Of a stretch of 64,000 bases of DNA, positions 1 to 64,000 are shown piece by piece. Both the position numbers and the translations under genes were made by a program. The stretch covers positions 1,544,310 through 1,608,309 of the forward strand of contig OY970210.1 in NCBI GenBank assembly GCA_963713895.1, in the 5' to 3' direction. Below the pieces are notes generated by a model, which made no database searches, was not told the origin of the DNA, and saw only the letters and a program-made list of their open reading frames with translations. This DNA comes from an uncultured Solirubrobacterales bacterium. GTDB lineage: Bacteria > Actinomycetota > Thermoleophilia > Solirubrobacterales > Solirubrobacteraceae. Within the stretch, counting starts at the first letter, position 1. Every line of letters starts with the position of its first letter.

Positions 1-49
1 CCGAGCTGAGGCCCAGGCCCCAGTAGCCGATGTGCACACCGAGCTTCAT
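1..49 (-). CDS. LLM-class F420-dependent oxidoreductase, N-terminus only (runs off window)
   Basis: ATG at 49 gives MKLGVHIGYWGLGLSS, a typical LLM F420 N-terminus; downstream of the SDR on the same strand. Confidence 0.7.
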   Translation of the reverse strand, partial: MKLGVHIGYWGLGLSS

Positions 50-90
50 CAGCGCATGACCCTACAGGGCGAACGCCAGGCGGGGCGCCC

Positions 91-814
91 TCAGAAGGGG
101 TCGCCCGGGCGGATGAACATCATCTCCGGGACGATGCAGGCGGGGGAGACCTTCAGGAGATAGCGGACCGCCTCGGCGATGTCCTCGGGTCTGATCATGT
201 CCTCGGGCTTGACGTGCTCCTTGACGTAGTCGGTCATCGGCGTATCGACGAACGCGGGGCAGAGAGCCGTCGAACTTGATGCCCTCGCCGCCGAGCTCGC
301 TGTTCATCGCTTCGGTCCAGCCGACGACCGCGTGCTTGGTGGCTGAGTAGACGGAGGTCCAGCCGACCCCCCGCTTCCCCGCGATCGAGGCGGTGTTGAC
401 GACGAGCGCGTTGCGGTGCTCGGCGGCGGCGGCCTTGAGCATCTCCAGGGATTCGCGGTAGAAGAGGACGATCGAACGGATGTTGATGTCGAGCTGCATG
501 TCCAGGCGCTTGGTCTGTATCTCGCCGACGATTGCGCCGAAGCCGACGCCGGCGTTGTTGACGAGCACGTCCAGGCGTCCGTAGCGCTCGCGATGGGAGG
601 AGACGACGCGCTGGATGTCGGCCTCGTCAGAGACGTTGCCGGGCACGGCCTGCAGCTCGAACCCCTCGGCGGCGAGCCGATCGGCGGCCTCCTGCAGCTT
701 CTCCGGTCGTCGCGCGGCGAGCGTCATCGCGAAGCCCTCCTGGCCGAGCATGCGTGCGATCGCAAGCCCGATCCCGCTCGATGCGCCGGTCACGATCGCT
801 GCACGGTCTGGCAT
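91..814 (-). pseudogene. Classical SDR oxidoreductase with a +1 frameshift (pseudogene or sequencing error)
   Basis: AGGAGG SD before ATG 814; TGASSGIG, NNAG and YSATK motifs; removing one base at 273-274 restores KSTALCPAFVDTPM...RPGDPF* ending at TGA 91 (240 aa). Confidence 0.85.
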
Positions 815-967
815 GGTCCCTCCTGTGGGCCTCGCTGGTGGTGGCTCGCCGCCCTCGAACGCCAGCCCGACGGACCGGCCGGAAGTCCAGGCGGCGGCAG
901 GGAGCATCGCAGGATCTCGCTGCTAGCGTCTGGCGCGTCGCGCGCCGTCCCAGGGCTGCGAGCGAGC

Positions 968-1041
968 GGGCCCGTAGCTCAGTTGGTTAGAGCTGCCGAC
1001 TCATAATCGGTAGGTCGCTGGTTCGAGTCCAGCCGGGCCCA
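968..1041 (+). tRNA. tRNA with CAT anticodon, most likely tRNA-Ile2 (lysidine) rather than Met
   Basis: Cloverleaf GGGCCCG/CGGGCCC, loop CTCATAA, GGTTCGAGTCC T-arm, C4-G69 pair and discriminator A; CCA not encoded. Confidence 0.9.
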
Positions 1042-1073
1042 TTCGCGAATTGCCTGCTCAAAGGCGCTTTTTG

Positions 1074-2629
1074 GTAGCCGTTCAGTCCTCGGGGTTCCCG
1101 GGGGCTGCGGGTCAGATGAGGGCGGGGAGGGCGCCGCCGTTTTGGTGGGCGGCGAGGAGGTCGCGGAGGTAGGCGAGCAGGGAGCGGTGTTGGAGGCGGC
1201 AGGTCACTGAGGCGGAGAGGGATCGTTCGGTGAATCGTTCGCCGTCATCGGATTGGTTGCCGTGGGAGAGTTTGCGGTGGATGACCGGTCCGCGGAGCGC
1301 GCGCTCGGCAGCGTTGTTCGTCGGGGTGACGCAGGGGACGGTGATGAATGTCCAGAGCGCGGGCCAGAGCTTCAGGAGGTTGTTCGCGAATCGGCGGTGC
1401 AGGCGGTGGCGTTTGCTGCCGTTGGCGGCATGCTCGAGCAGTTTGCGGAGATCGGTCATGACCGGTTTCATCTCGCGTGTCAGCCGGCGGCGATCTCGGT
1501 GCTCGGCGAACGCGTGCCAGGTCTCAAACAGTCGGCGGGTGAGCGCGAGGCCGGCTTCTCCGAACTGCTGCTGGGCGGCCAACCCTTCGCTGTGGAATCT
1601 GAAGTCGCGTTGCAGATGTGACCAGCAGGCTTGTCGCTGCTCGGGGTCCAGGAGGTCATAAGCCCACCAGCGGTCCGAGGTCACGATTCCTTGAAAGTCG
1701 CTACCGAGTAGCTCGACCAGTCGGTCGCGGTGGCGGTCCTCGACGATCCGGAAGATCGCCGCCTGCGCGGTCGCGGCCGTCCACATCGTGCGGTTCTCGC
1801 CGGCGAGGAACCATCCGGTCTCATCGACGTTGACCGCCACGGAGCCCAGCACCCGGCTCGCCAGACGCTCGTGCGGGGCGGCGAGCAGCCCGCTCGTGCG
1901 CTGACAGATCCCCTCGATCGCGCCGACCGAGACCCGCACCCCGAACAGCTCCCAGAGCAACTCGCTCATGTCCCGCCGCGAGATCCGGTTCCGTGCCGTC
2001 AACGCCACCACCGCGGCCTGCAACCCGGGCCCGAACGCGGACTCGCCCACGATCCCGAGCGTCGCTCGAGTCCGCTTGCGGCATCCGCGGCACCGCAGCC
2101 GGTGGGTGCGATGCTCGGTGTACACGACTGCGGTTGGTGGCAGCTCGGCAACTTGGTGGCGTCCCGGCCCGTGACGCGGGATCTTCTCACTGGCGGTGAA
2201 CTCCCGCCCGCACCCCGAGCACTCCTCTGGGTAATGGTTAACGATCTCCAGCATCCGGTCCTCGGGTAACAACTCCCGCCCAGAGCCCCGGTGACCGGGC
2301 TGACCGCCCGCCTGGCGCTGTTTCGCGTCCTCGCGGGCCAACTCCTTGGCTTTCTCCCGCGCCTCCGCTCGACGCTGCTGACGAGTCCTCGGAGCATCCT
2401 GCGATGGCGGCGAGGAACTGTTCCGCGAACTCGTAGAGGCTTTCTGCTCCAACGCCCGCAACCGGTCCTCCAACCGCAACTGCCGATCCATCAGACCCAT
2501 CAAGAACTCGACGCACGCCTCCCGGCCCGAGTCATAGATCGCCTCCGCCTCAGACCGCTCCATACCGACAAGGTTCGCCGCCCACCCGAGCGGACCTTGC
2601 TATCGAAACCCGCAGGACTGAACGGCTAC
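1074..2629 (-). mobile_element. IS66-family insertion sequence, single-ORF (ISBst12-like) type, 1556 bp, complete
   Basis: Perfect terminal IR GTAGCCGTTCAGTCCT at 1074 and 2629; 8-bp direct repeat GCTTTTTG at 1066-1073 and 2630-2637. Confidence 0.95.
1112..2563 (-). CDS. IS66 family transposase (483 aa)
   Basis: N-terminal coiled coil, NSSSPPSQD, CxxC..CxxC zinc finger, VDETGW, SDRWWAY, CWSHLQR, PTNNAAERALR. Confidence 0.95.
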   Translation of the reverse strand: MERSEAEAIYDSGREACVEFLMGLMDRQLRLEDRLRALEQKASTSSRNSSSPPSQDAPRTRQQRRAEAREKAKELAREDAKQRQAGGQPGHRGSGRELLPEDRMLEIVNHYPEECSGCGREFTASEKIPRHGPGRHQVAELPPTAVVYTEHRTHRLRCRGCRKRTRATLGIVGESAFGPGLQAAVVALTARNRISRRDMSELLWELFGVRVSVGAIEGICQRTSGLLAAPHERLASRVLGSVAVNVDETGWFLAGENRTMWTAATAQAAIFRIVEDRHRDRLVELLGSDFQGIVTSDRWWAYDLLDPEQRQACWSHLQRDFRFHSEGLAAQQQFGEAGLALTRRLFETWHAFAEHRDRRRLTREMKPVMTDLRKLLEHAANGSKRHRLHRRFANNLLKLWPALWTFITVPCVTPTNNAAERALRGPVIHRKLSHGNQSDDGERFTERSLSASVTCRLQHRSLLAYLRDLLAAHQNGGALPALI

Positions 2630-2772
2630 GCTTTTTGGAACGCGTCCCGCGCGCCTGACGGGAGGTGTCAGGACGGCACGCCCCATTTTCCCTCCTAAAC
2701 CCCTGCCACCAGCAGCCTGTTCTCAGCTCTCGATCAGCGGCGGCCCAGGCGCAGGCACGCAGGCTTGACGCG

Positions 2773-3120
2773 CTACTCGTCGCCGCGCTCGCGCCTTCTC
2801 GTGGCAGCCGCCTTCGCCGCGGCCTCTTTCCGGTGCTGCTGCGGATGCACGCCCAGCTCATGCCAATCGGTCTCGGAGAGATCGACGTCGTAGTGCTCCG
2901 CCGCCTGCTCGATGTTCGCGAACGCCAGCGCGCGGTCGTCGTCCGAGACGCCGATCACCTGGTCGAATCGCGCGACCGCGTTGCGAACGTGTTGTGCGCC
3001 GGTCAACGGCTCCTTGCGCTGCCTTGGAAAAGCGAAGACCGTGTCCGGCAGGTCGCTCTGCGTCGTCAGACGGCCGTGCTTCTCGTGCGGTTTCCAGGTT
3101 GCCTCTACGGTCGGGCTCAC
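2773..3120 (-). CDS. Small conserved protein, DUF6582-like
   Basis: GGAGG SD then GTG 3120; LPDTVFAFPRQRKEPL..HVRNAVARFDQV motif. Confidence 0.7.
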   Translation of the reverse strand: MSPTVEATWKPHEKHGRLTTQSDLPDTVFAFPRQRKEPLTGAQHVRNAVARFDQVIGVSDDDRALAFANIEQAAEHYDVDLSETDWHELGVHPQQHRKEAAAKAAATRRRERGDE

Positions 3121-3390
3121 TTGACACCTCCGTTCGATGATTGCTCCAAGGATTCCACTGTCCAGATCCACGTGCCCGTGCGGCGCACCGCACAATCATT
3201 GCGCTCCCTCGCGGGCTGAGGCCGTCGCCCGCAGCACGCGTCCGCCTGGCCTTGCGGTGATCGGGTTGCGATGCGGATCCCTCGTGCGGCGCCGCGATCA
3301 GGCAATATCAGCGACGACAGGCGGCGTACGGTCGGGTCCAGGTCGAACCGCCGCGCCAAGCCCTACGAGCTATCGGACGGAGAGGAAGGC

Positions 3391-3621
3391 ATGGATCTTC
3401 AAGAGACGCTGGAAAAGGTCGTGGAGCTCGCCCGAGAGGAGCTGCACGTGGTCCGCAAGCGTGCCGAGGAGAAAACGCCGGCCCGCGACCACGGTAGGGA
3501 CTACCACGAGGCCGAGGCGGCCGCCGACCGCCTGGATCACTACGCCCACCAGCTCTACCGGCTCCACGACGCCGAGTATCGCGATGGCTGGAGGCACCAC
3601 AGCGCGGGCGATCGCGACTAG
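3391..3621 (+). CDS. Hypothetical helical, His-rich protein (76 aa)
   Basis: AGAGGAAGG SD before ATG 3391; high-GC3 codon usage. Confidence 0.65.
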   Translation: MDLQETLEKVVELAREELHVVRKRAEEKTPARDHGRDYHEAEAAADRLDHYAHQLYRLHDAEYRDGWRHHSAGDRD

Positions 3622-3727
3622 TCGTGCCTGACCGCGCCTGACCGAGGCGCGGGGCGGTTCGAGTCCGCTCGAGCGCAATGAGGCCGGGTGAAACTTGCGA
3701 CAGCAGAGCTGGGCGAGACGACCCGGG

Positions 3728-3764
3728 TTGACACCTCGACGGCTTATGCATAGCCTGTCGAGGT
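3728..3764 (+). promoter_or_regulatory. Sigma70-type promoter with overlapping 32-bp palindromic operator upstream of padR
   Basis: TTGACA 3728-3733, 17 bp, TAGCCT 3751-3756; near-palindrome ACCTCGAC..TATGCATA..GTCGAGGT 3733-3764. Confidence 0.8.
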
Positions 3765-4100
3765 ATGGCGTTCGGCGAAGTCCAAGGGCATGTCGATGGG
3801 ATGCTGCTGGCGGTCTTGAGCGCCGGCCCGCTGCACGGCTATGGGGTGACCGAGGAGCTGCGGCGCCGCAGCGGGGGCGAATTCGATCTGGCGGAGGGCA
3901 CGATCTACCCGGCATTGCATCGCCTGGAATCCTCGGGCCTGCTGGTCAGCCGTTGGGAAGTGGTCAGCGGTCGGCGGCGGCGGGTGTACGCGCTCTCGAG
4001 CTCGGGCCGGCGTGCCGTTGTGGACCGCCGGGCGAGCTGGCAGGCGTTCAGATGTGCCGTGGACGCGGTGTTTGGCAGCGATGCGCTCGAGGTCGGCTGA
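3765..4100 (+). CDS. PadR family transcriptional regulator
   Basis: LAVLSAGPLHGYG, EGTIYPALHRLE, RRRVYALSSSG winged-helix motifs. Confidence 0.92.
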   Translation: MAFGEVQGHVDGMLLAVLSAGPLHGYGVTEELRRRSGGEFDLAEGTIYPALHRLESSGLLVSRWEVVSGRRRRVYALSSSGRRAVVDRRASWQAFRCAVDAVFGSDALEVG

Positions 4101-4606
4101 TGGACGCCGCAGACCCGATCGACGCGTATCTCGATGAGCTGAAGTCCCAGCTTCGTGTGCCGCGTCGGACACGGCGGCGGATCTTGGCCGAAGTCCGCGC
4201 ACACATGCTCGACGCTGCCGAAGCCGAGCAGTCAACGGCCAACGACGGGAGGCGCGCCGCAGAGCGTGCGGTCCTCCGCTTTGGCCTTGCCGCCGAGACA
4301 GCCCTTCAGTTCAACCGCCTTGGGGGCCGGCGCAAGACACTGCTCCGGCGGGCGCTCGCGCCCTCGATCGTGGCCGTCGCAGTGACCTCGATGGCGACCG
4401 CGACAGTGTGGGCGTTCGGTTCAGGCCCAGCCCGGTCACGGTTGCGCCAGGCTCCCGCTCATCTCGCCCAGCAACAGCAGCGGTGCGTGGCGCAGACCGG
4501 CGAGCTCTCCCTGGCGCCGGCACTCCGCGAGGTCGCGCCATTACCGTTGCCGACAGCGTCACGCAAGCGACCAGCGTGTGACGCGCGGGCAGCGAACACC
4601 CGATGA
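4100..4606 (+). CDS. HAAS/permease-prefix-domain membrane protein, partner of PadR
   Basis: IDAYLDELKSQL..RRRILAEVRAHM..RFG motif, one TM segment; TGATG overlap with padR. Confidence 0.75.
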   Translation: MDAADPIDAYLDELKSQLRVPRRTRRRILAEVRAHMLDAAEAEQSTANDGRRAAERAVLRFGLAAETALQFNRLGGRRKTLLRRALAPSIVAVAVTSMATATVWAFGSGPARSRLRQAPAHLAQQQQRCVAQTGELSLAPALREVAPLPLPTASRKRPACDARAANTR

Positions 4607-4684
4607 GCCACACGGCGGACCCTCGTCGCCCCGAACGGACGCGCCTCGATGCGGCCTACCTCCGTAGCGGCCGGGCAACAGCGC

Positions 4685-5356
4685 ATGGCGCGTAAGGACA
4701 CCGTCACCAAGCGCAGCGCCAAGCGATCGAAATCGCTCACCCGCTCGATCGTGGAGCTGGTGGTGATCGTCGCCGTGGCGCTTGGAGTCGCGCTTGCTAT
4801 TCAGGCGTTCGTCATAAAGCCCTACCGGATCCCGAGCGGCTCGATGGAACCGACGCTGATCGAAGGGCAGCACGTGCTGGCCAACCGCATCGGGATGGAC
4901 TTCGGCGAACCCCACGTCGGCGGGATATACGTATTCCACCCCCCGGAAGGCGCCGAACAGGAGCAGTGCGGGCCAACACCACACATGGTCACGCCCGGTC
5001 CCGGCAGCTCCGCATGCTCCGCTCCAGTGCCCGAGAGAGCGAGCGTCAACTTCATCAAGCGAATCGTCGCCGGCCCCGAAGACGAAATCTACGTCAAGGA
5101 AGGCCACGTCTTTCGCAAGGCCGCCGGCACCGGCAGGTTCCTCGCGGAGCAGGACTCCTACATCAAAGCCTGCGGCTCAAGCCCCGAGTGCAACTTCCCC
5201 AAACCGATCAAGATCCCGCGCGGCCATTGGTTCATGATGGGCGACAACCGCGGCAACTCTGACGACAGCAGGTACTGGGGGCCGATCCCGACCGGATGGA
5301 TCATTGGACAGGCCATCGCCACCTACTGGCCCCCCGACCGCATCGGGATCTTCTGA
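4685..5356 (+). CDS. lepB: Signal peptidase I
   Basis: TM helix, IPSGSMEPTL (catalytic Ser), FIKRIV (catalytic Lys), MGDNRGNSDDSRYWG; start could be 4649. Confidence 0.95.
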   Translation: MARKDTVTKRSAKRSKSLTRSIVELVVIVAVALGVALAIQAFVIKPYRIPSGSMEPTLIEGQHVLANRIGMDFGEPHVGGIYVFHPPEGAEQEQCGPTPHMVTPGPGSSACSAPVPERASVNFIKRIVAGPEDEIYVKEGHVFRKAAGTGRFLAEQDSYIKACGSSPECNFPKPIKIPRGHWFMMGDNRGNSDDSRYWGPIPTGWIIGQAIATYWPPDRIGIF

Positions 5357-5391
5357 GGGCCCACCGCTTGCAAAGCATGTAAGGTCGCGCC

Positions 5392-5763
5392 GTGGCCGAC
5401 CAGCCGAGGCTCATAATCGAGCTCCCCAGCGGCGGCGCCGTCGACCGCCAGCTGCGCGCGCAAGCGCCGGCGAGCCTCGCCAGCGGTGAGGTCGTGGTCG
5501 AGGACGGCCCCACCGACGCCGATGGCGCGCTCGAGGCGATCACCGCGGGACAGGTCGTCCTGTCGGTGCCCTCGCCGGAGTCGCTGCGACACCAGGCCGC
5601 TGAAGTCGGCCGTGTGATCGCGCACGCCGGCACCGGGGTCGAGCCGCTCGTCGTGGTGGTCGAGGCCGCCGAGGAGCTGCGCGAGGAAGAGCTCACCGCG
5701 GTCCTCGAAGCCGCCGCGCACACCTCGCGCGCGGTGATCTTGCGGATCGTCCGCGATGGCTGA
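5392..5763 (+). CDS. Hypothetical protein (123 aa)
   Basis: TAAGGT -10 six nt before GTG; globular alpha/beta-like composition. Confidence 0.7.
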   Translation: MADQPRLIIELPSGGAVDRQLRAQAPASLASGEVVVEDGPTDADGALEAITAGQVVLSVPSPESLRHQAAEVGRVIAHAGTGVEPLVVVVEAAEELREEELTAVLEAAAHTSRAVILRIVRDG

Positions 5764-5787
5764 CCGGCGTGAACCCCGGCGGAGGAC

Positions 5788-6141
5788 TCAGGGGGTCGGG
5801 TCCACCGAGCTATAGGGCTCGTCTTCGCCGCGCAGGTCGCGGTAGCGGCGGTCGAACAGCTCGAGCACGGCGGTCACGTCCGACGGCCCGTGGACGTCGT
5901 GGCTGACCACGTCGGACTCGAGCAGCCGATCGGCAGGCTCCGCATCGCCGTGCTCGACCAGCTCGTCATGCTCGGGGTGGGAGAAGCGCAGCTCGACCAC
6001 GCCGCGCTCGCGATCGAGCACGCCGAGCTCGAGCTGCTCATAGCGCACGAGAGCAGCGCCGTGAGCGCGCTGCTCGACGTGCACACCGGGCCATGTGTCA
6101 AGCTCGTTGGCGATCTCATCGACGAGCTCTCGATGCGGCAC
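5788..6141 (-). CDS. Hypothetical protein, possibly DUF5519/luciferase-like family
   Basis: TACGAT -10 six nt before GTG 6141; WPGV..ELG..FS..EHDELV..LFDRRY pattern. Confidence 0.6.
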   Translation of the reverse strand: MPHRELVDEIANELDTWPGVHVEQRAHGAALVRYEQLELGVLDRERGVVELRFSHPEHDELVEHGDAEPADRLLESDVVSHDVHGPSDVTAVLELFDRRYRDLRGEDEPYSSVDPTP

Positions 6142-6253
6142 GCGCCGATCGTACTCGCTGCGCCGTCACGGCACCGAGCGACCATCCGCCCCCTCGCGCC
6201 TACCATTGAAGGATCCTGGCGGCCCCCTCGATCAAACCAACCAAGGAGCAACG

Positions 6254-6493
6254 ATGAGCGATGAAGGCGTCTTGAACAAGATCGAGCAGCTGGTCGCGGA
6301 GGAGCATGCGCTGCTCGGACGCGAGCCTCGGTCTCCGCGCCCCGACAAGCACGAGCGCCTGGCCGCGATCGAGGTGGAGCTCGACCGCTGTTGGGATCTC
6401 CTGCGCCAGCGCCGCGCACACCGTGAGTTCCACGAGGACCCGGACGAGGCCTCGGTGCGCGACGCGGACACGGTCGAGCGCTACCTGCAGTGA
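6254..6493 (+). CDS. DUF2630 family protein
   Basis: AAGGAG SD; LVAEEHAL..IEVELDRCWDLLRQRRA..VERYLQ signature. Confidence 0.9.
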   Translation: MSDEGVLNKIEQLVAEEHALLGREPRSPRPDKHERLAAIEVELDRCWDLLRQRRAHREFHEDPDEASVRDADTVERYLQ

Positions 6494-6517
6494 CGCGCCC
6501 GCGTCGGGCCGCCGGCG

Positions 6518-6772
6518 CTACTCCTTGGCGCCCTGCGCGAGCCAGCGTTCGAACAGCTGTACCTGTTGCTCCGGCCACGGCCCATCGCAGGGCATCGTGC
6601 CCTCGCTGAGACGGCCGGCGATCGCCTGGCCGTGAGCAAGAACGTCATCGCGTGAGAACAGATCGAAGGCGCCGCGCATGGCGGCGCGATCGCTGTCCCG
6701 AAACAGCGGTCTGATATCGGCAGCGAACCCGACCTGCTGCTCTTGGCCCGAGGTGGCTGGTTTGTCTGACAT
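6518..6772 (-). CDS. Small conserved hypothetical protein (84 aa)
   Basis: AGGAG SD; FAADIRPLFR..FDL..MPCDGPWP..LFERW motif. Confidence 0.75.
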   Translation of the reverse strand: MSDKPATSGQEQQVGFAADIRPLFRDSDRAAMRGAFDLFSRDDVLAHGQAIAGRLSEGTMPCDGPWPEQQVQLFERWLAQGAKE

Positions 6773-6803
6773 CGAACAGTCGCTCCTTGGAGGCTGGAAG
6801 TGT

Positions 6804-7226
6804 CTAGCGCCGCGACAGCACGACCACCGGGATCTCCCGCTCAGTCCTCGCCTGGTAGTCGTCATAAGCGGGCCAGACCTCGGTCATCAGCGACCACAGG
6901 CGGCTGCGCTCCTCGCCCTGGGCCGTGGTCGCGCGCACCGGCACGCGATCGCCCTTGACCTCGATCTCGACGCCGGGGTCGGCCTGCAGGTTCTCGAACC
7001 AGCTCGGGTGCTGCGGCGCGCCGCCCTTGGACGCCACGATCACCCAGCGCTCGCCGTCGGTCCTGTAGAGCAGCGGCGTCGTCCTCGGTTCGCCGGATCT
7101 GCGCCCCTGCGTGGTGAGCAGGAGAATCGTCCCGCCGCGCCAGTCGTGGCCGCGCTCGCCGGCCGTCTCGCGGTAGACGCGAACGTGCTCGGCGCCGAAC
7201 AGCTCGTCATCGGGCTTAGCGCTCAT
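6804..7226 (-). CDS. Deazaflavin (F420)-dependent nitroreductase family (Ddn-like)
   Basis: LLLTTQGRRSG..RTTPL, VASKGGAPQHPSWFENL, YDDYQARTEREIPVV. Confidence 0.93.
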   Translation of the reverse strand: MSAKPDDELFGAEHVRVYRETAGERGHDWRGGTILLLTTQGRRSGEPRTTPLLYRTDGERWVIVASKGGAPQHPSWFENLQADPGVEIEVKGDRVPVRATTAQGEERSRLWSLMTEVWPAYDDYQARTEREIPVVVLSRR

Positions 7227-7268
7227 CCGTGGCCACTCTAGAGGACGGGTGATCGGCGCGGTCGGCCG

Positions 7269-7419
7269 GCAGACACGCATCGCGCGCAGGCGTCCACCGG
7301 GATGCAGACGACCGCGGAGGCGTATTGCAGACGACTTCGCGCGCAGGCGCATGGTTGAAATACGGATGACCGCGCCGAGGCGTATTGTGGGCGACTGCCC
7401 GGAGGCGTATGGTTGAAAC
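7269..7419. repeat. Degenerate intergenic tandem repeat, about 5 units of 23-35 bp
   Basis: Recurrent GCAGACGAC, (G/C)AGGCG(T/C)AT and ATGGTTGAAA blocks. Confidence 0.65.
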
Positions 7420-7473
7420 GCTTGGCCGTCGGGCCACGACCAAAACGGGGCGTAGTCGAAAGGGGGCAGGAAC

Positions 7474-8391
7474 ATGGGACTCACCGGCACTGGAGGGACG
7501 CTGGGAACGGGGTGGCGCGGCTTGATCATCGCTGCCGCCCTGTTGCTCGCTGTGTGCGTGTTTGCTCCGCGCGCAGAGGCTTCACGGGCGACAACCTGCA
7601 CCGGCACGGCCGCGACGCCGGGGGTCCTCTCGGGCCAATACACCGGCCGCGTGCTCATCGAAGGTGTTTGCAAGGTCGACTCGAGCCGCGTGATCGTGCG
7701 GGGCAACCTCGTGGTTCGCGAAGGCTCGACGCTGCTGGCAGCGTACGGACAGGACCAGCCGGCCGGGAGCGGCCCGTCCAATCTCATAGTCCACGGCAGG
7801 CTGCGAGTGCTCAAAGGCGGGACGCTGCTGCTCGGATGCGAGCCCGAACACTTCGTCTGCCTGAACGATCCCGACCCCAAGGCGCCAACCCTGTCGGGCC
7901 GTGCGACGATATTCGGCAATCTGGTCGCGACCGAAGCGTTGGGCGTCGTGGTGCACAATAGCCGCATCTTCGGCCGGGTTCGGCAGATCGGCGGCGGAGG
8001 CGGCGAGAGCTGCGAACCGACCGGCCCGTTCCTCGAACTCGGCCTCCCCGTGTACAGCGACTACGAGGACACGACCATCCGGGGGAACATCGCCGTGCGC
8101 CGGCTCGAATCGTGTTGGCTGGGCCTGGCGCGTCTGAACGTCGCCGGCAACATGCGCATCACCGGAAATCAGCTCGCGGACCCTGACGCGATCGAGATCC
8201 TCTCCAACGTGATCCATGGCCGTCTGGCCTGCCGCGAAAACAGCCAGGTGTGGAACAGTGCCGAGGTGAGCGAAGAAACGCTCTACCCGCGCACGCCCGA
8301 GCCCAATACGGTGTTCGGTGTGCGCGTCGGCCAGTGCCGTCTCGCCAGTCCTGAAACCGAAGGTGGCGAACCCGGCCCTGGGCCGTTTTAG
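7474..8391 (+). CDS. Secreted hypothetical protein, probably beta-rich with disulfides
   Basis: Signal peptide ending AEA; repeated V-x-GN-L/I-x-V strands; several Cys; start uncertain. Confidence 0.8.
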   Translation: MGLTGTGGTLGTGWRGLIIAAALLLAVCVFAPRAEASRATTCTGTAATPGVLSGQYTGRVLIEGVCKVDSSRVIVRGNLVVREGSTLLAAYGQDQPAGSGPSNLIVHGRLRVLKGGTLLLGCEPEHFVCLNDPDPKAPTLSGRATIFGNLVATEALGVVVHNSRIFGRVRQIGGGGGESCEPTGPFLELGLPVYSDYEDTTIRGNIAVRRLESCWLGLARLNVAGNMRITGNQLADPDAIEILSNVIHGRLACRENSQVWNSAEVSEETLYPRTPEPNTVFGVRVGQCRLASPETEGGEPGPGPF

Positions 8392-8408
8392 GAGCCGGCG
8401 CGCGACGA

Positions 8409-9974
8409 TCAGCCGGCGCGCGGCGCGAGCGTCACGAGCATCGCGCTCGCCGGCTCGAGCACGACGGTGAACTTGCCGTCGGCCTCAGCGAGCGCTGTGG
8501 ACCGGGGTGTCGGCAGGGTGCCGTTCTGGCGCAGCGCGACTCCGCCGAGAGCGGTCCCCTGTAGGGCGCCGGCGGAGGGCGCGCTCAGCCGCAGCGCCGT
8601 GGCGCGTCGATAGGAGGAGCCGACCTCGAGCGTCACCGTGGCGGGCCGGGGTGCGCCCGCGGCGTGAGGAGAGGCTGTGCCGGCGCTCGCGGTTTCCATG
8701 TCGTCGATCACGACATGCATCGCACGGTCGGGAGCGCGGAGCGCGAACGCGGCGATGTTGCGCGAAGTATGCAGCGACAGCGGCATGAAGGCGTCGCCCT
8801 CGAGCGAGTGCAGCAACAGCAGCGCGTAGTACTCGGGCCGCGCGGTCAGCTGGCCGTCGGCGAGCGTGCACAGCGGCGAGTACCAGGGCGAGAGCAGCGT
8901 GCCGCCCGCTTGGCAGGACCCCAGTCCGCTGGTGAAGTTGACCGCGGCCACCCCTTCGCGTGCTGCGAGCAGCGCCGCGTCCAGCGCCCACAGCGCCGCG
9001 GCGAAGGTGTCGCTCGTGCCCGGCTGGCCCCCGCAGGCCACCGAGCCGAGCTCGTCGATGTGCAGCGGCAGCGCGTGGCTTGCGGCCGTGGCCGCCAGTT
9101 CCCCGATCCGCTTGGTCTCGCTCTGCTGCACCGCGCCGCTCAGCAGTTGCGCGATCGAGGGGCCGTGCGGCAGCAGGCGCTCGGAGCGGCAGCGGTCGAG
9201 CGGGTAGAGATGGGCGCTCAAAGCCGCGACGCTCGAGCCCTCCGTGGCCGCGTATGCCTGCAGCCAGTTCCCGGTCGCGCTCTCGGGGCCGACGAGCGGC
9301 GCCGACACCCCCGCAGCGGCCAGCGCGCCGCGCATCTTCGCGAGTTCGCCCTGGTAAGCGGAGAAGCCCCAGCCGCTCGGGCGCAGCGGGTGGCTCCCAA
9401 GCACCGACCTGAACGGTTCGGCGGGCGGCATCGTGTAGAGGTCGGGCTCGTTGCCGATCGCGAGCCCGGCCAGTGACGGGCCGAGAATCGAGCTGGCCGC
9501 GCCGGCCTCTTCGGCGAGCCTTGCCGGATCGGGATGTCCGAGGTCGAGCCCGAGAATCAGCCGCCAACCGGTGGCGCTCATCAGGCTCGCCAGATGGTGC
9601 AGGTCTGCCGGCGAAACCGTCGTGATCGCCCACGGCGCCGGCGTGGCGGGCGCCGGCAGCCACTGCGTGTGATCGACCGAGTCGCCCGATACGCGCAGCA
9701 CCCCCTTGCCCAGACCCGACAGCAGGTTCGCGAGCTCGGGCGAAGCCGATTCGATCGCCGGCAGGTGCAATGCCGGCGTCTCGAGTGACAGCCCGAGAAA
9801 GTCCGCTGGGATGGTCGGTCCGAGCTGCGAGCCGATGCTCACGCTCAGCGGCGGTTCGGGCGAGCCGACGGACTGCGCCGAGCGTGCCTCGGCGCCCGCG
9901 CAGAGATGGGCCAGCATGCTGGCGACAGTGACGATCAGGACCCCGAGGCGGCGTGAGCGCACAGAGCGGCACAT
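8409..9974 (-). CDS. Secreted glycoside hydrolase family 79-like (beta-glucuronidase/heparanase clan A)
   Basis: Signal peptide; FLGLSLE, LRVSGD, IGNEPDLY acid/base motif, IDELGS putative nucleophile. Confidence 0.8.
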   Translation of the reverse strand: MCRSVRSRRLGVLIVTVASMLAHLCAGAEARSAQSVGSPEPPLSVSIGSQLGPTIPADFLGLSLETPALHLPAIESASPELANLLSGLGKGVLRVSGDSVDHTQWLPAPATPAPWAITTVSPADLHHLASLMSATGWRLILGLDLGHPDPARLAEEAGAASSILGPSLAGLAIGNEPDLYTMPPAEPFRSVLGSHPLRPSGWGFSAYQGELAKMRGALAAAGVSAPLVGPESATGNWLQAYAATEGSSVAALSAHLYPLDRCRSERLLPHGPSIAQLLSGAVQQSETKRIGELAATAASHALPLHIDELGSVACGGQPGTSDTFAAALWALDAALLAAREGVAAVNFTSGLGSCQAGGTLLSPWYSPLCTLADGQLTARPEYYALLLLHSLEGDAFMPLSLHTSRNIAAFALRAPDRAMHVVIDDMETASAGTASPHAAGAPRPATVTLEVGSSYRRATALRLSAPSAGALQGTALGGVALRQNGTLPTPRSTALAEADGKFTVVLEPASAMLVTLAPRAG

Positions 9975-10807
9975 CAGGCGCGCGCGCCCGCGGACAGCCC
10001 GACCAGCTCGGCGCTGCGCTCCCACAGCTCCGCGGCGAGCGTCTCGTCCTGCGCCTGGGCGCTCGGGGACCGCACCTGCTCGTCCTGGACGTAGGCGCCG
10101 GTCAGGCCTGCGGCCTGCTCGGAAAGCGCCAGCCACTCGAGCGAGCGCGCGCCACGCTCGGGCGAGCGAAAGAACGGACCGGCGAGCGTCGTCAGGACCT
10201 TCCAGATGCCGTTCTCGTTCTTGCCGAAGCCCGTTCGCACGACGCCGGGGTGAAAGCAGTTGGCGTGCAGCTCCGGCGCCCGCCTCGCCAGCTCGCGGGT
10301 GAACAGGATGTTGCAGAGCTTCGTCGTGCCGTACACGCGCATGGCGCCATAGCCGTGCTCGGACTGCAGGTCTTCGAGATCCAGGCGCCCGCCCGTGTGG
10401 GCGTCGGAGGCCGTCGTGACGACGCGCCCGCCGTTCAGGCGATCGCGCAGCAGGTTGGTGAGCAGAAACGGCGCGAGGTGGTTGAGCGCAAAGGTGCGCT
10501 CGAAGCCCTCCGCGGTGTCACGCCGTGAGGCGAACAACGCGCCGGCGTTGTTGGCGAGCACGTCGATCTGCTCGTAGCGGCTCCTGGCCGTCTCGGCGAG
10601 CGCGCGCACGTCCGTCATCAGCGTCAGGTCGGCGACGTGCTCGTGAACGGGCGCGCCGCCACCTGCGGCCCGAGCCCGTCGCGCCGTGTCGCTCACGCGC
10701 TCGCGATCGCGGCCCACCAGCGCCAGCTCGACGCCGCGCCCGGCCAGCGCGACCGCGGCGGCCTCGCCGATGCCGCGCGTGGCGCCGGTGAGCAGCGCGA
10801 AGGTCAT
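9974..10807 (-). CDS. SDR oxidoreductase, retinol-dehydrogenase-like
   Basis: TGATRGIG, NNAG, FALNHLAPFLLT, YGTTK, HPGVVRT. Confidence 0.93.
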   Translation of the reverse strand: MTFALLTGATRGIGEAAAVALAGRGVELALVGRDRERVSDTARRARAAGGGAPVHEHVADLTLMTDVRALAETARSRYEQIDVLANNAGALFASRRDTAEGFERTFALNHLAPFLLTNLLRDRLNGGRVVTTASDAHTGGRLDLEDLQSEHGYGAMRVYGTTKLCNILFTRELARRAPELHANCFHPGVVRTGFGKNENGIWKVLTTLAGPFFRSPERGARSLEWLALSEQAAGLTGAYVQDEQVRSPSAQAQDETLAAELWERSAELVGLSAGARA

Positions 10808-10877
10808 GGCACGGACGACGGCGCCGCGGTCATGAGCAGGACTCTACAACCGCCTCTCAACGTGACACGCTGTCGAG

Positions 10878-12770
10878 GTGCCGTTGCGGGACACGAGCAA
10901 GGGACACGAGCGGCCGTCACGGCCGTCACGGGACGCCGCCGGCTCGAGTCCGGCTCCGCGCGCTCCCACCACCGCCACGCTCGACAGGGATCGGGGTCCC
11001 GCTGCGCGACGACAGGCCATCGTGGAGCGGCCGAGCGGTCGCTCGCGCACGCTCGCGCTGGGGGCCGCGCGTGCTCTCGCCACGCGCCTGCCCTGGATCG
11101 CGACCGGTCTCGCCGCTGCGATCCCGGTGATCAGCTCGACGGTCAAAGCGGCGCGCGCCGGGTGGGTGCCGGCCGGCGATGACGGCATCATCGCCACGCG
11201 CGCCTGGGACGTGCTGACAGCACACACGCCGCTGGTCGGGCAGTACTCCGAGGCCGGCCTCGTCGTCCACGGCCAGGTCATGCACAGCGCCGGGCCGCTG
11301 CTCTACTGGCTACTCGCGCTGCCCGCGCGTTTCGGCAGCGTCACCAGCATCGCGGTGACGATCGGGATCGTCAACACGCTCATGATCATCGGATGCGTCG
11401 CGCTCGCGCACCGCCGCGGCGGGCTCGTCCTGATGTTCGCCACGGCGATCGGGATCGCGCTGATGTGCCAGTCGCTCCCCGGCGAGGCGATGCACGACAT
11501 CTGGAATCCGGCGGCGGGACTATTCCCGTTCCTGCTGCTGATCTTCCTGTGCTGGTCGCTGGCCTGCGGCGACCGTCGCCTGCTGCCCTTTACCGTGCTC
11601 GTGGCGAGCTTCGTCACGCAGACCCATCTGATGTACGCGGCGCCCACCGCCGTGCTGCTCGCGGTCGGGTTCGGCGGGCTGGTGCTCGGATCGCTGTGGC
11701 GGCGGGCGCGCGCGCGCCGCCAGCAGCCGCAGCAAGCGCCGCCGCGGGTCTGGCCGTGGGCGCTCGCCGCGCTCGCGGTCGCGGCCGCGTGCTGGACCGC
11801 GCCCGCGATCGACGAGGTCGAGAGCAACCCCGGAAACCTCACGATGATCGTGCGCACGGCCGAGCACCCCGAGCCGACGCTCGGCGCGAGCGTCGGCTGG
11901 CACGCGGTCGTGCGCTCGGTCGGGTTCAGGCCGTGGTGGCTGTACGTGCCCGCGTCGGAGTGGGAGCGCAAGGCCGACGTCCGCGCCACGCCGAGCAGCG
12001 TGCAGGCCGACTCGACGCTCGCGCTGCTAGCGGCGCTGGCGCTCGTCGGGGTGCTCGCCGCCTGCGCGCGGCGCTGGGATCTGCTCGCCGCGGCGCTGAT
12101 CGCGCTCGGACTATGCGCCGCGATCGGGCTCGAGGCGGCGTCGAACCCCTCGGCGCAGCTGCTCGCCGAAACGCTCGGCTACACGATGTGGTGGGGATCG
12201 GAGCTCGGTCTGTGGGTATGGCTGGTGCTCGCCTGGTCGGTGTGGCTTGGGCTGCGGTGGCTCACCCGTCCGGCGCTCGCGGCCCTGCGCGCGCGTGTGC
12301 CGCCCGACCGGCGCGCGCTGCTCGCGCGGCTGCGCCTGGTCGGCGTCGCGCTCGCCTCGCTTCTCAGCCTCGGCGCGGTCGCCGCGGCGGGCGTCGCGGT
12401 CGCGCGCGACGCCAAGCCCGACTCGCACGTGTACGAGTACCGGCCGATCCGCCGGATCGCCGCCGGCATCGAGCGCGTGATTCCGCCACGACAGACGATC
12501 GAGTACAACCTCGGACCGCTCGACCTGGGCACTCAGCCGATGGAGCCCGCTATCCGCTTCTTTCTGGTTCGCCACGGCGACCGTCCGCTCGCCGAAGGCT
12601 CCTATCCCCGCCTCGGCGCTTACTACGAGCTGTACAAGCGGCCGTACCAGTGGGTCCTGTACCTCACTGACAGCACGCGCGCACCACGGCGGATGAGGCT
12701 GGCAGCCCGCGTCCACTTTCGCGGGCCGTGGGGCAGGGAGACCTTCAGCGCCTGGGTACGGCACGCGTAG
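10878..12770 (+). CDS. Polytopic membrane protein, possibly GT-C-like glycosyltransferase
   Basis: More than 10 hydrophobic segments; PAGDDG, H-x-GPLLYW and WNP motifs; start may be GTG near 11021. Confidence 0.7.
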   Translation: MPLRDTSKGHERPSRPSRDAAGSSPAPRAPTTATLDRDRGPAARRQAIVERPSGRSRTLALGAARALATRLPWIATGLAAAIPVISSTVKAARAGWVPAGDDGIIATRAWDVLTAHTPLVGQYSEAGLVVHGQVMHSAGPLLYWLLALPARFGSVTSIAVTIGIVNTLMIIGCVALAHRRGGLVLMFATAIGIALMCQSLPGEAMHDIWNPAAGLFPFLLLIFLCWSLACGDRRLLPFTVLVASFVTQTHLMYAAPTAVLLAVGFGGLVLGSLWRRARARRQQPQQAPPRVWPWALAALAVAAACWTAPAIDEVESNPGNLTMIVRTAEHPEPTLGASVGWHAVVRSVGFRPWWLYVPASEWERKADVRATPSSVQADSTLALLAALALVGVLAACARRWDLLAAALIALGLCAAIGLEAASNPSAQLLAETLGYTMWWGSELGLWVWLVLAWSVWLGLRWLTRPALAALRARVPPDRRALLARLRLVGVALASLLSLGAVAAAGVAVARDAKPDSHVYEYRPIRRIAAGIERVIPPRQTIEYNLGPLDLGTQPMEPAIRFFLVRHGDRPLAEGSYPRLGAYYELYKRPYQWVLYLTDSTRAPRRMRLAARVHFRGPWGRETFSAWVRHA

Positions 12771-12885
12771 GCGTGCCGGCGCGCCCGTCGCCCCGCGCGG
12801 CACCTCGGCAGGCCGCCATGACGAGCGCCATGACGGCCAGCCACAGGAGAGGAATCAGGAGTGAGAACAACACTACGATGCCCAC
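12745..12885 (-). CDS. Small single-TM protein (46 aa), not in ORF track
   Basis: GTG start; MGIVVLFSLLIPLLWLAVMALVMAACRGAARGD...; overlaps convergent gene end by 26 bp; no clear SD. Confidence 0.5.
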   Translation of the reverse strand: MGIVVLFSLLIPLLWLAVMALVMAACRGAARGDGRAGTPTRAVPRR

Positions 12886-13041
12886 CCTGACACCCGTAGC
12901 TGAAGGCGCGATTTCGGTGGTCTGAAGATTTGTTAAGGGCGTCGCCGAGACGGCGGCGGCGGTCGCGAGGCGGGCTCGACGGTAGCCGCGGGACGGCTCG
13001 GCAGCGGTCGCGAGACACCCGGTGTGTCGGTCGCGAGAAGG

Positions 13042-14955
13042 CTAGCGGCGGTCGATGCCGCGTATATGCACCAGCGGGCGCCACGGCGCCGAGGTCAGCG
13101 ACGGCGTCGCGTACCTGAGGCGCACGCGCTCTGGCGTGGCGGGCGTGTGCAGCAAGAAGCCCTGGCCGACGGCACAGTCGAGCTCGCGGGCGACGGCCAG
13201 CTGGCGCTGGGTCTCGATGCCGACCGCGACCGCGGTCACGCGGGCCTGCTTGGCGAGCGCGATCGCCGCCGCGAACATGGCGCGCTTTTCGTTGCTCTGC
13301 GCGAGGCTCGCCGTCAGCGCGCGATCGAGCTTGACGATGTCGAGCGGCAGGTTGGCCGGCATTCCCAGCGAGAACTGCTCGGAGCCGAATTTGTCGAGCG
13401 CCACCGACACGCCGAGGCGCTTGACGTCGATGAGCGCCGCACGCGCTCGCTCGGGATCGCGCAGCACCGCGTCCTCGCTCACCTCCAAACGCAGCGCCGA
13501 GGCTGGCAGGCGGTAGTAAACGAGCTCCTCGCGCACGCGCTCGGCGAGATCGAGCTCGGTCAGCTCGCGCGCGGAGATGTTGACCGACACGGGTATCGCG
13601 ATGCCGTTGCGCCGCCACGCCGCGGCCTGCGCGCACGCGCCGTGCAGGACCCAGTTGCCGATCTGCACGATCAGCTCGCTGTTTTCGACAGGTGGCAGGA
13701 ACGCCGAAGGGAGCATCTCGGCGCCGGCGCGCGCTCCGTCCAGTGGCCCGTCGGGAAGCCAGCGCACGAGCGCCTCGCAGCCGACCACCTGCCCGCCCGC
13801 GAGTCGCATGATCGGCTGGTAGGCCAGCAGCAGCTCGCGCCGGGGCAGCGCGTCGCGCAGCCGCAGCTCGATCTGCGCGTACGTGCTCAGCTCCCGGCGC
13901 AGGCTCTCGTCGAACAGCTGCACCCGCGGGCCCGGTGCGCGCTTCGCCCGATACATCGCCAGGTCGGCCTCGCGCAGCATCGTCTCGGGGTCGAGGAGAT
14001 GGTCGCGCGAGATCGAGATACCGACACTCGCGAGCATCGCCACCGTCGCGCTGCCGAGCGCGAACGGCCGGTCGAGCGCATCGAGCGCGCGCTGTGCAAG
14101 CGCGAGCGCCTCGTGGTCGCTCTCGACGTCCTCGGCCAGGATCACGAACTCATCGCCTCCCAGGCGGGCCACCGTGTCGCTGTCGCGCATCAGCTCGGCA
14201 AGGCGTTCGGAAATCGCGACCAGCAGGCGATCGCCGACGCCGTGCCCGAGGTTGTCGTTGACCGCCTTGAACCTGTCGAGGTCGATGAACAGCATCGCCA
14301 CGGCGCTGCCGCTGCGGTGCAGGCGCGCGATCGCCTGGCGCGCGCGGTCCATGAACAGCAGCCGGTTCGGCAGTCTCGTGAGCGGGTCGTGCAGCGCCTG
14401 GCGCTCGAGCCACATGCGATCCGTCACGTCCTTGGCCGTCGCGTACCAGGTGTCGCCGTCGCGACGCGCGCTCCACATCAGCCAGCGCCACGAGCCGTCG
14501 CGGTGGCGGTAGCGGCTCGTCATGTTCTCGAGCTCGGGGGTGTCGGCGTGGATAGCGGCGAGCGCCTGCTCGGCGTCGTCGGGATGGAGCAGGTCTGCGA
14601 TCGGCGCCGCGCGCAGTTCCTCGCGCGTGCGTCCCAGCAGCTGCTCCCAGGCCGGGTTCAGCAGCGTGAAGCGTCCCTCGGCCGAGATCGTCGCGAGCGG
14701 GTCGGCGGTCAGCTCGAACAGTCGCTCGATCTCGCTCGTCGAGCCGTCTGCTCCGTCGGGGCGTGCCAGGGCTGTCCCGGCGCCTCGAAGCGGAGGATCT
14801 TCCTCCGGTCTCGCTGCGCCGCGTTCCGAGTCAGCGCCCGCGTCGTCTCGCGTGGGGCTCGCGCCGGCGCCAAGGCTCCGCGCAGCGGCCCGGACGGCCG
14901 GCCGGCGCGATGTCCCGGATTCCTCGCTGCCTTGCGGATCGACGCCCATCGTCAC
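13042..14955 (-). CDS. PAS-GGDEF-EAL protein (diguanylate cyclase with degenerate EAL)
   Basis: PAS/PAC, DLDRFKAVND, RxxD I-site, RLGGDEF, EALVRW. Confidence 0.93.
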   Translation of the reverse strand: MTMGVDPQGSEESGTSRRPAVRAAARSLGAGASPTRDDAGADSERGAARPEEDPPLRGAGTALARPDGADGSTSEIERLFELTADPLATISAEGRFTLLNPAWEQLLGRTREELRAAPIADLLHPDDAEQALAAIHADTPELENMTSRYRHRDGSWRWLMWSARRDGDTWYATAKDVTDRMWLERQALHDPLTRLPNRLLFMDRARQAIARLHRSGSAVAMLFIDLDRFKAVNDNLGHGVGDRLLVAISERLAELMRDSDTVARLGGDEFVILAEDVESDHEALALAQRALDALDRPFALGSATVAMLASVGISISRDHLLDPETMLREADLAMYRAKRAPGPRVQLFDESLRRELSTYAQIELRLRDALPRRELLLAYQPIMRLAGGQVVGCEALVRWLPDGPLDGARAGAEMLPSAFLPPVENSELIVQIGNWVLHGACAQAAAWRRNGIAIPVSVNISARELTELDLAERVREELVYYRLPASALRLEVSEDAVLRDPERARAALIDVKRLGVSVALDKFGSEQFSLGMPANLPLDIVKLDRALTASLAQSNEKRAMFAAAIALAKQARVTAVAVGIETQRQLAVARELDCAVGQGFLLHTPATPERVRLRYATPSLTSAPWRPLVHIRGIDRR

Positions 14956-15136
14956 CCATCACGTCGGCGTGCGCGACTGCGATGCCGGGACCGGCTCCGT
15001 CGCGCTCGACATATCTTCTACGGAGCGGCGCCCCGCGGCGCTCTCGCGCCGTCAGAGCCGGTGCGTACCTCCGCATTTCGAAAAGTCACGTCGATGCGAC
15101 GAAAAAGTCACGGTCGAGAGCGACAATCGTCTTCAT

Positions 15137-15170
15137 TACAGACTATCCCCTGTAGTCATGGCGATGTCAA
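15137..15170. promoter_or_regulatory. Palindromic operator and minus-strand promoter between DGC and XRE genes
   Basis: TACAG-N8-CTGTA and GACTA-N7-TAGTC; minus-strand TTGACA (15170-15165) and TAGTCT (15145-15140). Confidence 0.5.
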
Positions 15171-15179
15171 GAGGCGAGT

Positions 15180-15482
15180 GTGCGCCGTGTGTCCGTCGTG
15201 GTGCCCACCAAAGCTGAGCTCGGCCTCGCCATCCGGCGTCTGCGCCGCGCGCAACACGTGACGATCGAAGACCTCGCGCACGCCGCCGACATGCACCCGA
15301 CCTACCTGTCCGGGATCGAGCGCGGCGTGCGCAACCCGACGTGGGACAAGCTGACCGGACTCTGCCTGGCGCTGGATATTCCGATCATCGAGATCGCGCG
15401 CGATGCCGAAGATGAGGCGCGGCTGGCGGCGCGCATGCGTGCCGCGAGATCCGAGCTGGGCCTCGACGACCGCTTCGAGTGA
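15180..15482 (+). CDS. XRE family HTH transcriptional regulator
   Basis: IRRLRR..TIEDLA..MHPTYLSGIERGVRNPT; start may be GTG 15198/15201. Confidence 0.9.
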   Translation: MRRVSVVVPTKAELGLAIRRLRRAQHVTIEDLAHAADMHPTYLSGIERGVRNPTWDKLTGLCLALDIPIIEIARDAEDEARLAARMRAARSELGLDDRFE

Positions 15483-15603
15483 GCCGACAGATCCGCTCAG
15501 CGCGGCCACAGCCGCATGAGCGCCCTCGCGCTGTCGCCGGACGGTCGATCGGCGCCCCGCGGACGCTTTCCGAGCCCTCCGGTGCGCCGAATACATTCAT
15601 GAC

Positions 15604-17229
15604 ATGACGCGCGGCGAGCGTTTCGCGGTGATCGACCTCGGCTCCAACTCGTTTCGGCTGGTCGTGTTCATGACCGCGGACGGCTGGTGGCGGCGCACCG
15701 ACGAGATCTACGAGCCCGTTCGCATCGGCGAGGGGATGGCGGCGACCGGGCGGCTCGGCGAGGAGCCGATGCGCCGGGCGCTCGCGACGCTCGATGTGTT
15801 CGACCAGTTCTGCCGCGCCGCCGGCCTGATCGAGTCCGCCCGGCACAGCTCCTCGGATCGCGGGTCCGGTTCGAACCCGGGTCGCGGGTCCGGTCCCGAC
15901 GCGGGTGGCGTGGCCGTTGACGCGCTTGCCACCAGCGCGATTCGCGACGCGGAGAACGCCGACGGTTTCCTGGCGCTGGCGCGCGAGCACACGAGCCTGC
16001 CGATCCGCGTGCTGAGCCGCGAGACGGAGGCGCGCTACGGCTACCTCGCCGCGGTGAACTCCACGACCCTGACGGATGGCTGCGTGCTGGATCTGGGCGG
16101 CGGCTCGCTGCAGCTCGTGCGCGTCGCCGGGCGACACGCCTGCGAGCTTGGCTCCTGGCGCCTCGGCGCCGTTCGCATGACCGAGCGCTATCTGCCCGCC
16201 AACGGACCGCCCAAGCGCCGTCAGATCGACGAGCTGCGCGAACATGTCGCGGGCGAGCTGGCCGGGGCCGAGTGGCTGCCCGCCGCCGGCCGCGCCGCCG
16301 GCGGCGGGCGCCTTGTCGGCATGGGTGGAACCGTGCGCACCCTGGCCGCCGCCGTTCAGCGCGCGAAAGCGCTGCCCTCGAACGGCGTGCAGGGCATGAT
16401 CGTGGCGCCCGCCGAGCTCGATGAGCTCATCGAACAGCTGGCCGCGCTGCCCGCGTCCAAGCGCAGCTCCGTGCCCGGCATCAAGCCCGCGCGCGCCGAC
16501 CTCGTGCTCGCCGGCGCGATCGTCGTCCAGGGCGTGATCGACGCCGGCGGCTTCGAAGGTCTCGAGGTCACGGAGGCCGGCCTGCGCGAGGGCGTCTTCT
16601 TCGAGCGCCTGCTGTCCGACCGCGACCCACCGCTGTTCACCGACGTACGCCGCCAGAGCGTGCTCAACCGCGCCGCGCAGTACCGTCACGACCGCGCCCA
16701 CACCGAGCACGTCGCGACGCTCGCCCTGGCCATGTTCGACGAGCTCGCGCGCCTCGGCCTGCATGCCGGCGACCCGCTCGAGCGGGAGCTGCTGTGGGCC
16801 GCGTGCGCGCTGCACGACGTCGGCATGTCGGTCGACTACGACGACCACCACAAGCACTCGCGCTACTTGATCCTCAACGGCGGCCTCCCGGGCTACTCCC
16901 CCAGGGAGGTCGCGATCATTGCCCAGGCGGCCCGCTATCACCGCAAGGGCATGCCCGAGCCGGGCCCGCTGGCTGCGCTGTTCGAGCCCGGCGATGCCGC
17001 GCGCCTGGACCGCTGCGCCGTGCTCTTGCGCCTGGCGGAGGATCTCGAGCGCTCGCGCGACCAGCTCGTGCGCGCCACCCGCTTCACGCCCGCCGGCGCC
17101 AACGGCAGCGGCGAGATCGAGCTGCGCCTGATCGCCGACGGCGAGCCGACGGTGCCGCGCTGGGCGGCCAGCCGCGAGCGCGAGCTGTTCGAGCGCGCCT
17201 TCCACCGCGAGCTGCTCGTCGCCGCCTGA
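15604..17229 (+). CDS. ppx: Ppx/GppA exopolyphosphatase with C-terminal HD domain
   Basis: VIDLGSNSFRL, ATSAIRDA, EARY, DLGGGSLQ, GLREG, LHDVG..HHKHS. Confidence 0.93.
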   Translation: MTRGERFAVIDLGSNSFRLVVFMTADGWWRRTDEIYEPVRIGEGMAATGRLGEEPMRRALATLDVFDQFCRAAGLIESARHSSSDRGSGSNPGRGSGPDAGGVAVDALATSAIRDAENADGFLALAREHTSLPIRVLSRETEARYGYLAAVNSTTLTDGCVLDLGGGSLQLVRVAGRHACELGSWRLGAVRMTERYLPANGPPKRRQIDELREHVAGELAGAEWLPAAGRAAGGGRLVGMGGTVRTLAAAVQRAKALPSNGVQGMIVAPAELDELIEQLAALPASKRSSVPGIKPARADLVLAGAIVVQGVIDAGGFEGLEVTEAGLREGVFFERLLSDRDPPLFTDVRRQSVLNRAAQYRHDRAHTEHVATLALAMFDELARLGLHAGDPLERELLWAACALHDVGMSVDYDDHHKHSRYLILNGGLPGYSPREVAIIAQAARYHRKGMPEPGPLAALFEPGDAARLDRCAVLLRLAEDLERSRDQLVRATRFTPAGANGSGEIELRLIADGEPTVPRWAASRERELFERAFHRELLVAA

Positions 17230-17398
17230 CCCGCGCACACGCGCTCGCGCGTATGCGCGCATGGGTCGCCGCGCGCGCACGCACGCGCGCGCCGCCTTGT
17301 GCGTGTGGGCCACGCGCGGCGCGGACGTCGCGGCACAGAGTCAGAGCGTGCCGTGATCGCAGTCGCGCGCCGGCGCCGGTGCCGCCAGGGCGAGAAGC

Positions 17399-19564
17399 TC
17401 AGAGCGTGCCGTGCTGGCGGCTGAGCGCCAGTTCGTGACCCTTGCAATCGAACAGCAGCAGGGCGTTCGGGTTGACCGGGGGCGGCTGCCAGGCCGCGCC
17501 CGGGACGACCTCGCAGGCCCGCAGCACAGCCGTGGACGCGGCGTTGCCGCCGCGTTCCGCGTAGGCTCCGCCGAGCACCACGTAGCGCCCTTCGCCGCGG
17601 CGCACCAGCCGCGCGAGGCCCGCGCCGTTCAGCGCCGGGTCATAGCCGCTGTAGCCGCCCATCGCGCCGGCATCGTGCCCGAGCAGGATCATCGGCGCGG
17701 CCGTGTCGGACGCCTCGGTGAGCACCTCCCAGCGTGAGCTGGGATCGTGCCGGCCGACGTAGACGAGCAGCGCCTTGGTGACCTTCGTGGCAGCTGCGTC
17801 GATGTCCAGCCCGCCGTAGCCGGCAGCCACGTGGGGTCCGGCCTCGGGGAACGTGCCGTCGACCGGGAACCTCCAAATCGTGGCCGCGTACACCCCCGGC
17901 ACCACCAGCAGCAGCGCGAGCGTCGCGGCCATCGCCACGCCGATCGAGCGGCGCACGGTGAGGATCGCGAGCACCCCGAGCGCCGCACCGATGATCAGCA
18001 CGGGCCAGAACCAGTGCAGGTAGCGCAGGTCTTCACGCAGAACGAGCACCTGCGCGATCACCGTCGCGCCCACGGCGAGCGGCACGAGCACGAGGAACGG
18101 GCGTCGGCGCTTGCCGAGCTCGACGAGAGCGATCGCGCCGGCGCCGACCATCGCCGCCGTGCCCGGTCCGAGCGCCGACACGTAGTAGGGGTGGACGATC
18201 CCCTTGGAGAAGCTCAGCACGGCGAACTCGGCCAGGAACCAGCCGCCCAGCACGATCAGCGCCGCCAGCCGGCGGTCACGCAGGATGTCGGCCACGGAGG
18301 CCCGCGCGGCGCGGCGCCTGCTCCGGCGCTCGCCCTCGGCCTCGCCGACCGGCACGAAGAACGTCCACAGCGCGATTGCGATCATGCCGACCAGCGCAAA
18401 CGGCAGCATCCACGCGCCCTGCGTGCCGAGACCTGCTTCGAACATGCGCAGCGGGCCGGGCGGGCCGCCGAAGGCGATCGGCTCGCGCAGGCGGCCGTCG
18501 GCCAGGTACTTGGACGGCGGCGGAGGCCGCCTGCGAGCCGGCGTGCCGGCAGCCGGTTTGGGCGGTGTGGCTGCGGTGGGCGCCAGGCCCGGTTCGAGTC
18601 CCGTCGGGTTCTTGCCCAGAGCGCGCAGGCGCAGCGCTTCTTTTTCGATGTCGGCCAGCGAGCCGTGCTTGAGCAGCACCCGAATCTGGCCCGGCCCGCC
18701 GAGCTGACCTCCGACGCGGCCGAAGCCGTTGTAGCCGAAAGTCAGGCCGATCTCGCTGTTGTTGGTCGAGCCGCCGACGAACGGACGCTTGGAGGCGGGC
18801 GTGAGTTCGACCATCGCGATCCACGCGAACGACACCGCGAGCATCACCGCCCCTGCGACGAGCAGCTGCACGAGCCGGCGTGCGAGCGGCCTGGGCGCGC
18901 ACACCAGGTAGCCCAGCGCCAGTCCGGGAACGACCAGATAGGCGGCGAGCGTCTTGGTGTTGAACGCGAGCCCCACGAGCGCTGCGCAGCCGAGCAGCGT
19001 GCGCAGGCGCCCCGATTCGATCGCGCGCAGCCCGACGCCGCAGGCGAGCGTCATCAGCAGGATCAGCAGCGGGTCAACGGCGTTCTCACGCGAGACCGCT
19101 ACGAACGAGGGAAACAGCGCCAGCGTGAGCGCGCTCGCCAGCCCCGCGAGCGCGCCGAACCGCGGCGTGACGACCCAGTAGACCAGTCCGACCGTGATGA
19201 CTCCGATGATCGCCTCCGGCAACAGCACGCTCAGCGGCGTCATGCCGAACACCTTGGCGCTCAGCGCCTGTACCCACAGCCCGAGTGGCGGCTTGTCGAT
19301 GGTGATCAGCCCGCCCGGGTCGAACGAGACGAACAGGAAGTTGTGCAGCGAGTGCAGCATCGACTTCACGCCCGCCGAGTAGAACGCGTTCGCCCAGCCG
19401 TTGCGTGACAGGCGGTAGGTGTTCAGCACCGCGGACAGCGCCAGCACGGCGCCGAGCGCCAGATGCTGGGCGCGCACGCGCGGCAGCGGACGGCTTCGGG
19501 CCGTGGCTTCCTGACCGAGCGGCCCATCCGCGGGGAGGATGGTCGTCTGCTCGGCGGAGTTCAT
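17399..19564 (-). CDS. Glycosyltransferase family 39 (ArnT/PMT-like) membrane protein
   Basis: NAFYSAGVKSM, FFVSFDP-like, DKPPL, FNTKTL, HPYY; many TM helices. Confidence 0.9.
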   Translation of the reverse strand: MNSAEQTTILPADGPLGQEATARSRPLPRVRAQHLALGAVLALSAVLNTYRLSRNGWANAFYSAGVKSMLHSLHNFLFVSFDPGGLITIDKPPLGLWVQALSAKVFGMTPLSVLLPEAIIGVITVGLVYWVVTPRFGALAGLASALTLALFPSFVAVSRENAVDPLLILLMTLACGVGLRAIESGRLRTLLGCAALVGLAFNTKTLAAYLVVPGLALGYLVCAPRPLARRLVQLLVAGAVMLAVSFAWIAMVELTPASKRPFVGGSTNNSEIGLTFGYNGFGRVGGQLGGPGQIRVLLKHGSLADIEKEALRLRALGKNPTGLEPGLAPTAATPPKPAAGTPARRRPPPPSKYLADGRLREPIAFGGPPGPLRMFEAGLGTQGAWMLPFALVGMIAIALWTFFVPVGEAEGERRSRRRAARASVADILRDRRLAALIVLGGWFLAEFAVLSFSKGIVHPYYVSALGPGTAAMVGAGAIALVELGKRRRPFLVLVPLAVGATVIAQVLVLREDLRYLHWFWPVLIIGAALGVLAILTVRRSIGVAMAATLALLLVVPGVYAATIWRFPVDGTFPEAGPHVAAGYGGLDIDAAATKVTKALLVYVGRHDPSSRWEVLTEASDTAAPMILLGHDAGAMGGYSGYDPALNGAGLARLVRRGEGRYVVLGGAYAERGGNAASTAVLRACEVVPGAAWQPPPVNPNALLLFDCKGHELALSRQHGTL

Positions 19565-20640
19565 GTCGCGAGCCCCATCAGCAGCCGGTCGAGGTCATCC
19601 TCGTCGTTCCACGCCCCGACCGACGCTCGCAGCCAGGGCCTGGCGGGGATGTTACGCAAGATCACCCCGGCCTCGGCCAGTCGTGCCCGCTCTGCCTCCG
19701 GGTCGGGGCTCTCGAACGAAACGAGCGTGCTGTGGTCGCGCGGCGCCACCTCGCGGCCCCGCTCCGCCAGCAGGTCAGCCAGTCGCGCGGCCAGGCCGCG
19801 GGCCTGTTCATGGACCGTTTGCCAGCCGGCGGCTGCGAGCGCCCGGGTCGCCGCGAGCGCACACGCGAGCGTCTCGGCGCTCAGCGACATCGCGTCGAAG
19901 CGGCGCGCGTCGGTGTGCGGCACGGCGTCGAGCCCGGCGTCCGGCTCGGCCAGGTTCGGGTAGCCGCGCCGGCGCACCGACAGGCGCGCGCTGAGCGCGT
20001 CGGCGACGTACAGCATCCCCGTGCCGTCGGGTCCGCACAGCCACTTCTGTCCGGCGCCGGCGTAGGCGTCGCAGCCGAGCGCCTTGACGTCGACCGGCAC
20101 GGCGCCGATGCCCTGGGCGCCGTCGAGCAGCACCGGCACCTCGAGCTGCGCGAGCGCCGCGGGCGCCAGGCACCCGCTCATCCAGCTCACGTGCGAGCAC
20201 GCGACCAGGCGCGTTTTCGCACCGACGGCGGCGGCCACGTCAGCCAGCGGCACTGCGCGCACACTCACGCCTCGCAGCGCGCGCGCGGCGCCCAGCGCGC
20301 CGAGCAGGCCGGGATGCTCCTCGTCGCTGGTCACGATCTCGTCGCCCGCGCTCAGCGCGAGCCCGTCGATCACCTGCGCCATGCCTTCGCTCGTGCAGGT
20401 GGTGAGCGCGAGCTCGCGCGTCTCGCAGCCGAGCTGCTCGGCATATGCGGCGCGCAGCTCGTCTTTGAGCTCGGTGCGGCGCTCGAAGTGGGCTGAGGCG
20501 CGGCCGCGCCGGGCCTCGCGCTCGAGCTCGTCTGCCGCGGCCTGGGCCGCGCGCGCGGGCAGCGGTCCGTCGGTGCCGGCGTTGAGGTAGGCGTATGTGG
20601 CCAGGACGGGAAACTCGGCGCGCAACCCGGGCAGGCTCAC
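19561..20640 (-). CDS. Class V PLP aminotransferase / C-S lyase-like
   Basis: FPVL..YLNAG..GP, LDGAQ, GQKWLCGP (PLP Lys). Confidence 0.88.
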   Translation of the reverse strand: MSLPGLRAEFPVLATYAYLNAGTDGPLPARAAQAAADELEREARRGRASAHFERRTELKDELRAAYAEQLGCETRELALTTCTSEGMAQVIDGLALSAGDEIVTSDEEHPGLLGALGAARALRGVSVRAVPLADVAAAVGAKTRLVACSHVSWMSGCLAPAALAQLEVPVLLDGAQGIGAVPVDVKALGCDAYAGAGQKWLCGPDGTGMLYVADALSARLSVRRRGYPNLAEPDAGLDAVPHTDARRFDAMSLSAETLACALAATRALAAAGWQTVHEQARGLAARLADLLAERGREVAPRDHSTLVSFESPDPEAERARLAEAGVILRNIPARPWLRASVGAWNDEDDLDRLLMGLAT

Positions 20641-20659
20641 AAACGGCGAGAATACTGGG

Positions 20660-22699
20660 ATGGCCAGCGCGACCGGACAGCAGCCGCTGTGGGAGCCCTC
20701 GGCGGATGTGCGCGAGCGCGCGCAGCTGACCGGCTTCATGCGCTGGCTGGAAAAGGAGCCCGCCCACGCTGCGGCACGCGGCTTCGCGACCTACGCCGAG
20801 CTGTGGGAGTGGTCGGTGTCCGAGCTCGAGCGGTTCTGGGCGGCGATCTGGGAGTACTACGGCGTGCGCGCGTCGCGCCCGTACGAGCGCGTGCTGGACT
20901 CGCGCGAGATGCCAGGGGCGCGCTGGTTCGAGGGCGCTGAGCTCAACTACGCCGAGAACCTGCTGGCGCGTGAGCGCGACCCGGACGCGCTCGCGGTCCT
21001 GCATGCGTCGGAGCTGCGCGAGCTCGGCTCGCTCACCTGGGGTGAGCTGCGCGAGCAGGTGGCGCAGGCGGCGGCGGGCCTGCGCGAGCTGGGCGTCGGG
21101 CGCGGGGATCGCGTCGTCGCCTACATGCCCAATATCCCGGAGACGCTCGTGGCGTTCCTGGCCACGGCCAGCCTCGGCGCGATCTTCTCGAGCGCGGCGC
21201 CCGAGTTCGGGGTGCGCAGCGTGGTCGACCGTTTCGCCCAGATCGAGCCGGCGGTGCTGCTGGCGGTCGACGGCTACCGCCGCGGCGGCAAGGACTTCGA
21301 TCGCATCGACGCGGTGCGTGCGATCGCGCAGCAGCTGCCGGGCCTGCGTCATACCGTGCTGCTGCCCTACCTCGCGCGCCACGCGTCTGCCGCGGGACTG
21401 CCGGGAGGGCTCGGCTGGAGTGAGCTGCTCAGGCGCGGTGAGACCGGCGGCAGCATGCCGTCGTTCGAGCAGGTCCCGTTCGGGCATCCCCTGTGGGTGC
21501 TCTACTCCTCGGGCACGACCGGCCTGCCCAAGGCGATCGTGCATTCGCACGGGGGCATCCTGCTCGAGCAGCTCAAGAAGAGCCTGCATCTGGACCTGCG
21601 CGCCGGAGACCGCATGTTCTGGTTCACGACGACCGGCTGGATGATGTGGAACTTCCTGATCGGTTGCCTGCTCGGCGACGCGTCGATCATCCTCTACGAC
21701 GGCAGCCCCGGCCACCCGGACCTCGGCGCCCTCTGGCGCCTGGCCGAGCGGACCGAGATGACGTGCATGGGGGTGTCGGCGGGTCTGCTGGCCGCCTGCG
21801 CCAAGGCGGGCATCGAGCCGGCCCGCGACTACGAGCTGCACGCGCTGCGGGCGATCGGCTCGACCGGCTCGCCGCTGTCGCCCGAGAGCTTTCGCTGGGT
21901 CTACGAGCACGTCGGGCGCGATCGGTGGCTGTTCTCCACCAGCGGGGGGACCGATGTATGCACGGCGTTCGTGGCCGGCTGCCCGCTGCTGCCGGTCTAC
22001 GCGGGCGAGCTGCAGTGCCGGGCGCTCGGCTGCGCCGTGCAGGCGTTCGACGAGCGCGGCCACAGCCTCGTCGATCAGGTCGGCGAGCTGGTGATCACCG
22101 AGCCGATGCCCTCGATGCCCCTGTTCTTCTGGGGCGAGGACCCGCCGCGCCGCGATGGAAGCGGCGGCGAGCGCTATCGCGAGAGCTACTTCTCGATGTA
22201 TCCGGGGACATGGCGCCACGGCGACTGGATCCGCATCACCCCGCGCGGGGGCGCGGTCATATACGGACGCTCCGACGCCACCATCAACCGCCAGGGCGTG
22301 CGCATGGGCACGAGCGAGATCTACCGGGCGGCGGGCGCGGTCGAGGACGTGCTCGACGCGCTCGTGGTTGACATCCCCAGGCGCGGCTCCGGCGCCGAGG
22401 CGGGCGCCGAGCTGTGGATGATCCTGTTCGTCGTGCTGCGCGACGGTGTCAAGCTCGATCAGGAGCTGCGCGCACGGATCCTCGCGCGCATCCGCGAGGA
22501 CTGCTCGCCGCGGCACGTTCCCAACGAGGTGCTGCAGATCGCCGAGGTGCCGCGCACGCTGTCGGGCAAGGTCCTCGAGGTGCCGGTCAAGAAGATCCTG
22601 ATGGGCACCTCCCCGCGCGAGGCCGCGAGCGTGGACTCGCTCGCCAATCCCCGCTCGCTCGACTACTTCGTGGAGCTGGCCGGGAGCCTGAGCCACTGA
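20660..22699 (+). CDS. Acetoacetate--CoA ligase
   Basis: WFEGAELNYAENL, YSSGTTGLPK, TTTGWMMWN, SGGTD, HGDW, GRSD..NRQGVR, SGK. Confidence 0.93.
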   Translation: MASATGQQPLWEPSADVRERAQLTGFMRWLEKEPAHAAARGFATYAELWEWSVSELERFWAAIWEYYGVRASRPYERVLDSREMPGARWFEGAELNYAENLLARERDPDALAVLHASELRELGSLTWGELREQVAQAAAGLRELGVGRGDRVVAYMPNIPETLVAFLATASLGAIFSSAAPEFGVRSVVDRFAQIEPAVLLAVDGYRRGGKDFDRIDAVRAIAQQLPGLRHTVLLPYLARHASAAGLPGGLGWSELLRRGETGGSMPSFEQVPFGHPLWVLYSSGTTGLPKAIVHSHGGILLEQLKKSLHLDLRAGDRMFWFTTTGWMMWNFLIGCLLGDASIILYDGSPGHPDLGALWRLAERTEMTCMGVSAGLLAACAKAGIEPARDYELHALRAIGSTGSPLSPESFRWVYEHVGRDRWLFSTSGGTDVCTAFVAGCPLLPVYAGELQCRALGCAVQAFDERGHSLVDQVGELVITEPMPSMPLFFWGEDPPRRDGSGGERYRESYFSMYPGTWRHGDWIRITPRGGAVIYGRSDATINRQGVRMGTSEIYRAAGAVEDVLDALVVDIPRRGSGAEAGAELWMILFVVLRDGVKLDQELRARILARIREDCSPRHVPNEVLQIAEVPRTLSGKVLEVPVKKILMGTSPREAASVDSLANPRSLDYFVELAGSLSH

Positions 22700-22844
22700 T
22701 CGAGCACCGCTCTCGTCCCCGCTTCGGCCGGATCGCGAATCGGTGAACTGTAAGCGCCATCGAGCGGCGCAGCGACTCGACAATCCGTGTAGTGAATCGC
22801 CGATCGTGCAGGAGTGCGGGGCGCGGCTGTCGAACAGAGCGCCG

Positions 22845-23735
22845 ATGAAGCGCAGCGCAACCCCAGCTCCGCCGGCGCGGCCGATCAACGGCACCGGTGA
22901 GCATCAGAGCCTGTCCACGTACATCCAGGCGCGCTTCGAGGAGTGCTCGCGTTCGCAGAAGGATGTGGCGCAGTACATCGTCGACCATCTCGACGAGGCC
23001 GCCTTCCAGACCGCCGAGGAGCTCGCGCGTCGCGCCAACACCTCCAGCTCGACCGTCGTGCGCTTCTCACAGGCGCTCGGCTTCGAGGGTTTCCCCGAGC
23101 TGCAGGCCGCCGCGCGCGAGGAATACCGGCGCGTGCACGCGCAGGCGCCGAAGGACACGGCCGCGAACGGCTCGACGCCGCTGTTCTCGCTCGACCAGAA
23201 CGAGTTCGAGAGCTCGCTCACCGCCGACTACGTCAATGTCGAGGAGACCGCCCGCAAGATCTCGCGCAGCTCGGTCGACGCGCTCGTGCAGACGATCAGC
23301 GACGCCGAGAAGGTGCTCGTCGCGGGTACCGACCAGATGGCGTTCTTCGCGAGCTACCTGCGCCACTTGCTGATGCTGCTCGACCTGCGCGTGGACGTCG
23401 TCGCCAGCCCCTCGCAGGAGGCGCTCAGCCGGCTCGGGCGGATCGATCAGAACACGCTCGTGATCGGCCTGTCGGCCGGCCGGCCCCATCCGCTCGTGGT
23501 GCGCGCGATGAAGCTCGCCCGCCATCGCAAAGCGCGCACCGCCGCGATCACCGACGCGACGCTCTCGGAGGTCGCCAAGCTCGCGCAGATCAAGCTCTAC
23601 TACTCCTCGAACAGCCCCGCGTACGTACGCTCGCACACCGCGCTCTTGAGCATCGTGCAGGCCGTCGCATACGGGGTCTACTCGCGGGACACCGCGCAGT
23701 ACGACGATCGCATCAAGGCGTTCCGGCTGAAGTAG
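22845..23735 (+). CDS. MurR/RpiR family transcriptional regulator (HTH + SIS)
   Basis: ELARRANTSSSTVVRFSQALGFEGFPELQ; SIS domain; start uncertain. Confidence 0.9.
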   Translation: MKRSATPAPPARPINGTGEHQSLSTYIQARFEECSRSQKDVAQYIVDHLDEAAFQTAEELARRANTSSSTVVRFSQALGFEGFPELQAAAREEYRRVHAQAPKDTAANGSTPLFSLDQNEFESSLTADYVNVEETARKISRSSVDALVQTISDAEKVLVAGTDQMAFFASYLRHLLMLLDLRVDVVASPSQEALSRLGRIDQNTLVIGLSAGRPHPLVVRAMKLARHRKARTAAITDATLSEVAKLAQIKLYYSSNSPAYVRSHTALLSIVQAVAYGVYSRDTAQYDDRIKAFRLK

Positions 23736-23786
23736 CAGCTCGGCGCCGGTCGTTTGCGTCCAGCCAGCGCAAGCTATCCTCAGCGC

Positions 23787-24671
23787 ATGCGCGACGAGGC
23801 GACTTTCCGGGTCAAGAGCGGCCTGGCGGAGATGCTCAAGGGCGGCGTGATCATGGACGTCGTCACGCCGGAGCAGGCGACGATCGCGGAGGAGGCCGGC
23901 GCGGCCGCGGTGATGGCGCTGGAGCGCGTCCCCGCTGACATTCGTCGCGACGGGGGCGTCGCGCGCATGTCCGACCCGGAGATGATCGCGGGCATCCAGG
24001 AGGCCGTGACGATTCCCGTGATGGCCAAGGCGCGCATCGGGCATTTCCTCGAGGCGCAGGTGCTGCAGGCGCTCGAGGTCGACTACGTCGATGAGTCCGA
24101 GGTGCTGACCCCGGCCGACGAGCGCAACCACATCGACAAGTGGCAGTTCAAGGTGCCGTTCGTGTGCGGCGCGACCAATCTGGGCGAGGCGCTGCGGCGC
24201 ATCGGCGAGGGCGCCGCGATGATCCGCTCCAAGGGCGAGGCGGGCACCGGCGACATCGTCGAGGCCGTCCGGCACATGCGCGCGATCACCGGCGAAATCC
24301 GCCGCCTGGGGATGCTCGACCAGGCCGAGCTCGCGGCCGCTGCCAAGGAGCTCGGGGCTCCGCTCGAGCTCGTCAGGAGTGTCGCAGCCGATGGACGCCT
24401 GCCCGTCGTGCTGTTCTGCGCGGGTGGTATCGCCACGCCCGCCGACGCCGCCCTGATGATGGCGCTCGGCGCCGAGGGCGTGTTCGTCGGCTCGGGCATC
24501 TTCAAGTCCGAGGACCCGCCTGCGCGCGCACGCGCGGTCGTCCAGGCCACGACGCACTGGCAGGACCCGGAGCGCGTCGCCGAGGCCTCGCGCGGCCTCG
24601 GTCCCGCGATGAAAAGCCTCGAGAGCTCCAAGCTCGAAGGCGAGCAGCTGCTGGCCCAGCGCGGCTGGTGA
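23787..24671 (+). CDS. pdxS: PLP synthase lyase subunit
   Basis: [55 protein letters not shown]. Confidence 0.98.
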
Positions 24672-25387
24672 GGCGCGAACCGACCGGACCGGCGGATGTA
24701 GCGACCGGCGTCCACCCGCGCGCACACGCCGATGGCGGCCCACCGGTCGCCGACCCCGATGGCGCGGCGGCGGCTCGTTCCGGAGGCGGAGCGCCGCGGT
24801 CGCGCCCACTCGTGGGCGTGCTGGCCCTGCAGGGCGGTTTCCAGGCGCACGAGCGGGTACTGCGCAAGCTTGGCGCGGACGTGCGCGAGGTGCGCGTCCC
24901 GGCCGATCTGGGCGGCCTGAACGGCCTCGTGATCCCCGGCGGGGAGTCCACCACGATGACGCTGGGCATCGAGCGCGAGGGTCTCGCCGAGCCGCTGCGC
25001 GAGCTCGTCCGCGGCGGCGTTCCGGTGCTCGGCTCGTGCGCCGGTCTGATCATGCTCGACCGCGAGCACCTCGGCCTGATGGACATGCGCGCCCAGCGCA
25101 ACGCGTTCGGGCGCCAGCTGCACAGCTTCGAGGCCGACCTGCAGCTGCGCGGGTTGGACGGGCGGCCGCTGCGGGCGGTGTTCATCCGCGCGCCATGGAT
25201 CGCCGAGCACGGGCCCGCGGTCGAGATCCTCGCCGAGATCGATGGCCATCCGGTCGCCGCCCGCCAGCAGGGGTTGCTCGCCGTCGCCTTCCACGCCGAG
25301 CTGACCGACGACGATCGCGTCCATCGCATGTTCCTCGACGCGGTGTGCACGCGCGTAGGCGCGTGCGCGGCCTCCGCCTCGCAGTAG
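24668..25387 (+). CDS. pdxT: PLP synthase glutaminase subunit
   Basis: GVLALQG, PGGEST, GSCAG, RNAFGRQ, FIRAP, FHAE; GTGA overlap with pdxS, alternative start GTG 24812. Confidence 0.95.
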
Positions 25388-25402
25388 GCCACATTCCCTC
25401 CG

Positions 25403-25532
25403 CATCTGTCTTACGGCGACCCGGGCGGCCCGCGCGTGCGCGCGTGGCGTCCGGTTCGCAGTAGCCGGCCTCCCGCGCATCTGTCTCACAGCGGCCCGCG
25501 CGCGCATGCGCGGCATCCGCTGTATGACGGTT
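25403..25532. repeat. Two degenerate direct repeats, intergenic
   Basis: CGCATCTGTCT(T/C)AC(G/A)GCG twice, each followed by GCGGCCCGCGCG and GGTTCGC. Confidence 0.55.
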
Positions 25533-25547
25533 CGCGATACTTGGGCT

Positions 25548-26000
25548 GTGCGCATCGCGGTGTCCGCAGACGAACCCGTCGGGATCGCCGGGGCGCTGGT
25601 CGAGCGCCTGCGCGCGCGCGGCCACGAGGTGCTGGCTCACGGCGCGCTCGGCGAGGGCGAGCGCGAGGACTGGGCGTGGGCATCTGAGGCCGCCGCCCGC
25701 GACGTGGCCGAGCGCCGGGCCGAGCAGGCGATCGTGTGCTGCTGGACCGGCACCGGCGCGTCGATCGCCGCGAACAAGGTGCGTGGGGTACGCGCGGCAT
25801 TGTGCACCGATGCCGCCACCGCCGCCGGCGCGCGCCGCTGGAACGACGCGAACGTGCTCGCGCTCAGCCTGCGCAGCACCTCCGAGGCCGAGCTGGCCGA
25901 GATCCTCGACGCCTGGTTCGAGACCGCGCCGAGCCGCGAGCCGGACGATCGCGCCAACGTAGAGCACCTGCGGGTGATCGAGACCGAGGGCGCTCGCTAG
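25548..26000 (+). CDS. RpiB/LacA/LacB sugar-phosphate isomerase
   Basis: CCWTGTGASIAANKVRGVRAAL, RRWNDANVL. Confidence 0.92.
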   Translation: MRIAVSADEPVGIAGALVERLRARGHEVLAHGALGEGEREDWAWASEAAARDVAERRAEQAIVCCWTGTGASIAANKVRGVRAALCTDAATAAGARRWNDANVLALSLRSTSEAELAEILDAWFETAPSREPDDRANVEHLRVIETEGAR

Positions 26001-27088
26001 ACGGCCTGGAAGCGGACGACCCCGGAGGCCTCGTCGAACCGTTCGGCTGCCCGGTCTTCCTCGATCAGCAGGTCGATGTGACCGAGCACCTCCGACAGCG
26101 TCAGGAACGCCTGCGTGACCGCGACGTTGCCCCACAGCTCGAGCGCGATCTCATGGGCGCTGCGCGCCTGCCCGGTGATCAGTCCGTGGATCTTCTCGGC
26201 GCGCCGGCGGTGCATGCGAAAGCGTTCGTCGATCAGCGACGCGTGGTCCACGATCGGCTCGCCGTGGCCGGAAAGCACCAGCGAGAGCTCCATCTCGCGC
26301 GTGCGGCTGAGCGACGCCATGTATTGGAGCAGCGCTCGCGGGCGCGGGCCGGCGATCGGCTCGGCTGCGCGATCTGCGTCCGTTCCGGCCCCCTCTGGAG
26401 AGCCTGGTCCGGACCCGAGCGGCCGGGCGAGCAGCGGGTTCGAGGAGATGTGCTTGATCAGGTGATCGCCCGCGAGCAGCATCGGGGCCTCGCCGCTGCC
26501 GGGCCGCTCGGCGAGGAACACGGTGTCCGAGGGGCTGTGGCCGGGACGGTGCAGCGCTGTCAGCGTGCGGTCGCGCAGCTCGATCGCCTCGCCGTCGCGC
26601 AGAGGCCGCGTTATCTCGACCGCGGCTCCCCACGCGCGGAAGCTCGCCGACACCGCGCGCAACGCCGTCACCACGTCCGCGGGGATGCCGTTGCGCAGCA
26701 TGATCTCCTGGGCAAAGCGATCGTCGAGCTCGGCTTCCTCGCGAAAGCGCAGCAGATATGGCGCGAGCCGGTCCAGCCCCGCGACCTGCGCGCCCGAACG
26801 CCGCGCCACGATCGAGGCGAGGCCGATGTGGTCGATGTGCTGATGGGTGACGATCAGCAGCTCGATGTCCTCGATCGCGTGCCCGCGTGCCGCCAGCGCC
26901 TGTTCGAGCTCATCGAGCGCCTTGCCGGAGTTCGGCCCCGAGTCGATCAGCGTCAGCGGAGAGTCCTCGATCAGGTAGGCGTTGACGCGCCCAACCTGAA
27001 ACGGCGTGGGAATCGCAAGGCGGTGGATGCCGGCCTGGGCCGCCTTTGCGAGCAGCTCCTGCTCGCCGGCTTCGGCCGTCTCGTTCAC
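25997..27088 (-). CDS. MBL-fold metallo-hydrolase
   Basis: VNAYL, LIDSG, THQHIDHIG, PGHS, GDH, GHG; GTGA-coupled to upstream mutase. Confidence 0.9.
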   Translation of the reverse strand: MNETAEAGEQELLAKAAQAGIHRLAIPTPFQVGRVNAYLIEDSPLTLIDSGPNSGKALDELEQALAARGHAIEDIELLIVTHQHIDHIGLASIVARRSGAQVAGLDRLAPYLLRFREEAELDDRFAQEIMLRNGIPADVVTALRAVSASFRAWGAAVEITRPLRDGEAIELRDRTLTALHRPGHSPSDTVFLAERPGSGEAPMLLAGDHLIKHISSNPLLARPLGSGPGSPEGAGTDADRAAEPIAGPRPRALLQYMASLSRTREMELSLVLSGHGEPIVDHASLIDERFRMHRRRAEKIHGLITGQARSAHEIALELWGNVAVTQAFLTLSEVLGHIDLLIEEDRAAERFDEASGVVRFQAV

Positions 27089-28518
27089 GATCGGATCAGC
27101 TCCAGCACCTCGTCGCGGCGGCGTTCCATGTCCTCGAGCGAGATCAGCGACTCCAGGCACAGGCGCAGTAGCGGCTCCGTGTTCGAGGGACGGACGTTGA
27201 AGTGCCAGTCCTCGTAGTCGATCGAGATGCCGTCGAGCCGGCTCTGGCGCGCGTCCGCGTGGCGCTCGGCCAGCTCGGCCATCTTGGCCTGCTGATCGGA
27301 GACCTCGGAGTTGATCTCGCCGGAGATGAAGTAGCGCTCGCGATACGGTCGCAGCAGCTGCGACAGCGACGTTCCCGCGCGCGAGATCAGCTCCAGCATG
27401 AGCAGCGCCGGGAGCGTGCCGGAGTCCGCGCAGAAGAACTCCCTGAAGTAGTAATGGCCCGAGACCTCGCCTCCGAACAGCGAGCCCTCGGCGCGCATGC
27501 GCGTCTTGAAGAAGGCGTGGCCGACGCGATTGATGTATGGCACGCCGCCCGCGGCGCGCACCGTGTCGGGCACCGCGCGTGAGGCACGCACGTCGTACAG
27601 GACCGCTTCGCCAGGCGTGTTTGCCTTCTCGAGCAGCGACCGCGCAAGCAGGGCCGTGAGAAAATCGCCGTCCACGAACGCGCCCTGCTCGTCGATCAAG
27701 AAGCAACGGTCGGCGTCGCCGTCCCAGGCGATCCCCAGATCGGCGCGGCTGTCGCGCACGCGCGCGACGATCGCCTCGCGGTTCTCCGCGAGCAGCGGGT
27801 TGGGCTCGTGGGCGGGAAAGGACCCGTCGGGCTGCCAGTAGGTCTCGATCAGCTCCAGGCCCAGCCCCTCGAGCAGCGGGCCCACCATCGGTCCCGCCAT
27901 CCCGTTGCCGCCATCCAGCACGACCTTCAACGGAGCCTCGCGCCCGGGATGCGCGCGCACGACCTGCGGGTCGATGAAGCGCAGCACGAACTGCTGGAAC
28001 CCGGGGTAGAGATCCAGCTCCTCGATCTCGCCTGGTCTTGCCTCGGTCTCGTGCGCCTGGGACGGCTCGGGCTCGGCCCCGGGGCCGAGCCCGGAGTCGA
28101 TCGCGCGGCGGATGTCCTGGATGCCTTCATCGCCGGACAGGGCCAGTGCGCCTGCACGCACCAGCTTGGCGCCCGTGTACGGCTTGGGGTTGTGCGAGGC
28201 GGTGCACATCAGCCCCCCGTCGAGCTCGCGCGAGCCGACCAGGTAATAGAGCATCTCGGTGCCGACCTCGCCGGCGTCGATCACGTGCGCGCCCTCGGCG
28301 AGCATGCCGGCGCGATAGCGTGCCGCCAGCTCGGGCGCGGTCAGCCGCATGTCGCGGCCCAGACCGAGGCGAAGCTGCGCCGGCGGCTTGCTCGCGAGCC
28401 TGGCGAGCACCAGCACGAACGCGCGCCCGATCTGCTCGGCGGCGTCGCCGTCGATCTGCGACCCGTACAGGCCGCGGATGTCATATGCCTTGAAGATCGC
28501 GGGGTCGAGCGCCGCCAT
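27085..28518 (-). CDS. Phosphomannomutase/phosphoglucomutase
   Basis: FKAYDIRG, TASHNP, WDGDADR, GEVSGH, RPSNTEPLLR. Confidence 0.96.
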   Translation of the reverse strand: MAALDPAIFKAYDIRGLYGSQIDGDAAEQIGRAFVLVLARLASKPPAQLRLGLGRDMRLTAPELAARYRAGMLAEGAHVIDAGEVGTEMLYYLVGSRELDGGLMCTASHNPKPYTGAKLVRAGALALSGDEGIQDIRRAIDSGLGPGAEPEPSQAHETEARPGEIEELDLYPGFQQFVLRFIDPQVVRAHPGREAPLKVVLDGGNGMAGPMVGPLLEGLGLELIETYWQPDGSFPAHEPNPLLAENREAIVARVRDSRADLGIAWDGDADRCFLIDEQGAFVDGDFLTALLARSLLEKANTPGEAVLYDVRASRAVPDTVRAAGGVPYINRVGHAFFKTRMRAEGSLFGGEVSGHYYFREFFCADSGTLPALLMLELISRAGTSLSQLLRPYRERYFISGEINSEVSDQQAKMAELAERHADARQSRLDGISIDYEDWHFNVRPSNTEPLLRLCLESLISLEDMERRRDEVLELIRS

Positions 28519-28546
28519 GCCGCGGCGCATCCTAGACTCCATACCC

Positions 28547-29296
28547 ATGTCCGGGCATTCCAAGTGGGCGAGCATCAAGCACAAGAAGGCGGTCGTGGAC
28601 TCTCGCAGAGGCCAGCAGTTCACGAAGCTGGCGCGTGCGATCACGGTCGCCGCGCGCGACGGCGGCGGCGACCCCGACGCAAACGCGACCCTCGAGAACG
28701 CGATCCGCAAGGCCAAGGAAGCGTCGATGCCGAAGGACAACATCGAACGGGCGGTCGCGCGCGGCACGGGCGAGGGCGGTGACGGCGAGGCGCTCGAGTC
28801 CGTCCTCTACGAGGGCTACGGACCGGGCGGCGTGGCGGTGCTGGTCGAGGCGGTCACCGACAATCGCAATCGCACCGGCGCCGACGTCAGGCACCTCTTC
28901 TCCAAGCACGGCGGCAATCTCGGCGAGCCGGGATCGGTGGCGTACCTGTTCGAGAAGAAGGGCACGATCGCGATCGACGCCGACAAGCACGACGAAGACG
29001 AGCTGATGGTGGCCGTCGAGGCGGGCGCCGAGGACATCACCGCCGACGAGGGCCTGTGGGAGGTCGTGGCTGCGCCTGCGGACTTCGCCAAGGTCCGCGC
29101 TGCGCTCGAGAGCGCGGGCGTGGAGATCGAGAGCGCCGAGATGGGCTACCGCCCGACGAGCCTCGTGCCGATCGACGAGAGCCAGGCGGCGAAGCTGATG
29201 AGGCTGCTGGAGGTGCTCGAGGACAACGACGACGTCGGCGAGGTGCACGCGAACTTCGACGCGCCGGCCGAGGTGCTCGAGCGGGTTGCCGGATAG
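28547..29296 (+). CDS. yebC: YebC/PmpR family protein
   Basis: MSGHSKWASIKHKK, YEGYGPGG, TDNRNRT. Confidence 0.97.
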   Translation: MSGHSKWASIKHKKAVVDSRRGQQFTKLARAITVAARDGGGDPDANATLENAIRKAKEASMPKDNIERAVARGTGEGGDGEALESVLYEGYGPGGVAVLVEAVTDNRNRTGADVRHLFSKHGGNLGEPGSVAYLFEKKGTIAIDADKHDEDELMVAVEAGAEDITADEGLWEVVAAPADFAKVRAALESAGVEIESAEMGYRPTSLVPIDESQAAKLMRLLEVLEDNDDVGEVHANFDAPAEVLERVAG

Positions 29297-29349
29297 CCGC
29301 GCCGCGCGTGCCGGGCAGGCGTCCGGTCCCCCGCGCAGAATCACTGAGC

Positions 29350-29850
29350 ATGATCGTGCTCGGCATCGATCCGGGACTGGCCAATACGGGCTACGGCGTC
29401 GTGGAGCGGCGCGCCGGCAGCCTCGTGGCGCTCGACGGCGGCACGATCGAGACGCGGTCGGGGGTGCCGGTCGAGCGCCGGCTGGCGGACATACACGCGG
29501 CCGTCGACGGCCTGCTGGGCGCGCATGAGCCCGATGGGATGGCGCTCGAGGAGCTGTACTTCGGCGAGAACGTGAAAACCGCATTCGCCGTCGGCCAGGC
29601 CAGGGGCGTGGCGATGCTGGCCGCCGGCGGCAGGGGCGTCCCCTGCCAGAGCTACACCCCACAGCAGGTCAAGGCCGCGGTTTGCGGCAGCGGGCGCGCG
29701 CGCAAGGAGCAGGTGGCGCGCATGGTGCAGGCGCTGCTCGCGCTGCCCGAGCCGCCGCGAAGCGATCACGCCGCCGACGCGCTGGCGGTGGCGATCTGCC
29801 ACGTCAACCGCGCGCCCTTGGCGCGCGCACTGGCCCGGGCGCAGGGATGA
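29350..29850 (+). CDS. ruvC: Holliday junction resolvase
   Basis: VLGIDPG, ALEELY, VGQARG, YTPQQVK, DHAADALA. Confidence 0.97.
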   Translation: MIVLGIDPGLANTGYGVVERRAGSLVALDGGTIETRSGVPVERRLADIHAAVDGLLGAHEPDGMALEELYFGENVKTAFAVGQARGVAMLAAGGRGVPCQSYTPQQVKAAVCGSGRARKEQVARMVQALLALPEPPRSDHAADALAVAICHVNRAPLARALARAQG

Positions 29851-29896
29851 CCGCCGGCGAGCAGCCTCAGGCTCGCGCGATGGCGAGGGCTTGCAG

Positions 29897-30502
29897 ATGA
29901 TCGGCTTGCTGCGGGGCGAGGTGGCCGTCAGGCGCCAAGACCACGTCGTGATCCTTTGCGGCGGCGTCGGATACCGGGCGGGCGTGTCGGCCCAGACGAT
30001 GCGCCATGTCCCCGCGGTGGGATCGGAGACGACGCTTCACACCCACCTGATCGTGCGCGACGACTCGCTCGCGCTGTACGGCTTTCACTCCGAGCAGGAG
30101 AAGGAGCTGTTCTTGATGCTCCTGTCGGTCCAGGCGGTCGGCCCCAAGGTTGCGCTGGCGGTGCTGTCGGGTGGGTCCGCACGCGAGCTGCTCGGCGCGA
30201 TCGCGGCGGGGGACGCGGCGCGCTTTCAGGCTGCGCCGGGAATCGGCAAGCGCACGGCACAGCGGATCATCGTCGAGCTGCGCGAGAAGGTGCTGGGCGC
30301 CGCCACGGGGGCTGACGTCGAGGAGATTCTCGCCGCGCGCACAGGGCCCGGCTCGCCCGGCGGGGCGCGGACGCTCGCGCGCGATGGCCTGCTGGAGCTC
30401 GGCTACAGCGCCGCGGAGGTCGAGCAGCTGCTCGGAGAGGCACGGGGCGACAGCGCCGAGGAGCTGATCGCCGAGGCGCTGCGCAGCGCGCGGGCGGGAT
30501 GA
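29897..30502 (+). CDS. ruvA: Holliday junction branch migration protein
   Basis: GGVGY, LYGF, VGPKVAL, PGIGKRTAQRI, LLELGY. Confidence 0.96.
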   Translation: MIGLLRGEVAVRRQDHVVILCGGVGYRAGVSAQTMRHVPAVGSETTLHTHLIVRDDSLALYGFHSEQEKELFLMLLSVQAVGPKVALAVLSGGSARELLGAIAAGDAARFQAAPGIGKRTAQRIIVELREKVLGAATGADVEEILAARTGPGSPGGARTLARDGLLELGYSAAEVEQLLGEARGDSAEELIAEALRSARAG

Positions 30503-30520
30503 GCGGGCCAATGACCAACG

Positions 30521-30608
30521 CAGCGTCTCGGCATATGGGCATTGGAGCGTCTTGGTATATGGGCACCGCGGCGCGTCGCCATACGGACACTGGAGCGTGT
30601 TGGCATGT
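30521..30608. repeat. 24-bp tandem repeat, about 3.6 copies, between ruvA and ruvB
   Basis: Units start at 30521, 30545, 30569 and 30593, e.g. CAGCGTCTCGGCATATGGGCATTG / GAGCGTCTTGGTATATGGGCACCG. Confidence 0.75.
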
Positions 30609-31642
30609 CTGACGTGGTCGAGCGGATCCAGACGCCCTATCTCGTGCCCGAGGATGAGCTCGACCGCTCGTTGCGGCCGCGACGCCTGGCGGACTTCGTG
30701 GGTCAGCAGACCCTGCGTGAGCAGCTCGCGGTCGCGATCGAGGCGGCGGGCGCGCGCGGCGAGGCCCTCGATCATGTGCTGCTGGCGGGACCGCCCGGGC
30801 TGGGCAAGACCTCGCTGGCGCAGATCCTCGCGGCCGAGCTGCAGGTGCCGTTCGTGCAGACCGCGGGCCCGGCGCTCGAGCGCAAGGGCGACATCGCCGC
30901 GTTCTTGACCGCGCTCGAGCCGCGCAGCGTGTTCTTCGTGGACGAGATCCACCGCCTGCCGAGGACGCTCGAGGAGACCTTCTATCCGGCCATGGAGGAC
31001 CGTAGGCTGCCGATCACCGTCGGCCAGGGCGCAGGCGCGCGCGTGGTCACGCTCGAGCTGCCCCAGTTCACGCTGATCGGAGCGACGACGCGCACCGGCC
31101 TGCTCACGACGCCGCTGCGCGACCGTTTCGGGATACAGGCCCGGCTCGAGCCCTATGCGGCCGAGGAGCTCGCGGCGATCGTCAGGCGCTCGGCGGGAAT
31201 CCTCGAGATCGAGCTGGAGGATGACGGCGCGCTCGCGATCGCCGGTCGCAGCCGCGGCACGCCGCGCGTCGCCAACAGGCTGCTCAAGCGCGTACGCGAC
31301 TTCGCCGAGGTACGCATGCAGGGGGTCGTGACCGCCGCCGCCGCGCAGGCGGCGCTCGAGCTGCTCGAGGTCGACGAGCTGGGGCTCGACCGGCTCGACC
31401 GCGAGATCCTGCGGGCGATCTGCGTGAAGTTCGCGGGCGGGCCGGTCGGCCTGTCGACGCTGGCCGTGGCGGTAGGGGAGGAGCAGGACACGATCGAGGA
31501 CGTGTACGAGCCCTATCTGCTGATGCAGGGTCTGATCAAGCGCACCCCCCGCGGGCGCGCGGCCACGGCGGCGGCGTTCACGCACCTCGGGATGGAGCCG
31601 CCCGCCGGCGTGGCGGGCAGCGCCGAGCAGGCTCTGTTCTAG
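30605..31642 (+). CDS. ruvB: Holliday junction DNA helicase
   Basis: LRPRRLADFVGQ, GPPGLGKT, DEIHR, GATTR, RGTPR, EDVYEPYL. Confidence 0.98.
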   Translation: MSDVVERIQTPYLVPEDELDRSLRPRRLADFVGQQTLREQLAVAIEAAGARGEALDHVLLAGPPGLGKTSLAQILAAELQVPFVQTAGPALERKGDIAAFLTALEPRSVFFVDEIHRLPRTLEETFYPAMEDRRLPITVGQGAGARVVTLELPQFTLIGATTRTGLLTTPLRDRFGIQARLEPYAAEELAAIVRRSAGILEIELEDDGALAIAGRSRGTPRVANRLLKRVRDFAEVRMQGVVTAAAAQAALELLEVDELGLDRLDREILRAICVKFAGGPVGLSTLAVAVGEEQDTIEDVYEPYLLMQGLIKRTPRGRAATAAAFTHLGMEPPAGVAGSAEQALF

Positions 31643-31684
31643 CCGCCTGAGCTTCGATTAAGGCGGCTTCCCTAGTCTGTGAGC

Positions 31685-32134
31685 ATGTCTCATCCGTTCA
31701 TCTGCCCCAACTGCGGGCATCGGACGAGCGAGGTCGACCGCAATATCGGCTTCACACGCCAGCCCAAGGGCTGCGAGAAGTGTGGGTTCGCGTTCCTGTT
31801 CGAGCTGCTCGACGACTACTACCCCGCTCCCGACGCCGCTTTCTTCGTCTGCGACAGCGAGGCTCGTATCATCGGCTGCGGGCGCAACTCCTTTGCGTTC
31901 ACGGGTCTGGAGGAGGAAGAGGTGATCGGTCAACGCGTCGAGCAGGTTTTGGGGCTGAGCTTCGCCAACGGCGACGACCCCGTGAAGACCGTGCTCGAGT
32001 GGGGCGTACGCGCGCTCGAGGTACCGGTCGAGGTGGCCGGCGAGCGCGACGTCGCGGCCAGCGCCAAGGCCGACATGTTCCCGGCCTATGACGACGACGG
32101 CGGGCTGTTGCTCGTGCTGACCCCGGAGAAGTAG
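31685..32134 (+). CDS. Zn-ribbon + PAS-like stand-alone protein
   Basis: CPNC..CEKC followed by a PAS-like fold (FFVCD..IIG..FTG..EVIG). Confidence 0.75.
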   Translation: MSHPFICPNCGHRTSEVDRNIGFTRQPKGCEKCGFAFLFELLDDYYPAPDAAFFVCDSEARIIGCGRNSFAFTGLEEEEVIGQRVEQVLGLSFANGDDPVKTVLEWGVRALEVPVEVAGERDVAASAKADMFPAYDDDGGLLLVLTPEK

Positions 32135-32176
32135 TCTCCGTAGGACGATGACGCCCGTGACCACCGCTTGCGCACC

Positions 32177-35100
32177 ATGAGCGACCGCCGTCGCAACATC
32201 TTCACTCTGCTGCTCGTCCTCGGTCTCGTGATCGCGTCGCTGGCTGTGATCCTGCTGATGCCGACGAAGCTGGGGCTCGAACTCAAGGGCGGCGTGCAGC
32301 TGGTCTATCTGGCCAAGCCGACGGCACAGGCGAAAGTCGACAACGAATCGCTGACCCAGGCGATCACCATCATGGACAAGCGCGTCGATCAGATCGGCGT
32401 GACCCAGCCCGAAATCCAGCGCAGCGGTGGGCAGGAAATCGACGTGGCGCTGCCCGATGTGAGCAACGCGGCACGCGCCGAAGCCGAGGTCGGCAAGACC
32501 GCCCAGCTGTACTTCTACGACTGGGAGCCGAACGTGATCGGCCCCAACGGCAAGCCGGCGGGGGCGAGTGAACCGACCGCGACCGGCGGACCCAACGCCG
32601 CTTCCTCGTCCTACGGGCTGCCCGAGTACGAGGCGGTCCTGCGGGCTGCCAAACGGCCGCCGATCATCCGCAAGACCGACACCACGCTGGCGCCGGGCTG
32701 CACGGCCAAGCAGGAAGGCGGGTGCGTGTACGGCAGCTGGTATCTGCTCGACACCAAGCACGAAAAGGTCCTGCGCGGGCCCGAGGAAACCGAGGCGAAC
32801 CTGTACGCCGACGGCTACAAACCGCCGGTCGGGTCAAAGACGAAGGTCGTGCACGTGAATCCCGGCACCGTGCTGGTGCAGTCGCGGCCGGTCGAAACGG
32901 CCAGCGGCAAGGTCACCCAGCAGAGCCCGAACAGCTGGTACGTGCTCAACGACGAACCGGTGCTCGAAGGCAAGGACATCACGAATCCCGTCCAGGGATT
33001 CGACGAAAACGGCGACGGCCAGCCCAACGTCAGCTTCGGCTTCACCTCGTACGGCAAGGGCGTGTTCGAACGCGTCACCAAGGAAATCGCCCACCGCGGA
33101 CAGGAAGCGCAGCTGCCGGGGGTGCGCAAGGAATCTGCCGAGCAGCACTTCGCCGTGGTGCTGGACGAACAGGTGATCACGGCGCCGTCGATCGACTACA
33201 CGCAATATCCGGAAGGGATCGACTCGACGACCGGCTCGCAGATCTCGGGCGGGTTCACGATCACCTCGGCGCAGAATCTCGCGAACGAGCTGCAGTCGGG
33301 CGCGCTGCCGATCAAGCTGGAACTGATCTCCAACTCGCAGGTCTCGGCGACGCTCGGCAAAACGGCGCTCAAACAGGGTCTGCTCGCGATGCTTGCCGGC
33401 TTCCTGGTGGTGTGCATTTTCCTGCTCACCTTCTACCGCGTGCTCGGCGCGATCGCCGTCGGCGGGCTGGTGATCTGCGGGATCTATCTGTTCGCGCTGG
33501 TCAAGCTGATCCCGGTCACGCTGACGCTGCCGGGGATCGCCGGCGTGGTCCTGACGATTGGCGTGGCGGCGGACGCGAACATCGTGATCTACGAGCGCGT
33601 CAAGGAGGAGATCAGAGGCGGCAGATCGATCGTATCCGGGATCGCGACCGGGTATTCGCGCGGATTCGCGGCGATCGTGGACGCGAACGTGGTCACGTTC
33701 ATGACCGCGTTCATCCTGTTCGCGCTCGCCACCGCGGAAGTCAAGGGCTTCGCGTTCATGCTCGGGATCGGCGTGCTCGTGTCGCTGTTCACGGCGGTGC
33801 TCGCGACCAGGGCGGCGCTCGGCTTGATGGGGCGCTCGCGGCTCGTCAGCCATCCGAGTGCGCTCGGCGCATCCAAGCCCAAGCGCCAGTGGACGATGGA
33901 CTTCATGGGCCGCTCGAAGTGGTTCTTCTCGCTGTCGGGCACGATCCTGTTGATCGGCGCGCTGGCGATCGGCGGCAAGGGGATCAACTTCGGTATCGAC
34001 TTCAAGTCCGGGACACGCATCCAGACCGCGTTCACGAGACCCGTCTCGCAGGCCGAAGTGAGCTCGGCGCTCACCGCGAAGGGCTATCCGAACGCGCAGG
34101 TGCAGAAGTATTCGAGCAAGGGCGTCGGCGGCAGCGGCTATCAGATCTCGACGAAGAAACTCCAGCCCGCGGAGGTCAGCAAGGTCAAGGCCGCGCTCGA
34201 TGAAAAGTTCGGCAACGGACCCCTGCACCCGGGGACCAAGAACTTCTCGAGCACCTCGATCGGCCCGACCTTCGGCAAGACGATCGCGGACGCCGCGATC
34301 ATCGCGATCATCGCCTCGCTGCTGGTGATCTCGATATATATCGCGCTGCGCTTCGAGTGGAAGTACGCCGTGCCGGTGCTGATCGCGCTGATGCACGACC
34401 TGCTGATCACGGCCGGGATCTACTCGCTGACCGGCCGCGAAGTGACCTCGGCCACCGTCGCCGCGCTGCTCACGATCCTCGGGTACTCGCTGTACGACAC
34501 GATTATCGTGTTCGACAGGGTGCGCGAGAACGTCCCGCGAATGCCCAGGGCCGCGTTCTCGCAGATCGTCAACCGGTCGATGTCCGAGGTGCTGACGCGG
34601 TCGCTGGCGACGAGCTTCTGCACGCTGCTGCCGGTGCTCGCGCTGTTCCTGTTCGGGGGCAGCACGCTCAAGGACTTCGCGTTCGCGTTGATGGTCGGGA
34701 TCGCCTCCGGGGCATATTCCTCGATCTTCATCGCCTCGCCGGTGTTGACCCACTGGAAGGAGCGCGAGCCCTCCTATCGCAACCGCCGCGCGCGCATCAT
34801 CCGCGAAGTGGGCGCCGTGCCGGCCTACGCGACGGCCGTCGGTGGCGCGCCGATCGATGTCGAGCCCGAGCGCAAGCCCAGGCGCACGCGCCGGGGCAGC
34901 CTGATCGCCCCGGAGGAGCCGGGCCAGCAGATCTCCAGAGACGAGTTCCAGGAACTGGTGCAGGACCTCGACGTCAACGGCGACGAGCAGCCCGCCAAGA
35001 GCGGCGGTGGCGCGGCCGTGACGAAGCGCCGTGCCAGCAGCCGCTCCGACGGCGACGGCACCGCGACCGTCGCGCCCGCCCCCGAGCGCGACCCCGCCGC

Positions 35101-35206
35101 CGACCTGACGCCGGAGGATCTGGTGCTCAAGGAGCCGGCGAAGCCGCGCGAAAAGCGCCGGCGGGCGGGCGGGCGTCGAAATAAACGGCACGGGAGGTCG
35201 CGCTGA
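32177..35206 (+). CDS. secDF: Fused protein translocase SecD-SecF
   Basis: LGLELKGG, SATLG, IGVAADANIVIYERVKEE, GIDFKSG, YSLYDTIIVFDRVRE. Confidence 0.97.
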   Translation: MSDRRRNIFTLLLVLGLVIASLAVILLMPTKLGLELKGGVQLVYLAKPTAQAKVDNESLTQAITIMDKRVDQIGVTQPEIQRSGGQEIDVALPDVSNAARAEAEVGKTAQLYFYDWEPNVIGPNGKPAGASEPTATGGPNAASSSYGLPEYEAVLRAAKRPPIIRKTDTTLAPGCTAKQEGGCVYGSWYLLDTKHEKVLRGPEETEANLYADGYKPPVGSKTKVVHVNPGTVLVQSRPVETASGKVTQQSPNSWYVLNDEPVLEGKDITNPVQGFDENGDGQPNVSFGFTSYGKGVFERVTKEIAHRGQEAQLPGVRKESAEQHFAVVLDEQVITAPSIDYTQYPEGIDSTTGSQISGGFTITSAQNLANELQSGALPIKLELISNSQVSATLGKTALKQGLLAMLAGFLVVCIFLLTFYRVLGAIAVGGLVICGIYLFALVKLIPVTLTLPGIAGVVLTIGVAADANIVIYERVKEEIRGGRSIVSGIATGYSRGFAAIVDANVVTFMTAFILFALATAEVKGFAFMLGIGVLVSLFTAVLATRAALGLMGRSRLVSHPSALGASKPKRQWTMDFMGRSKWFFSLSGTILLIGALAIGGKGINFGIDFKSGTRIQTAFTRPVSQAEVSSALTAKGYPNAQVQKYSSKGVGGSGYQISTKKLQPAEVSKVKAALDEKFGNGPLHPGTKNFSSTSIGPTFGKTIADAAIIAIIASLLVISIYIALRFEWKYAVPVLIALMHDLLITAGIYSLTGREVTSATVAALLTILGYSLYDTIIVFDRVRENVPRMPRAAFSQIVNRSMSEVLTRSLATSFCTLLPVLALFLFGGSTLKDFAFALMVGIASGAYSSIFIASPVLTHWKEREPSYRNRRARIIREVGAVPAYATAVGGAPIDVEPERKPRRTRRGSLIAPEEPGQQISRDEFQELVQDLDVNGDEQPAKSGGGAAVTKRRASSRSDGDGTATVAPAPERDPAADLTPEDLVLKEPAKPREKRRRAGGRRNKRHGRSR

Positions 35207-35433
35207 TGAAGCGGCGCGAGCCCGTCTCGGAGAGTCACGGGAGGTCGCGCTGATGAAGCGGCGCGAGCCCGTCTCGGAGAGTCACGGGAGGTCGCGCTGA
35301 TGAAGCGGCGCGAGCCCGTCTCGGAGAGTCGCGGGAGGTCGCGCTGATGAAGCGGCGCGAGCCCGTCTCGGAGAGTCGCGGGAGGTCGCGCTGATGAAGC
35401 GGCGCGAGGCCGTCTCGGAGAGTCGCGGGAGGT
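35189..35433 (+). repeat. 47-bp tandem repeat, 5 copies plus a partial copy
   Basis: Unit C(A/G)CGGGAGGTCGCGCTGATGAAGCGGCGCGAGCCCGTCTCGGAGAGT at 35189, 35236, 35283, 35330, 35377; partial at 35424; no spacers. Confidence 0.97.
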
Positions 35434-35604
35434 TGTGTTGAGAACCCACGCCAGAATATCTGCCGGGGTCGAGGCTGCCGTTCCGCGGCGCCATACGCCA
35501 CCCGCGATGCTCGACGTGCCACCAGCACGCCTGTGCTCGCGTGCGGCGTCTGCCATCCACGGCCCGACCCCCTCAACCCACCATCTATTCCGGCGAGGGT
35601 TCTG

Positions 35605-35895
35605 ATGGCGATGCTCGGGTGGGTCATGATGGGGCTCGCGATCTGGCATTTCACGATCTGGCTGCCCGACCGCTTCTGGGGCGGCATCGTCGGCGCGTTC
35701 GTCGGCGCGCTGCTCGGGGCGGTGATCTTCGGGGTGATCATCGCAAGCGCGAACCTCGGCGTCGCCGTGCCCGGCGAAAGGAAGACCGACATCGCGGTCA
35801 TTCTGTACGCCGTCCCCGGCGCGCTGATTGGGATCGGGCTCGTCTATCTCGAGGGCATGCGGCGCGAAGGCCGCGTCGCGCACGAGACGACCTGA
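35605..35895 (+). CDS. Small membrane protein (about 3 TM)
   Basis: MAMLGWVMMGLAIWHFTIWLPDRFWGGIVGA; hydrophobic throughout. Confidence 0.8.
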   Translation: MAMLGWVMMGLAIWHFTIWLPDRFWGGIVGAFVGALLGAVIFGVIIASANLGVAVPGERKTDIAVILYAVPGALIGIGLVYLEGMRREGRVAHETT

Positions 35896-35990
35896 GCCGG
35901 CCTGCGCCTGGGCGTCCAGGCGCGCACGAGGCTCGAGCCGTTCTCGGTGGTGGTCGCGATTCCGTCCACGGTCAACCCTAGGGTTGGCCG

Positions 35991-37793
35991 GTGGTCGAGC
36001 CGCGCTTTCAGATAACGCCGTGCCCGCCTGAGCAGGTTGCGCGCCTGCAGCGCGAGCTTGGCGTCAGCGACCCGCTCGCGCAGGTGCTCGTGCGGCGCGA
36101 TCTAGCCGAGCCCGCGCGCGCACGTGCGTTCCTGGCGGCCGACGAGCTACATCCCCACACGGCGTTCGCGGGCATCGAAGCGGCAGTGCGCACGATCGCC
36201 CGGCATCTCGACGCGCGCAGCACGATCACGGTCCACGGCGACTACGACGTCGACGGCGTGTGCTCGACCGCGGTGCTCGTGCGTGCGCTGCGCGAGCTCG
36301 GCGCCGAGGTCAACTGGTTCCTGCCCGATCGTGGCGCCGACGGCTACGGGCTCAGCGCACACACGGTGCGCAGGCTGGCCGCGCGTGGCACCAAGCTGCT
36401 GATAACCGCCGACTGCGGCATCTCGGCCGCGCGGGAGATCGCGCTTGCGCGGGAGCTCGGCATCGACGCGGTCGTCTCCGACCATCATGCGCTTCCCGCC
36501 GACGGCCTGCTGCCGGACGCGCCGATCGTGCACCCGGTCGTCTGCGCCTATCCCTGTGCCGAGCTGTGCGCCACCGCGGTCGCGCACAAGCTGGCGCTCG
36601 CGCTGTGGGAGCGGCACGGACGCGACTGCGCCGAGCTGGCGCGCGATCTCGACCTGGTGGCGCTCGCGACGATCGCCGACGTCGTGCCGCTGCGCGGCGA
36701 GAACCGCGCGCTCGTGCGGCGCGGCCTGCCCGCGCTCGCCGGCACCGCCAGGCCGGGACTGCGGGCGTTGATGGTCCTCGCCGGGATCGATCCGGCGAGG
36801 ATCAACGAGCGCGCGGTGGCGTTCGGGCTCGCGCCCCGCCTGAACGCGGCCGGGCGCATGCGCCGCGCCGACACCGGGCTCGAGTTGATCCTGACGGGCG
36901 ACCACGCCCGCGCCCGCGAGCTCGCGCGCGAGCTCGATCGTGTCAACCACGAGCGTCGCGAGGTCGAGCGAGGCATCCGGCACGAGGCCGAGGCACAGAT
37001 CGACGCGCTCGGCGACGTCGCGCAACGGCGTGCGCTGGTGCTCGCAGGGGAGGGCTGGCACGCGGGCGTGATCGGGATCGTCGCCTCGCGCTTGGCCGAG
37101 CGCCACCATCGTCCGGTCGTGCTGATCGCGCTCGACGGCGAGCGCGGGCGCGGCTCGGGGCGCAGCGGCTGCGAGGCCTTCGATCTGCTGGCGGCGTTGA
37201 CTGCCTGCGGCGAGCATCTGCATCGCTACGGCGGACATCGCGCGGCCGCGGGAGTGGAGATCGAGCGCGATCGGGTGGCCGCGTTTGCCGAGGCCCTGCA
37301 GGCGCACGCGTGCGGCGTGCTGGCCGAGCATGACACCGCTCCCGTCGAGCGCGTCGATGCGATCCTCGGCGGCGGTGAGCTGGGAATGGCGCTGGCCCAG
37401 GAGCTGCAGAGGATCGGCCCCTTCGGCCACGGCAATCCGCCGGTCTCGCTGATGCTCGACGCCGCGGCCTTTACCGACGTCAGAACGATGGGCGAAGGCC
37501 GGCATGTGCGCTTCACTGTTCGGGCGCACGGGGGCACGGCTCGCGCCGTGGCGTTCAACAACGGCGGGCGTCTGCCGGTCGCGGCCGACGAGCCGGCCCA
37601 GGCCACGTTCGCGCTCGAGGTGCACGAGTGGAAGGGGGTCAGCGAGCCTCGGTTGGTCCTGCGCCACGCGCGACCCGCAGCGGTGCCGGCGTCCGTCCCG
37701 GGCACGGCCGCCGATCTATGCGCGCGCGTGGCGAGCAGGCGCCGCGACGCCGGCGCAGGGCGCTGCCGCCAGGAGCTTGCGCTGTTTCCCTGA
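35991..37793 (+). CDS. recJ: ssDNA-specific exonuclease
   Basis: HGDYDVDG, TADCG, SDHH, LATIADVVPL, PRLNAAGR, GGHRAAAG. Confidence 0.96.
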   Translation: MVEPRFQITPCPPEQVARLQRELGVSDPLAQVLVRRDLAEPARARAFLAADELHPHTAFAGIEAAVRTIARHLDARSTITVHGDYDVDGVCSTAVLVRALRELGAEVNWFLPDRGADGYGLSAHTVRRLAARGTKLLITADCGISAAREIALARELGIDAVVSDHHALPADGLLPDAPIVHPVVCAYPCAELCATAVAHKLALALWERHGRDCAELARDLDLVALATIADVVPLRGENRALVRRGLPALAGTARPGLRALMVLAGIDPARINERAVAFGLAPRLNAAGRMRRADTGLELILTGDHARARELARELDRVNHERREVERGIRHEAEAQIDALGDVAQRRALVLAGEGWHAGVIGIVASRLAERHHRPVVLIALDGERGRGSGRSGCEAFDLLAALTACGEHLHRYGGHRAAAGVEIERDRVAAFAEALQAHACGVLAEHDTAPVERVDAILGGGELGMALAQELQRIGPFGHGNPPVSLMLDAAAFTDVRTMGEGRHVRFTVRAHGGTARAVAFNNGGRLPVAADEPAQATFALEVHEWKGVSEPRLVLRHARPAAVPASVPGTAADLCARVASRRRDAGAGRCRQELALFP

Positions 37794-37878
37794 GCCTCGG
37801 CCAGGCGCCGAGCGCCTCGCCGAGCGCCCTGCTGGCTGGGCTCTTCAATCCGGGATGGCAGTCCCCTAACCTTTGACC

Positions 37879-40314
37879 ATGGGGTTCGCAGACGAGATCA
37901 AGGGCCGGCAGGCCGTCGAGGCCCCCGAGCGCAACGCGCCCGCGCAGGCCGGCATGTCGTCATCCGGTGAGCCCTCGACGGCGCTCGTGCCCGTCGTACC
38001 GCCGCTCGACCCCACGCCGCCGACCGGGCCGAGCGCCGCGCAGCTCGATCAGGGCACCGCGCGGCTTGATCTCAACGAGCTCGAGCGCCGGCTGCTGAAG
38101 GATCTGTTCGCGATCGTCTCGGAGCACGCCGAGGACTCGGCGGTCGAGGTCGATCGCCGGCGCGTGCAGGATGCTTTTGTGTTCGCCTGCGAGCACCACG
38201 CCGACCAGCGGCGCAAATCGGGCGAGGACTTCATCGTGCATCCGGTCGGTGTGGCGAGGATCTGCGCGGGCATGCGCCTCGACACCGAGACGCTGTGCGC
38301 CGCGCTGCTGCATGACACCGTCGAGGACACGTCGGCGTCGATCGAGGAGGTCGCCGAGCGCTTCGGCGAGGAGATCGCCCAGATAGTCGACGGCGTCACG
38401 AAGCTGACCGGGATCACCTTCCAGTCGCGCGATGAGGCGCAGGCCGAGAACTACCGCAAGATGATGGTCGCGATGGCCACGGACGCCCGGGTCATCCTGA
38501 TCAAGCTCGCCGACCGGCTGCACAACATGCGCACGATCGATGCGATGTCCAAGCAGAAGCAGATGGAGAAGGCGCGCGAGACGCTCGAGATCTACGCGCC
38601 GCTGGCCCACCGGCTGGGCATCCACGCGATCAAGTGGGAGCTCGAGGATCTCGCCTTCGCGACGCTGCACCCGCGCAAGTACCAGGAGATCAAGGCGCTG
38701 GTGGCGCAGCAGCGCGAGGAGCGCGAGCGCTACGTCGGCGAGGCGGGCGAGTACCTCGGACGCGAGCTGGGCGAGCTCGGGATCACGGCGCAGATCGCCG
38801 GGCGCGCCAAGCACTTCTACTCGATCTACTCGAAGATGACCAAGAAGGGCCGCGAGTTCAACGAGATCTACGACCTGACCGCGATGCGGGTGATCGTCGA
38901 GACCGTGAAGGACTGCTACGGGGCCGTCGGCGTGATCCACTCGCTGTGGAAGCCGCTGCCGGGCCGCTTCAAGGACTTCATCGCGATGCCCAAGTTCAAC
39001 ATGTACCAGTCGCTGCACACGACCGTGATCGGCCCCGAGGGCCGGCCGCTCGAGATCCAGATCCGCACGCGCGAGATGCACGAGATGGCCGAGTTCGGCG
39101 TCGCGGCGCACTGGACGTACAAGCGCCGTCCCGGCGCCGAGCGGGCCGGCCGCGACGGCGACGGCGGGAGCTCGGGAGAGAACGCCAAGCTGCAGTGGCT
39201 GCGCTCGATGCTCGACTGGCAGAAGGAGCTGTCCGACCCTCAGGAGTTCATGGACACGTTTCGCGCCGACCTGTTCGAGGACGAGGTCTACGTGTTCACC
39301 CCGAAGGGTGAAGTGAAGTCGCTGGCGGCGGGCGCGACGCCGCTGGACTTCGCCTACGAGGTGCATACGGAGATCGGCCACCGCTGCGTGGGCGCGCGCG
39401 TGAACGGCAAGATCGTGCCGCTGCACTGCGAGCTGCACAGCGGCGACATCGTCGAGATCCTCACGTCCAAGCGCGAGCGGGGACCCTCGCGCGACTGGCT
39501 GGCGATGGTCAAGACGACGCGCGCGCGCAACAAGATCAAGCAGTGGTTCAAGGCCGAGTCGCGCCAGGACACCGAGCACACCGGGCGCGATCTGCTGCAG
39601 GAACACCTGCGCAGGCAGGGCCTGCCGGCGCAGAAGATCACCGGCTCGCCGCTGCTGGCGGACGTGATTCGCGAAGTCGGCTACCGCAAGGCCGACGACT
39701 TCTACATTGCCCTGGGCGCCGCCAAGGTCTCGCCGAAGCTGGTCGTCAACAAGGTGATGCAGCGCCTGAAGCAGGGCGAGGCCGCCGACGAGCACGACAG
39801 CGCGGAGCTGTTCCGCGTCGGCCGCCCGCGCCGGCACCCGACCAAGTCATCCGAGCAATACGGCATCAAAGTGCAGGGCGTCGAGGACGTCATGCTGCGC
39901 CTGGCCAAGTGCTGCCGGCCGGTTCCGGGCGACGGCATCGTCGGCTACATCTCGCTCGGCCGGGGGATCACGATTCACCGCCAGGATTGCCCGAACGTCG
40001 CGAGCCTGCGCCGCAACTCCGAGCGCTTCACGAGCGTCTCCTGGGATGGCGACCTGAGCAGCGCGTTCGTCGTCGAGATCCAGATCGACGCGTGGGACCG
40101 CCACCGCCTGCTCGAGGACCTCTCGCGCGTGTTCTCGGAGTCCGGCACGAACATCCTCGAAGCGCGCTGCCTGTCGAGCCCGCCGATGGTCAAGAACCGG
40201 TTCGTCGTCGAGGTCGCAGACACGCACACGCTCAAAGCGGCGATCACGCGGCTGCGCAACGTCGAGTCGGTGTTCGACGCCTACCGCGTAACCCCGGGCG
40301 GCTCGGCCGCATAG
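37879..40314 (+). CDS. relA: Bifunctional (p)ppGpp synthetase/hydrolase (HD, SYN, TGS, ACT)
   Basis: LLHDTVED, KLADRLHNMRT, GRFKD, YQSLHTT, TPLDFAY, LAKCCRP. Confidence 0.97.
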   Translation: MGFADEIKGRQAVEAPERNAPAQAGMSSSGEPSTALVPVVPPLDPTPPTGPSAAQLDQGTARLDLNELERRLLKDLFAIVSEHAEDSAVEVDRRRVQDAFVFACEHHADQRRKSGEDFIVHPVGVARICAGMRLDTETLCAALLHDTVEDTSASIEEVAERFGEEIAQIVDGVTKLTGITFQSRDEAQAENYRKMMVAMATDARVILIKLADRLHNMRTIDAMSKQKQMEKARETLEIYAPLAHRLGIHAIKWELEDLAFATLHPRKYQEIKALVAQQREERERYVGEAGEYLGRELGELGITAQIAGRAKHFYSIYSKMTKKGREFNEIYDLTAMRVIVETVKDCYGAVGVIHSLWKPLPGRFKDFIAMPKFNMYQSLHTTVIGPEGRPLEIQIRTREMHEMAEFGVAAHWTYKRRPGAERAGRDGDGGSSGENAKLQWLRSMLDWQKELSDPQEFMDTFRADLFEDEVYVFTPKGEVKSLAAGATPLDFAYEVHTEIGHRCVGARVNGKIVPLHCELHSGDIVEILTSKRERGPSRDWLAMVKTTRARNKIKQWFKAESRQDTEHTGRDLLQEHLRRQGLPAQKITGSPLLADVIREVGYRKADDFYIALGAAKVSPKLVVNKVMQRLKQGEAADEHDSAELFRVGRPRRHPTKSSEQYGIKVQGVEDVMLRLAKCCRPVPGDGIVGYISLGRGITIHRQDCPNVASLRRNSERFTSVSWDGDLSSAFVVEIQIDAWDRHRLLEDLSRVFSESGTNILEARCLSSPPMVKNRFVVEVADTHTLKAAITRLRNVESVFDAYRVTPGGSAA

Positions 40315-40431
40315 ACGCTCGGGGAAGGTAAAGGCGGCAGCGGGTCGGCGCCGGCTGAGCCGAGCGCGTGGGCGAAGCGTCGCCGCCCGCGTCACGGCGC
40401 CGGTGAGCGTGTTCGCTTGCCTGACGCTCGC

Positions 40432-41484
40432 TCAGGCGAGCACGTTCAGCGCGCGCGGCAGGATCGAGTAGCTGACCTGCGCGACCTCGCCGAGATAGTC
40501 GCCGTCGACCTGTAGCGGCAGCGGGCGCCCGTCGCTCGAGCGCACCGTGAGCTCGGTCAGCTCGGCCAGCCCGGTGACCTGCCGGTGGCGGCTGACGCGC
40601 GCGTGGCGCGAGAGCACGCGCAGACCGAGCGATGGCATCGACAGCGGAGAGGCACGGCGCAGAACGCAGCCACATAGCGCGCCGGAGTCCAGCTCGGTGC
40701 CGTCGGCGATCTCGATCGGGCGACTGTTGAAGTAAGTGAAAGGCGAGCCGTTCTGCACGATCGTGGTGATGCCCGGGAGGACCTCCTCGGCGACCAGCGC
40801 CTCCATGCGCGGGGGTCGCACCAGGTAGCGGCGCGCGAACGTGCCCAGCGCCACCCACGTGAAGTAGTAGGCGCCGAACCGGGCCTTCAGCCACGGGTTG
40901 GCGTCGACGCGCTCGACCACGCTTGCGTCGACCCCGAGGCCGGAGGCGAACGTGAAGCAGCGCCGCTCCGTACGGGTGCCCTCGGCATCTGATGCGTCTG
41001 CGTACAGCGCGCTGACGACTCCGAGATCAACGCGCCGGGGACGCCAATCATCAGCGAGCGCGAGCAGGTGCTCGGTGGCGTTGACGAGCTCGCCAGGTAT
41101 TCCGAGCATCTTGCCGAACACATTGGCCGAGCCGCCCGGCAGGCAGCTGAGCGGGGTCTGCGAGCCGAGGAGACCGTTCGCGGCTTCGTTGACGGTGCCG
41201 TCGCCGCCGAACGCGACGACCACGTCATAGCCCTCGTGTGCGGCCTCGCGGCAGAGCACGGTGGCGTGGCCGCGGGCCTCGGTGTCGATCGCATCCACGT
41301 CGAAGCGGCCCTGGAGCGCATAGACGACGAGATTGCGCAGCCGATCAGAGACGGTCGAGGCGTACGGGTTGACGATGATCAGCATGCGGCGCTTGGCCGT
41401 GGGCAGATCGGCCGCGAGGCTCGTGCGTGGCGCCGGCGGCGCGCTGGGCGCAGGCTGTGTGCCGGCTGCGCTTTCGGTGCTCAT
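40432..41484 (-). CDS. Diacylglycerol kinase family lipid kinase
   Basis: IVNPYA, GGDGTVNEAANG, PGGSANVF, QVDGD. Confidence 0.92.
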   Translation of the reverse strand: MSTESAAGTQPAPSAPPAPRTSLAADLPTAKRRMLIIVNPYASTVSDRLRNLVVYALQGRFDVDAIDTEARGHATVLCREAAHEGYDVVVAFGGDGTVNEAANGLLGSQTPLSCLPGGSANVFGKMLGIPGELVNATEHLLALADDWRPRRVDLGVVSALYADASDAEGTRTERRCFTFASGLGVDASVVERVDANPWLKARFGAYYFTWVALGTFARRYLVRPPRMEALVAEEVLPGITTIVQNGSPFTYFNSRPIEIADGTELDSGALCGCVLRRASPLSMPSLGLRVLSRHARVSRHRQVTGLAELTELTVRSSDGRPLPLQVDGDYLGEVAQVSYSILPRALNVLA

Positions 41485-41562
41485 ATGCTGGGCCTACACC
41501 GCTATACGGCGGGCGTTACCGCGCGCCGCGTGGGCTCTGTCGATCGCCCGTCCGGGCTCGCT

Positions 41563-41590
41563 TTGATTCCATCCGCCGGCTTGCTAGACT
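41563..41590 (+). promoter_or_regulatory. Promoter of the riboswitch-led operon
   Basis: TTGATT 41563-41568, 16 bp, TAGACT 41585-41590. Confidence 0.55.
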
Positions 41591-41608
41591 GGCGCGCTAC
41601 ATAGCAGG

Positions 41609-41697
41609 ACACATCAAGAGGGGTGGAGGGACTGGCCCGATGAAGCCCCGGCAACCACCGTTTCAAAGCGGGAAGGTGCCAATTCCAGAAGATGTGT
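41609..41697 (+). ncRNA. SAM-I-superfamily riboswitch lacking P4
   Basis: P1 ACACATC/GATGTGT; ATCAAGAG, GAGGGACTGGCCCGATGAAGCCCC, GGCAACC..GGTGCC, AATTCC conserved blocks. Confidence 0.92.
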
Positions 41698-41763
41698 GGC
41701 GGGCTTCGTGCTCTTCGCCACACCGTGTGTTACCGGCGAAGGGTCTTCAAAGGAGTCCAAGAC

Positions 41764-43065
41764 ATGGCTGTGAGTCATCTGCAGTGCAAGGAGTGCAAGG
41801 CCGAGTATCCGCTCGAGGCGCTGTACGTCTGCGAGCAGTGCTTCGGCCCGCTCGAGGTCGCTTACGATCACCGCCGGCTGGTGGATGGCGGGCGGGATGA
41901 GCTGAGGCGGCGAATCCAGGCGGGCCCGCAGAACATCTGGCGCTACGCCGACTTCCTGCCGCTGGCCGGGGGCCCGCCCGGGCCCTCGGGGCGCTTCGCC
42001 TCGCGCGCCGGGCTGCCGGCGGGGTGCACGCCGCTGATTCGCGCCGATCGCCTGGCGGCTGCGCTGGGCTTGCGCGAGGTGTGGGTCAAGAACGACGCCG
42101 CCAATCCGACGCACTCGTTCAAGGACCGGGTCGTGTCGGTGGCCTGCGCGCGCGCCCGCGAGCTCGGGTTTCAAACGCTCGCCTGCGCCTCCACCGGCAA
42201 CCTCGCCGGCTCGGTGGCCGCGCACGGGGCCGCGCTGGGGATGGAGTCCTACGTGTTCATCCCTGCCGACCTGGAGGAGCAGAAGGTGCTGGCGACCGGT
42301 ATCTACGGGACGAAGCTGGTCGCCGTCGAGGGCAACTACGACGACGTGAACCGCCTCTGCACCGAGCTGTGCGCCGAACGTGACTGGGCGTTCGTGAACG
42401 TCAACCTGCGTCCGTACTACGCCGAGGGCTCGAAGACGCTGGCGTTCGAGATCGCCGAGCAGCTCGGCTTCGAGCTGCCCGACCGGGTGGTCGCGCCGAT
42501 CGCCTCGGGCTCGCTGTTCACGAAGCTCGGCAAGGGCTTTCAGGAGTGGCGCGAGCTGGGCCTCATAGAGGACCCCACCCGCCCGCTGCCGCGCATGAGC
42601 GGCGCTCAGGCCGAGGGCTGCTCGCCTGTGGCGAGCGCGTTTGCCGCGGGCCGCGACGTGTGCCGTCCGGTCAAGCCCGAGACGATCGCCAAGTCGCTCG
42701 CGATCGGCAACCCGGCCGACGGGCCGTATGCGCTCGAGCTCGCGCGCGACAGTGGCGGCGGGGTGGACGCGGTCAGCGACAAGGAGATCCGCGAGGGCAT
42801 CGCGCTGCTCGCCCAGACCACGGGCGTGTTCACCGAGACCGCCGGCGGCGTCACCACCGCCGTGCTGGCCAAGCTGGCGCAGCGCGGGGACATCGACCCA
42901 GACGAGCGCGTCGTGCTGGTGATCACCGGCGAGGGCCTGAAGACGCTCGACGCCGTGCGCGGCACGTTCGTCACGCACACGATCGCGCCCACCGTGCAGG
43001 ACTTCGAGGCGCGCGTGCCCGCACAGCACGCGGGCGCAGAGTCCTCGCGCGAAGTCGCGGTCTGA
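41764..43065 (+). CDS. Threonine-synthase-like PLP enzyme, probable O-phosphohomoserine sulfhydrylase
   Basis: N-terminal CxxC..CxxC, NPTHSFKDR (PLP Lys), CASTGN, EGSKT, PIASG; AAGGAG SD. Confidence 0.88.
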   Translation: MAVSHLQCKECKAEYPLEALYVCEQCFGPLEVAYDHRRLVDGGRDELRRRIQAGPQNIWRYADFLPLAGGPPGPSGRFASRAGLPAGCTPLIRADRLAAALGLREVWVKNDAANPTHSFKDRVVSVACARARELGFQTLACASTGNLAGSVAAHGAALGMESYVFIPADLEEQKVLATGIYGTKLVAVEGNYDDVNRLCTELCAERDWAFVNVNLRPYYAEGSKTLAFEIAEQLGFELPDRVVAPIASGSLFTKLGKGFQEWRELGLIEDPTRPLPRMSGAQAEGCSPVASAFAAGRDVCRPVKPETIAKSLAIGNPADGPYALELARDSGGGVDAVSDKEIREGIALLAQTTGVFTETAGGVTTAVLAKLAQRGDIDPDERVVLVITGEGLKTLDAVRGTFVTHTIAPTVQDFEARVPAQHAGAESSREVAV

Positions 43066-43340
43066 TGGCCGCCACCGTCAAGATTCCGACCCAGCTGCGG
43101 GCCGCAGCCGGCGGCGAGGCCGAGGCGACGCTCGACGGCAGCACCGTGCACGAGGTGCTCGAGGCGCTGTATCAGCGGCACGGCGAGCTGCGCGACCGGC
43201 TCAGCTCCGAGGACGGCTCGCTGCGACGGTTCGTGAACGTGTACGTGTCCGGCGAAGACATCCGCTTCCTCGACGGCCTGCAGACGCCCGTCGCCGACGG
43301 GGCGGAGCTGACGATTCTCCCCGCCGTGGCGGGGGGCTAG
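43065..43340 (+). CDS. MoaD/ThiS/CysO-type sulfur carrier protein
   Basis: VKIPTQLR, RRFVNVYV..EDIRFL.GL.T, C-terminal PAVAGG; TGATG-coupled. Confidence 0.95.
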   Translation: MAATVKIPTQLRAAAGGEAEATLDGSTVHEVLEALYQRHGELRDRLSSEDGSLRRFVNVYVSGEDIRFLDGLQTPVADGAELTILPAVAGG

Positions 43341-43343
43341 GCC

Positions 43344-43562
43344 CTACTTGCCGGCCTGAGCCGCCGCCGTGTGCGCGTGGTGCGCAGTCGGGGGCGTGGC
43401 GCCGCTGACGCCGACCGTGCAGAAGAGCCCGGCGGCGCACATCGCGCTCACGGTCAGGGCGCGCATGCGCCGCGGCGTGAGCCAGCTGAAGTTGTGGGTC
43501 TGCATATAGGCTCGAAAGCCGCTCGCGGCCGAGCCCGCCGCCATCGCACAACCGACGCACAT
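43344..43562 (-). CDS. Small Cys/His-containing protein with one TM (72 aa)
   Basis: TATCCT -10 six nt before ATG; N-terminal MCVGCAM; WLTPRR then TM; HHAH tail. Confidence 0.7.
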   Translation of the reverse strand: MCVGCAMAAGSAASGFRAYMQTHNFSWLTPRRMRALTVSAMCAAGLFCTVGVSGATPPTAHHAHTAAAQAGK

Positions 43563-43566
43563 GCGG

Positions 43567-44562
43567 TCAGGATAGCTGACGCTCGGAGGTCTGACGGTCA
43601 GTCAGCTGACGATCGGCGGCCAGCTCAGGCTCAGCGACACGGCGCCCCGCCGCGAGGGTCTCCAGGCGCAGGCGCAGCTCGGCGGCGCGCCCCGCCGAGA
43701 CCGCGCGCGCCGCACGACTGTCGGTCAGCTCCAGGCCGTGCGACTGGGCGAAGTCGAGCAGCTCCTGGCGTTCCTCGCTCTCGCGCGCCGCGCGCATGAA
43801 CAGCCAGCAGAACAGCCCGATCGTGAGCAGCGACTCCTCGACCATCATCACAGCGCCGGCGATGTTCTGATCGGCGATCGGTGAGATGTGGTAGCTGATG
43901 TCGCCGTGGATGTAGTACGGGTAGAAGACGGTGCCCGACCACAGGAAGATGTTGCCGAGCACGGTGCCCGCCAGGCGCACGGCGATGATGTAGATGAGCT
44001 TGCCGAGGTTGCCGAACCAGCTCGGCATCGGCAGCGGCCCGAACAGGCACATCCACATGTTGATGCCGAAGCCGAGGAACATCGCGTGCTCGAGCGCGTG
44101 CACGCCGCCGTGGCGCAGCGCAGCTTCATAGAAGAGCGGCAGATGCCACATGTACAGGTCGATCGCCCACAGCGGAAACGCGATCAGCGGGTTGGCCAGA
44201 ATGCGCAGCCTGTCGAAGAAGCGGATGCGCAGGATCGGCGCGATCAACGGGCCGGTCAGGCCGAGCACGATCAACAGCGCCGCGACGTCGCCGAGCAGGA
44301 GGTGCTCGACCATGTGCATGAACAGCAGTTCCTGGCTGATTCGTCCGAGCGAGGTGAGCGCGGCGGCGATCACGACGAAGCCCGAGTAGAAGCAGGCCTG
44401 CCGCCAGCCGGGGACCGGATTGCGGCCCTCGATCGCGAGCGCGCGCACGCGCTGCGCGTACAGCAGCCCGGCGATCACGAGCGGCCCGATCTGAAGCGCC
44501 GTCTGGATGTCGGTCGAGGTTGCCAGCGGCACCAGTGTCGTCTCGCTCGCCAACATCATCAT
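43567..44562 (-). CDS. Cytochrome c oxidase assembly protein, Caa3-CtaG family
   Basis: MHMVEHLLL, WHLP.FYEAAL, HALEH, DQNIAGAVM. Confidence 0.9.
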   Translation of the reverse strand: MMMLASETTLVPLATSTDIQTALQIGPLVIAGLLYAQRVRALAIEGRNPVPGWRQACFYSGFVVIAAALTSLGRISQELLFMHMVEHLLLGDVAALLIVLGLTGPLIAPILRIRFFDRLRILANPLIAFPLWAIDLYMWHLPLFYEAALRHGGVHALEHAMFLGFGINMWMCLFGPLPMPSWFGNLGKLIYIIAVRLAGTVLGNIFLWSGTVFYPYYIHGDISYHISPIADQNIAGAVMMVEESLLTIGLFCWLFMRAARESEERQELLDFAQSHGLELTDSRAARAVSAGRAAELRLRLETLAAGRRVAEPELAADRQLTDRQTSERQLS

Positions 44563-44678
44563 CTCGCTGGAGGGTAAGGCCTGAGTGCCAAATCGAGCAA
44601 TCGCATGCGCTCATCCGCACGTGTGCGCCGGCATCTGGGTGCCTCTGCGCGTGAGACCGGCGCGTAGACTGGCCCGAA

Positions 44679-46121
44679 ATGAAGCTCGAGCCGCGCCGCA
44701 AGCTGCTGTTCGCGCTCGGCGGCGCGGGCGCGGCGGCGCTGGCGGCACCTGCCGGCGCGCAGGCGCATGGGATCGTCGGACGGGCCGACCTGCCGATCCC
44801 GGTGTGGCTGTTCAGCTGGACCGCCGCGATCGTCCTGGTCGTCTCGTTCGTGGCGCTGTCGACGATGTGGACGAGGCCGCGCCTGCAGCGACAGCACCGG
44901 CGCCGGCTGATGCGTCTGCCGCGCGCGCTGGAGTGGCTGGCGAGCGCGATCGGCGTGGGACTGTTCGCGCTGGTGCTCTACAGCGGCTTCGCCGGCGCGC
45001 AGGTCACCCAGGCGAACTTCGCGGTGACGTTCATATACGTGGTCTTCTGGGTGTGCCTGCCGCTCGCGAGCGTGATCTTCGGCGACATCTTCCGTGCGTT
45101 CAGCCCGTGGCGCACGTGTGCGCGCGCGCTCACGGCGCTCGTTGGCGGCGCGCGCCGCGCGCGCTCGCGCCCGGGCCGCTACGTGCCGCCGCTGCGCTAT
45201 CCGGACTGGCTGGGGATGTGGCCCTCGGTGGCCACGATCGTCGGGTTCGCGTGGCTGGAGCTGATCTACGTCGAACGCGACAGGCCCTCCACGCTGGCGG
45301 CGCTTTCGCTCGGGTACTTCACGCTGACGGTGCTCGGCATGATGCTGTTCGGGGTCGAGGAGTGGGGCGAGGAGGCCGACGGGTTCGCCGCCTATTTCCA
45401 CCTGATGTCGATGCTCTCGCCGATTTGCCGCGACGAGCAGGGCTACGTCTGCCTGCGCAGGCCGCTGAGCGGGATCACGGGCCTGCGGATCCAGTCGGGC
45501 ACCGTTGCCTTGATCTGCACGATCATCGGCACGACCACGTTCGACGGCTTCAGCAACGGCGGGGTCTGGCGCAACGCCGAGCCGGGTCTGCAGAGCCTCC
45601 TCGCCGATCTCGGCTTCAACCCGACCCCGTCGCTCGAGCTCGCCTACACGCTGGGGCTGCTGTTCTGCCTGGCGCTGATCCCGCTGATCTATCGGCTCGG
45701 GATCGCCGGCGTGCGCAGCGTGAGTACACGCTATGACTCGCCGCAGCTGACGCGCGCGTTCGCGCACACGCTGGTACCGATCGCGTTCGCCTACATCCTG
45801 GCCCACTACTTCTCGCTCGTGATCTGGCAGGGACAGGCGGTCGGCTATCTCGCGTCGGACCCACTCGGCAACGGCGCGAACATATTCGGCACGAAGAGCT
45901 ACCAGATCGACTACAACATCATCTCGTTCGCTGCCATCTGGTACGTCCAGGTCGTGGCGCTGCTGACCGGCCACGTCAGCGGTCTGGCGCTGGCGCACGA
46001 CAAGGCGCTGGTGCTCTACAGCGACGTCGAAGAGGCCGTGCGCTCGCAGTATTGGATGCTGGCGGTGATGGTGGCGTTCACGAGCTTCGGCCTGTGGCTG
46101 CTCTCGGCCGTGGGGACCTGA
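44679..46121 (+). CDS. Polytopic membrane protein of the family usually labelled fenitrothion hydrolase-like; function unknown
   Basis: AHG..ADLPIP, FSPWR, FDGF, AHYFS, DP.G.G, GHV..AHD motifs. Confidence 0.75.
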   Translation: MKLEPRRKLLFALGGAGAAALAAPAGAQAHGIVGRADLPIPVWLFSWTAAIVLVVSFVALSTMWTRPRLQRQHRRRLMRLPRALEWLASAIGVGLFALVLYSGFAGAQVTQANFAVTFIYVVFWVCLPLASVIFGDIFRAFSPWRTCARALTALVGGARRARSRPGRYVPPLRYPDWLGMWPSVATIVGFAWLELIYVERDRPSTLAALSLGYFTLTVLGMMLFGVEEWGEEADGFAAYFHLMSMLSPICRDEQGYVCLRRPLSGITGLRIQSGTVALICTIIGTTTFDGFSNGGVWRNAEPGLQSLLADLGFNPTPSLELAYTLGLLFCLALIPLIYRLGIAGVRSVSTRYDSPQLTRAFAHTLVPIAFAYILAHYFSLVIWQGQAVGYLASDPLGNGANIFGTKSYQIDYNIISFAAIWYVQVVALLTGHVSGLALAHDKALVLYSDVEEAVRSQYWMLAVMVAFTSFGLWLLSAVGT

Positions 46122-46263
46122 GGTCGGGCGCTCGTGTGCGCTGCCGGCGGCGATCGGCGGTGCGGACCCGCGGCCAGGTGCTCGTGGCCTGCGAGCGCTG
46201 ATTGCCGCGCGGCGCCCAGCCGAGCGATCGGGCGGCGCCGTGAGCGGAGCGCGTTAGTACGGT

Positions 46264-47064
46264 GTGCGCATCTTGTTGGGTCGCATGCCGTTTGCGTTGA
46301 TCGCCTCGCTGTCGATGGCTGCGATCGCGCTCGTCGCGCAGCCCGCCGCGCCGCCGGCCGCGTCGCAGCCCGGCGCCCAGTACAGCTCCGTGCAGCCCAC
46401 GGTCACCGAGACCGGGAACCCGATCGAAGACCAGGGCAGCAACTACGACTATCGCTCGTATATCACGAGCGTCACGCCCGACGTGCCCGGTCTGAGCCTG
46501 CAGGTGCTGGAGTTCGCGGATCGCTTGCTGCTGACCAACCACACGGGCAAGACGGTCACGATCTACGGCTATGCGGGCGAGCCTTACGCGCGCGTGCTCG
46601 CGAACGGCGCCGCCGAGCAGAACCAGCGCTCGCCGGCCACCTATCTGAACACCAACTTCTATGGCCAGGTCAGCGTGCCGCCCTACGCCGACGCGAGCGT
46701 CGCACCGCACTGGCAGGTGATCGATCGCACCGGCCAGTTCGAATGGCACGACCATCGCATCCACTGGATGTCGCCGGTCCCGCCGGCGTGGGTCAAGAGC
46801 TCGAGCAAGCGCACGCTGATCTTCGACTGGCACGTGCCGATCGCGGTCGGTGCCCAGCAGGGGTACATCAACGGCCAGCTGTTCTGGACGCCGGAGAGCT
46901 CGAAGGCCTCGCCCGTCGTGATCGCGGTGGGCGTGGCGATCGCGCTGCTGGGGCTCGCGTTCGTCGTGTTCGTGCGCAGGCGCCGCGGGCGCGCGGGCGC
47001 CGCCGCGGCGGGCCTGGCCGGCGGCGATGCCGGGGCAGACGGCTCGCGCGATGAGGCCTGGTAG
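46264..47064 (+). CDS. Exported, C-terminally anchored hypothetical protein
   Basis: Signal peptide, GYAGEPYAR, WHDHRIHWM, C-terminal TM followed by RRRR; start may be 46285. Confidence 0.8.
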   Translation: MRILLGRMPFALIASLSMAAIALVAQPAAPPAASQPGAQYSSVQPTVTETGNPIEDQGSNYDYRSYITSVTPDVPGLSLQVLEFADRLLLTNHTGKTVTIYGYAGEPYARVLANGAAEQNQRSPATYLNTNFYGQVSVPPYADASVAPHWQVIDRTGQFEWHDHRIHWMSPVPPAWVKSSSKRTLIFDWHVPIAVGAQQGYINGQLFWTPESSKASPVVIAVGVAIALLGLAFVVFVRRRRGRAGAAAAGLAGGDAGADGSRDEAW

Positions 47065-47082
47065 CCGTGGTAACGTACGCTG

Positions 47083-47244
47083 ATGGCGCCGCTCGCCTGC
47101 CTGATGCACTGGTACATCTCGATGATGTACGTCGTGCCGGTGCTGTGCGTCGGGGGCTGGGGCTGGTGGAGCTCCAAGCGGATGGCGCGTCGCGCGCAGG
47201 AACGCGAGGGCGGGGGCACGCCCGGCGGCCTGTCCACGCCCTGA
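47083..47244 (+). CDS. Small single-TM protein (53 aa), not in ORF track
   Basis: TAACGT six nt before ATG; MAPLACLMHWYISMMYVVPVLCVGGWGWW-SSKRMARR. Confidence 0.7.
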   Translation: MAPLACLMHWYISMMYVVPVLCVGGWGWWSSKRMARRAQEREGGGTPGGLSTP

Positions 47245-47311
47245 CCGCCTGGCCTTTCGGCGCTTCGACGGGGCCATTTGACGCGTTGATGGCGGCCTTT
47301 GCCTGAGCTGA

Positions 47312-47371
47312 GCGGGCGTCCCGGGCCCGCGTTGGGCCGTAACGCCCGCACGGCGGGCTTCGCCTTTCTTT
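47312..47371 (+). terminator. Putative intrinsic terminator
   Basis: GCGGGCGT/ACGCCCGC stem, then small GGCG/CGCC hairpin followed by TTTCTTT. Confidence 0.45.
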
Positions 47372-47399
47372 ACGAATTATTCAGCCGTTCCCGGGTAGC

Positions 47400-47831
47400 A
47401 TGAGCTTGACTGGTCCTATGCCCGCCGAAGCAACCGCCATCGCTACCGCCCCCGTCGATGCCGGGCTGACCGAGCGCATCGATGCGATCGCCTGCCTGGA
47501 CGAGCGCAACCGCAAGCGCGCCAGCGCGCCTAGGACGGCGGCGCCGGGCCGCTACCTGGAGGTGCAGGGAGCGGGCGACACGCTGCTGGTCCCGCTGGGG
47601 TCGGGCGTCACGCACATCGGCCGCGGCCTGTCGGCCGATCTGCACCTCGACGAGGGCTCGGTCTCGCGTCGCCACGCGATCCTCGTCAATCGCGCTGCCG
47701 GCGCGAAGATCCTCGACGATCGCAGCGCCAACGGGACGCTCGTCAACGGGCGTCGCGTAACCCAGGCGGAGCTGCGCAGCGGCGACGTGGTGGTGCTCGG
47801 ACGCGTGCTGCTGCGCTACCTCGAGATCTAG
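47400..47831 (+). CDS. FHA domain protein
   Basis: IGR, SVSRRHA, DDRSANGTLVNG; start uncertain. Confidence 0.92.
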   Translation: MSLTGPMPAEATAIATAPVDAGLTERIDAIACLDERNRKRASAPRTAAPGRYLEVQGAGDTLLVPLGSGVTHIGRGLSADLHLDEGSVSRRHAILVNRAAGAKILDDRSANGTLVNGRRVTQAELRSGDVVVLGRVLLRYLEI

Positions 47832-47916
47832 ACTGGGCCGGGGCCGATCGCCTGGGTGGCGCCGGTCGCGCAAGCGAGGCGCGCCGTCGGCGACGGCGTT
47901 AGAGTCCGCCAGCGGG

Positions 47917-49845
47917 TTGGGTCGAGCCTTCGCTGTAAGCATCGCCGCGCCGGCGCGGCGCGCGTTCTCACCGCGCGCGTGGATGTCGAGCGCGATCGTG
48001 GCGGGCGTCGCGCTCGGCTCGTCCGGGTGCGCACACGCGGGCCGGGACCCGGCGAGGACCGCGCCGAAGTGCGTGCCGCGCAGGCTCGGGGTCTCCCAGG
48101 CGCTCGCCGGGGGAGCAGTGACCGTCACGCCGGCTCCGGACTCGATGGACGCCTCGCACCTCACCCAGATCAGCTTCCTCGGCGTGCCGGCCGCCGAGAT
48201 CACCGATGTGAGCGTCACTGGAGCGGGCAGCGGCGCTCACGCCGGGCGCCTGGCGGCCTACTCGCAGGGAGACGGAGCAAGCTTCCTGCCTGCCAAGCCG
48301 TTTGACGAAGGTGAGGCGGTGAGCGTGCACGCGGTGCTGCGTAGGGGCACGACGGCCAGGCCGTTTTCCTGGCAGTTCACCGTCGCCGAGAGCGACTCCG
48401 TGAGTCGCTCGCTGGAGACGCCGCCACCGCCGCCGCCTCCGCCCAAGGCGAGCGAACTGCAGCACTTCGTCTCGCGCCCGGACCTGCAGCCGCCGACCGT
48501 CGCCGTGGACGCGGACAGGGATTCGCCGGAAGCGGGCGACATCTTCCTGGCGCCGTACGCCGGACCCGGCCAGTACGGGCCGATGATCCTGGATGGCCAT
48601 GGCGGCCTGGTGTGGTTCAAGCCGATCCCGAAGGGCGAGCGCGCGGCCGATCTGCGCGTGCAGCAGTACGAAGGCAAGCCGGTCCTGAGCTGGTGGCAGG
48701 ACCCGCTGGTCGCCGGCGGCCGGCGCGACGCGGGCATCGTGATTGCGAACAGCGCCTACCGGGACATCGCGATCGTGCGCGCCGGCAACGGATACCAGCC
48801 CGACCTGCATGCTTTCGAAATCACGCCGAAAGGGACGGCGCTGTTCACGGTCTACGACGCGATCCGCTGCAATCTCAGCGCCTACGGCGGCCCCGCGGAC
48901 GGCGCGATCGCGGACACGCTCTTCCAGGAGATCGACCTGCGCACGCGGCTCGTGCGCTACGAATGGCATGCGCTCGACCATGTCGCTCCGACCGACTCCT
49001 ACGAGCCGATCGGCAGCGGCGGCACGGACGTCTCCCCTTGGGACTACTTCCACATCAACGCCGTCTCTGAACACGGCGGAGACCTGCTCGTAGACTCGCG
49101 CAACACCTGGGCCGCCTACGACGTCTCGCCCAGAACCGGGCAGAACGTCTGGCGCCTGGGCGGCAAGCAGTCGAGCTTCCGGATGGGGCGTGGCGCGAGC
49201 CCCGCCTGGCAGCACGACGCCCGCGAAGAGCCGGACGGCACGATCTCGTTCTTCGACAACGGCGGCACGCCGAAGGTTCACGCGCAGTCGCGCGTGATCG
49301 TGCTGTCGCTGAACCGGCGCACGATGACGGCGACGCTGCTGTCGAGCTTCGTGCACCCAGGCCCTCTGCTGGCGGCCAGCCAGGGCGATTTTCAGCCGCT
49401 GCCCGACGGCGATTGGTTCACCGGCTGGGGCCAGGAACCGTTCTTCTCCGAATTCTCCTCGACGGGCCGGGTCCTGCTCGACGCGAACCTGCCCGCCGAC
49501 TACCAGTCCTTCACCGTGCTCAAGTACCCCTGGTCCGGCCAGCCCACCGATCCGCCGGCGTTCGTCGCGCGCGGGCGTCCAGGGGGCGGACTCGACGTGT
49601 ACGCGAGCTGGAACGGTGCCACCCAACTCGCAAGCTGGAGAGTGCTCGAGGGCGGGAGCGCGGCGCACCTCGCGGCGGTCGCGCAGGGGGGGCGCGAGGG
49701 CTTCGAGACCGAGATCGGCGCACCTGACGCCCGCGGGTACGTGGCCGTTCAGGCGCTCGGCGCCGGTGGGCAGGTGCTGGGCACATCCTCGCCGCGGGCC
49801 GTCGGGGCGAGCCTCGGCAAGCCGAGGCTTTCTCGCGGGGGCTGA
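47917..49845 (+). CDS. Exported arylsulfotransferase (ASST) family protein
   Basis: FVSRPDLQPP, DLHAF, DYFHINAV, WQHDAR, FFDNG, SQG, GWG; start uncertain. Confidence 0.88.
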   Translation: MGRAFAVSIAAPARRAFSPRAWMSSAIVAGVALGSSGCAHAGRDPARTAPKCVPRRLGVSQALAGGAVTVTPAPDSMDASHLTQISFLGVPAAEITDVSVTGAGSGAHAGRLAAYSQGDGASFLPAKPFDEGEAVSVHAVLRRGTTARPFSWQFTVAESDSVSRSLETPPPPPPPPKASELQHFVSRPDLQPPTVAVDADRDSPEAGDIFLAPYAGPGQYGPMILDGHGGLVWFKPIPKGERAADLRVQQYEGKPVLSWWQDPLVAGGRRDAGIVIANSAYRDIAIVRAGNGYQPDLHAFEITPKGTALFTVYDAIRCNLSAYGGPADGAIADTLFQEIDLRTRLVRYEWHALDHVAPTDSYEPIGSGGTDVSPWDYFHINAVSEHGGDLLVDSRNTWAAYDVSPRTGQNVWRLGGKQSSFRMGRGASPAWQHDAREEPDGTISFFDNGGTPKVHAQSRVIVLSLNRRTMTATLLSSFVHPGPLLAASQGDFQPLPDGDWFTGWGQEPFFSEFSSTGRVLLDANLPADYQSFTVLKYPWSGQPTDPPAFVARGRPGGGLDVYASWNGATQLASWRVLEGGSAAHLAAVAQGGREGFETEIGAPDARGYVAVQALGAGGQVLGTSSPRAVGASLGKPRLSRGG

Positions 49846-50191
49846 AAACACGGTCGACGCTCCGTGGGCGTCGGTCGCGGGAGGACGGGTCAACGGAGCA
49901 ACCGCCGCGTACTCGTCCGTGAGCGGCGGGTTTCAGAACTCCGCTGAGGGTGAAGCTGCGTCGGTCAGCGGTGGTGGCGAAAACAGCGCGATCGCTGCCG
50001 AATCGTCGGTGAGCGGCGGTGCTGAAAACATCGCCACGGTGGTGCACGCGACCGTAAGCGGCGGCGTGAGCAACACCGCGAGCGCGGTCGGCGCATCGGT
50101 GAGCGGAGAAAACACCGCGTCGGGAAGATTTGCCTCGGTCTCCGGCGGCAAAGGTTTGGAAGCAACAGGCGAATTCCAGGCGTTGCCGTAG
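49840..50191 (+). pseudogene. Headless C-terminal remnant of an SVSGG-x-x-N-x-A repeat protein
   Basis: About 7 units of a 14-aa repeat, no credible start, begins inside the ASST 3' end. Confidence 0.7.
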
Positions 50192-50543
50192 ACGTTCACC
50201 GACCAATCTGATGCTCGGCGGCGCGACCCGTTCCGCTGCGGGCCGGGTCGCCGAGCAGGGCAATCGAGGTGAAACAGACCGATCCCTCTGCGGCAACGAG
50301 AGCGCCGAGGTTGGCGAGCGAGACTTGATGCAGGGGCTTGTCCGGGGCAGCGCGATCGGCGGCCTGCCTCCCAGCCTTGCGCGGGCGGCGAGCACGTTCT
50401 CGTAGAAGTAGCTGGGCGCGACAGCGCCTCCCTGCGTTCCGGCGCCCCAATGACGAGGACTGGATCGCTCACGGTGTTTGGATCTTGCGCGCGCTCATCC
50501 GCCACAGCCCGGCCGCGGCGCTAGAGCGCTATCTCGCCGGTGA

Positions 50544-50616
<73 letters not shown>

Positions 50617-50879
50617 TTATGCCTGCAAATCGGCGTTTTCGGTCGCAGACTCAGGCCGCGACAGACTCTACAGTAGTCGCGCTGCGGCATCCGAAGTCGT
50701 CGGCTGGCCTGGATGTGCCACCGAGGTCCTTCAGGCCCGCTTCGATCGCCTCCGGGCGCGCGCCGATGCGATCGAGCCTCGCCGTGAGAACCCAGCCGCG
50801 CGTGAGCAGCCGTGGGGTGCTCGTGTCATAGTGTCGCGGCATCAACACGTGGCGGGGCCAACGCGAAGGGAGACCCCCC

Positions 50880-51062
50880 TTGGGCAAGAAAATCGTTCAA
50901 CTGCTGCTCTGCGTCCTGCACCCCGTCGCGGTGATACTCATCTGGTATCACCTTGCGTTCCGGCGGAACGACTGGGCCTTCACGAGAATGGCCTGGGCCG
51001 CAGTTGTGATCATCCCGCTCGTGCCGTTCATCTACGTCCTCACGGGAAACGACTTCATCTAG
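50880..51062 (+). CDS. Small 2-TM membrane protein (60 aa)
   Basis: AAGGGAG SD, TTG start, two hydrophobic helices ending VPFIYVLTG. Confidence 0.7.
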   Translation: MGKKIVQLLLCVLHPVAVILIWYHLAFRRNDWAFTRMAWAAVVIIPLVPFIYVLTGNDFI

Positions 51063-51094
51063 GTGGAGATCCCGTGTCGGCCGGTGCACCGGAC

Positions 51095-51216
51095 CTGGTC
51101 GGGATCGGCGGCCACTTCCCACTGCGTCAGCGCGCCACGCCCTGATCGCGGTCGGTGCGCTGATCCTCGGCTTGGCGGTCGTCCAACTGCTCGGCCTGCC
51201 CGGACCGCCCACCTAG
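51095..51216 (+). pseudogene. Frameshifted 3' remnant paralogous to the 51410 gene
   Basis: LVGIGGHFPLR / ALIAVGALILGLAVVQLLGLPGPPT* aligns to LVGISSHFPAR..GLIFIGVLILAFSVIQLAELPGLPS*. Confidence 0.75.
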
Positions 51217-51310
51217 AACTGAGCGGCCGCCCTCCGGGCGCGCCCCCAGCGCTGCCGGCTGTGCTTCGCAAAGCGGCAGTCACGGCGAACGCGGGATACT
51301 TGCGTGGCTG

Positions 51311-51406
51311 ATGCCCGAGGAGTCCACGACTTCCGACCTGGTTGAGCGCGTGCGCCCCGTGCATATTGAGGCCAGACGGTCGATCGGCTCGGCTGAGGGG
51401 CGATGA
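51311..51406 (+). pseudogene. Possible 5' remnant of a SnoaL/NTF2-like gene
   Basis: MPEESTTSDLVERVR resembles N-termini of such proteins in this lineage (from recall); stops after 31 aa. Confidence 0.4.
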
Positions 51407-51409
51407 CGG

Positions 51410-52111
51410 ATGCCTGAGGGCCTGTCGCCGGGGGAGGTTGGCAAAGAGATTGGCGAGCACGGCAAGCACGAGGCCGATGGCGGTGCTCAGGACCGCCATG
51501 CTCGCTTGCTGTCGATCACTGAGGCGTTGCTGTTGTCGCTGGTGGCCGTGCTCGCGGCGTATTCGGGCTATGCGGCAGCCAAGTGGAGCACTGTGTCGTC
51601 GATCTCGCTGGCGAAGGCGTCGGCGGCACGCACCAAGGCCAACCGCGCCGACCTCGAGGGTCTTCAGATCCGGACGCTCGATTCGGTTTCCTTCAACGCC
51701 TGGTTCAGCGCGTTCGTGGCGGGCAACAGCAAGGCGGAGCTGCTTGCCGAAAAGCAGTTTCGTGCCGGATACCGGCCGGCATTCCGCGCCTGGCTGGCTA
51801 CCGATCCCGCGCACAACCCCAACGCGCCGCCGGGGCCCCTCTACATGCCGCAATACGTGATTCCCCAAGAAGCCGCGTCGACGAGATATGACGCGCAGGC
51901 CGATGCCGAGTTCTCGAAGGGCGACGCCGCCGCAGCGACCGGAGACAAGTATGTACGCGACACCGTGTTCCTGGCGAGTGTTCTGTTTCTCGTGGGCATC
52001 AGTAGCCACTTCCCGGCTCGCGGGGGACGCTATGGACTGATCTTCATCGGTGTCCTGATCCTTGCCTTCTCGGTGATCCAGCTCGCGGAGCTTCCCGGAC
52101 TGCCCTCATAG
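51410..52111 (+). CDS. Membrane protein, DUF4337-like
   Basis: N-terminal TM (LLSLVAVLAAYSGY), long helical loop, two C-terminal TMs. Confidence 0.8.
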   Translation: MPEGLSPGEVGKEIGEHGKHEADGGAQDRHARLLSITEALLLSLVAVLAAYSGYAAAKWSTVSSISLAKASAARTKANRADLEGLQIRTLDSVSFNAWFSAFVAGNSKAELLAEKQFRAGYRPAFRAWLATDPAHNPNAPPGPLYMPQYVIPQEAASTRYDAQADAEFSKGDAAAATGDKYVRDTVFLASVLFLVGISSHFPARGGRYGLIFIGVLILAFSVIQLAELPGLPS

Positions 52112-52157
52112 TGGTCGGCCGAGTGCGAAACCCCCTCGAGACGGCGAGGCGCCTCGA

Positions 52158-53027
52158 ATGAAACGCCTTGCACAGCTGGGCGCGCCGGGCCTCGCGCTAC
52201 TGACGCTCGCGGGGTGCGGGGCCGCGTCGTCCGCGACGCCGCGTGGCGAGAATGCTGCGATTGCCGCGCAGGTCCCCGCCGCGATCAAAGCCAAGGGTAC
52301 TTTGACGGTCGCTACCGACCCGACCTACGCCCCGAACGAGTTCATCGAACCGGAAGATCACGCCCTGGTCGGCATGGACCCGGAACTGATGCGTGCGATG
52401 GGGGCGTTGATGGGGTTGACGGTCAAGTTCGTCGATGCGAGCTTCGACACGATCATTCGCGGCGTCGCGGCGGGTAGGTACGACGTCGGAGCCTCGTCGA
52501 TCACCGACACCAAGAAGCGCGAGGGGACGGTCACCTTTGTGGACTACTACTCAGCCGGAACGTCGTTCTATGAGAAGTCCTACGTGTATACCGATGTGAG
52601 CGCGCTCGCCGATCTCTGCGGACACACAGTAGCGGTGAATAAAGGGACGACAGAGCAGCAGGATGCGACAGCGCAGAGCGCGATATGCACCAAGTCTGGT
52701 GAGAAGCCCGTCGTTGTGCTCGCGTACGCCAGCCAGAACGACGCGACCCAGGCTGCGCTTGAAGGCCGCGCTCAGGTTGCGATGGCCGACTCGCCGGTCG
52801 CCTACTACCAGGCCGGGCAGCAGTCAGAAACGCCATTCGAAGTCGTCGGCACGTATGGCATCGCTCCATACGGGCTTGCGGTTGCGAAGAACAGTGCTAT
52901 GACAACGCCCCTGCTGTCGGCCCTAAAGACGCTCATCGCCAACGGCAGGTACCGCCAGATCCTCGAACACTGGGGTATCCAGGCGGGGGCGATCACCACC
53001 CCAAAGGTCAACGGCGCAACGAAATGA
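52158..53027 (+). CDS. Polar amino acid ABC substrate-binding lipoprotein (family 3), orphan
   Basis: LAGC lipobox, YAPNEF, GMDPEL, FDTII, SSITDT, GTTEQ, PYGLAV. Confidence 0.92.
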   Translation: MKRLAQLGAPGLALLTLAGCGAASSATPRGENAAIAAQVPAAIKAKGTLTVATDPTYAPNEFIEPEDHALVGMDPELMRAMGALMGLTVKFVDASFDTIIRGVAAGRYDVGASSITDTKKREGTVTFVDYYSAGTSFYEKSYVYTDVSALADLCGHTVAVNKGTTEQQDATAQSAICTKSGEKPVVVLAYASQNDATQAALEGRAQVAMADSPVAYYQAGQQSETPFEVVGTYGIAPYGLAVAKNSAMTTPLLSALKTLIANGRYRQILEHWGIQAGAITTPKVNGATK

Positions 53028-53072
53028 GCGAGAAGGCCATGTCGCGTGCCCGCCAACGACGGGCATGGCCAA

Positions 53073-54176
53073 CTAATAGGCGCGTGCGAAGGCTTTACGC
53101 CGGTGCGTGCGCGGGTTGGTGCGCTCGACCCGGAATCCGAGCTTGCAGCTGCCGGTGTATAGGTCGACGTCACCCACCTCGGCTGAACCCGCGAACCTAT
53201 CGCCGGCGTGGCGCCACGTCACGGCACATCGGTAACGGCCGACGCCCGTCCGCCTGCATCGCTTCGCCGAATATCGCGCGAGCGTGCGGCCGAAGCGCCG
53301 CGAGAGGGCGACCTTGGTCCAGAGCGGCGCCGTCGAGAGTGTCAGTGACGGATACCTCGGTTTGGGGTCCGTCGTAGGCGCCGTCGGGCGCGGTAGCGAT
53401 TTGACGGGCGGCTGCGACGGCCGTGGGCCTGCCGGTGCTTCGGATTTCGTGTTGGGGCGCGCAGGCGGTCCGCACCTCGATTCCGGAGGTCCGGTCGCGG
53501 CCATGATCTGGCCTACGACGGCGACCGAGACGGTCGCACCGGCGCCCCACACGCTCGCCTCGTATGGGCTCGTGAGCGCCAGGTCGGCAAAGAACGTACC
53601 AGGGCCGTCAACCTGGTCGGCGACCCGCAGATACTGGCCCGTGAACATCGGGTCGATCACCGCCGCTTCGTCGGGGCATCCCCGGTATGAAGGGTCGCTC
53701 AGCGCCGTGCAGTCCGTCCCTTCCGCGGTCTTGCAGGCAGCGATCTGAGTCTGTTGGAAGTCTCGTTCCCAGCCGCCGTCCCAGGTCCCCTGTACCGGCG
53801 TGACGAGCGCATTTGCTCGGATCGCCCCATTGATGGCGGGCGGCGTCGCAAGTGAGACGTTCCCGTACCAAGTAGGACTGGTGGCTTCGTACTGGGTGAG
53901 CGCTTCGGTTGCGATGAACACGCTGTTCGCCGGTGCGCTCCCGGTATTGACCGAATCGCCCTCACCAAATGACTGGCAATTCAGGCCGCCTGCCACGCAC
54001 ACCTGCCACAGGACTGGGCCTTCATGACCGGAGTGTGCGTCGGCGTATATCTCACCGCTGCCATCCGCGTTCAACACTGCTTGGATGGAGCCGTTTCTAG
54101 GCGCAGAGGCGCTGCCGATAGCGGGAGCCGCCCAGAGCAGCAGGCAGGCGATAGCCGTGCAGCCGACGAGGCGCAT
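53073..54176 (-). CDS. Secreted Cys-containing hypothetical protein (Ig-like segment, Pro-rich linker)
   Basis: Signal peptide MRLVGCTAIACLLLWAAPA; PAING..GTW motif; less GC3-biased codons than core genes. Confidence 0.7.
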   Translation of the reverse strand: MRLVGCTAIACLLLWAAPAIGSASAPRNGSIQAVLNADGSGEIYADAHSGHEGPVLWQVCVAGGLNCQSFGEGDSVNTGSAPANSVFIATEALTQYEATSPTWYGNVSLATPPAINGAIRANALVTPVQGTWDGGWERDFQQTQIAACKTAEGTDCTALSDPSYRGCPDEAAVIDPMFTGQYLRVADQVDGPGTFFADLALTSPYEASVWGAGATVSVAVVGQIMAATGPPESRCGPPARPNTKSEAPAGPRPSQPPVKSLPRPTAPTTDPKPRYPSLTLSTAPLWTKVALSRRFGRTLARYSAKRCRRTGVGRYRCAVTWRHAGDRFAGSAEVGDVDLYTGSCKLGFRVERTNPRTHRRKAFARAY

Positions 54177-54247
54177 TCCAATCGAGTATTGCAGGCCGCA
54201 GGCGAGGCTCGATCCAGGCCGGCGCCGGCCGTCGCTACCGTGCACGC

Positions 54248-55225
54248 ATGGACCTGTCGATCTTCTTCGCCGGCACCGGCGGCTCGGTTCCGTCCGCCCG
54301 GCGGGGGCTGCCGGCTGTGCTGGTGCGCCGCGGCGGCGAGCAGATCCTGTTCGACTGCGGCGAGGGCACCCAGCGGCAGCTGATCCGCTCGGTTGGGCTG
54401 GTCGATCTCGACTGCGTTTTCATCACGCACTTCCACGCCGATCACTGGCTGGGGCTCCCGGGGATGCTCAAGTCTTTCGCGCTGCGCGAGCGCGAGGCTC
54501 CGCTCGGCGTGTACGGCCCGCCCGGCCTGCACGATCTGATGGAACGCATGCGGTTCGTGTATGGGCGGCGCCTGCCCTACGAGCTGAGCGTGATCGAGCT
54601 CGCCCCCGCCGAGACCGTCGCGGGCGACGGCTACCTGATCGGAGCGATTCCCGTCCGGCACAAAGGCGAGGCCTGCTATGGCTACGCGCTCGTCGAGCAT
54701 CCGCGACCGGGACAGCTCGACCCCGAGCTGGCCGAGCGGCTCGGCGTCAGGCCGGGTCCCGACTTCGGCCGGCTCCAGCGCGGCGAGACGGTGAACGGCG
54801 TGTCCGCCGATGAGGTCCTGGGCCCGCCGCGCGCCGGGCGCAAGATCGTGATCTCCGGTGACACGGCGCCGTGTCAGGCCCTTGCGGTTGCCGCGCACGA
54901 GTCAGACGTGCTGGTGCACGAGGCGACCTTCGCCGAGGAGGAGACCGAGCGCGCCCGCCAGACGCTGCACAGCACGGCGCGCCAGGCGGCCGAGCTGGCG
55001 CGGGACGCGCAGGTGCGTCTGCTCGCCCTGACGCACATCTCCAGCCGCTACCCCGGTGGCGAGCTGCGCGAGCAGGCGCGCGCCGTATTTGCGGACACGG
55101 AGGCGCCCAGGGATTTCGACACGATCGAGGTTCCGTTTCCCGAGCGCGCCGCGCCGCAGCTGGTGCGCTGGGACGAGCGTCGCGAGCGCGAGGCCGCGGC
55201 GCCCGAGCCCGCCGCGGCCCGGTAA
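54248..55225 (+). CDS. rnz: Ribonuclease Z
   Basis: FAGTGGSVP, FDCGEGTQ, THFHADH, SGDT, HEATF, HSTA, THISSRY. Confidence 0.96.
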   Translation: MDLSIFFAGTGGSVPSARRGLPAVLVRRGGEQILFDCGEGTQRQLIRSVGLVDLDCVFITHFHADHWLGLPGMLKSFALREREAPLGVYGPPGLHDLMERMRFVYGRRLPYELSVIELAPAETVAGDGYLIGAIPVRHKGEACYGYALVEHPRPGQLDPELAERLGVRPGPDFGRLQRGETVNGVSADEVLGPPRAGRKIVISGDTAPCQALAVAAHESDVLVHEATFAEEETERARQTLHSTARQAAELARDAQVRLLALTHISSRYPGGELREQARAVFADTEAPRDFDTIEVPFPERAAPQLVRWDERREREAAAPEPAAAR

Positions 55226-55376
55226 CGGCCGCGCGCGGCGGTTGCCATGGTGAGCGCTGGCGTCGGCCGCGATTGGCCTCGACGACGCTTTGCCCGTCAA
55301 CGCCGAGCCGGGTTCTCCGGACTCTCCGCCCGGGCGCCATCCGGCTCGTCGGCCTCGGCTGGTACAGTCACGGCGA

Positions 55377-55410
55377 TCCTTTAACCCGGTCCAGAGAGGC
55401 CAGGAAGGAA
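55377..55410 (+). ncRNA. PyrR binding loop overlapping the pyrR SD
   Basis: CCTTTAA..GGTCCAGAGAGGCC..AAGG matches the PyrR consensus; TACAGT -10 at 55363-55368. Confidence 0.88.
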
Positions 55411-55415
55411 CCCGG

Positions 55416-56060
55416 ATGGACAACGAGAAGACGGTCCTCGGCGAGGAGGAGCTGCAGCGGGCGCTCACGCGGATCGCGCACGAGATCGTCGAGCGCAATC
55501 CCGACCGGCCGGCCCCGGCGCTTGTCGGCATCCATCGTCGAGGCGCGTTCCTGGCGGGCCGGCTACAGCGACTGCTACAGGAGCTGCTCGACGTCGAGGT
55601 GCCGCTCGGCGACCTCGACATCGGCTTCTACCGCGACGACGTGGCACGTCGCGGCGACGCACCGATCCTGCACGCGTCGCACATCGACTTCGACGTCGCA
55701 GACCGCACGGTCGTGATCGTCAACGACGTCCTCTACACGGGGCGCACCGCGCGCGCCGCGATCGACGCGCTGTTCGACTACGGGCGCCCCGCACGCGTGC
55801 AGCTGGCTGTGCTCGCCGACCGCGGCCATCGCGAGCTGCCGATCAGGCCCGACTATGTCGGCAAGAACCTGCCGACCTCACGCGCCGAGCACGTGCACGT
55901 GCGCCTGTGCGAGCTGGACGGCGTGGACGAAGTTGCCATTGCCCTGGGCACGCATGGCGGCGCTGGATCGGCGTCCTCGGTCGCTCGCGTGCCAAGCACG
56001 CCACGCCGGGCGGGCGGGCTCAGCACTAGACCAGCTTGCCCTGCGTACCCAGGGTCGTGA
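55416..56060 (+). CDS. pyrR: Pyrimidine operon regulator / UPRTase
   Basis: RALTRIAHEI.E, GI.RRG, LDIGFYRDD, VLYTGRT, DRGHRELPIRPDYVGKN. Confidence 0.96.
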   Translation: MDNEKTVLGEEELQRALTRIAHEIVERNPDRPAPALVGIHRRGAFLAGRLQRLLQELLDVEVPLGDLDIGFYRDDVARRGDAPILHASHIDFDVADRTVVIVNDVLYTGRTARAAIDALFDYGRPARVQLAVLADRGHRELPIRPDYVGKNLPTSRAEHVHVRLCELDGVDEVAIALGTHGGAGSASSVARVPSTPRRAGGLSTRPACPAYPGS

Positions 56061-56076
56061 CATTGGTGCTCAGGGC

Positions 56077-57114
56077 ATGAACCACCTGCTGACGATGGAA
56101 GACCTCGACCGCGCTGCGATCGAGCGGATCGTGGGCCAGGCGGAGCGCTTCGCGGAGGTGTCCGATCGTGAGATCAAGAAGGTGCCCGCGCTGCGCGGGC
56201 GGATGGTTCTGAACCTCTTCTACGAGGCCTCGACGCGCACGCGCAGCTCCTTCGAGCTGGCCGCCAAGCGCCTGTCCGCGGACGTCGTGAACTTCGCCGC
56301 CAGCGGCTCGAGCGTCGAGAAGGGGGAGTCGTTGAAGGACACGGTGCTGACGCTCAGCGCGCACAAGCCCGACGCGATCGTGCTGCGCACGCCGTGGGCG
56401 GGCGCAGCGGAGCTCGTGTCCCGATGGTGCAGCGCCGCGATCGTCAACGCGGGCGACGGCAAGCACGAGCATCCCACCCAGGCGCTGCTCGATGTGTACA
56501 CGCTGCGCCAGCGTCTGGGCGAGATCGACGACGCGTCGATCTGGATCGTCGGCGACGTGGCGCATTCGCGCGTGGCGCGCTCGAACATCATCGCCTTCCA
56601 GCGCATGGGCGCGCGCGTGACGGTCGCCGGCCCGCCGACGCTGATCCCGCGTGGAATCGAGGCGCTCGGCTGCGATGTGCGGTACACGCTCGACGAGCTC
56701 GGATCGGCCGATGTGGTGTATGCGCTGCGGATGCAGCGCGAGCGCATGAACGAGGCCTGGGTGCCCTCGCTGCGCGAGTACGCAACGTGGTATCAGATCA
56801 ACGGTGATCGCCTCGAGCCGCACCAGGTGCTGATGCATCCCGGCCCGGTGAATCGCGGCGTCGAGCTCTCCGGCGAGGCGGTCGACTCGCCGCAGGCCGT
56901 GATCGCCGCCCAGGTCGAGGCCGGGGTCGTGGTGCGCATGGCCGTGCTGTACGAGCTGCTGGCCGGTGCGGGGACGCGCGCGGACCGCGTGTCTACCGGT
57001 CCGGCGGAGCGCGTGTCTACCGGTCCGGCGGAGCGAGTGTCTCCCGGTTCAGCGGACACGCGTGCCGAGCGCCCACCGGTCGAGGATCCCCTGCCCGAGC
57101 CTCAGTTGACGTGA
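56077..57114 (+). CDS. pyrB: Aspartate carbamoyltransferase catalytic subunit
   Basis: FYEASTRT, KGESL.DT, NAGDG.HEHPTQALLD, MHPGPVNRG. Confidence 0.97.
   Translation: MNHLLTMEDLDRAAIERIVGQAERFAEVSDREIKKVPALRGRMVLNLFYEASTRTRSSFELAAKRLSADVVNFAASGSSVEKGESLKDTVLTLSAHKPDAIVLRTPWAGAAELVSRWCSAAIVNAGDGKHEHPTQALLDVYTLRQRLGEIDDASIWIVGDVAHSRVARSNIIAFQRMGARVTVAGPPTLIPRGIEALGCDVRYTLDELGSADVVYALRMQRERMNEAWVPSLREYATWYQINGDRLEPHQVLMHPGPVNRGVELSGEAVDSPQAVIAAQVEAGVVVRMAVLYELLAGAGTRADRVSTGPAERVSTGPAERVSPGSADTRAERPPVEDPLPEPQLT
56980..57056 (+). repeat. 24-bp in-frame tandem repeat in the pyrB tail (RVSTGPAE x3)
   Basis: Units GCGGA(C/G)CGCGTGTCTACCGGTCCG at 56980, 57004, 57028. Confidence 0.9.
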
Positions 57115-58460
57115 TGGCCGCCGAGACGCTCTCGCATGGACGGTACCCGCCGGCCCAGCTGCTGCTGCGGGATGTGCGCGTGCTCGAGCCGCGCGCGCGA
57201 CTCGACGCCTGCCGCGACGTGCTGGTGCGCGACGGCAAGATCGCGGCGCTGGCCGAGGCCGGCTCGCTCGGCGAGCCGCTCGAGGAGATCGAGCTGGTCG
57301 ACGGACAGGGACGGCTGCTGGCGCCCGCCTTCTTCGACCCGCACGTGCACCTGCGCAGTCCCGGCCAGGAGCACAAGGAGGACTTGCGGAGCGGCACGCG
57401 CGCTGCCGCCGCGGGCGGCTTTGGCGCGGTGATCGCGATGCCGAACACCGACCCCGTGATCGACTCGGCGCCGCTGCTCGGATCGCTGCGCGAGGCGGCG
57501 GCGCGCGAGGCGTGCATCCCGGTCGGGTTCATGGCGGCGATCACCTCCGGCCAGCGCGGCGAGGAGCTGACGGAGATGGCGTATCTGCGCGCCGAGGGCG
57601 CGCTCGGCTTCACCGACGATGGCCTCCCGGTCGCGAGCGCCGGGATGCTGCGCAAGGCGATGCAGTACCAGCGGCTATGCGGCGGGGTGCTCAGCCTGCA
57701 CGAGGAGGATCGGACGCTCTCGCGCGGCGGTTGCATGCGCGAGGGAGCCGTCAGCGCGGCGCTCGGGATCGGCGGAGTCCCGAGCGTGAGCGAGTTGACG
57801 ATGGTCGCCCGCGACGCCGAGCTCGCGCTGTACGAGTCCGCGCGCGTGCACTTCCAGCACCTCAGCTGCGCCGCCGCCGTAGCGGCTGTCGAGCGCGCCA
57901 GGGCGGGCGGGGCGCGGGTCAGCTGCGAGGTGACTCCGCATCATCTGCTGCTCACCGACGAGAGCGTGCGCGAGCTCGACACGCGCATGAAGATGAACCC
58001 TCCGCTCGCCGGCTCGGACGACCGCGGCGCGCTCGTACAGGCGCTGCGCAGCGGCACGATCGACTGCGTCGCCACCGACCACGCGCCGCACGCGCGCGAG
58101 GAGAAGGAAGTGCCCTTCGAGCAGGCCCCGATGGGCACGACCGGCCTCGAGACAGCGTTCCCCGCGCTCTATACAGGCCTGGTCCTGAGCGGCGAGCTCG
58201 AGCTCGAGACGCTCATCGAGCGGATGACCGCGGGCGCCGCGCTGTTCGAGCTGCCCACGCCCACGATCGCGCCGGGCGAGCCGGCGAACCTGACCCTGAT
58301 CGATCTCGACGCCGAGCTGATCGCGGGCGAGCACGGCTGGGAGAGCCGTTCGGAGAACTGCTGCTTCGCGGGCCGGCGCCTGCACGGGCGCGTGCTGCTG
58401 ACGCTCGCCGCCGGCGCCGTGGTCTACCGCGAGCCCGTCTTCTCGGTGGTGGCGGCATGA
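57111..58460 (+). CDS. pyrC: Dihydroorotase
   Basis: DPHVHLR, AMPNT, FTDDG, HEED, QHLS, CEVTPHH, KMNPPL, TDHAPH. Confidence 0.96.
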   Translation: MMAAETLSHGRYPPAQLLLRDVRVLEPRARLDACRDVLVRDGKIAALAEAGSLGEPLEEIELVDGQGRLLAPAFFDPHVHLRSPGQEHKEDLRSGTRAAAAGGFGAVIAMPNTDPVIDSAPLLGSLREAAAREACIPVGFMAAITSGQRGEELTEMAYLRAEGALGFTDDGLPVASAGMLRKAMQYQRLCGGVLSLHEEDRTLSRGGCMREGAVSAALGIGGVPSVSELTMVARDAELALYESARVHFQHLSCAAAVAAVERARAGGARVSCEVTPHHLLLTDESVRELDTRMKMNPPLAGSDDRGALVQALRSGTIDCVATDHAPHAREEKEVPFEQAPMGTTGLETAFPALYTGLVLSGELELETLIERMTAGAALFELPTPTIAPGEPANLTLIDLDAELIAGEHGWESRSENCCFAGRRLHGRVLLTLAAGAVVYREPVFSVVAA

Positions 58461-58462
58461 GC

Positions 58463-58650
58463 GGATTTTTTTGGGGGGGCCGCATCCGGGCGGGCCGTTG
58501 CGCTGACGGGCGCACGGGTGCGGGGCATCCAGCCCCGCTTACGAGCGCAGGGGACGGGACACGCGCCCTGGCGCTGGACAGGAGGTCCAGCGCCAACTAC
58601 CTGTGTTGCCAACGTACACGCGCGGATGCGACCCAAAAGAGAGACCACCG
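58463..58650. other. 188-bp structured intergenic insert flanked by ATGAGC direct repeats
   Basis: ATGAGC at 58457 and 58651; subterminal inverted repeat TTTTGGG..CGCATCCG / CGGATGCG.CCCAAAA; hairpin GGCGCTGGAC-AGGAG-GTCCAGCGCC. Confidence 0.6.
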
Positions 58651-59208
58651 ATGAGCCTGCTCGAACGCGACAGGACGGCGCTGGTCGTCGTGGACGTCCA
58701 GGAGGGGTTTCGCCCGTACGCCTCATTCGCGGACGTCGCCGACGGCGCCCGCAAGCTCGTGCAGGCAGCGCGCATGCTCGAGCTGCCGATGATCGTCAGC
58801 GAGCAGTACCCGAAAGGGCTTGGTCACACCGCGCCCGAGGTAGGCATCGGCGCGATGCCCGACGACTCTGTCGCAGGCGATGCGCGGGAGCGGCTGATCG
58901 AGAAGACCGTCTTCTCCGCCGCGCGCGCCGACGGCTTCGACCTGCAAGGCCGGACACAGGCCGTCGTGTGCGGGATCGAGACGCACGTCTGCGTCAGTCA
59001 GACCGTTCACGATCTGCTCGCGCAGGGAGTCGAAGTCCACGTGCCCGCCGACGCCGTCGGGTCGCGCCACGAGATCGACTACGAGCGCGGCCTCGAGCGT
59101 CTGCAGCGTGCCGGCGCCGAGGTCAGCACCGTCGAGGCGGTCGTGTTCGAGCTGCTCGAGCGGTCCGGCACGCCGGAGTTCAAAGCCGTCCAAAAGCTGA
59201 TTCTCTGA
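58651..59208 (+). CDS. Isochorismatase-family (YcaC-like) cysteine hydrolase
   Basis: VVDVQE, SEQYPKGLGHT, EKTVFS, GIETHVCV. Confidence 0.92.
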   Translation: MSLLERDRTALVVVDVQEGFRPYASFADVADGARKLVQAARMLELPMIVSEQYPKGLGHTAPEVGIGAMPDDSVAGDARERLIEKTVFSAARADGFDLQGRTQAVVCGIETHVCVSQTVHDLLAQGVEVHVPADAVGSRHEIDYERGLERLQRAGAEVSTVEAVVFELLERSGTPEFKAVQKLIL

Positions 59209-59215
59209 CGCCGAC

Positions 59216-60436
59216 ATGAGTGACCCCAGCGCCTACGTGCTGCTCGACGACGGCACGCGCTTTGACGGCACGGCCTGCGCCGCAGATGGGCACGCCGTCG
59301 GCGAGGTCGTGTTCACGACCGGGATGAGCGGCTATCAGGAGTCGATGACCGACCCCTCGTTCGCCGGCCAGCTGATCACCTTCACATACCCGCACATCGG
59401 CAACTACGGCGTCAGCGCCCAGGCGATGGAGTCCGACCGGCCGTGGGCGCGAGCCGCGATCATGCGCGCGGCCTGCGACCGCGAGGATGCGCCCGGCGCT
59501 GAGGGAGGCTGGCTGCGGTGGCTGCGCGATTGCGGCGTCGTCGGGATCAGCGGCGTGGACACGCGTACGCTGGTCAAGCACATCCGCGATCGCGGCGCCA
59601 TGCGCGGCGGGGTGTTTCCGGCATCGCTGTCCGAGCGCGAGGCGCGCGGGCTGATCGCGGCCGAGCCGCCGATGGCCGGACAGGATCTCGCGCGGCAGGT
59701 GACGCCGGCGAGCGTCACTCGGCACGGCACGGCCGGACGGGGGCCGCACATCGCCGTGCTGGACACCGGCATCAAGGCCTCGATGGTGCGCGAGCTGCTC
59801 GCGCGTGGCGCCAATGTGACGCTGCACCCCTGCACCAGCTCGGCGACCGAGCTGCTGGCCGAGGATCCCGACGCCGTGTTCCTCGCCAACGGCCCGGGCG
59901 ATCCCGCCGCACTGAAGTACATCGTCGCGACCGTTCGGGAGATCGTCGGGCGCAAGCCGGTGTGGGGCATCTGCCTCGGCCACCAGCTGCTGTGCCGCGC
60001 CGTCGGCCTGGAGACGTTCAAGCTGCCGTTCGGACACCGCGGCGCCAACCATCCCGTCAAGGACCTCGAGAGCGGGCGCATCGAGATCACCTCGCAGAAT
60101 CACGGCTTCGCCGCGCTCGGCCCGAACGGGGCGCGCACGATCGACGACGACGCGCCCGTGCGCTGGCAGACGGACTTCGGCGAGGCCCAGCTGTCGCACG
60201 TGAACCTGTACGACCGCACCGTCGAGGGGCTCGAGCTGCTCGACGTGCCCGGCGGCACGGTCCAGTACCACCCCGAGGCCGGGCCGGGCCCGCACGACAG
60301 CAAGTACCTGTTCGACCGTTTCCTGGCGCGAATCGCCGCGGCGGAGGATGGCGGGTGGGAGCGGTCCGGTGGGGGACGAGCGGAGGCCGTGCCCTCCTCT
60401 CGACGCGGGCTGGACGCGCGGCGTGGCCATGCCTAG
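59216..60436 (+). CDS. carA: Carbamoyl-phosphate synthase small subunit
   Basis: [49 protein letters not shown]. Confidence 0.97.
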
Positions 60437-63400
60437 ACGGGATGACATCCACAAGATCCTGATCCTCGGCTCGGGACCGATCGTGATCGGGCAGGCGGCC
60501 GAGTTCGACTACTCGGGCGTGCAGGCCTGCAAGGTGCTGCGCGAAGAGGGCTATCAGATCGTGCTCGTGAACTCCAACCCGGCGACGATCATGACCGACC
60601 CCGAGCTCGCCGACGCGACCTATGTCGAGCCGCTGCTGCCGGCGCCGGTGGCGCAGGTGATCGCGCGCGAGCGCCCGGACGCGCTGCTGCCGACGCTCGG
60701 CGGCCAGACGGCGCTGAATCTCGCCAAGGCGCTGCAGGACGACGGTACGTTGGAGCGCTACGGCGTCGAGCTGATCGGCGCCAGCTACGAGGCGATCGCG
60801 TGTGCCGAGGACCGCGAGCTGTTCGGCGCGGCGATGGCGCGCGTCGGCCTGAAGATGCCCGACAGCGCGATCGCCACGACGCTCGAGCAGGCCACGCAGG
60901 CGCTCGCGCGGATCGGCCTGCCGTGCATCGTGCGTCCGGCCTTCACGCTCGGCGGGCGCGGCGGCGGGATCGCGCGTAACCCGCAGGAGTTCGAGCAGAT
61001 CGTCGCGCGCGGGCTCGAGGTCTCGCCGATCGGCCAGGTGCTGCTCGATGAGTCGGTGCTCGGCTGGGGCGAGTTCGAGCTCGAGGTGATGCGCGACGGC
61101 GCCGACAACGTCGTGATCGTCTGCTCGATCGAGAACCTCGACCCGATGGGGGTGCACACCGGCGACTCGGTCACCGTGGCGCCGCAGCAGACGCTTCCGG
61201 ACAGTCTCTATCAGCGCCTGCGCGACCAGGCGATCGCGGTGATCCGCGCGGTCGGGGTCGAAACCGGCGGCTCGAATGTCCAGTTCGCCGTCGATCCCGG
61301 CAGCGAACAGATCCTCGTGATCGAGATGAACCCGCGCGTGTCGCGCAGCTCCGCGCTCGCGTCGAAGGCGACGGGCTTTCCGATCGCGAAGATCGCCGCG
61401 CGCCTGGCGGTCGGCTACCGGCTCGAGGAGATCAGCAACGACATCACCGGCGTCACCCCGGCGTGCTTCGAGCCGACGATCGACTACGTGGTGGTGAAGT
61501 GGCCACGGTTCGCGTTCGAGAAGTTCCCGGGAACCGACGCCAGGCTGTCGACGCACATGCAGTCGGTCGGCGAGGCGATGGCGATCGGGCGCACGTTCGG
61601 GCAGGCGTTCGCCAAGGCGTTGCGCTCGCGCGAGCTCGACAAGCCGCCGCGGCTCGAGCACGCGAGCGAGCAGGCGCTGCTCGATGGGCTCGCGATTCCG
61701 GCTCCCGACCGCTTCGAGGCGATGATCGAGCTGCTGCGCAAAGGCGTGGACATCGAGCTGCTGCACGAGCGCACGCGCATCGACCTCTGGTTCCTGCGCG
61801 AGCTGCGTACGCTCGCGCAAGATCCGCAGGCGCCTTTCGCCGGCGAGCGCTCGTTTCGCTCGGTCAACACGTGCGCCGCCGAGTTCCCCGCGGACACCCC
61901 CTACTACTACTCGGGCTGGGAGCGCCCGCAGCCCGGCCGCGGGGCGGTGCACGAGATCAGGCGCGGCGAGCGACCGTCGGTCGTGATTCTCGGCGCCGGG
62001 CCCAATCGCATCGGTCAGGGCATCGAGTTCGACTACTGCTGCGTCCACGCCGCCGCGACGGTGCGCGAGTCCGGGCGTGACGCCGTCATGATCAACTGCA
62101 ATCCCGAGACGGTCTCGACCGACTACGACACCTCCGACCGGCTCTACTTCGAGCCGCTGACGCTCGAGGACGTGCTGGGCGTCGTCGCGATCGAGCAGCC
62201 CGAGGGTGTGGTCGTGCAGTTCGGCGGACAGACCCCGCTGAAGCTCGCCGCCGGGCTCGCCGCGGCCGGCGTGACGCTGCTGGGCACGAGCGTCGAGGCG
62301 ATCGACCTCGCCGAGGATCGCGGGCGCTTCGGGGCTCTGCTCGCCCGGCTCGGCTACAAGGCGCCGCCGTACGCGAGCGCGCGCTCGGTCGCCGAGGCGC
62401 TCACGCAGGCCGAGCAGGTCGGCTACCCGCTGCTCGTTCGACCCTCCTATGTGCTCGGCGGGCGTGCGATGGAGCTCGTCTACTCGCGCGAGGCGCTCGC
62501 CGACTATCTCAGCCGCGAGCCCACCCCGCCTTCCGCGAGCATCTTTCTCGATCGCTTTCTGGAGAACGCCACCGAGGTGGATGTCGATGCGATCTGCGAC
62601 GGGACCGATGTCTGGATCGGCGGCATCATGCAGCACGTCGAGGAGGCGGGCGTGCATTCCGGCGACAGCGCGTGCGTGCTGCCGCCTCACTCCCTGGGCG
62701 AGGAGATGCTGGGCCAGGTCCGCGCGGCCACACGCGAGATCGCGCTCGCGCTCGGCGTGGTCGGGCTGCTCAACGTGCAGTACGCGGTCCACGCCGGCGA
62801 GCTGCACGTGATCGAGGCCAACCCGCGGGCGTCGCGTACGGTGCCGTTCGTCTCCAAGGCGGTGGGCGTGCCGCTGGCAAAGCTCGCCTGCCGGATCGTG
62901 CTGGGCGAGAAGCTCGCCGATCTGGATCTGCCTGCGGGCCGCGAGGGTCTCGGCTACGGCGACCACGTCTCGGTCAAGGAGGCGGTGCTGCCGTTCGATC
63001 GCTTCGAGGGCGCCGATGCGGTGCTCGGGCCGGAGATGCGTTCGACCGGCGAGGTGATGGGGATCGCGCGCGACTTCCCGACCGCGTTCGCCAAGGCGCA
63101 GGCGGCCGCCGGCGTACCGCTGCCGCGCGAGGGCACGGCCTTCATCTCCGTGACCGACTCCGACAAGGCCGGCGCCTTCGCGGTCGCTCAAACCCTGCAC
63201 GATTGCGGCTTTCAGATCGTGGCCACGCGCGGCACCGCCGAGGCGATCGCACGCATGGGCGTACCCGCCAAGCGGCTGAACAAGATCGGCGAGGGCTCGC
63301 CGCACGTGGTCAACTGGATCGAGCGCGGAGACGTCGACATGGTGGTGAACACGCCTACCGGCTCGGGCGCACGGACCGACGGATGGGAGATCAGGCGCGC

Positions 63401-63527
63401 CGCGGTCATGCACGGAATCCCCTGCCTGACGACGCTTGCAGCCGGGGTCAGCGCAGCCCGCGCGATCGCGCGCGCCCAGGCCGGGGGCGAGCCGCAGGTG
63501 CTGTGCCTGCAAGAGCTCCACCGGTGA
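60429..63527 (+). CDS. carB: Carbamoyl-phosphate synthase large subunit
   Basis: [52 protein letters not shown] domain. Confidence 0.98.
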
Positions 63528-64000
63528 GCCTCGCGCGGCTGCACCGGCGCCGGCTGACCGTGACCGCCAGCGAGCGGCTCGGCGCGTACGTCCTGCTGCG
63601 CGTCGCCGACCCGGACGGGCCGGTGCCCGATGCCGGACAGTTCACGATGCTCGCCGCGGCTGAGCGCTGGGGCGGGGGGGAGGACGAGCGTCCCTACCTG
63701 GCGCGCGCGTTCTCGCTGGCGCGCTTCGACGACGGCGAGGCGCAATACCTGCTCGAGGACGTCGGGCCCGCCAGCAGGCGGCTGTGCGAGCTGCGCGCGG
63801 ATGAGCAGGTCTGGGCGCTGGGCCCGCTCGGTCGCGGCTTCACGGCGCCGCCGGACGGGCTGCGCCCGCTGCTGGTCGGGGGTGGCGTCGGGATCGCGCC
63901 GCTGCTGATCCTGCAGGACGCGCTCCGCGACGGGGCTGTCCCTGTCGGCGACGGTCGCGGCAAAGCGCCGCGGGCGGCGGAGATCGGGCCTCCGGTGACG
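63524..64000 (+). CDS. pyrK: Dihydroorotate dehydrogenase electron-transfer subunit, 5' part (runs off window)
   Basis: GTGA overlap with carB; [23 protein letters not shown]. Confidence 0.85.

What the first reader, a model, noticed from the sequence alone, without database searches (positions are those of the whole stretch)
35189..35441. 47-bp tandem array in which each unit is a hairpin and a translationally coupled 15-codon mini-ORF
Seen: the secDF stop overlaps an ATG (TGATG, 35204-35208). Because the unit is 47 bp, each copy reads ATG..TGA with a 1-nt overlap into the next. This gives five chained ORFs at 35206, 35253, 35300, 35347 and 35394: MKRREPVSESHGRSR x2, MKRREPVSESRGRSR x2 and MKRREAVSESRGRLC. 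Each has GGGAGG 8 nt upstream, and each shifts frame. Each unit can also fold (GCGCGA/TCGCGC, CCCGT/ACGGG, CTC-GGA-GAG), burying the next SD. The peptides repeat the basic SecDF tail (HGRSR). Inference: either a ribosome relay or mRNA stability element that opens only when secDF is translated, or a neutral VNTR born from duplicating the secDF stop region.
Basis: partly seen in the sequence, partly recalled or inferred. Interest (0 to 1): 0.7.

Follow-up and report, generated by a model that had tools for sequence, protein, structure and literature searches.

The report
Strain-variable repeat born from a gene junction
The 47-bp array is real, but it is a young tandem repeat whose copy number varies between strains; it copied the spot where the secDF stop codon overlaps the next gene's start, so its ribosome-binding sites, mini-ORFs and SecDF-like peptide tails are inherited by-products, as in mycobacterial MIRU-VNTR loci.

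Summary
Five near-identical 47-bp units plus a partial sixth lie at 35189-35441. Each carries GGGAGG, an 8-nt spacer and TGATG, giving five chained 15-codon ORFs and a stable hairpin.

Comparison with relatives (Solirubrobacteraceae) explains the array. In relatives whose secDF DNA is about 82-90% identical, the secDF stop directly overlaps the start of a conserved 96-98-aa membrane-protein gene. The GGGAGG inside the SecDF tail is that gene's ribosome-binding site. Two closer relatives (96% and 99.2% identical) have exactly one 47-bp module there, with one mini-ORF coupled at both ends. The window has 5 copies, and a 99.9%-identical contig has 6. Short-read soil metagenomes independently contain the repeat, plus 0- and 1-copy alleles.

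The array is therefore a single-locus VNTR built from a duplicated translational-coupling junction. The chain of ORFs follows automatically from a 3n+2 period.

A 161-bp MITE-like element (35442-35602) has also inserted at the last TGA. An ORF through it still ends in TGATG on the 96-aa gene.

The closest known analogue is the MIRU-VNTR at senX3-regX3. The architecture is the same, but this is not that family. A ribosome relay is plausible but untested, and a selected function is unlikely. Interest is low to moderate.

The parts
32177..35206 (+). secDF (fused SecD/SecF, 1009 aa). The last 6 codons, CAC GGG AGG TCG CGC TGA (HGRSR*), form the first 18 nt of repeat unit 1.
   Evidence: Translation. 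7274 homologues carry SecD/SecF Pfam domains, and the best named hits are Solirubrobacteraceae.
35192..35197 (+). GGGAGG Shine-Dalgarno inside the SecDF tail, 8 nt before the overlapping ATG. In relatives it serves the 96-aa gene.
   Evidence: GGGAGG is conserved in L007 and L008, and L005 has GGCAGG, 8 nt before the start of the 96-98-aa gene.
35204..35208 (+). TGATG stop/start overlap. This is the ancestral coupling junction, now the head of the array.
   Evidence: The same TGATG (TAGTG in L008) joins secDF directly to the 96-98-aa gene in L005-L008.
35189..35441 (+). 47-bp tandem array. Units start at 35189, 35236 and 35283 (CAC type, identical), 35330 (CGC type) and 35377 (CGC type with GCC). 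A partial sixth junction copy, CGCGGGAGGTTGTGTTGA, lies at 35424-35441. Each unit is a 20-nt junction copy (CAC/CGC GGGAGG TCGCGC TGATG) plus a 27-nt filler.
35206..35253 (+). Mini-ORF 1 (MKRREPVSESHGRSR). Further mini-ORFs lie at 35253-35300, 35300-35347, 35347-35394 and 35394-35441, and each stop overlaps the next start.
35191..35224 (+). Unit hairpin, repeated every 47 nt. An 8-bp stem UCGCGCUG/CGGCGCGA and an outer stem CGGG/CCCG enclose a loop AUGAAG that holds the start codon.
   Evidence: RNA fold -19.4 kcal/mol, z -3.0. DNA fold -10.4 kcal/mol. The ancestral junctions in L005 and L007 have no such structure, z about 0.
35442..35602 (.). 161-bp MITE-like imperfect palindrome inserted at the last TGA of the array. 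Terminal inverted repeats are GAACCCACGCC and GGCGAGGGTTC. It is flanked by TGA at 35439-35441 and at 35603-35605.
   Evidence: It is 68% self-reverse-complementary over 167 nt, E 7e-14, and folds at -78.7 kcal/mol, z -3.8. It is absent from L017 and L004 at this site. A 90% copy lies between recJ and relA in L004, where the window has an empty site. Further copies are in L020 and L021. In soil metagenomes its depth is many times that of the flanks, and the flanks differ between copies.
35438..35605 (+). 55-codon ORF bridging the MITE. Its TTG start overlaps the last mini-ORF stop (TTGA), and its TGA overlaps the ATG of the 96-aa gene (TGATG).
   Evidence: The same frame is open in the L004 copy.
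35605..35895 (+). Conserved 96-aa small membrane-protein gene with no family assignment. It is the original partner of the secDF stop/start overlap.
   Evidence: Translation. There is no Pfam or NCBIfam hit. Orthologues directly overlap secDF in L005-L008.
35991..37793 (+). recJ, the next gene in the conserved ruvCAB - 149-aa gene - secDF - 96-aa gene - recJ - relA cluster.
   Evidence: Pfam DHH/DHHA1/RecJ_OB on the orthologues.

Best explanation
The array is a young, single-locus minisatellite (VNTR). Its unit is a copy of the translational-coupling junction between secDF and the downstream 96-aa membrane-protein gene (SD GGGAGG, 8 nt, TGATG) plus a 27-nt filler.

Shown:
- The ancestral state is a direct secDF-stop/start overlap.
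- One 47-bp module was inserted in the lineage leading to this species and some relatives.
- Within this species the module then expanded from 1 to 5-6 copies.

Inferred: the expansion arose by replication slippage or unequal recombination between the junction copies, probably helped by the unit's hairpin.

The period is 47 = 3n+2 and every unit carries TGATG. Each copy therefore automatically forms a 15-codon ORF whose stop overlaps the next start. The SD, the frame shift per unit and the HGRSR-like peptide tail are all inherited from the junction.

Inferred, not shown:
- On the operon mRNA, ribosomes that terminate at the secDF UGA can reinitiate at each overlapping AUG and melt the hairpins as they go.
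- This hand-over makes the insertion tolerable, because the 96-aa gene still receives ribosomes. That gene also keeps an SD of its own.
- Copy number is then most likely neutral or mildly attenuating, not a selected device.
For: - Copy-number series, 0 units: L005/L006 (secDF DNA 90% identical to the window), L007 (84%) and L008 (82%).
- Copy-number series, 1 unit: L004 (96% identical) and L017 (99.2% over 8.5 kb).
- Copy-number series, 5 units in the window and 6 in L016, which differs by 6 mismatches in 6.2 kb.
- Soil run X5 holds contigs with the 0-unit joint (35202 to 35602) and the 1-unit joint (35249 to 35602). Runs X6, X8 and X10 hold many 0-unit junctions.
- The internal junction copies are either identical to the first (CAC...TCGCGC) or hybrids of the first and last (CGC...TCGCGC). 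This is what slippage between junction copies would produce.
- The last junction copy no longer codes for SecDF and has decayed by C-to-T changes, while GGGAGG and its spacing are kept: TCGTGC in L017, TTGTGC in L004, TTGTGT in the window.
- The unit occurs nowhere else in the window. A 22-nt core gave only chance single matches in 185,579 species-representative genomes and in JGI metagenome contigs. Its unitig depth in X1 is about twice the flank depth, so there is no sign of extra genomic copies.
- The hairpin exists only where the filler exists.
- A metatranscriptome contig (X27) from a relative spans the direct secDF/96-aa junction, which is consistent with co-transcription.
- Precedent 1: MIRUs carry ORFs coupled to the flanking genes (review PMC12548453, citing Supply 1997; PMC3184786).
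- Precedent 2: the rnc-fpg1 spacer is a VNTR in the M. tuberculosis complex but only 1-6 bp in several other mycobacteria (PMC2734929).
Against: - The origin of the 27-nt filler is unresolved. It matches the first 27 nt of the 96-aa gene at 9-13 of 27 positions, P 0.04-0.35 depending on the variant, and the upstream sequence at chance level.
- The whole genome of the source organism was not available, so dispersal of the unit elsewhere in it is not strictly excluded.
- No expression data cover the array, so neither translation of the mini-ORFs nor neutrality is demonstrated.
- The chain of stop/start overlaps stays unbroken across both the array and a later MITE insertion. My rough estimate is a few percent by chance. 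This could hint at selection for continuity.
- The difference between 5 and 6 copies rests on two long-read-style assemblies. Short-read unitigs confirm the repeat but cannot count copies exactly.
Confidence: 0.75

Rival explanations
1. Selected ribosome relay or tuner. The chained mini-ORFs are kept because the 96-aa gene (and perhaps recJ) depends on ribosomes handed on from secDF. Copy number would set the SecDF to partner ratio, like a contingency locus.
For: The chain of seven consecutive stop/start overlaps from secDF to the 96-aa gene is unbroken in the window, and eight in L016. The single mini-ORF has stayed open and coupled in L004 and L017 despite 8 differences in 48 nt between them. 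After the MITE insertion, a C-to-T change created a TTG that overlaps the last TGA, and the element-spanning frame ends in TGATG. Overlapping gene pairs are commonly translationally coupled (abstract of PMC6728339; PMC12548453).
Against: The chain is automatic for any 3n+2 unit that contains TGATG. The 96-aa gene has an SD-like sequence of its own (GAGGG 5 nt upstream, from the MITE end), so it need not depend on a relay. The expansion is very recent, occurring within less than 1% divergence, and most relatives have no unit. Differences between copies and between strains are largely non-synonymous. No expression data exist.
Confidence: 0.12
2. RNA structural element. The five GC-rich hairpins would act like intercistronic REP sequences or I-shaped terminators. 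They would protect the secDF mRNA 3' end from exonucleases or attenuate read-through into the 96-aa gene and recJ.
For: Each unit folds stably (-19.4 kcal/mol, z -3.0). The whole array folds at -167 kcal/mol, z -2.1. The structure is new with the filler and absent from ancestral junctions.
Against: There is no U-tract after the hairpins. Only one weak terminator-like hit was found, at the last unit. Rfam has no match. The ancestral state lacks any structure, and the same recency and variability arguments apply. Translating ribosomes would unfold the hairpins.
Confidence: 0.07
3. The unit is a dispersed mobile element of the MIRU type that happens to have amplified here.
For: The architecture matches the published description of MIRUs: 40-100 bp, inside operons, with ORF ends overlapping the neighbouring genes (PMC3184786, PMC12548453).
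Against: There is no second locus in the 64-kb window or in about 90 kb of related loci. There were no true hits in the GTDB representatives or in JGI metagenome contigs. Twenty of the 47 nt are a copy of the local junction.
Confidence: 0.03
4. The 15-residue peptides are functional products.
For: Strong SD, good spacing and ATG starts.
Against: The last five residues are dictated by the copied SecDF tail. Copies differ by H/R, P/A and SR/LC, and L004 and L017 differ again (K/E, S/P, S/T). The peptides are absent from most relatives.
Confidence: 0.02
5. Assembly artefact.
For: Tandem repeats are error-prone in long-read assemblies, and the 5 versus 6 copies could be such an error.
Against: Two independent assemblies and short-read unitigs from three soil runs contain unit-to-unit and unit-to-flank junctions with 0-1 mismatch.
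Confidence: 0.01

Closest known systems
MIRU-VNTR loci of Mycobacterium, archetype the senX3-regX3 intergenic region (Supply et al. 1997, as described in PMC12548453 and PMC3184786)
   Same: Both are tandem units of 40-100 bp lying between co-oriented genes of an operon in a high-GC actinobacterium. In both, each unit carries a short ORF whose ends overlap the neighbouring ORFs, so translational coupling can be preserved. Copy number varies between strains.
   Different: MIRUs are a dispersed family of about 40-50 loci per genome and are thought to insert as mobile units with 4-bp direct repeats. The present unit is seen at one locus only, and 20 of its 47 nt are a copy of the local junction. 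The host is a member of the Thermoleophilia (Solirubrobacteraceae). Sequence similarity to MIRU consensus sequences was not tested.
VNTR3239/ETR-F between rnc and fpg1 in the M. tuberculosis complex (PMC2734929)
   Same: An intercistronic spacer of 1-6 bp in several non-complex mycobacteria (up to 54 bp in M. leprae) has become a strain-variable tandem-repeat region of several hundred bp in one lineage.
   Different: That repeat starts 40 bp after the rnc stop and has a complex composition of 16-18 bp and longer repeats. A chain of coupled mini-ORFs is not described there.
Translational coupling by termination-reinitiation at TGATG/ATGA overlaps (PMC6728339; review PMC12548453)
   Same: The ancestral secDF/96-aa gene junction, and each unit, is a TGATG overlap with an SD inside the upstream ORF. 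This is the arrangement known to support reinitiation.
   Different: Here the junction has been multiplied, giving up to seven successive hops. Coupling has not been measured.
REP/BIME intercistronic palindromes of enterobacteria (PMC3184786)
   Same: GC-rich hairpins lie between cistrons and could affect mRNA stability.
   Different: REPs are dispersed in hundreds of copies, are about 35 bp long and carry no SD or ORF. This unit is at a single locus and is ORF-forming.

Membership tests
Bacterial intergenic VNTR / minisatellite | Head-to-tail tandem copies of a unit of about 10-100 bp | tested here: met
   47 bp x 5.2 copies, 98% matches; 5 matches against 0 expected.
Bacterial intergenic VNTR / minisatellite | Copy number differs between closely related strains | tested here: met
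   1 copy in L017 (99.2% identical), 5 in the window and 6 in L016 (99.9% identical). X5 holds 0- and 1-copy alleles.
MIRU (mycobacterial interspersed repetitive units) | Unit of 40-100 bp between co-oriented genes of an operon | tested here: met
   The 47-bp unit lies between secDF and the 96-aa gene, in the conserved same-strand cluster ruvCAB-secDF-recJ-relA.
MIRU (mycobacterial interspersed repetitive units) | Unit contains a small ORF whose start and stop overlap those of the adjacent ORFs | tested here: met
   All five mini-ORFs begin and end in TGATG overlaps.
MIRU (mycobacterial interspersed repetitive units) | Dispersed at tens of loci in the genome | tested here: not met
   There is no other copy in the 64-kb window or in the fetched related loci. 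Only chance hits appeared in the GTDB representatives and the JGI contigs. Unitig depth is about twice the flank depth. Caveat: the complete source genome was not available.
MIRU (mycobacterial interspersed repetitive units) | Sequence similarity to the MIRU consensus, and a mycobacterial host | not tested
By SecDF homologues the host is Solirubrobacteraceae, not Mycobacterium.
Termination-reinitiation coupled gene pair | Stop and start codons overlap (ATGA/TGATG), with an SD inside the upstream ORF | tested here: met
   TGATG with GGGAGG 8 nt upstream at every junction. The same holds in the 0-unit relatives.
Termination-reinitiation coupled gene pair | Downstream translation depends on upstream translation | not testable with these tools
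   This needs reporter or Ribo-seq experiments. No RNA data cover the array.
Intrinsic (Rho-independent) terminator | GC-rich hairpin followed by a U-tract | tested here: not met
   The hairpins are followed by CGUCUCGGAGAGU. Only one weak consensus hit was found, at the last unit.
Known structured RNA family (Rfam) | Match to a covariance model | tested here: not met
   0 matches at E <= 1 in 30000-40000.
MITE (for the 161-bp insert at 35442-35602, not for the array) | Small non-coding element with terminal inverted repeats, a target-site duplication, multiple dispersed copies, and both empty and filled sites | tested here: met
   The terminal repeats are GAACCCNCGCC, and TGA flanks both ends. 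The site is empty in L017 and L004. The recJ-relA site is filled in L004 and empty in the window. Further copies are in L020 and L021. Depth is high and flanks vary in soil runs. The length of the target-site duplication (3 or 4 bp) is not settled.

The most novel reading that the evidence does not exclude
Stop/start-overlap junctions in this lineage may act as landing and seeding sites for extra DNA (a local minisatellite and a MITE family). That DNA would survive only if it carries a through-reading 'relay ORF' that keeps ribosome hand-over intact. The unbroken chain of seven overlapping ORFs from secDF to its conserved 96-aa partner would then be maintained by selection. Repeat copy number would tune the stoichiometry of SecDF and a so far unrecognised small membrane subunit.
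Probability: 0.1. Interest if true: 0.6.

Novelty: new member of a known kind. Interest (0 to 1): 0.3.

Why it matters
This is a clean natural series (0, 1, 5 and 6 copies) showing how a bacterial minisatellite can be born from a translational-coupling junction. It also shows why such repeats look 'designed', with an SD, a start and a stop in every unit. It extends MIRU-like architecture beyond mycobacteria to the Thermoleophilia, and it warns against reading function into repeated mini-ORFs. In practice the locus could serve as a strain-typing marker for this uncultured soil lineage. It also offers ready-made natural constructs for measuring how many reinitiation hops a bacterial ribosome can make. 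As a by-product, it flags a conserved, unannotated 96-aa membrane protein whose gene is stop/start-coupled to secDF across the family. That makes it a candidate SecDF partner.

Tried and rejected
- Rfam scan of 30000-40000 at E <= 1: nothing.
- The 22-nt hairpin core in GTDB species representatives gave 3 single chance matches in unrelated phyla, so the source genome is not in that collection.
- A degenerate 22-nt unit pattern in JGI metagenome contigs gave 7 hits. All were unrelated sequence without the SD/TGATG context.
- Origin of the 27-nt filler. Comparison with the 27 nt upstream gave 7-9 matches of 27, which is chance level. Comparison with the first 27 nt of the 96-aa gene gave 9-13 of 27, P 0.04-0.35. 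No donor was found anywhere in the window, where the best non-self match was 20 of 27. The result is inconclusive. A partial inverted copy of the junction is suggestive by eye but was not tested.
- Exact-sequence look-ups of the window's SecDF and RecJ: not on record.
- Nanopore runs for direct copy counting: none served.
- Metatranscriptomes hold only the 96-aa gene and MITE parts from relatives, and nothing on the array.
- The sigma-70 promoter scan found nothing, but it is not informative for this high-GC actinobacterium.
- Pfam and NCBIfam gave no family for the 96-aa protein.
- A protein search with the MITE-spanning 55-aa ORF found only 3 called proteins. This is too few and too ascertainment-biased to claim a conserved element-borne ORF.
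- The long minus-strand ORFs across the array (34825-35883 and 35235-35801) were rejected as genes. They are antisense to conserved secDF and the 96-aa gene in 70%-GC DNA, and they depend on the lineage-specific insert.
Full report
**1. What is there**

The window is high-GC DNA. At 32177-35206 it encodes a fused SecD/SecF protein of 1009 aa. Its closest named homologues are from Solirubrobacteraceae, in the Thermoleophilia.

Tandem Repeats Finder reports one outstanding repeat in the whole window: 35189-35433, period 47, 5.2 copies, 98% matches, score 462. The consensus unit matches five times with at most 2 mismatches. Shuffles expect 0, and there is no other match in the 64 kb.

- Units 1-3 are identical.
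- Unit 4 has CAC changed to CGC.
- Unit 5 has in addition CCC changed to GCC.
- A partial sixth copy, CGCGGGAGGTTGTGTTGA, closes the array at 35441.

**2.

The secDF TGA (35204-35206) overlaps an ATG as TGATG. A script that follows overlapping stops and starts finds five 15-codon ORFs at 35206, 35253, 35300, 35347 and 35394.

The unit core folds into a hairpin of -19.4 kcal/mol (z -3.0). It has an 8-bp stem UCGCGCUG/CGGCGCGA and an outer stem CGGG/CCCG. The AUG sits in the loop, and the first three G of the unit's own SD are paired. The whole array gives z -2.1. Rfam has no match, and the hairpins lack U-tracts.

**3. Relatives explain the anatomy**

Contigs encoding close SecDF homologues were fetched. 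All share the gene order ruvC-ruvA-ruvB, a 149-aa gene, secDF, a 96-98-aa gene, recJ, relA, all on one strand.

| Locus | DNA identity to window | State between secDF and the 96-aa gene |
|---|---|---|
| L005/L006 | 90% (secDF) | secDF stop directly overlaps the start of the small membrane-protein gene |
| L007 | 84% (secDF) | same direct overlap |
| L008 | 82% (secDF) | same direct overlap, TAGTG instead of TGATG |
| L004 | 96% (secDF) | one 47-bp module; mini-ORF MKRREAVPETRGRLC |
| L017 | 99.2% over 8.5 kb | one 47-bp module; mini-ORF MERREPVSESRGRSC |
| Window | - | five modules |
| L016 | 6 mismatches in 6.2 kb | six modules (one extra CAC-type unit) |

In the direct-overlap relatives the junction reads ...CAC GGG AGG TCN CGC TGATGGCG.... 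So GGGAGG, which codes for the Gly-Arg of the SecDF tail, is the Shine-Dalgarno of that small gene. The TGATG is a genuine gene-gene coupling junction.

In L004 and L017 the single mini-ORF is coupled by TGATG at both ends. The module is a second copy of the 20-nt junction plus a 27-nt filler.

Short-read soil metagenomes add independent support.

- X1, X2 and X4 contain cyclic 77-nt unitigs of the repeat, and contigs running from units 4-5 into the downstream sequence.
- X5 contains both a 0-unit joint (35202 to 35602) and a 1-unit joint (35249 to 35602) from more distant relatives.
- X6, X8 and X10 contain many direct junctions.

The array is therefore real, derived, recent and variable in copy number.

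**4. How the array grew (inference)**

The internal junction copies are either identical to the first (CAC...TCGCGC) or are hybrids. The hybrids carry the 5' CGC of the last copy and the 3' TCGCGC of the first. Slipped-strand mispairing or unequal exchange between the two junction copies of a 1-unit ancestor would produce exactly this pattern.

The last junction copy is freed from coding for SecDF. It has decayed by C-to-T changes while keeping GGGAGG and the spacing: TCGTGC in L017, TTGTGC in L004 and TTGTGT in the window.

The unit can also form a DNA hairpin (-10.4 kcal/mol), which would favour slippage.

The origin of the 27-nt filler could not be established. It resembles the first 27 nt of the 96-aa gene only weakly (9-13 of 27, P 0.04-0.35), and the upstream sequence not at all. 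The hairpin exists only where the filler exists, and ancestral junctions fold no better than shuffles.

**5. Why every unit looks 'designed'**

A unit that contains TGATG and has a length of 3n+2 automatically places the next TGA in frame with its ATG. Once one such module exists, any tandem amplification yields a chain of stop/start-overlapping ORFs. Each ORF has the copied SD and the copied HGRSR-type tail.

The prior chance that a random insertion at this junction has the right length class and no stop is roughly a quarter to a third. This is my estimate from the 1/3 length class and the low stop frequency in 70%-GC DNA. The chain itself is therefore not evidence of selection.

Differences between copies and strains are mostly non-synonymous: H/R, P/A, SR/LC, K/E, S/P and S/T. 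The unit is absent from most relatives. This argues against functional peptides.

**6. A second insertion**

Between the array and the 96-aa gene lies a 161-bp imperfect palindrome (35442-35602). It is 68% self-complementary, folds at -78.7 kcal/mol with z -3.8, and has terminal inverted repeats GAACCCNCGCC. TGA flanks it on both sides.

- It is absent at this site from L017 and L004.
- A 90% copy sits between recJ and relA in L004, where the window has an empty site.
- Further copies occur in L020 and L021.
- In soil metagenomes its depth is many times that of the flanks, and the flanks vary.

It is a MITE-like mobile element. A 55-codon frame crosses it. That frame starts at a TTG overlapping the last mini-ORF stop (TTGA) and ends in TGATG on the 96-aa gene, so the chain of overlaps from secDF to the 96-aa gene is unbroken.

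The same frame is the only fully open one in the L004 copy. In L020 and L021 an ORF through the element ends in a GTGA or ATGA overlap with the next gene. Those two copies were found because a gene had been called on them, so the sample is biased. I treat this as a lead, not a finding.

**7. Mechanism, with what is shown and what is inferred**

Shown: the junction origin, the 0/1/5/6 copy series, the hairpin, the unbroken ORF chain and the single-locus distribution in the data available.

Inferred from established knowledge of termination-reinitiation at TGATG/ATGA overlaps (PMC6728339, PMC12548453):

- Ribosomes finishing secDF can reinitiate at each unit's AUG and unfold the hairpins as they go.
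- They can so reach the 96-aa gene, with some loss at every hop.
- The 96-aa gene also has an SD-like GAGGG 5 nt upstream, supplied by the MITE end, so it can probably initiate independently.

A metatranscriptome contig from a relative spans the direct junction, which is consistent with co-transcription. No RNA data cover the array.

I judge a neutral or mildly attenuating VNTR the most likely reading (0.75). The rivals are a selected relay or tuner (0.12), an RNA-stability or attenuator element (0.07), and a dispersed mobile unit, functional peptides or an artefact (0.03 or less each).

**8. Comparison with what is known**

The architecture is that of mycobacterial MIRU-VNTR loci. These have 40-100-bp units inside operons, each with a small ORF whose ends overlap the neighbouring ORFs, and a copy number that varies between strains (Supply 1997, as summarised in PMC12548453 and PMC3184786).

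The rnc-fpg1 VNTR of the M. tuberculosis complex is a further precedent. Several other mycobacteria have only 1-6 bp at that position (PMC2734929).

Membership in the MIRU family itself is not supported.

- The unit is not dispersed in any data examined.
- Twenty of its 47 nt are a copy of the local junction.
- The host is not a mycobacterium.

It works like a MIRU-VNTR and is a new instance of the broader kind, an intercistronic bacterial minisatellite with coupled mini-ORFs.

**9. Verdict**

The relay remains a plausible but untested consequence rather than a purpose.

Novelty: a new member of a known kind. Interest: 0.3. The value lies in the unusually clean evolutionary series, in the extension of MIRU-like architecture to the Thermoleophilia, and in the natural constructs it offers for testing multi-hop reinitiation.

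Noticed in passing
window 35442-35602 (TGA at 35439-35441 and 35603-35605): A 161-bp MITE-like imperfect palindrome is inserted exactly at the last TGA of the array. The family is abundant in soil metagenomes. In several copies the right end is followed by TGA or TGATG and a gene start, and the left flank carries an SD. One frame through the element is open in both full copies examined. This suggests an element that lands on stop/start junctions with little polar effect.
   Followed up: partly
soil run X6, contig laid on window 35426-35552: A diverged relative has a SecDF tail (...CAACAAACGACA) joined directly to CGGGAGGTTGTGTTGA plus the MITE. The first 31 nt are identical to the window, but the rest of the element is about 15% diverged, and there is no 47-bp unit. 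This could be array collapse by recombination between the first and last junction copies, recurrent insertion, or exchange between lineages. It remains unexplained.
   Followed up: partly
L017 8845-8969 (the window equivalent, about 35869-35908, is single copy): Strain L017 (99.2% identical) has a separate 31-bp x 4 tandem array. It covers the stop codon of the 96-aa gene and the sequence just downstream. This is a second gene-end minisatellite in the same operon, so such duplications seem common in this lineage.
   Followed up: partly
window 35605-35895: A conserved 96-98-aa protein with predicted membrane helices and glycine-zipper-like motifs has no Pfam or NCBIfam family. In every 0-unit relative examined its start codon overlaps the secDF stop. 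It is a candidate unrecognised partner of SecDF.
   Followed up: partly
window 37866-37869 versus L004 9442-9609 and L005/L006 9207-9272: The recJ-relA spacer holds a full MITE copy in L004 and a 66-nt remnant in L005/L006. The window has a clean empty site there (ccccTAACcttt). The cause is either precise loss or allele replacement.
   Followed up: partly
window 56980-57064: A 24-bp x 3.5 tandem repeat (86% matches) lies in frame in the 3' end of ORF 55855-57114. The stop of that ORF overlaps the GTG of the next ORF (57111) as GTGA.
   Followed up: no
L017 8380-8500: The secDF gene of L017 is called 8 residues shorter (1001 aa, ending at a TAA at 8496-8498), apparently because of small indels in the GC-rich tail. 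This is either a long-read consensus error or a real frameshift. If real, it would uncouple secDF from the mini-ORF in that strain.
   Followed up: no
window 31685-32134: A conserved 149-aa protein with an N-terminal CxxC...CxxC zinc-ribbon-like motif and a weak PAS-like region lies immediately upstream of secDF in all relatives. No family reaches threshold.
   Followed up: no

Follow-up and report, generated by a model that had tools for sequence, protein, structure and literature searches.

The window, by which we mean the whole stretch of 64,000 nucleotides that was analysed, carries a SAM-I riboswitch followed by two overlapping genes, and these very probably form a metM-metO operon that encodes an O-phosphohomoserine/thiocarboxylate route to homocysteine and is repressed by SAM through the riboswitch. 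The host, which comes from soil metagenomes, belongs to the Solirubrobacterales within the Thermoleophilia, which are abundant and mostly uncultured soil bacteria. A first-pass annotation had read a SAM aptamer, a ThrC-like PLP enzyme and a coupled ubiquitin-like carrier ending in AGG at 41609-43340; these coordinates prove accurate within one base, and all three elements were recovered in the profile searches (Table 1). It had also referred to a MetM/MetO pair in Streptomyces and proposed that this homocysteine route extends to the present lineage, an interpretation that the orthologous clade, the riboswitch and the carrier together favour at the sequence level. The pair is real and was described in Streptomyces albulus (Hasebe et al. 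2024, AEM 90:e01247-24, as summarised in PMC12172450 and the GapMind 2026 preprint). According to these summaries, MetM is a homolog of ThrC that forms homocysteine from O-phosphohomoserine and thiocarboxylated MetO, a SAM riboswitch lies upstream of S. albulus metM, and MetM is often misannotated as threonine synthase.

Table 1. Features of the putative metM-metO operon and its leader (positions in the window)
Feature	Position	Strand	Basis or detail
Putative sigma-A promoter	41563-41590	+	-35 TTGATT 41563-41568, 16-nt spacer, extended -10 TGcTAGACT (hexamer 41585-41590)
SAM-I (S-box) riboswitch aptamer	41608-41698	+	Rfam RF00162
Anti-terminator/anti-sequestor helix	41694-41723	+	GUGUGGCG (41694-41701, with P1 3′ strand) : CGCCACAC (41716-41723)
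Two-tier OFF structure	41701-41758	+	MFE fold with P1 formed
metM-type gene, ThrC-family PLP enzyme, 433 aa	41764-43065	+	ORF, Pfam, NCBIfam, tree
metO-type gene, ThiS/MoaD/CysO-family carrier, 91 aa	43065-43340	+	ORF, Pfam ThiS, NCBIfam SAMP1

The first gene starts at ATG 41764, 8 nt 3′ of a GGAG sequence, and stops at TGA 43063-43065; the database gene call has the same length. A longer ORF from ATG 41692 was rejected, since this codon falls inside helix P1 of the aptamer. The product matches Pfam PALP at 5.4e-76 and NCBIfam thrC TIGR00260 at 276.6 bits (cutoff 167.1), and its best NCBIfam matches are all threonine synthase models; with the narrower PRK08197 model the score is 267.5, under the cutoff of 303. 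It is thus a ThrC-family protein of the fold-type II PLP class with its Schiff-base lysine in place (K120 in NPTHSFKDRVV, aligned with K61 of the T. thermophilus ThrC), and it also carries the signature NVNLRPYYAEGSKT and an N-terminal zinc ribbon with four cysteines (C8, C11, C23 and C26). The closest MetM match among GTDB representatives is 88% identical, and in a PDB search the best matches were canonical ThrC structures (1e-57), there being no solved MetM structure for comparison. From these features and from the relationships given below, the enzyme is predicted to be an O-phosphohomoserine-dependent homocysteine synthase.

The second gene runs from ATG to TAG and shares one base with the stop codon of the enzyme (GTC TGATG GCC), which couples the two translationally. 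Its product matches Pfam ThiS at 2.9e-16 and NCBIfam SAMP1 at 71 bits (cutoff 60), and the closest solved structures are CysO proteins (4n6e_B, 3.7e-22; 3dwg_C, 1.7e-19). It is 47-52% identical to CysO of M. tuberculosis and A. orientalis, which are structurally characterised thiocarboxylate carriers. The metM-type gene is co-transcribed with a ThiS/MoaD-type carrier that has a C-terminal Gly-Gly (ILPAVAGG), and since the stop codon follows directly, no C-terminal trimming or maturation protease is needed. Among 153 sampled carriers, 132 have AGG directly before the stop; a GGC end was found in nine, mostly from Streptomycetaceae.

The arrangement of riboswitch, enzyme and carrier recurs in related Thermoleophilia, in Streptomycetaceae and in Nonomuraea. 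Among 80 related Thermoleophilia loci, we found the carrier directly 3′ of metM in all 80, with a stop/start overlap in most of them, and a homologous aptamer 5′ of the metM-type gene in 79; within the sampled Solirubrobacterales and Thermoleophilia the metM-metO operon appears near-universal. A SAM-I aptamer also lies upstream in all 16 Streptomycetaceae loci checked, where the MetM-clade members have an adjacent carrier as well, and in Nonomuraea. It may be noted that the metM-type genes of Pseudonocardiaceae, Micromonosporaceae and some Dehalococcoidia loci stand without a neighbouring carrier gene. For the actinomycete families among these the question arises of which carrier or sulfur donor is used, and the observation is what speaks for a MetM-type homocysteine synthase working on free sulfide or some other small sulfur donor, with the adjacent carrier being accessory or belonging to another pathway. 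We consider this improbable for the window enzyme, because the adjacency of the carrier in 80 of 80 Thermoleophilia loci, mostly with translational coupling, argues for a one-to-one functional partnership, and the lineages that have no adjacent carrier could use one from elsewhere, e.g. of CysO type. Also, GapMind 2026 includes the MetM/MetO route and, in summarising the S. albulus paper, names the reaction ‘MetO-thiocarboxylate-dependent’.

As the first-pass annotation had stated, genes for the activating (MoeZ-like) and releasing (JAMM) enzymes are absent from the window: a Pfam scan of its approximately 40 ORFs gave no ThiF/MoeZ-like or JAMM gene. On clustering the neighbourhoods of 125 metM loci, we found neither MoeZ nor JAMM among the conserved neighbours in any sampled lineage; the neighbours are lineage-specific housekeeping genes (groEL, otsB-like, DAG kinase, relA, HIT, PMM). 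The partner enzymes are presumably encoded outside the window. Canonical thrC and thrB are likewise not in the 64 kb covered of the 4.08-Mb contig, and in other Solirubrobacterales MAGs the canonical ThrC is found in a lysA-hom-thrC-thrB operon, which means that the lineage has an ordinary threonine synthase together with a homoserine kinase that supplies O-phosphohomoserine. Nonomuraea gerenzanensis and the MAG CAVOOM01 (L127 and L260) each carry the two paralogs side by side in a single genome; the latter, which is not of the Solirubrobacterales, is the only MAG with both MetM and ThrC among the matches listed.

A phylogeny against ThrC and MetM had been proposed as a check on the first reading. 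In a neighbour-joining tree of the enzyme, MetM-type paralogs and canonical ThrCs (200 bootstraps), the enzyme groups with the ThrC paralogs of Streptomyces, Kitasatospora, Nonomuraea and Dehalococcoidia, and this MetM-type clade is split from canonical ThrC, including the hom-linked ThrC of Solirubrobacterales, in 200 of 200 replicates. The identities follow the same division, being 55-57% to the MetM-type proteins of Streptomyces, Nonomuraea and Dehalococcoidia and 37-40% to canonical ThrC. The enzyme is therefore an ortholog of the riboswitch-linked ThrC paralog of Streptomyces and not of canonical ThrC, where the Streptomyces reference set consists of species with the described riboswitch and carrier architecture, other than S. 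albulus. Since Solirubrobacterales, Streptomyces and Dehalococcoidia are present in both clades, the tree points to MetM-type and canonical ThrC being ancient paralogs. Clade membership alone is, however, no proof of activity, as a homolog from M. aeruginosa that is 51.6% identical to MetM was reported to function in vitro chiefly as a threonine synthase/deaminase (PMC12172450).

The alignment gives twelve positions of the active-site region that are invariant within each clade and different between them. In T. thermophilus numbering, the residues that differ are G58H, G64V, M65V, T88L, S155N, N157R, R160Y, Q164S, GNAGN to ASGSL, T239K, R242A, W249G and Y275I. T88, S155, R160, N188 and the GNAGN loop lie around the phosphate site of the ThrC substrate (1V7C/3AEX). 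They are invariant in 14 of 14 canonical ThrCs and replaced in 17-18 of 18 MetM-type sequences, and the window enzyme has none of them, its counterparts being L147, N214, Y219, S248 and ASGSL. These substitutions make a short list of candidate determinants of gamma-replacement as against beta-addition.

A ThrC-family enzyme beside a CysO-like carrier could also use the carrier thiocarboxylate in another beta- or gamma-replacement, for example from O-phosphoserine to cysteine in the manner of CysM/CysO or in a reaction like that of cysteate synthase. The carrier resembles CysO and the Streptomyces MetO equally (47-52% in both cases), cysteate synthase belongs to the ThrC family, and SAM riboswitches sometimes govern cysteine-related genes. 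But the NCBIfam cysteate synthase model gives only 67 bits (cutoff 325), CysM/CysK-type models are absent from the top NCBIfam matches, the partner of the carrier not being of CysK/CysM type, and the Streptomyces clade to which the enzyme is orthologous has a characterised member that, according to the summaries cited above, uses O-phosphohomoserine, all of which makes such a reaction quite unlikely. Least credible of all is an ordinary threonine synthase that stands by chance behind a SAM riboswitch and beside an unrelated MoaD-like gene, for which the TIGR00260 score above cutoff and the ‘threonine synthase’ label of the relatives in all source databases would speak, given the 200 of 200 split even from the lineage's own hom-linked ThrC, the replacement of canonical-invariant residues (T88L, S155N, R160Y, N188S and others), the conservation of riboswitch and carrier across classes, and the fact that a SAM-triggered shut-off of threonine synthesis would make no physiological sense.

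The regulatory part of the operon agrees with control by SAM. The aptamer matches RF00162 over the full model (1-108) with 80.6 bits (E = 2.2e-17) as compared to a gathering score of 44.4, and the expression platform downstream of it is in competition with P1. Upstream of the aptamer, the sigma-A promoter is a putative one that was read from the sequence; a TAnnnT element resembling a -10 hexamer is conserved at the same distance 5′ of the aptamer when the leaders of the 80 relatives are aligned. A simple consensus scan of 41400-43600 for promoters and terminators gave no match, the putative promoter lying below its threshold, and we therefore infer both the promoter and the OFF hairpin from conservation and folding. 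In the fold with P1 formed, CUCUUCGCC (41711-41719) and GGCGAAGGG (41735-41743) form an inner hairpin that resembles a terminator, and an outer helix pairs GGGCUUC (41701-41707) with GGAGUCC (41752-41758) and thereby buries the Shine-Dalgarno GGAG (41752-41755); these two helices have a combined computed energy of -21.8 kcal/mol. The competing helix of Table 1, computed at -13.1 kcal/mol, is mutually exclusive with P1 as well as with the downstream hairpin, and as it needs an open P1 it would form only when SAM is absent. The complementarity of GAUGUGGC with GCCAC is kept across the leaders of the relatives in the same alignment. The corresponding hairpin of more distant Thermoleophilia (CCUCCGCC with GGCGGAGG) is followed by a U-run and is a classic intrinsic terminator. 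A sequence scan found no U-run after the hairpin in the window, and sequestration of the Shine-Dalgarno sequence is therefore a likelier OFF mode in this leader than termination.

Taking the metM-metO reading, which we prefer, the pathway may be pictured as follows. The chemistry is that of MetM/MetO in the literature, and by analogy the ortholog in the window would have the same activity. A MoeZ-type E1-like enzyme, encoded elsewhere in the genome, would adenylate the Gly-Gly end of MetO, leading to the C-terminal thiocarboxylate. MetM would bind O-phosphohomoserine on PLP through K120 and eliminate phosphate as ThrC does; in ThrC water is then added at C-beta, whereas in MetM the MetO thiocarboxylate would attack C-gamma. 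Release from the carrier would give homocysteine, and its methylation methionine. As regards the switch, whose details are drawn from the modelled folds, abundant SAM would lock P1, so that the downstream hairpin and the helix burying the Shine-Dalgarno sequence form and the operon is off. With scarce SAM, the P1 3′ strand would pair with 41716-41723, by which the hairpin is opened and the ribosome-binding site freed.

When compared with the known systems, the locus has the make-up of S. albulus MetM/MetO, i.e. a ThrC paralog, an adjacent GG-terminated ThiS/MoaD-type carrier and an upstream SAM-I riboswitch, and the enzyme shares every clade-invariant signature residue with the Streptomyces MetM clade. 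The differences are that the host is in the Thermoleophilia and Streptomyces in the Actinomycetes, that the Streptomyces loci mostly have metM-metO spacers of approximately 30-170 nt and several 4-nt overlaps as opposed to the TGATG overlap of the window genes, that the carriers ending in GGC are mostly of Streptomycetaceae while the present one ends in GG-stop, and that, set against the S. albulus system, the expression platform combines a terminator-like hairpin lacking a U-run with a helix that would sequester the Shine-Dalgarno sequence. With canonical ThrC (TIGR00260; 1UIM, 2ZSJ, 6CGQ, 2D1F) the enzyme has in common the fold-type II PLP domain, the NPTxSFKDR lysine and ASTGN, and probably also the O-phosphohomoserine substrate and the phosphate-elimination step; unlike it, the enzyme has the zinc ribbon in an extra N-terminal part of approximately 80 aa, and its gene is SAM-controlled and lies outside a hom-thrC-thrB operon. 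The CysO/CysM/Mec/MoeZ system of M. tuberculosis, which leads from O-phosphoserine to cysteine, has a carrier of the same family with a PAVAGG tail and a similar logic, a protein thiocarboxylate attacking a PLP-bound intermediate that is derived from a phospho-amino acid. It differs in that the partner in the window is of ThrC type and not of CysK/CysM type, that the predicted product is homocysteine and not cysteine, and that no mec or moeZ adjoins the pair. A protein thiocarboxylate is also the sulfur donor for homocysteine, as proposed here, in the methionine biosynthesis of Wolinella succinogenes (HcyS/HcyD/HcyF/MetY); in that route the enzyme is MetY, an O-acetylhomoserine sulfhydrylase of fold type I, the substrate is an acyl-homoserine, and the genes for activation and processing lie in the same cluster.

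A further-reaching version of the proposal, which we offer as tentative and on balance doubtful, is that metM-metO is the main or only homocysteine route of the Thermoleophilia, running without a carrier-maturation step because its carrier ends in Gly-Gly and is coupled translationally, and that the clade-invariant remodelling of the phosphate pocket (T88L, S155N, R160Y and N188S, with new H117, R216 and K310) redirects the vinylglycine-type intermediate common to both paralogs from water at C-beta, giving threonine, to the thiocarboxylate at C-gamma, giving homocysteine. If true, the remodelled pocket would be a defined set of residues for switching reaction specificity between the paralogs.

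The operon represents an already known kind of pathway, described in 2024 and built into GapMind, and it is therefore of value chiefly for annotation and as a case for comparison. The score above the TIGR00260 cutoff explains why MetM-type enzymes are labelled ‘threonine synthase’, and true ThrC can be told from them by the signature of NPTHSFKDRVV, NVNLRPYYAEGSKT, PIASGS and the N-terminal four-cysteine ribbon. As every source database carries the threonine synthase label, metabolic reconstructions from MAGs will miss a methionine route in these bacteria and miscount thrC.

The first-pass annotation had described a SAM aptamer followed by a ThrC-like PLP enzyme and a coupled sulfur carrier, and all three are present and correctly placed (Rfam, Pfam and NCBIfam) on the 4,084,008 bp contig of this uncultured soil bacterium (Solirubrobacterales, Solirubrobacteraceae, class Thermoleophilia). 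The MetM/MetO pair of Streptomyces that was invoked there is backed by the literature: as cited in PMC12172450, Hasebe et al. 2024 identified in Streptomyces albulus the homocysteine synthase MetM, homologous to ThrC, along with the sulfur carrier MetO and a SAM riboswitch 5' of metM, and GapMind 2026 calls MetM 'often misannotated' as threonine synthase. The window locus shares every sequence-level feature of the Streptomyces system and its genes are orthologous to the Streptomyces ones, on which grounds we read it as very probably a metM-metO operon with predicted activity; the same features support the earlier proposal that a sulfur-carrier-dependent homocysteine route may reach this lineage. 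The M. aeruginosa homolog is reported (PMC12172450) as mainly a threonine synthase/deaminase in vitro, so activity is not to be assumed from homology.

Features of the probable metM-metO locus and its surroundings (window positions)
Feature	Position	Strand	Remarks
tRNA gene	968-1041	+	directly adjoins the next feature
IS66-family transposase gene	1112-2563	-	
Class-V aminotransferase	19561-20739	-	Aminotran_5 6.1e-28; ~21 kb upstream
Suggested promoter	about 41563-41590		TTGATT 16 nt upstream of TGcTAGACT
SAM-I (S-box) aptamer	41608-41698	+	Rfam 80.6 bits (gathering score 44.4), E = 2.2e-17, end-to-end model match
P1 pairing	41608-41615 with 41691-41698		
Alternative pairing, P1 absent	41694-41701 with 41716-41723		P1 3' strand + GCG; -13.1 kcal/mol
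Outer helix, P1 formed	41701-41707 with 41752-41758		pairs with Shine-Dalgarno GGAG
Inner GC-rich hairpin, P1 formed	41711-41719 with 41735-41743		-13.8 kcal/mol
ThrC-like enzyme ORF	ATG 41764 to TGA 43063-43065	+	433 aa; start 8 nt 3' of GGAG
Sulfur carrier ORF	ATG 43065 to 43340	+	91 aa; ThiS/MoaD family
Arylsulfotransferase (ASST) ORF	47917-49845		642 aa; Pfam 1.3e-42; ~4.5 kb downstream of metO
Pyrimidine operon	55290-63527		pyrR-like PRTase, pyrB, pyrC, carA, carB
Isochorismatase-family gene	58603-59208		between pyrC and carA

One alternative, very unlikely, is that the enzyme is an ordinary threonine synthase. By its Pfam PALP match (5.4e-76) the protein belongs to the fold-type II PLP enzymes, and it passes the NCBIfam thrC equivalog TIGR00260 with 276.6 bits (cutoff 167.1), and no MetM-specific model was returned for it in NCBIfam release 20; since a MetM-type protein passes TIGR00260, PGAP-style annotation will go on naming the whole clade threonine synthase. 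It carries a zinc ribbon (C-x2-C...C-x2-C, residues 8-26), which solved bacterial ThrCs lack, their alignment to it beginning only at residue 83-85. A longer ORF from ATG 41692 was rejected, as it would start within helix P1 of the aptamer; the gene call in the database likewise has 433 aa. Scanning for the canonical motif NPTGSFKDRGM returned ordinary ThrC genes (~340 aa, without zinc ribbon) from many Solirubrobacterales MAGs, and in one MAG of this order the canonical thrC sits in a Pfam-confirmed lysA-hom-thrC-thrB operon. In a neighbour-joining tree with 18 sequences of MetM type and 14 of canonical ThrC, the two groups separated in 200/200 bootstraps. This answers the phylogenetic check proposed at first pass by placing the window enzyme in the MetM-type clade, in which Streptomyces species other than S. 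albulus represent the MetM side. Both clades contain Solirubrobacterales, Streptomyces and Dehalococcoidia, which makes the duplication ancient. With MetM-type proteins of Streptomyces, Nonomuraea and Dehalococcoidia the window protein shares 55-57% identity, but with canonical ThrC, its own order's included, only 37-40%. Both paralogs occur within one genome in Nonomuraea and in one Actinomycetota MAG (loci L127 and L260), and no second ThrC homolog lies within the 64-kb window.

Near the ThrC active site, 12 positions are fixed within each clade and different between clades. In T. thermophilus numbering for canonical ThrC versus the window enzyme, the changes are G58 to H117, G64 and M65 to V123 and V124, T88 to L147, S155 to N214, N157 to R216, R160 to Y219, Q164 to S223, GNAGN 187-191 to ASGSL 247-251, T239 to K310, R242 to A313, W249 to G320 and Y275 to I346; the PLP lysine (K61, here K120) and the ASTGN motif are kept. 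In structures of T. thermophilus ThrC, T88, S155, R160 and N188 contact the substrate phosphate, which in ThrC probably directs the attack of water on C-beta. A remodelled phosphate pocket would be expected for an enzyme with the same substrate and an altered nucleophile and attack site.

The carrier ends in ILPAVAGG-stop. Among solved structures it is closest to CysO, a thiocarboxylate carrier, from Amycolatopsis orientalis (4n6e_B, 3.7e-22) and from M. tuberculosis (3dwg_C, 1.7e-19). As it is 47-52% identical to CysO and equally to Streptomyces MetO, identity alone does not separate the two and the MetO assignment rests on genomic context. The GG-stop tail is shared with 132/153 sampled carriers. 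Nine loci (L089, L097, L103, L121, L153, L168, L178, L185, L195) have a GGC tail instead, six from Streptomyces/Kitasatospora and one each from Nocardiopsis, Phytoactinopolyspora and S. aculeolatus; such carriers would need the terminal Cys removed, which fits the '[MetO]-L-cysteine hydrolase Mec' of GapMind.

Conservation was examined in 80 related Thermoleophilia loci of GTDB species representatives, whose enzymes share 71-88% identity with that of the window. The carrier gene is 3' of the enzyme gene in every case, mostly with an overlap of 1 or 4 nt (one base, TGATG, in the window), and the aptamer is 5' in 79, the exception having just 95 nt of upstream sequence. A scan of the GTDB representatives with codons of NPTHSFKDRVV, the window enzyme's version of the PLP-lysine motif, gave at least 119 further loci, each encoding a protein 53-86% identical to the window enzyme; the matches listed include Streptomyces (about 30 loci), Kitasatospora, Streptosporangiales, Micromonosporaceae, Pseudonocardiaceae, Nocardioides, Dehalococcoidia and further Thermoleophilia. 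A SAM-I riboswitch is directly upstream in 16/16 Streptomycetaceae loci examined (Rfam, 67-84 bits), and the whole triad also occurs on the Nonomuraea gerenzanensis chromosome, which PLSDB files as a plasmid. Nine Pseudonocardiaceae and Micromonosporaceae loci (L083, L086, L111, L124, L139, L151, L175, L188, L199) have a MetM-type gene with an upstream SAM aptamer and no carrier gene in the 1-4 kb of downstream sequence covered, so the carrier is either encoded elsewhere (perhaps CysO) or replaced by another sulfur donor. In the Dehalococcoidia (Chloroflexota), MetM-type genes are present at loci L091, L150, L190 and L197, their products sharing 53-55% identity with the window enzyme; in the last three a carrier gene follows metM at a distance of 99-375 nt, and none was found at L091. 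Rfam gave no SAM-I riboswitch at gathering threshold in the two loci L091 and L150, and metM regulation there must differ. One Thermoleophilaceae genome has metM and metO separated by a 235-aa ORF whose GxGxG motif resembles that of class-I SAM methyltransferases (L080:11334-12041).

The aptamer is the only SAM-I match of the Rfam scan in the window. Predicted folding with P1 formed gives the inner hairpin enclosed by the outer helix (-21.8 kcal/mol together), and the alternative pairing excludes both. Closed P1 would thus correspond to the OFF state, in which the outer helix buries the Shine-Dalgarno sequence, and on opening its 3' strand would pair with 41716-41723 and preclude both helices. 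More distant Thermoleophilia have a U-run after the equivalent hairpin, close to the 5' side of the start codon, which makes it a classic terminator, and the GAUGUGGC/GCCAC anti-terminator complementarity is retained. This U-run is absent from the window copy, which makes repression of translation, perhaps combined with Rho-dependent termination, the likelier mode here. The TGcTAGACT element, extended -10-like, is conserved and together with TTGATT suggests a promoter.

The neighbours are housekeeping genes: ruvA, ruvB, secDF, recJ, relA and, in divergent orientation, a DAG-kinase-like gene lie upstream, and a CtaG-like membrane protein gene is convergent downstream. Pfam scanning of ~40 window ORFs found no ThiF/MoeZ-type E1, JAMM hydrolase, hom, thrB, metX or metY, in line with the first-pass remark that the activating and releasing enzymes are not in the window, and no sulfur-activation gene is a conserved metM neighbour in any sampled lineage. 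The class-V aminotransferase belongs to a family that includes cysteine desulfurases, which could supply sulfur to carrier proteins. An FHA-domain protein and two ORFs without Pfam match separate metO from the ASST ORF, for which no connection to the met operon was found. A mobile element may have inserted where the tRNA gene adjoins the IS66-family transposase gene; next come a DUF6582 ORF and several small ORFs that have no Pfam hit. The isochorismatase-family gene splits the pyrimidine operon.

What is new here is the lineage; the pathway itself was published in 2024 and is not a new kind of system. The practical value lies in an annotation fix across an abundant soil clade, with a residue-level signature that distinguishes MetM-type enzymes from ThrC.
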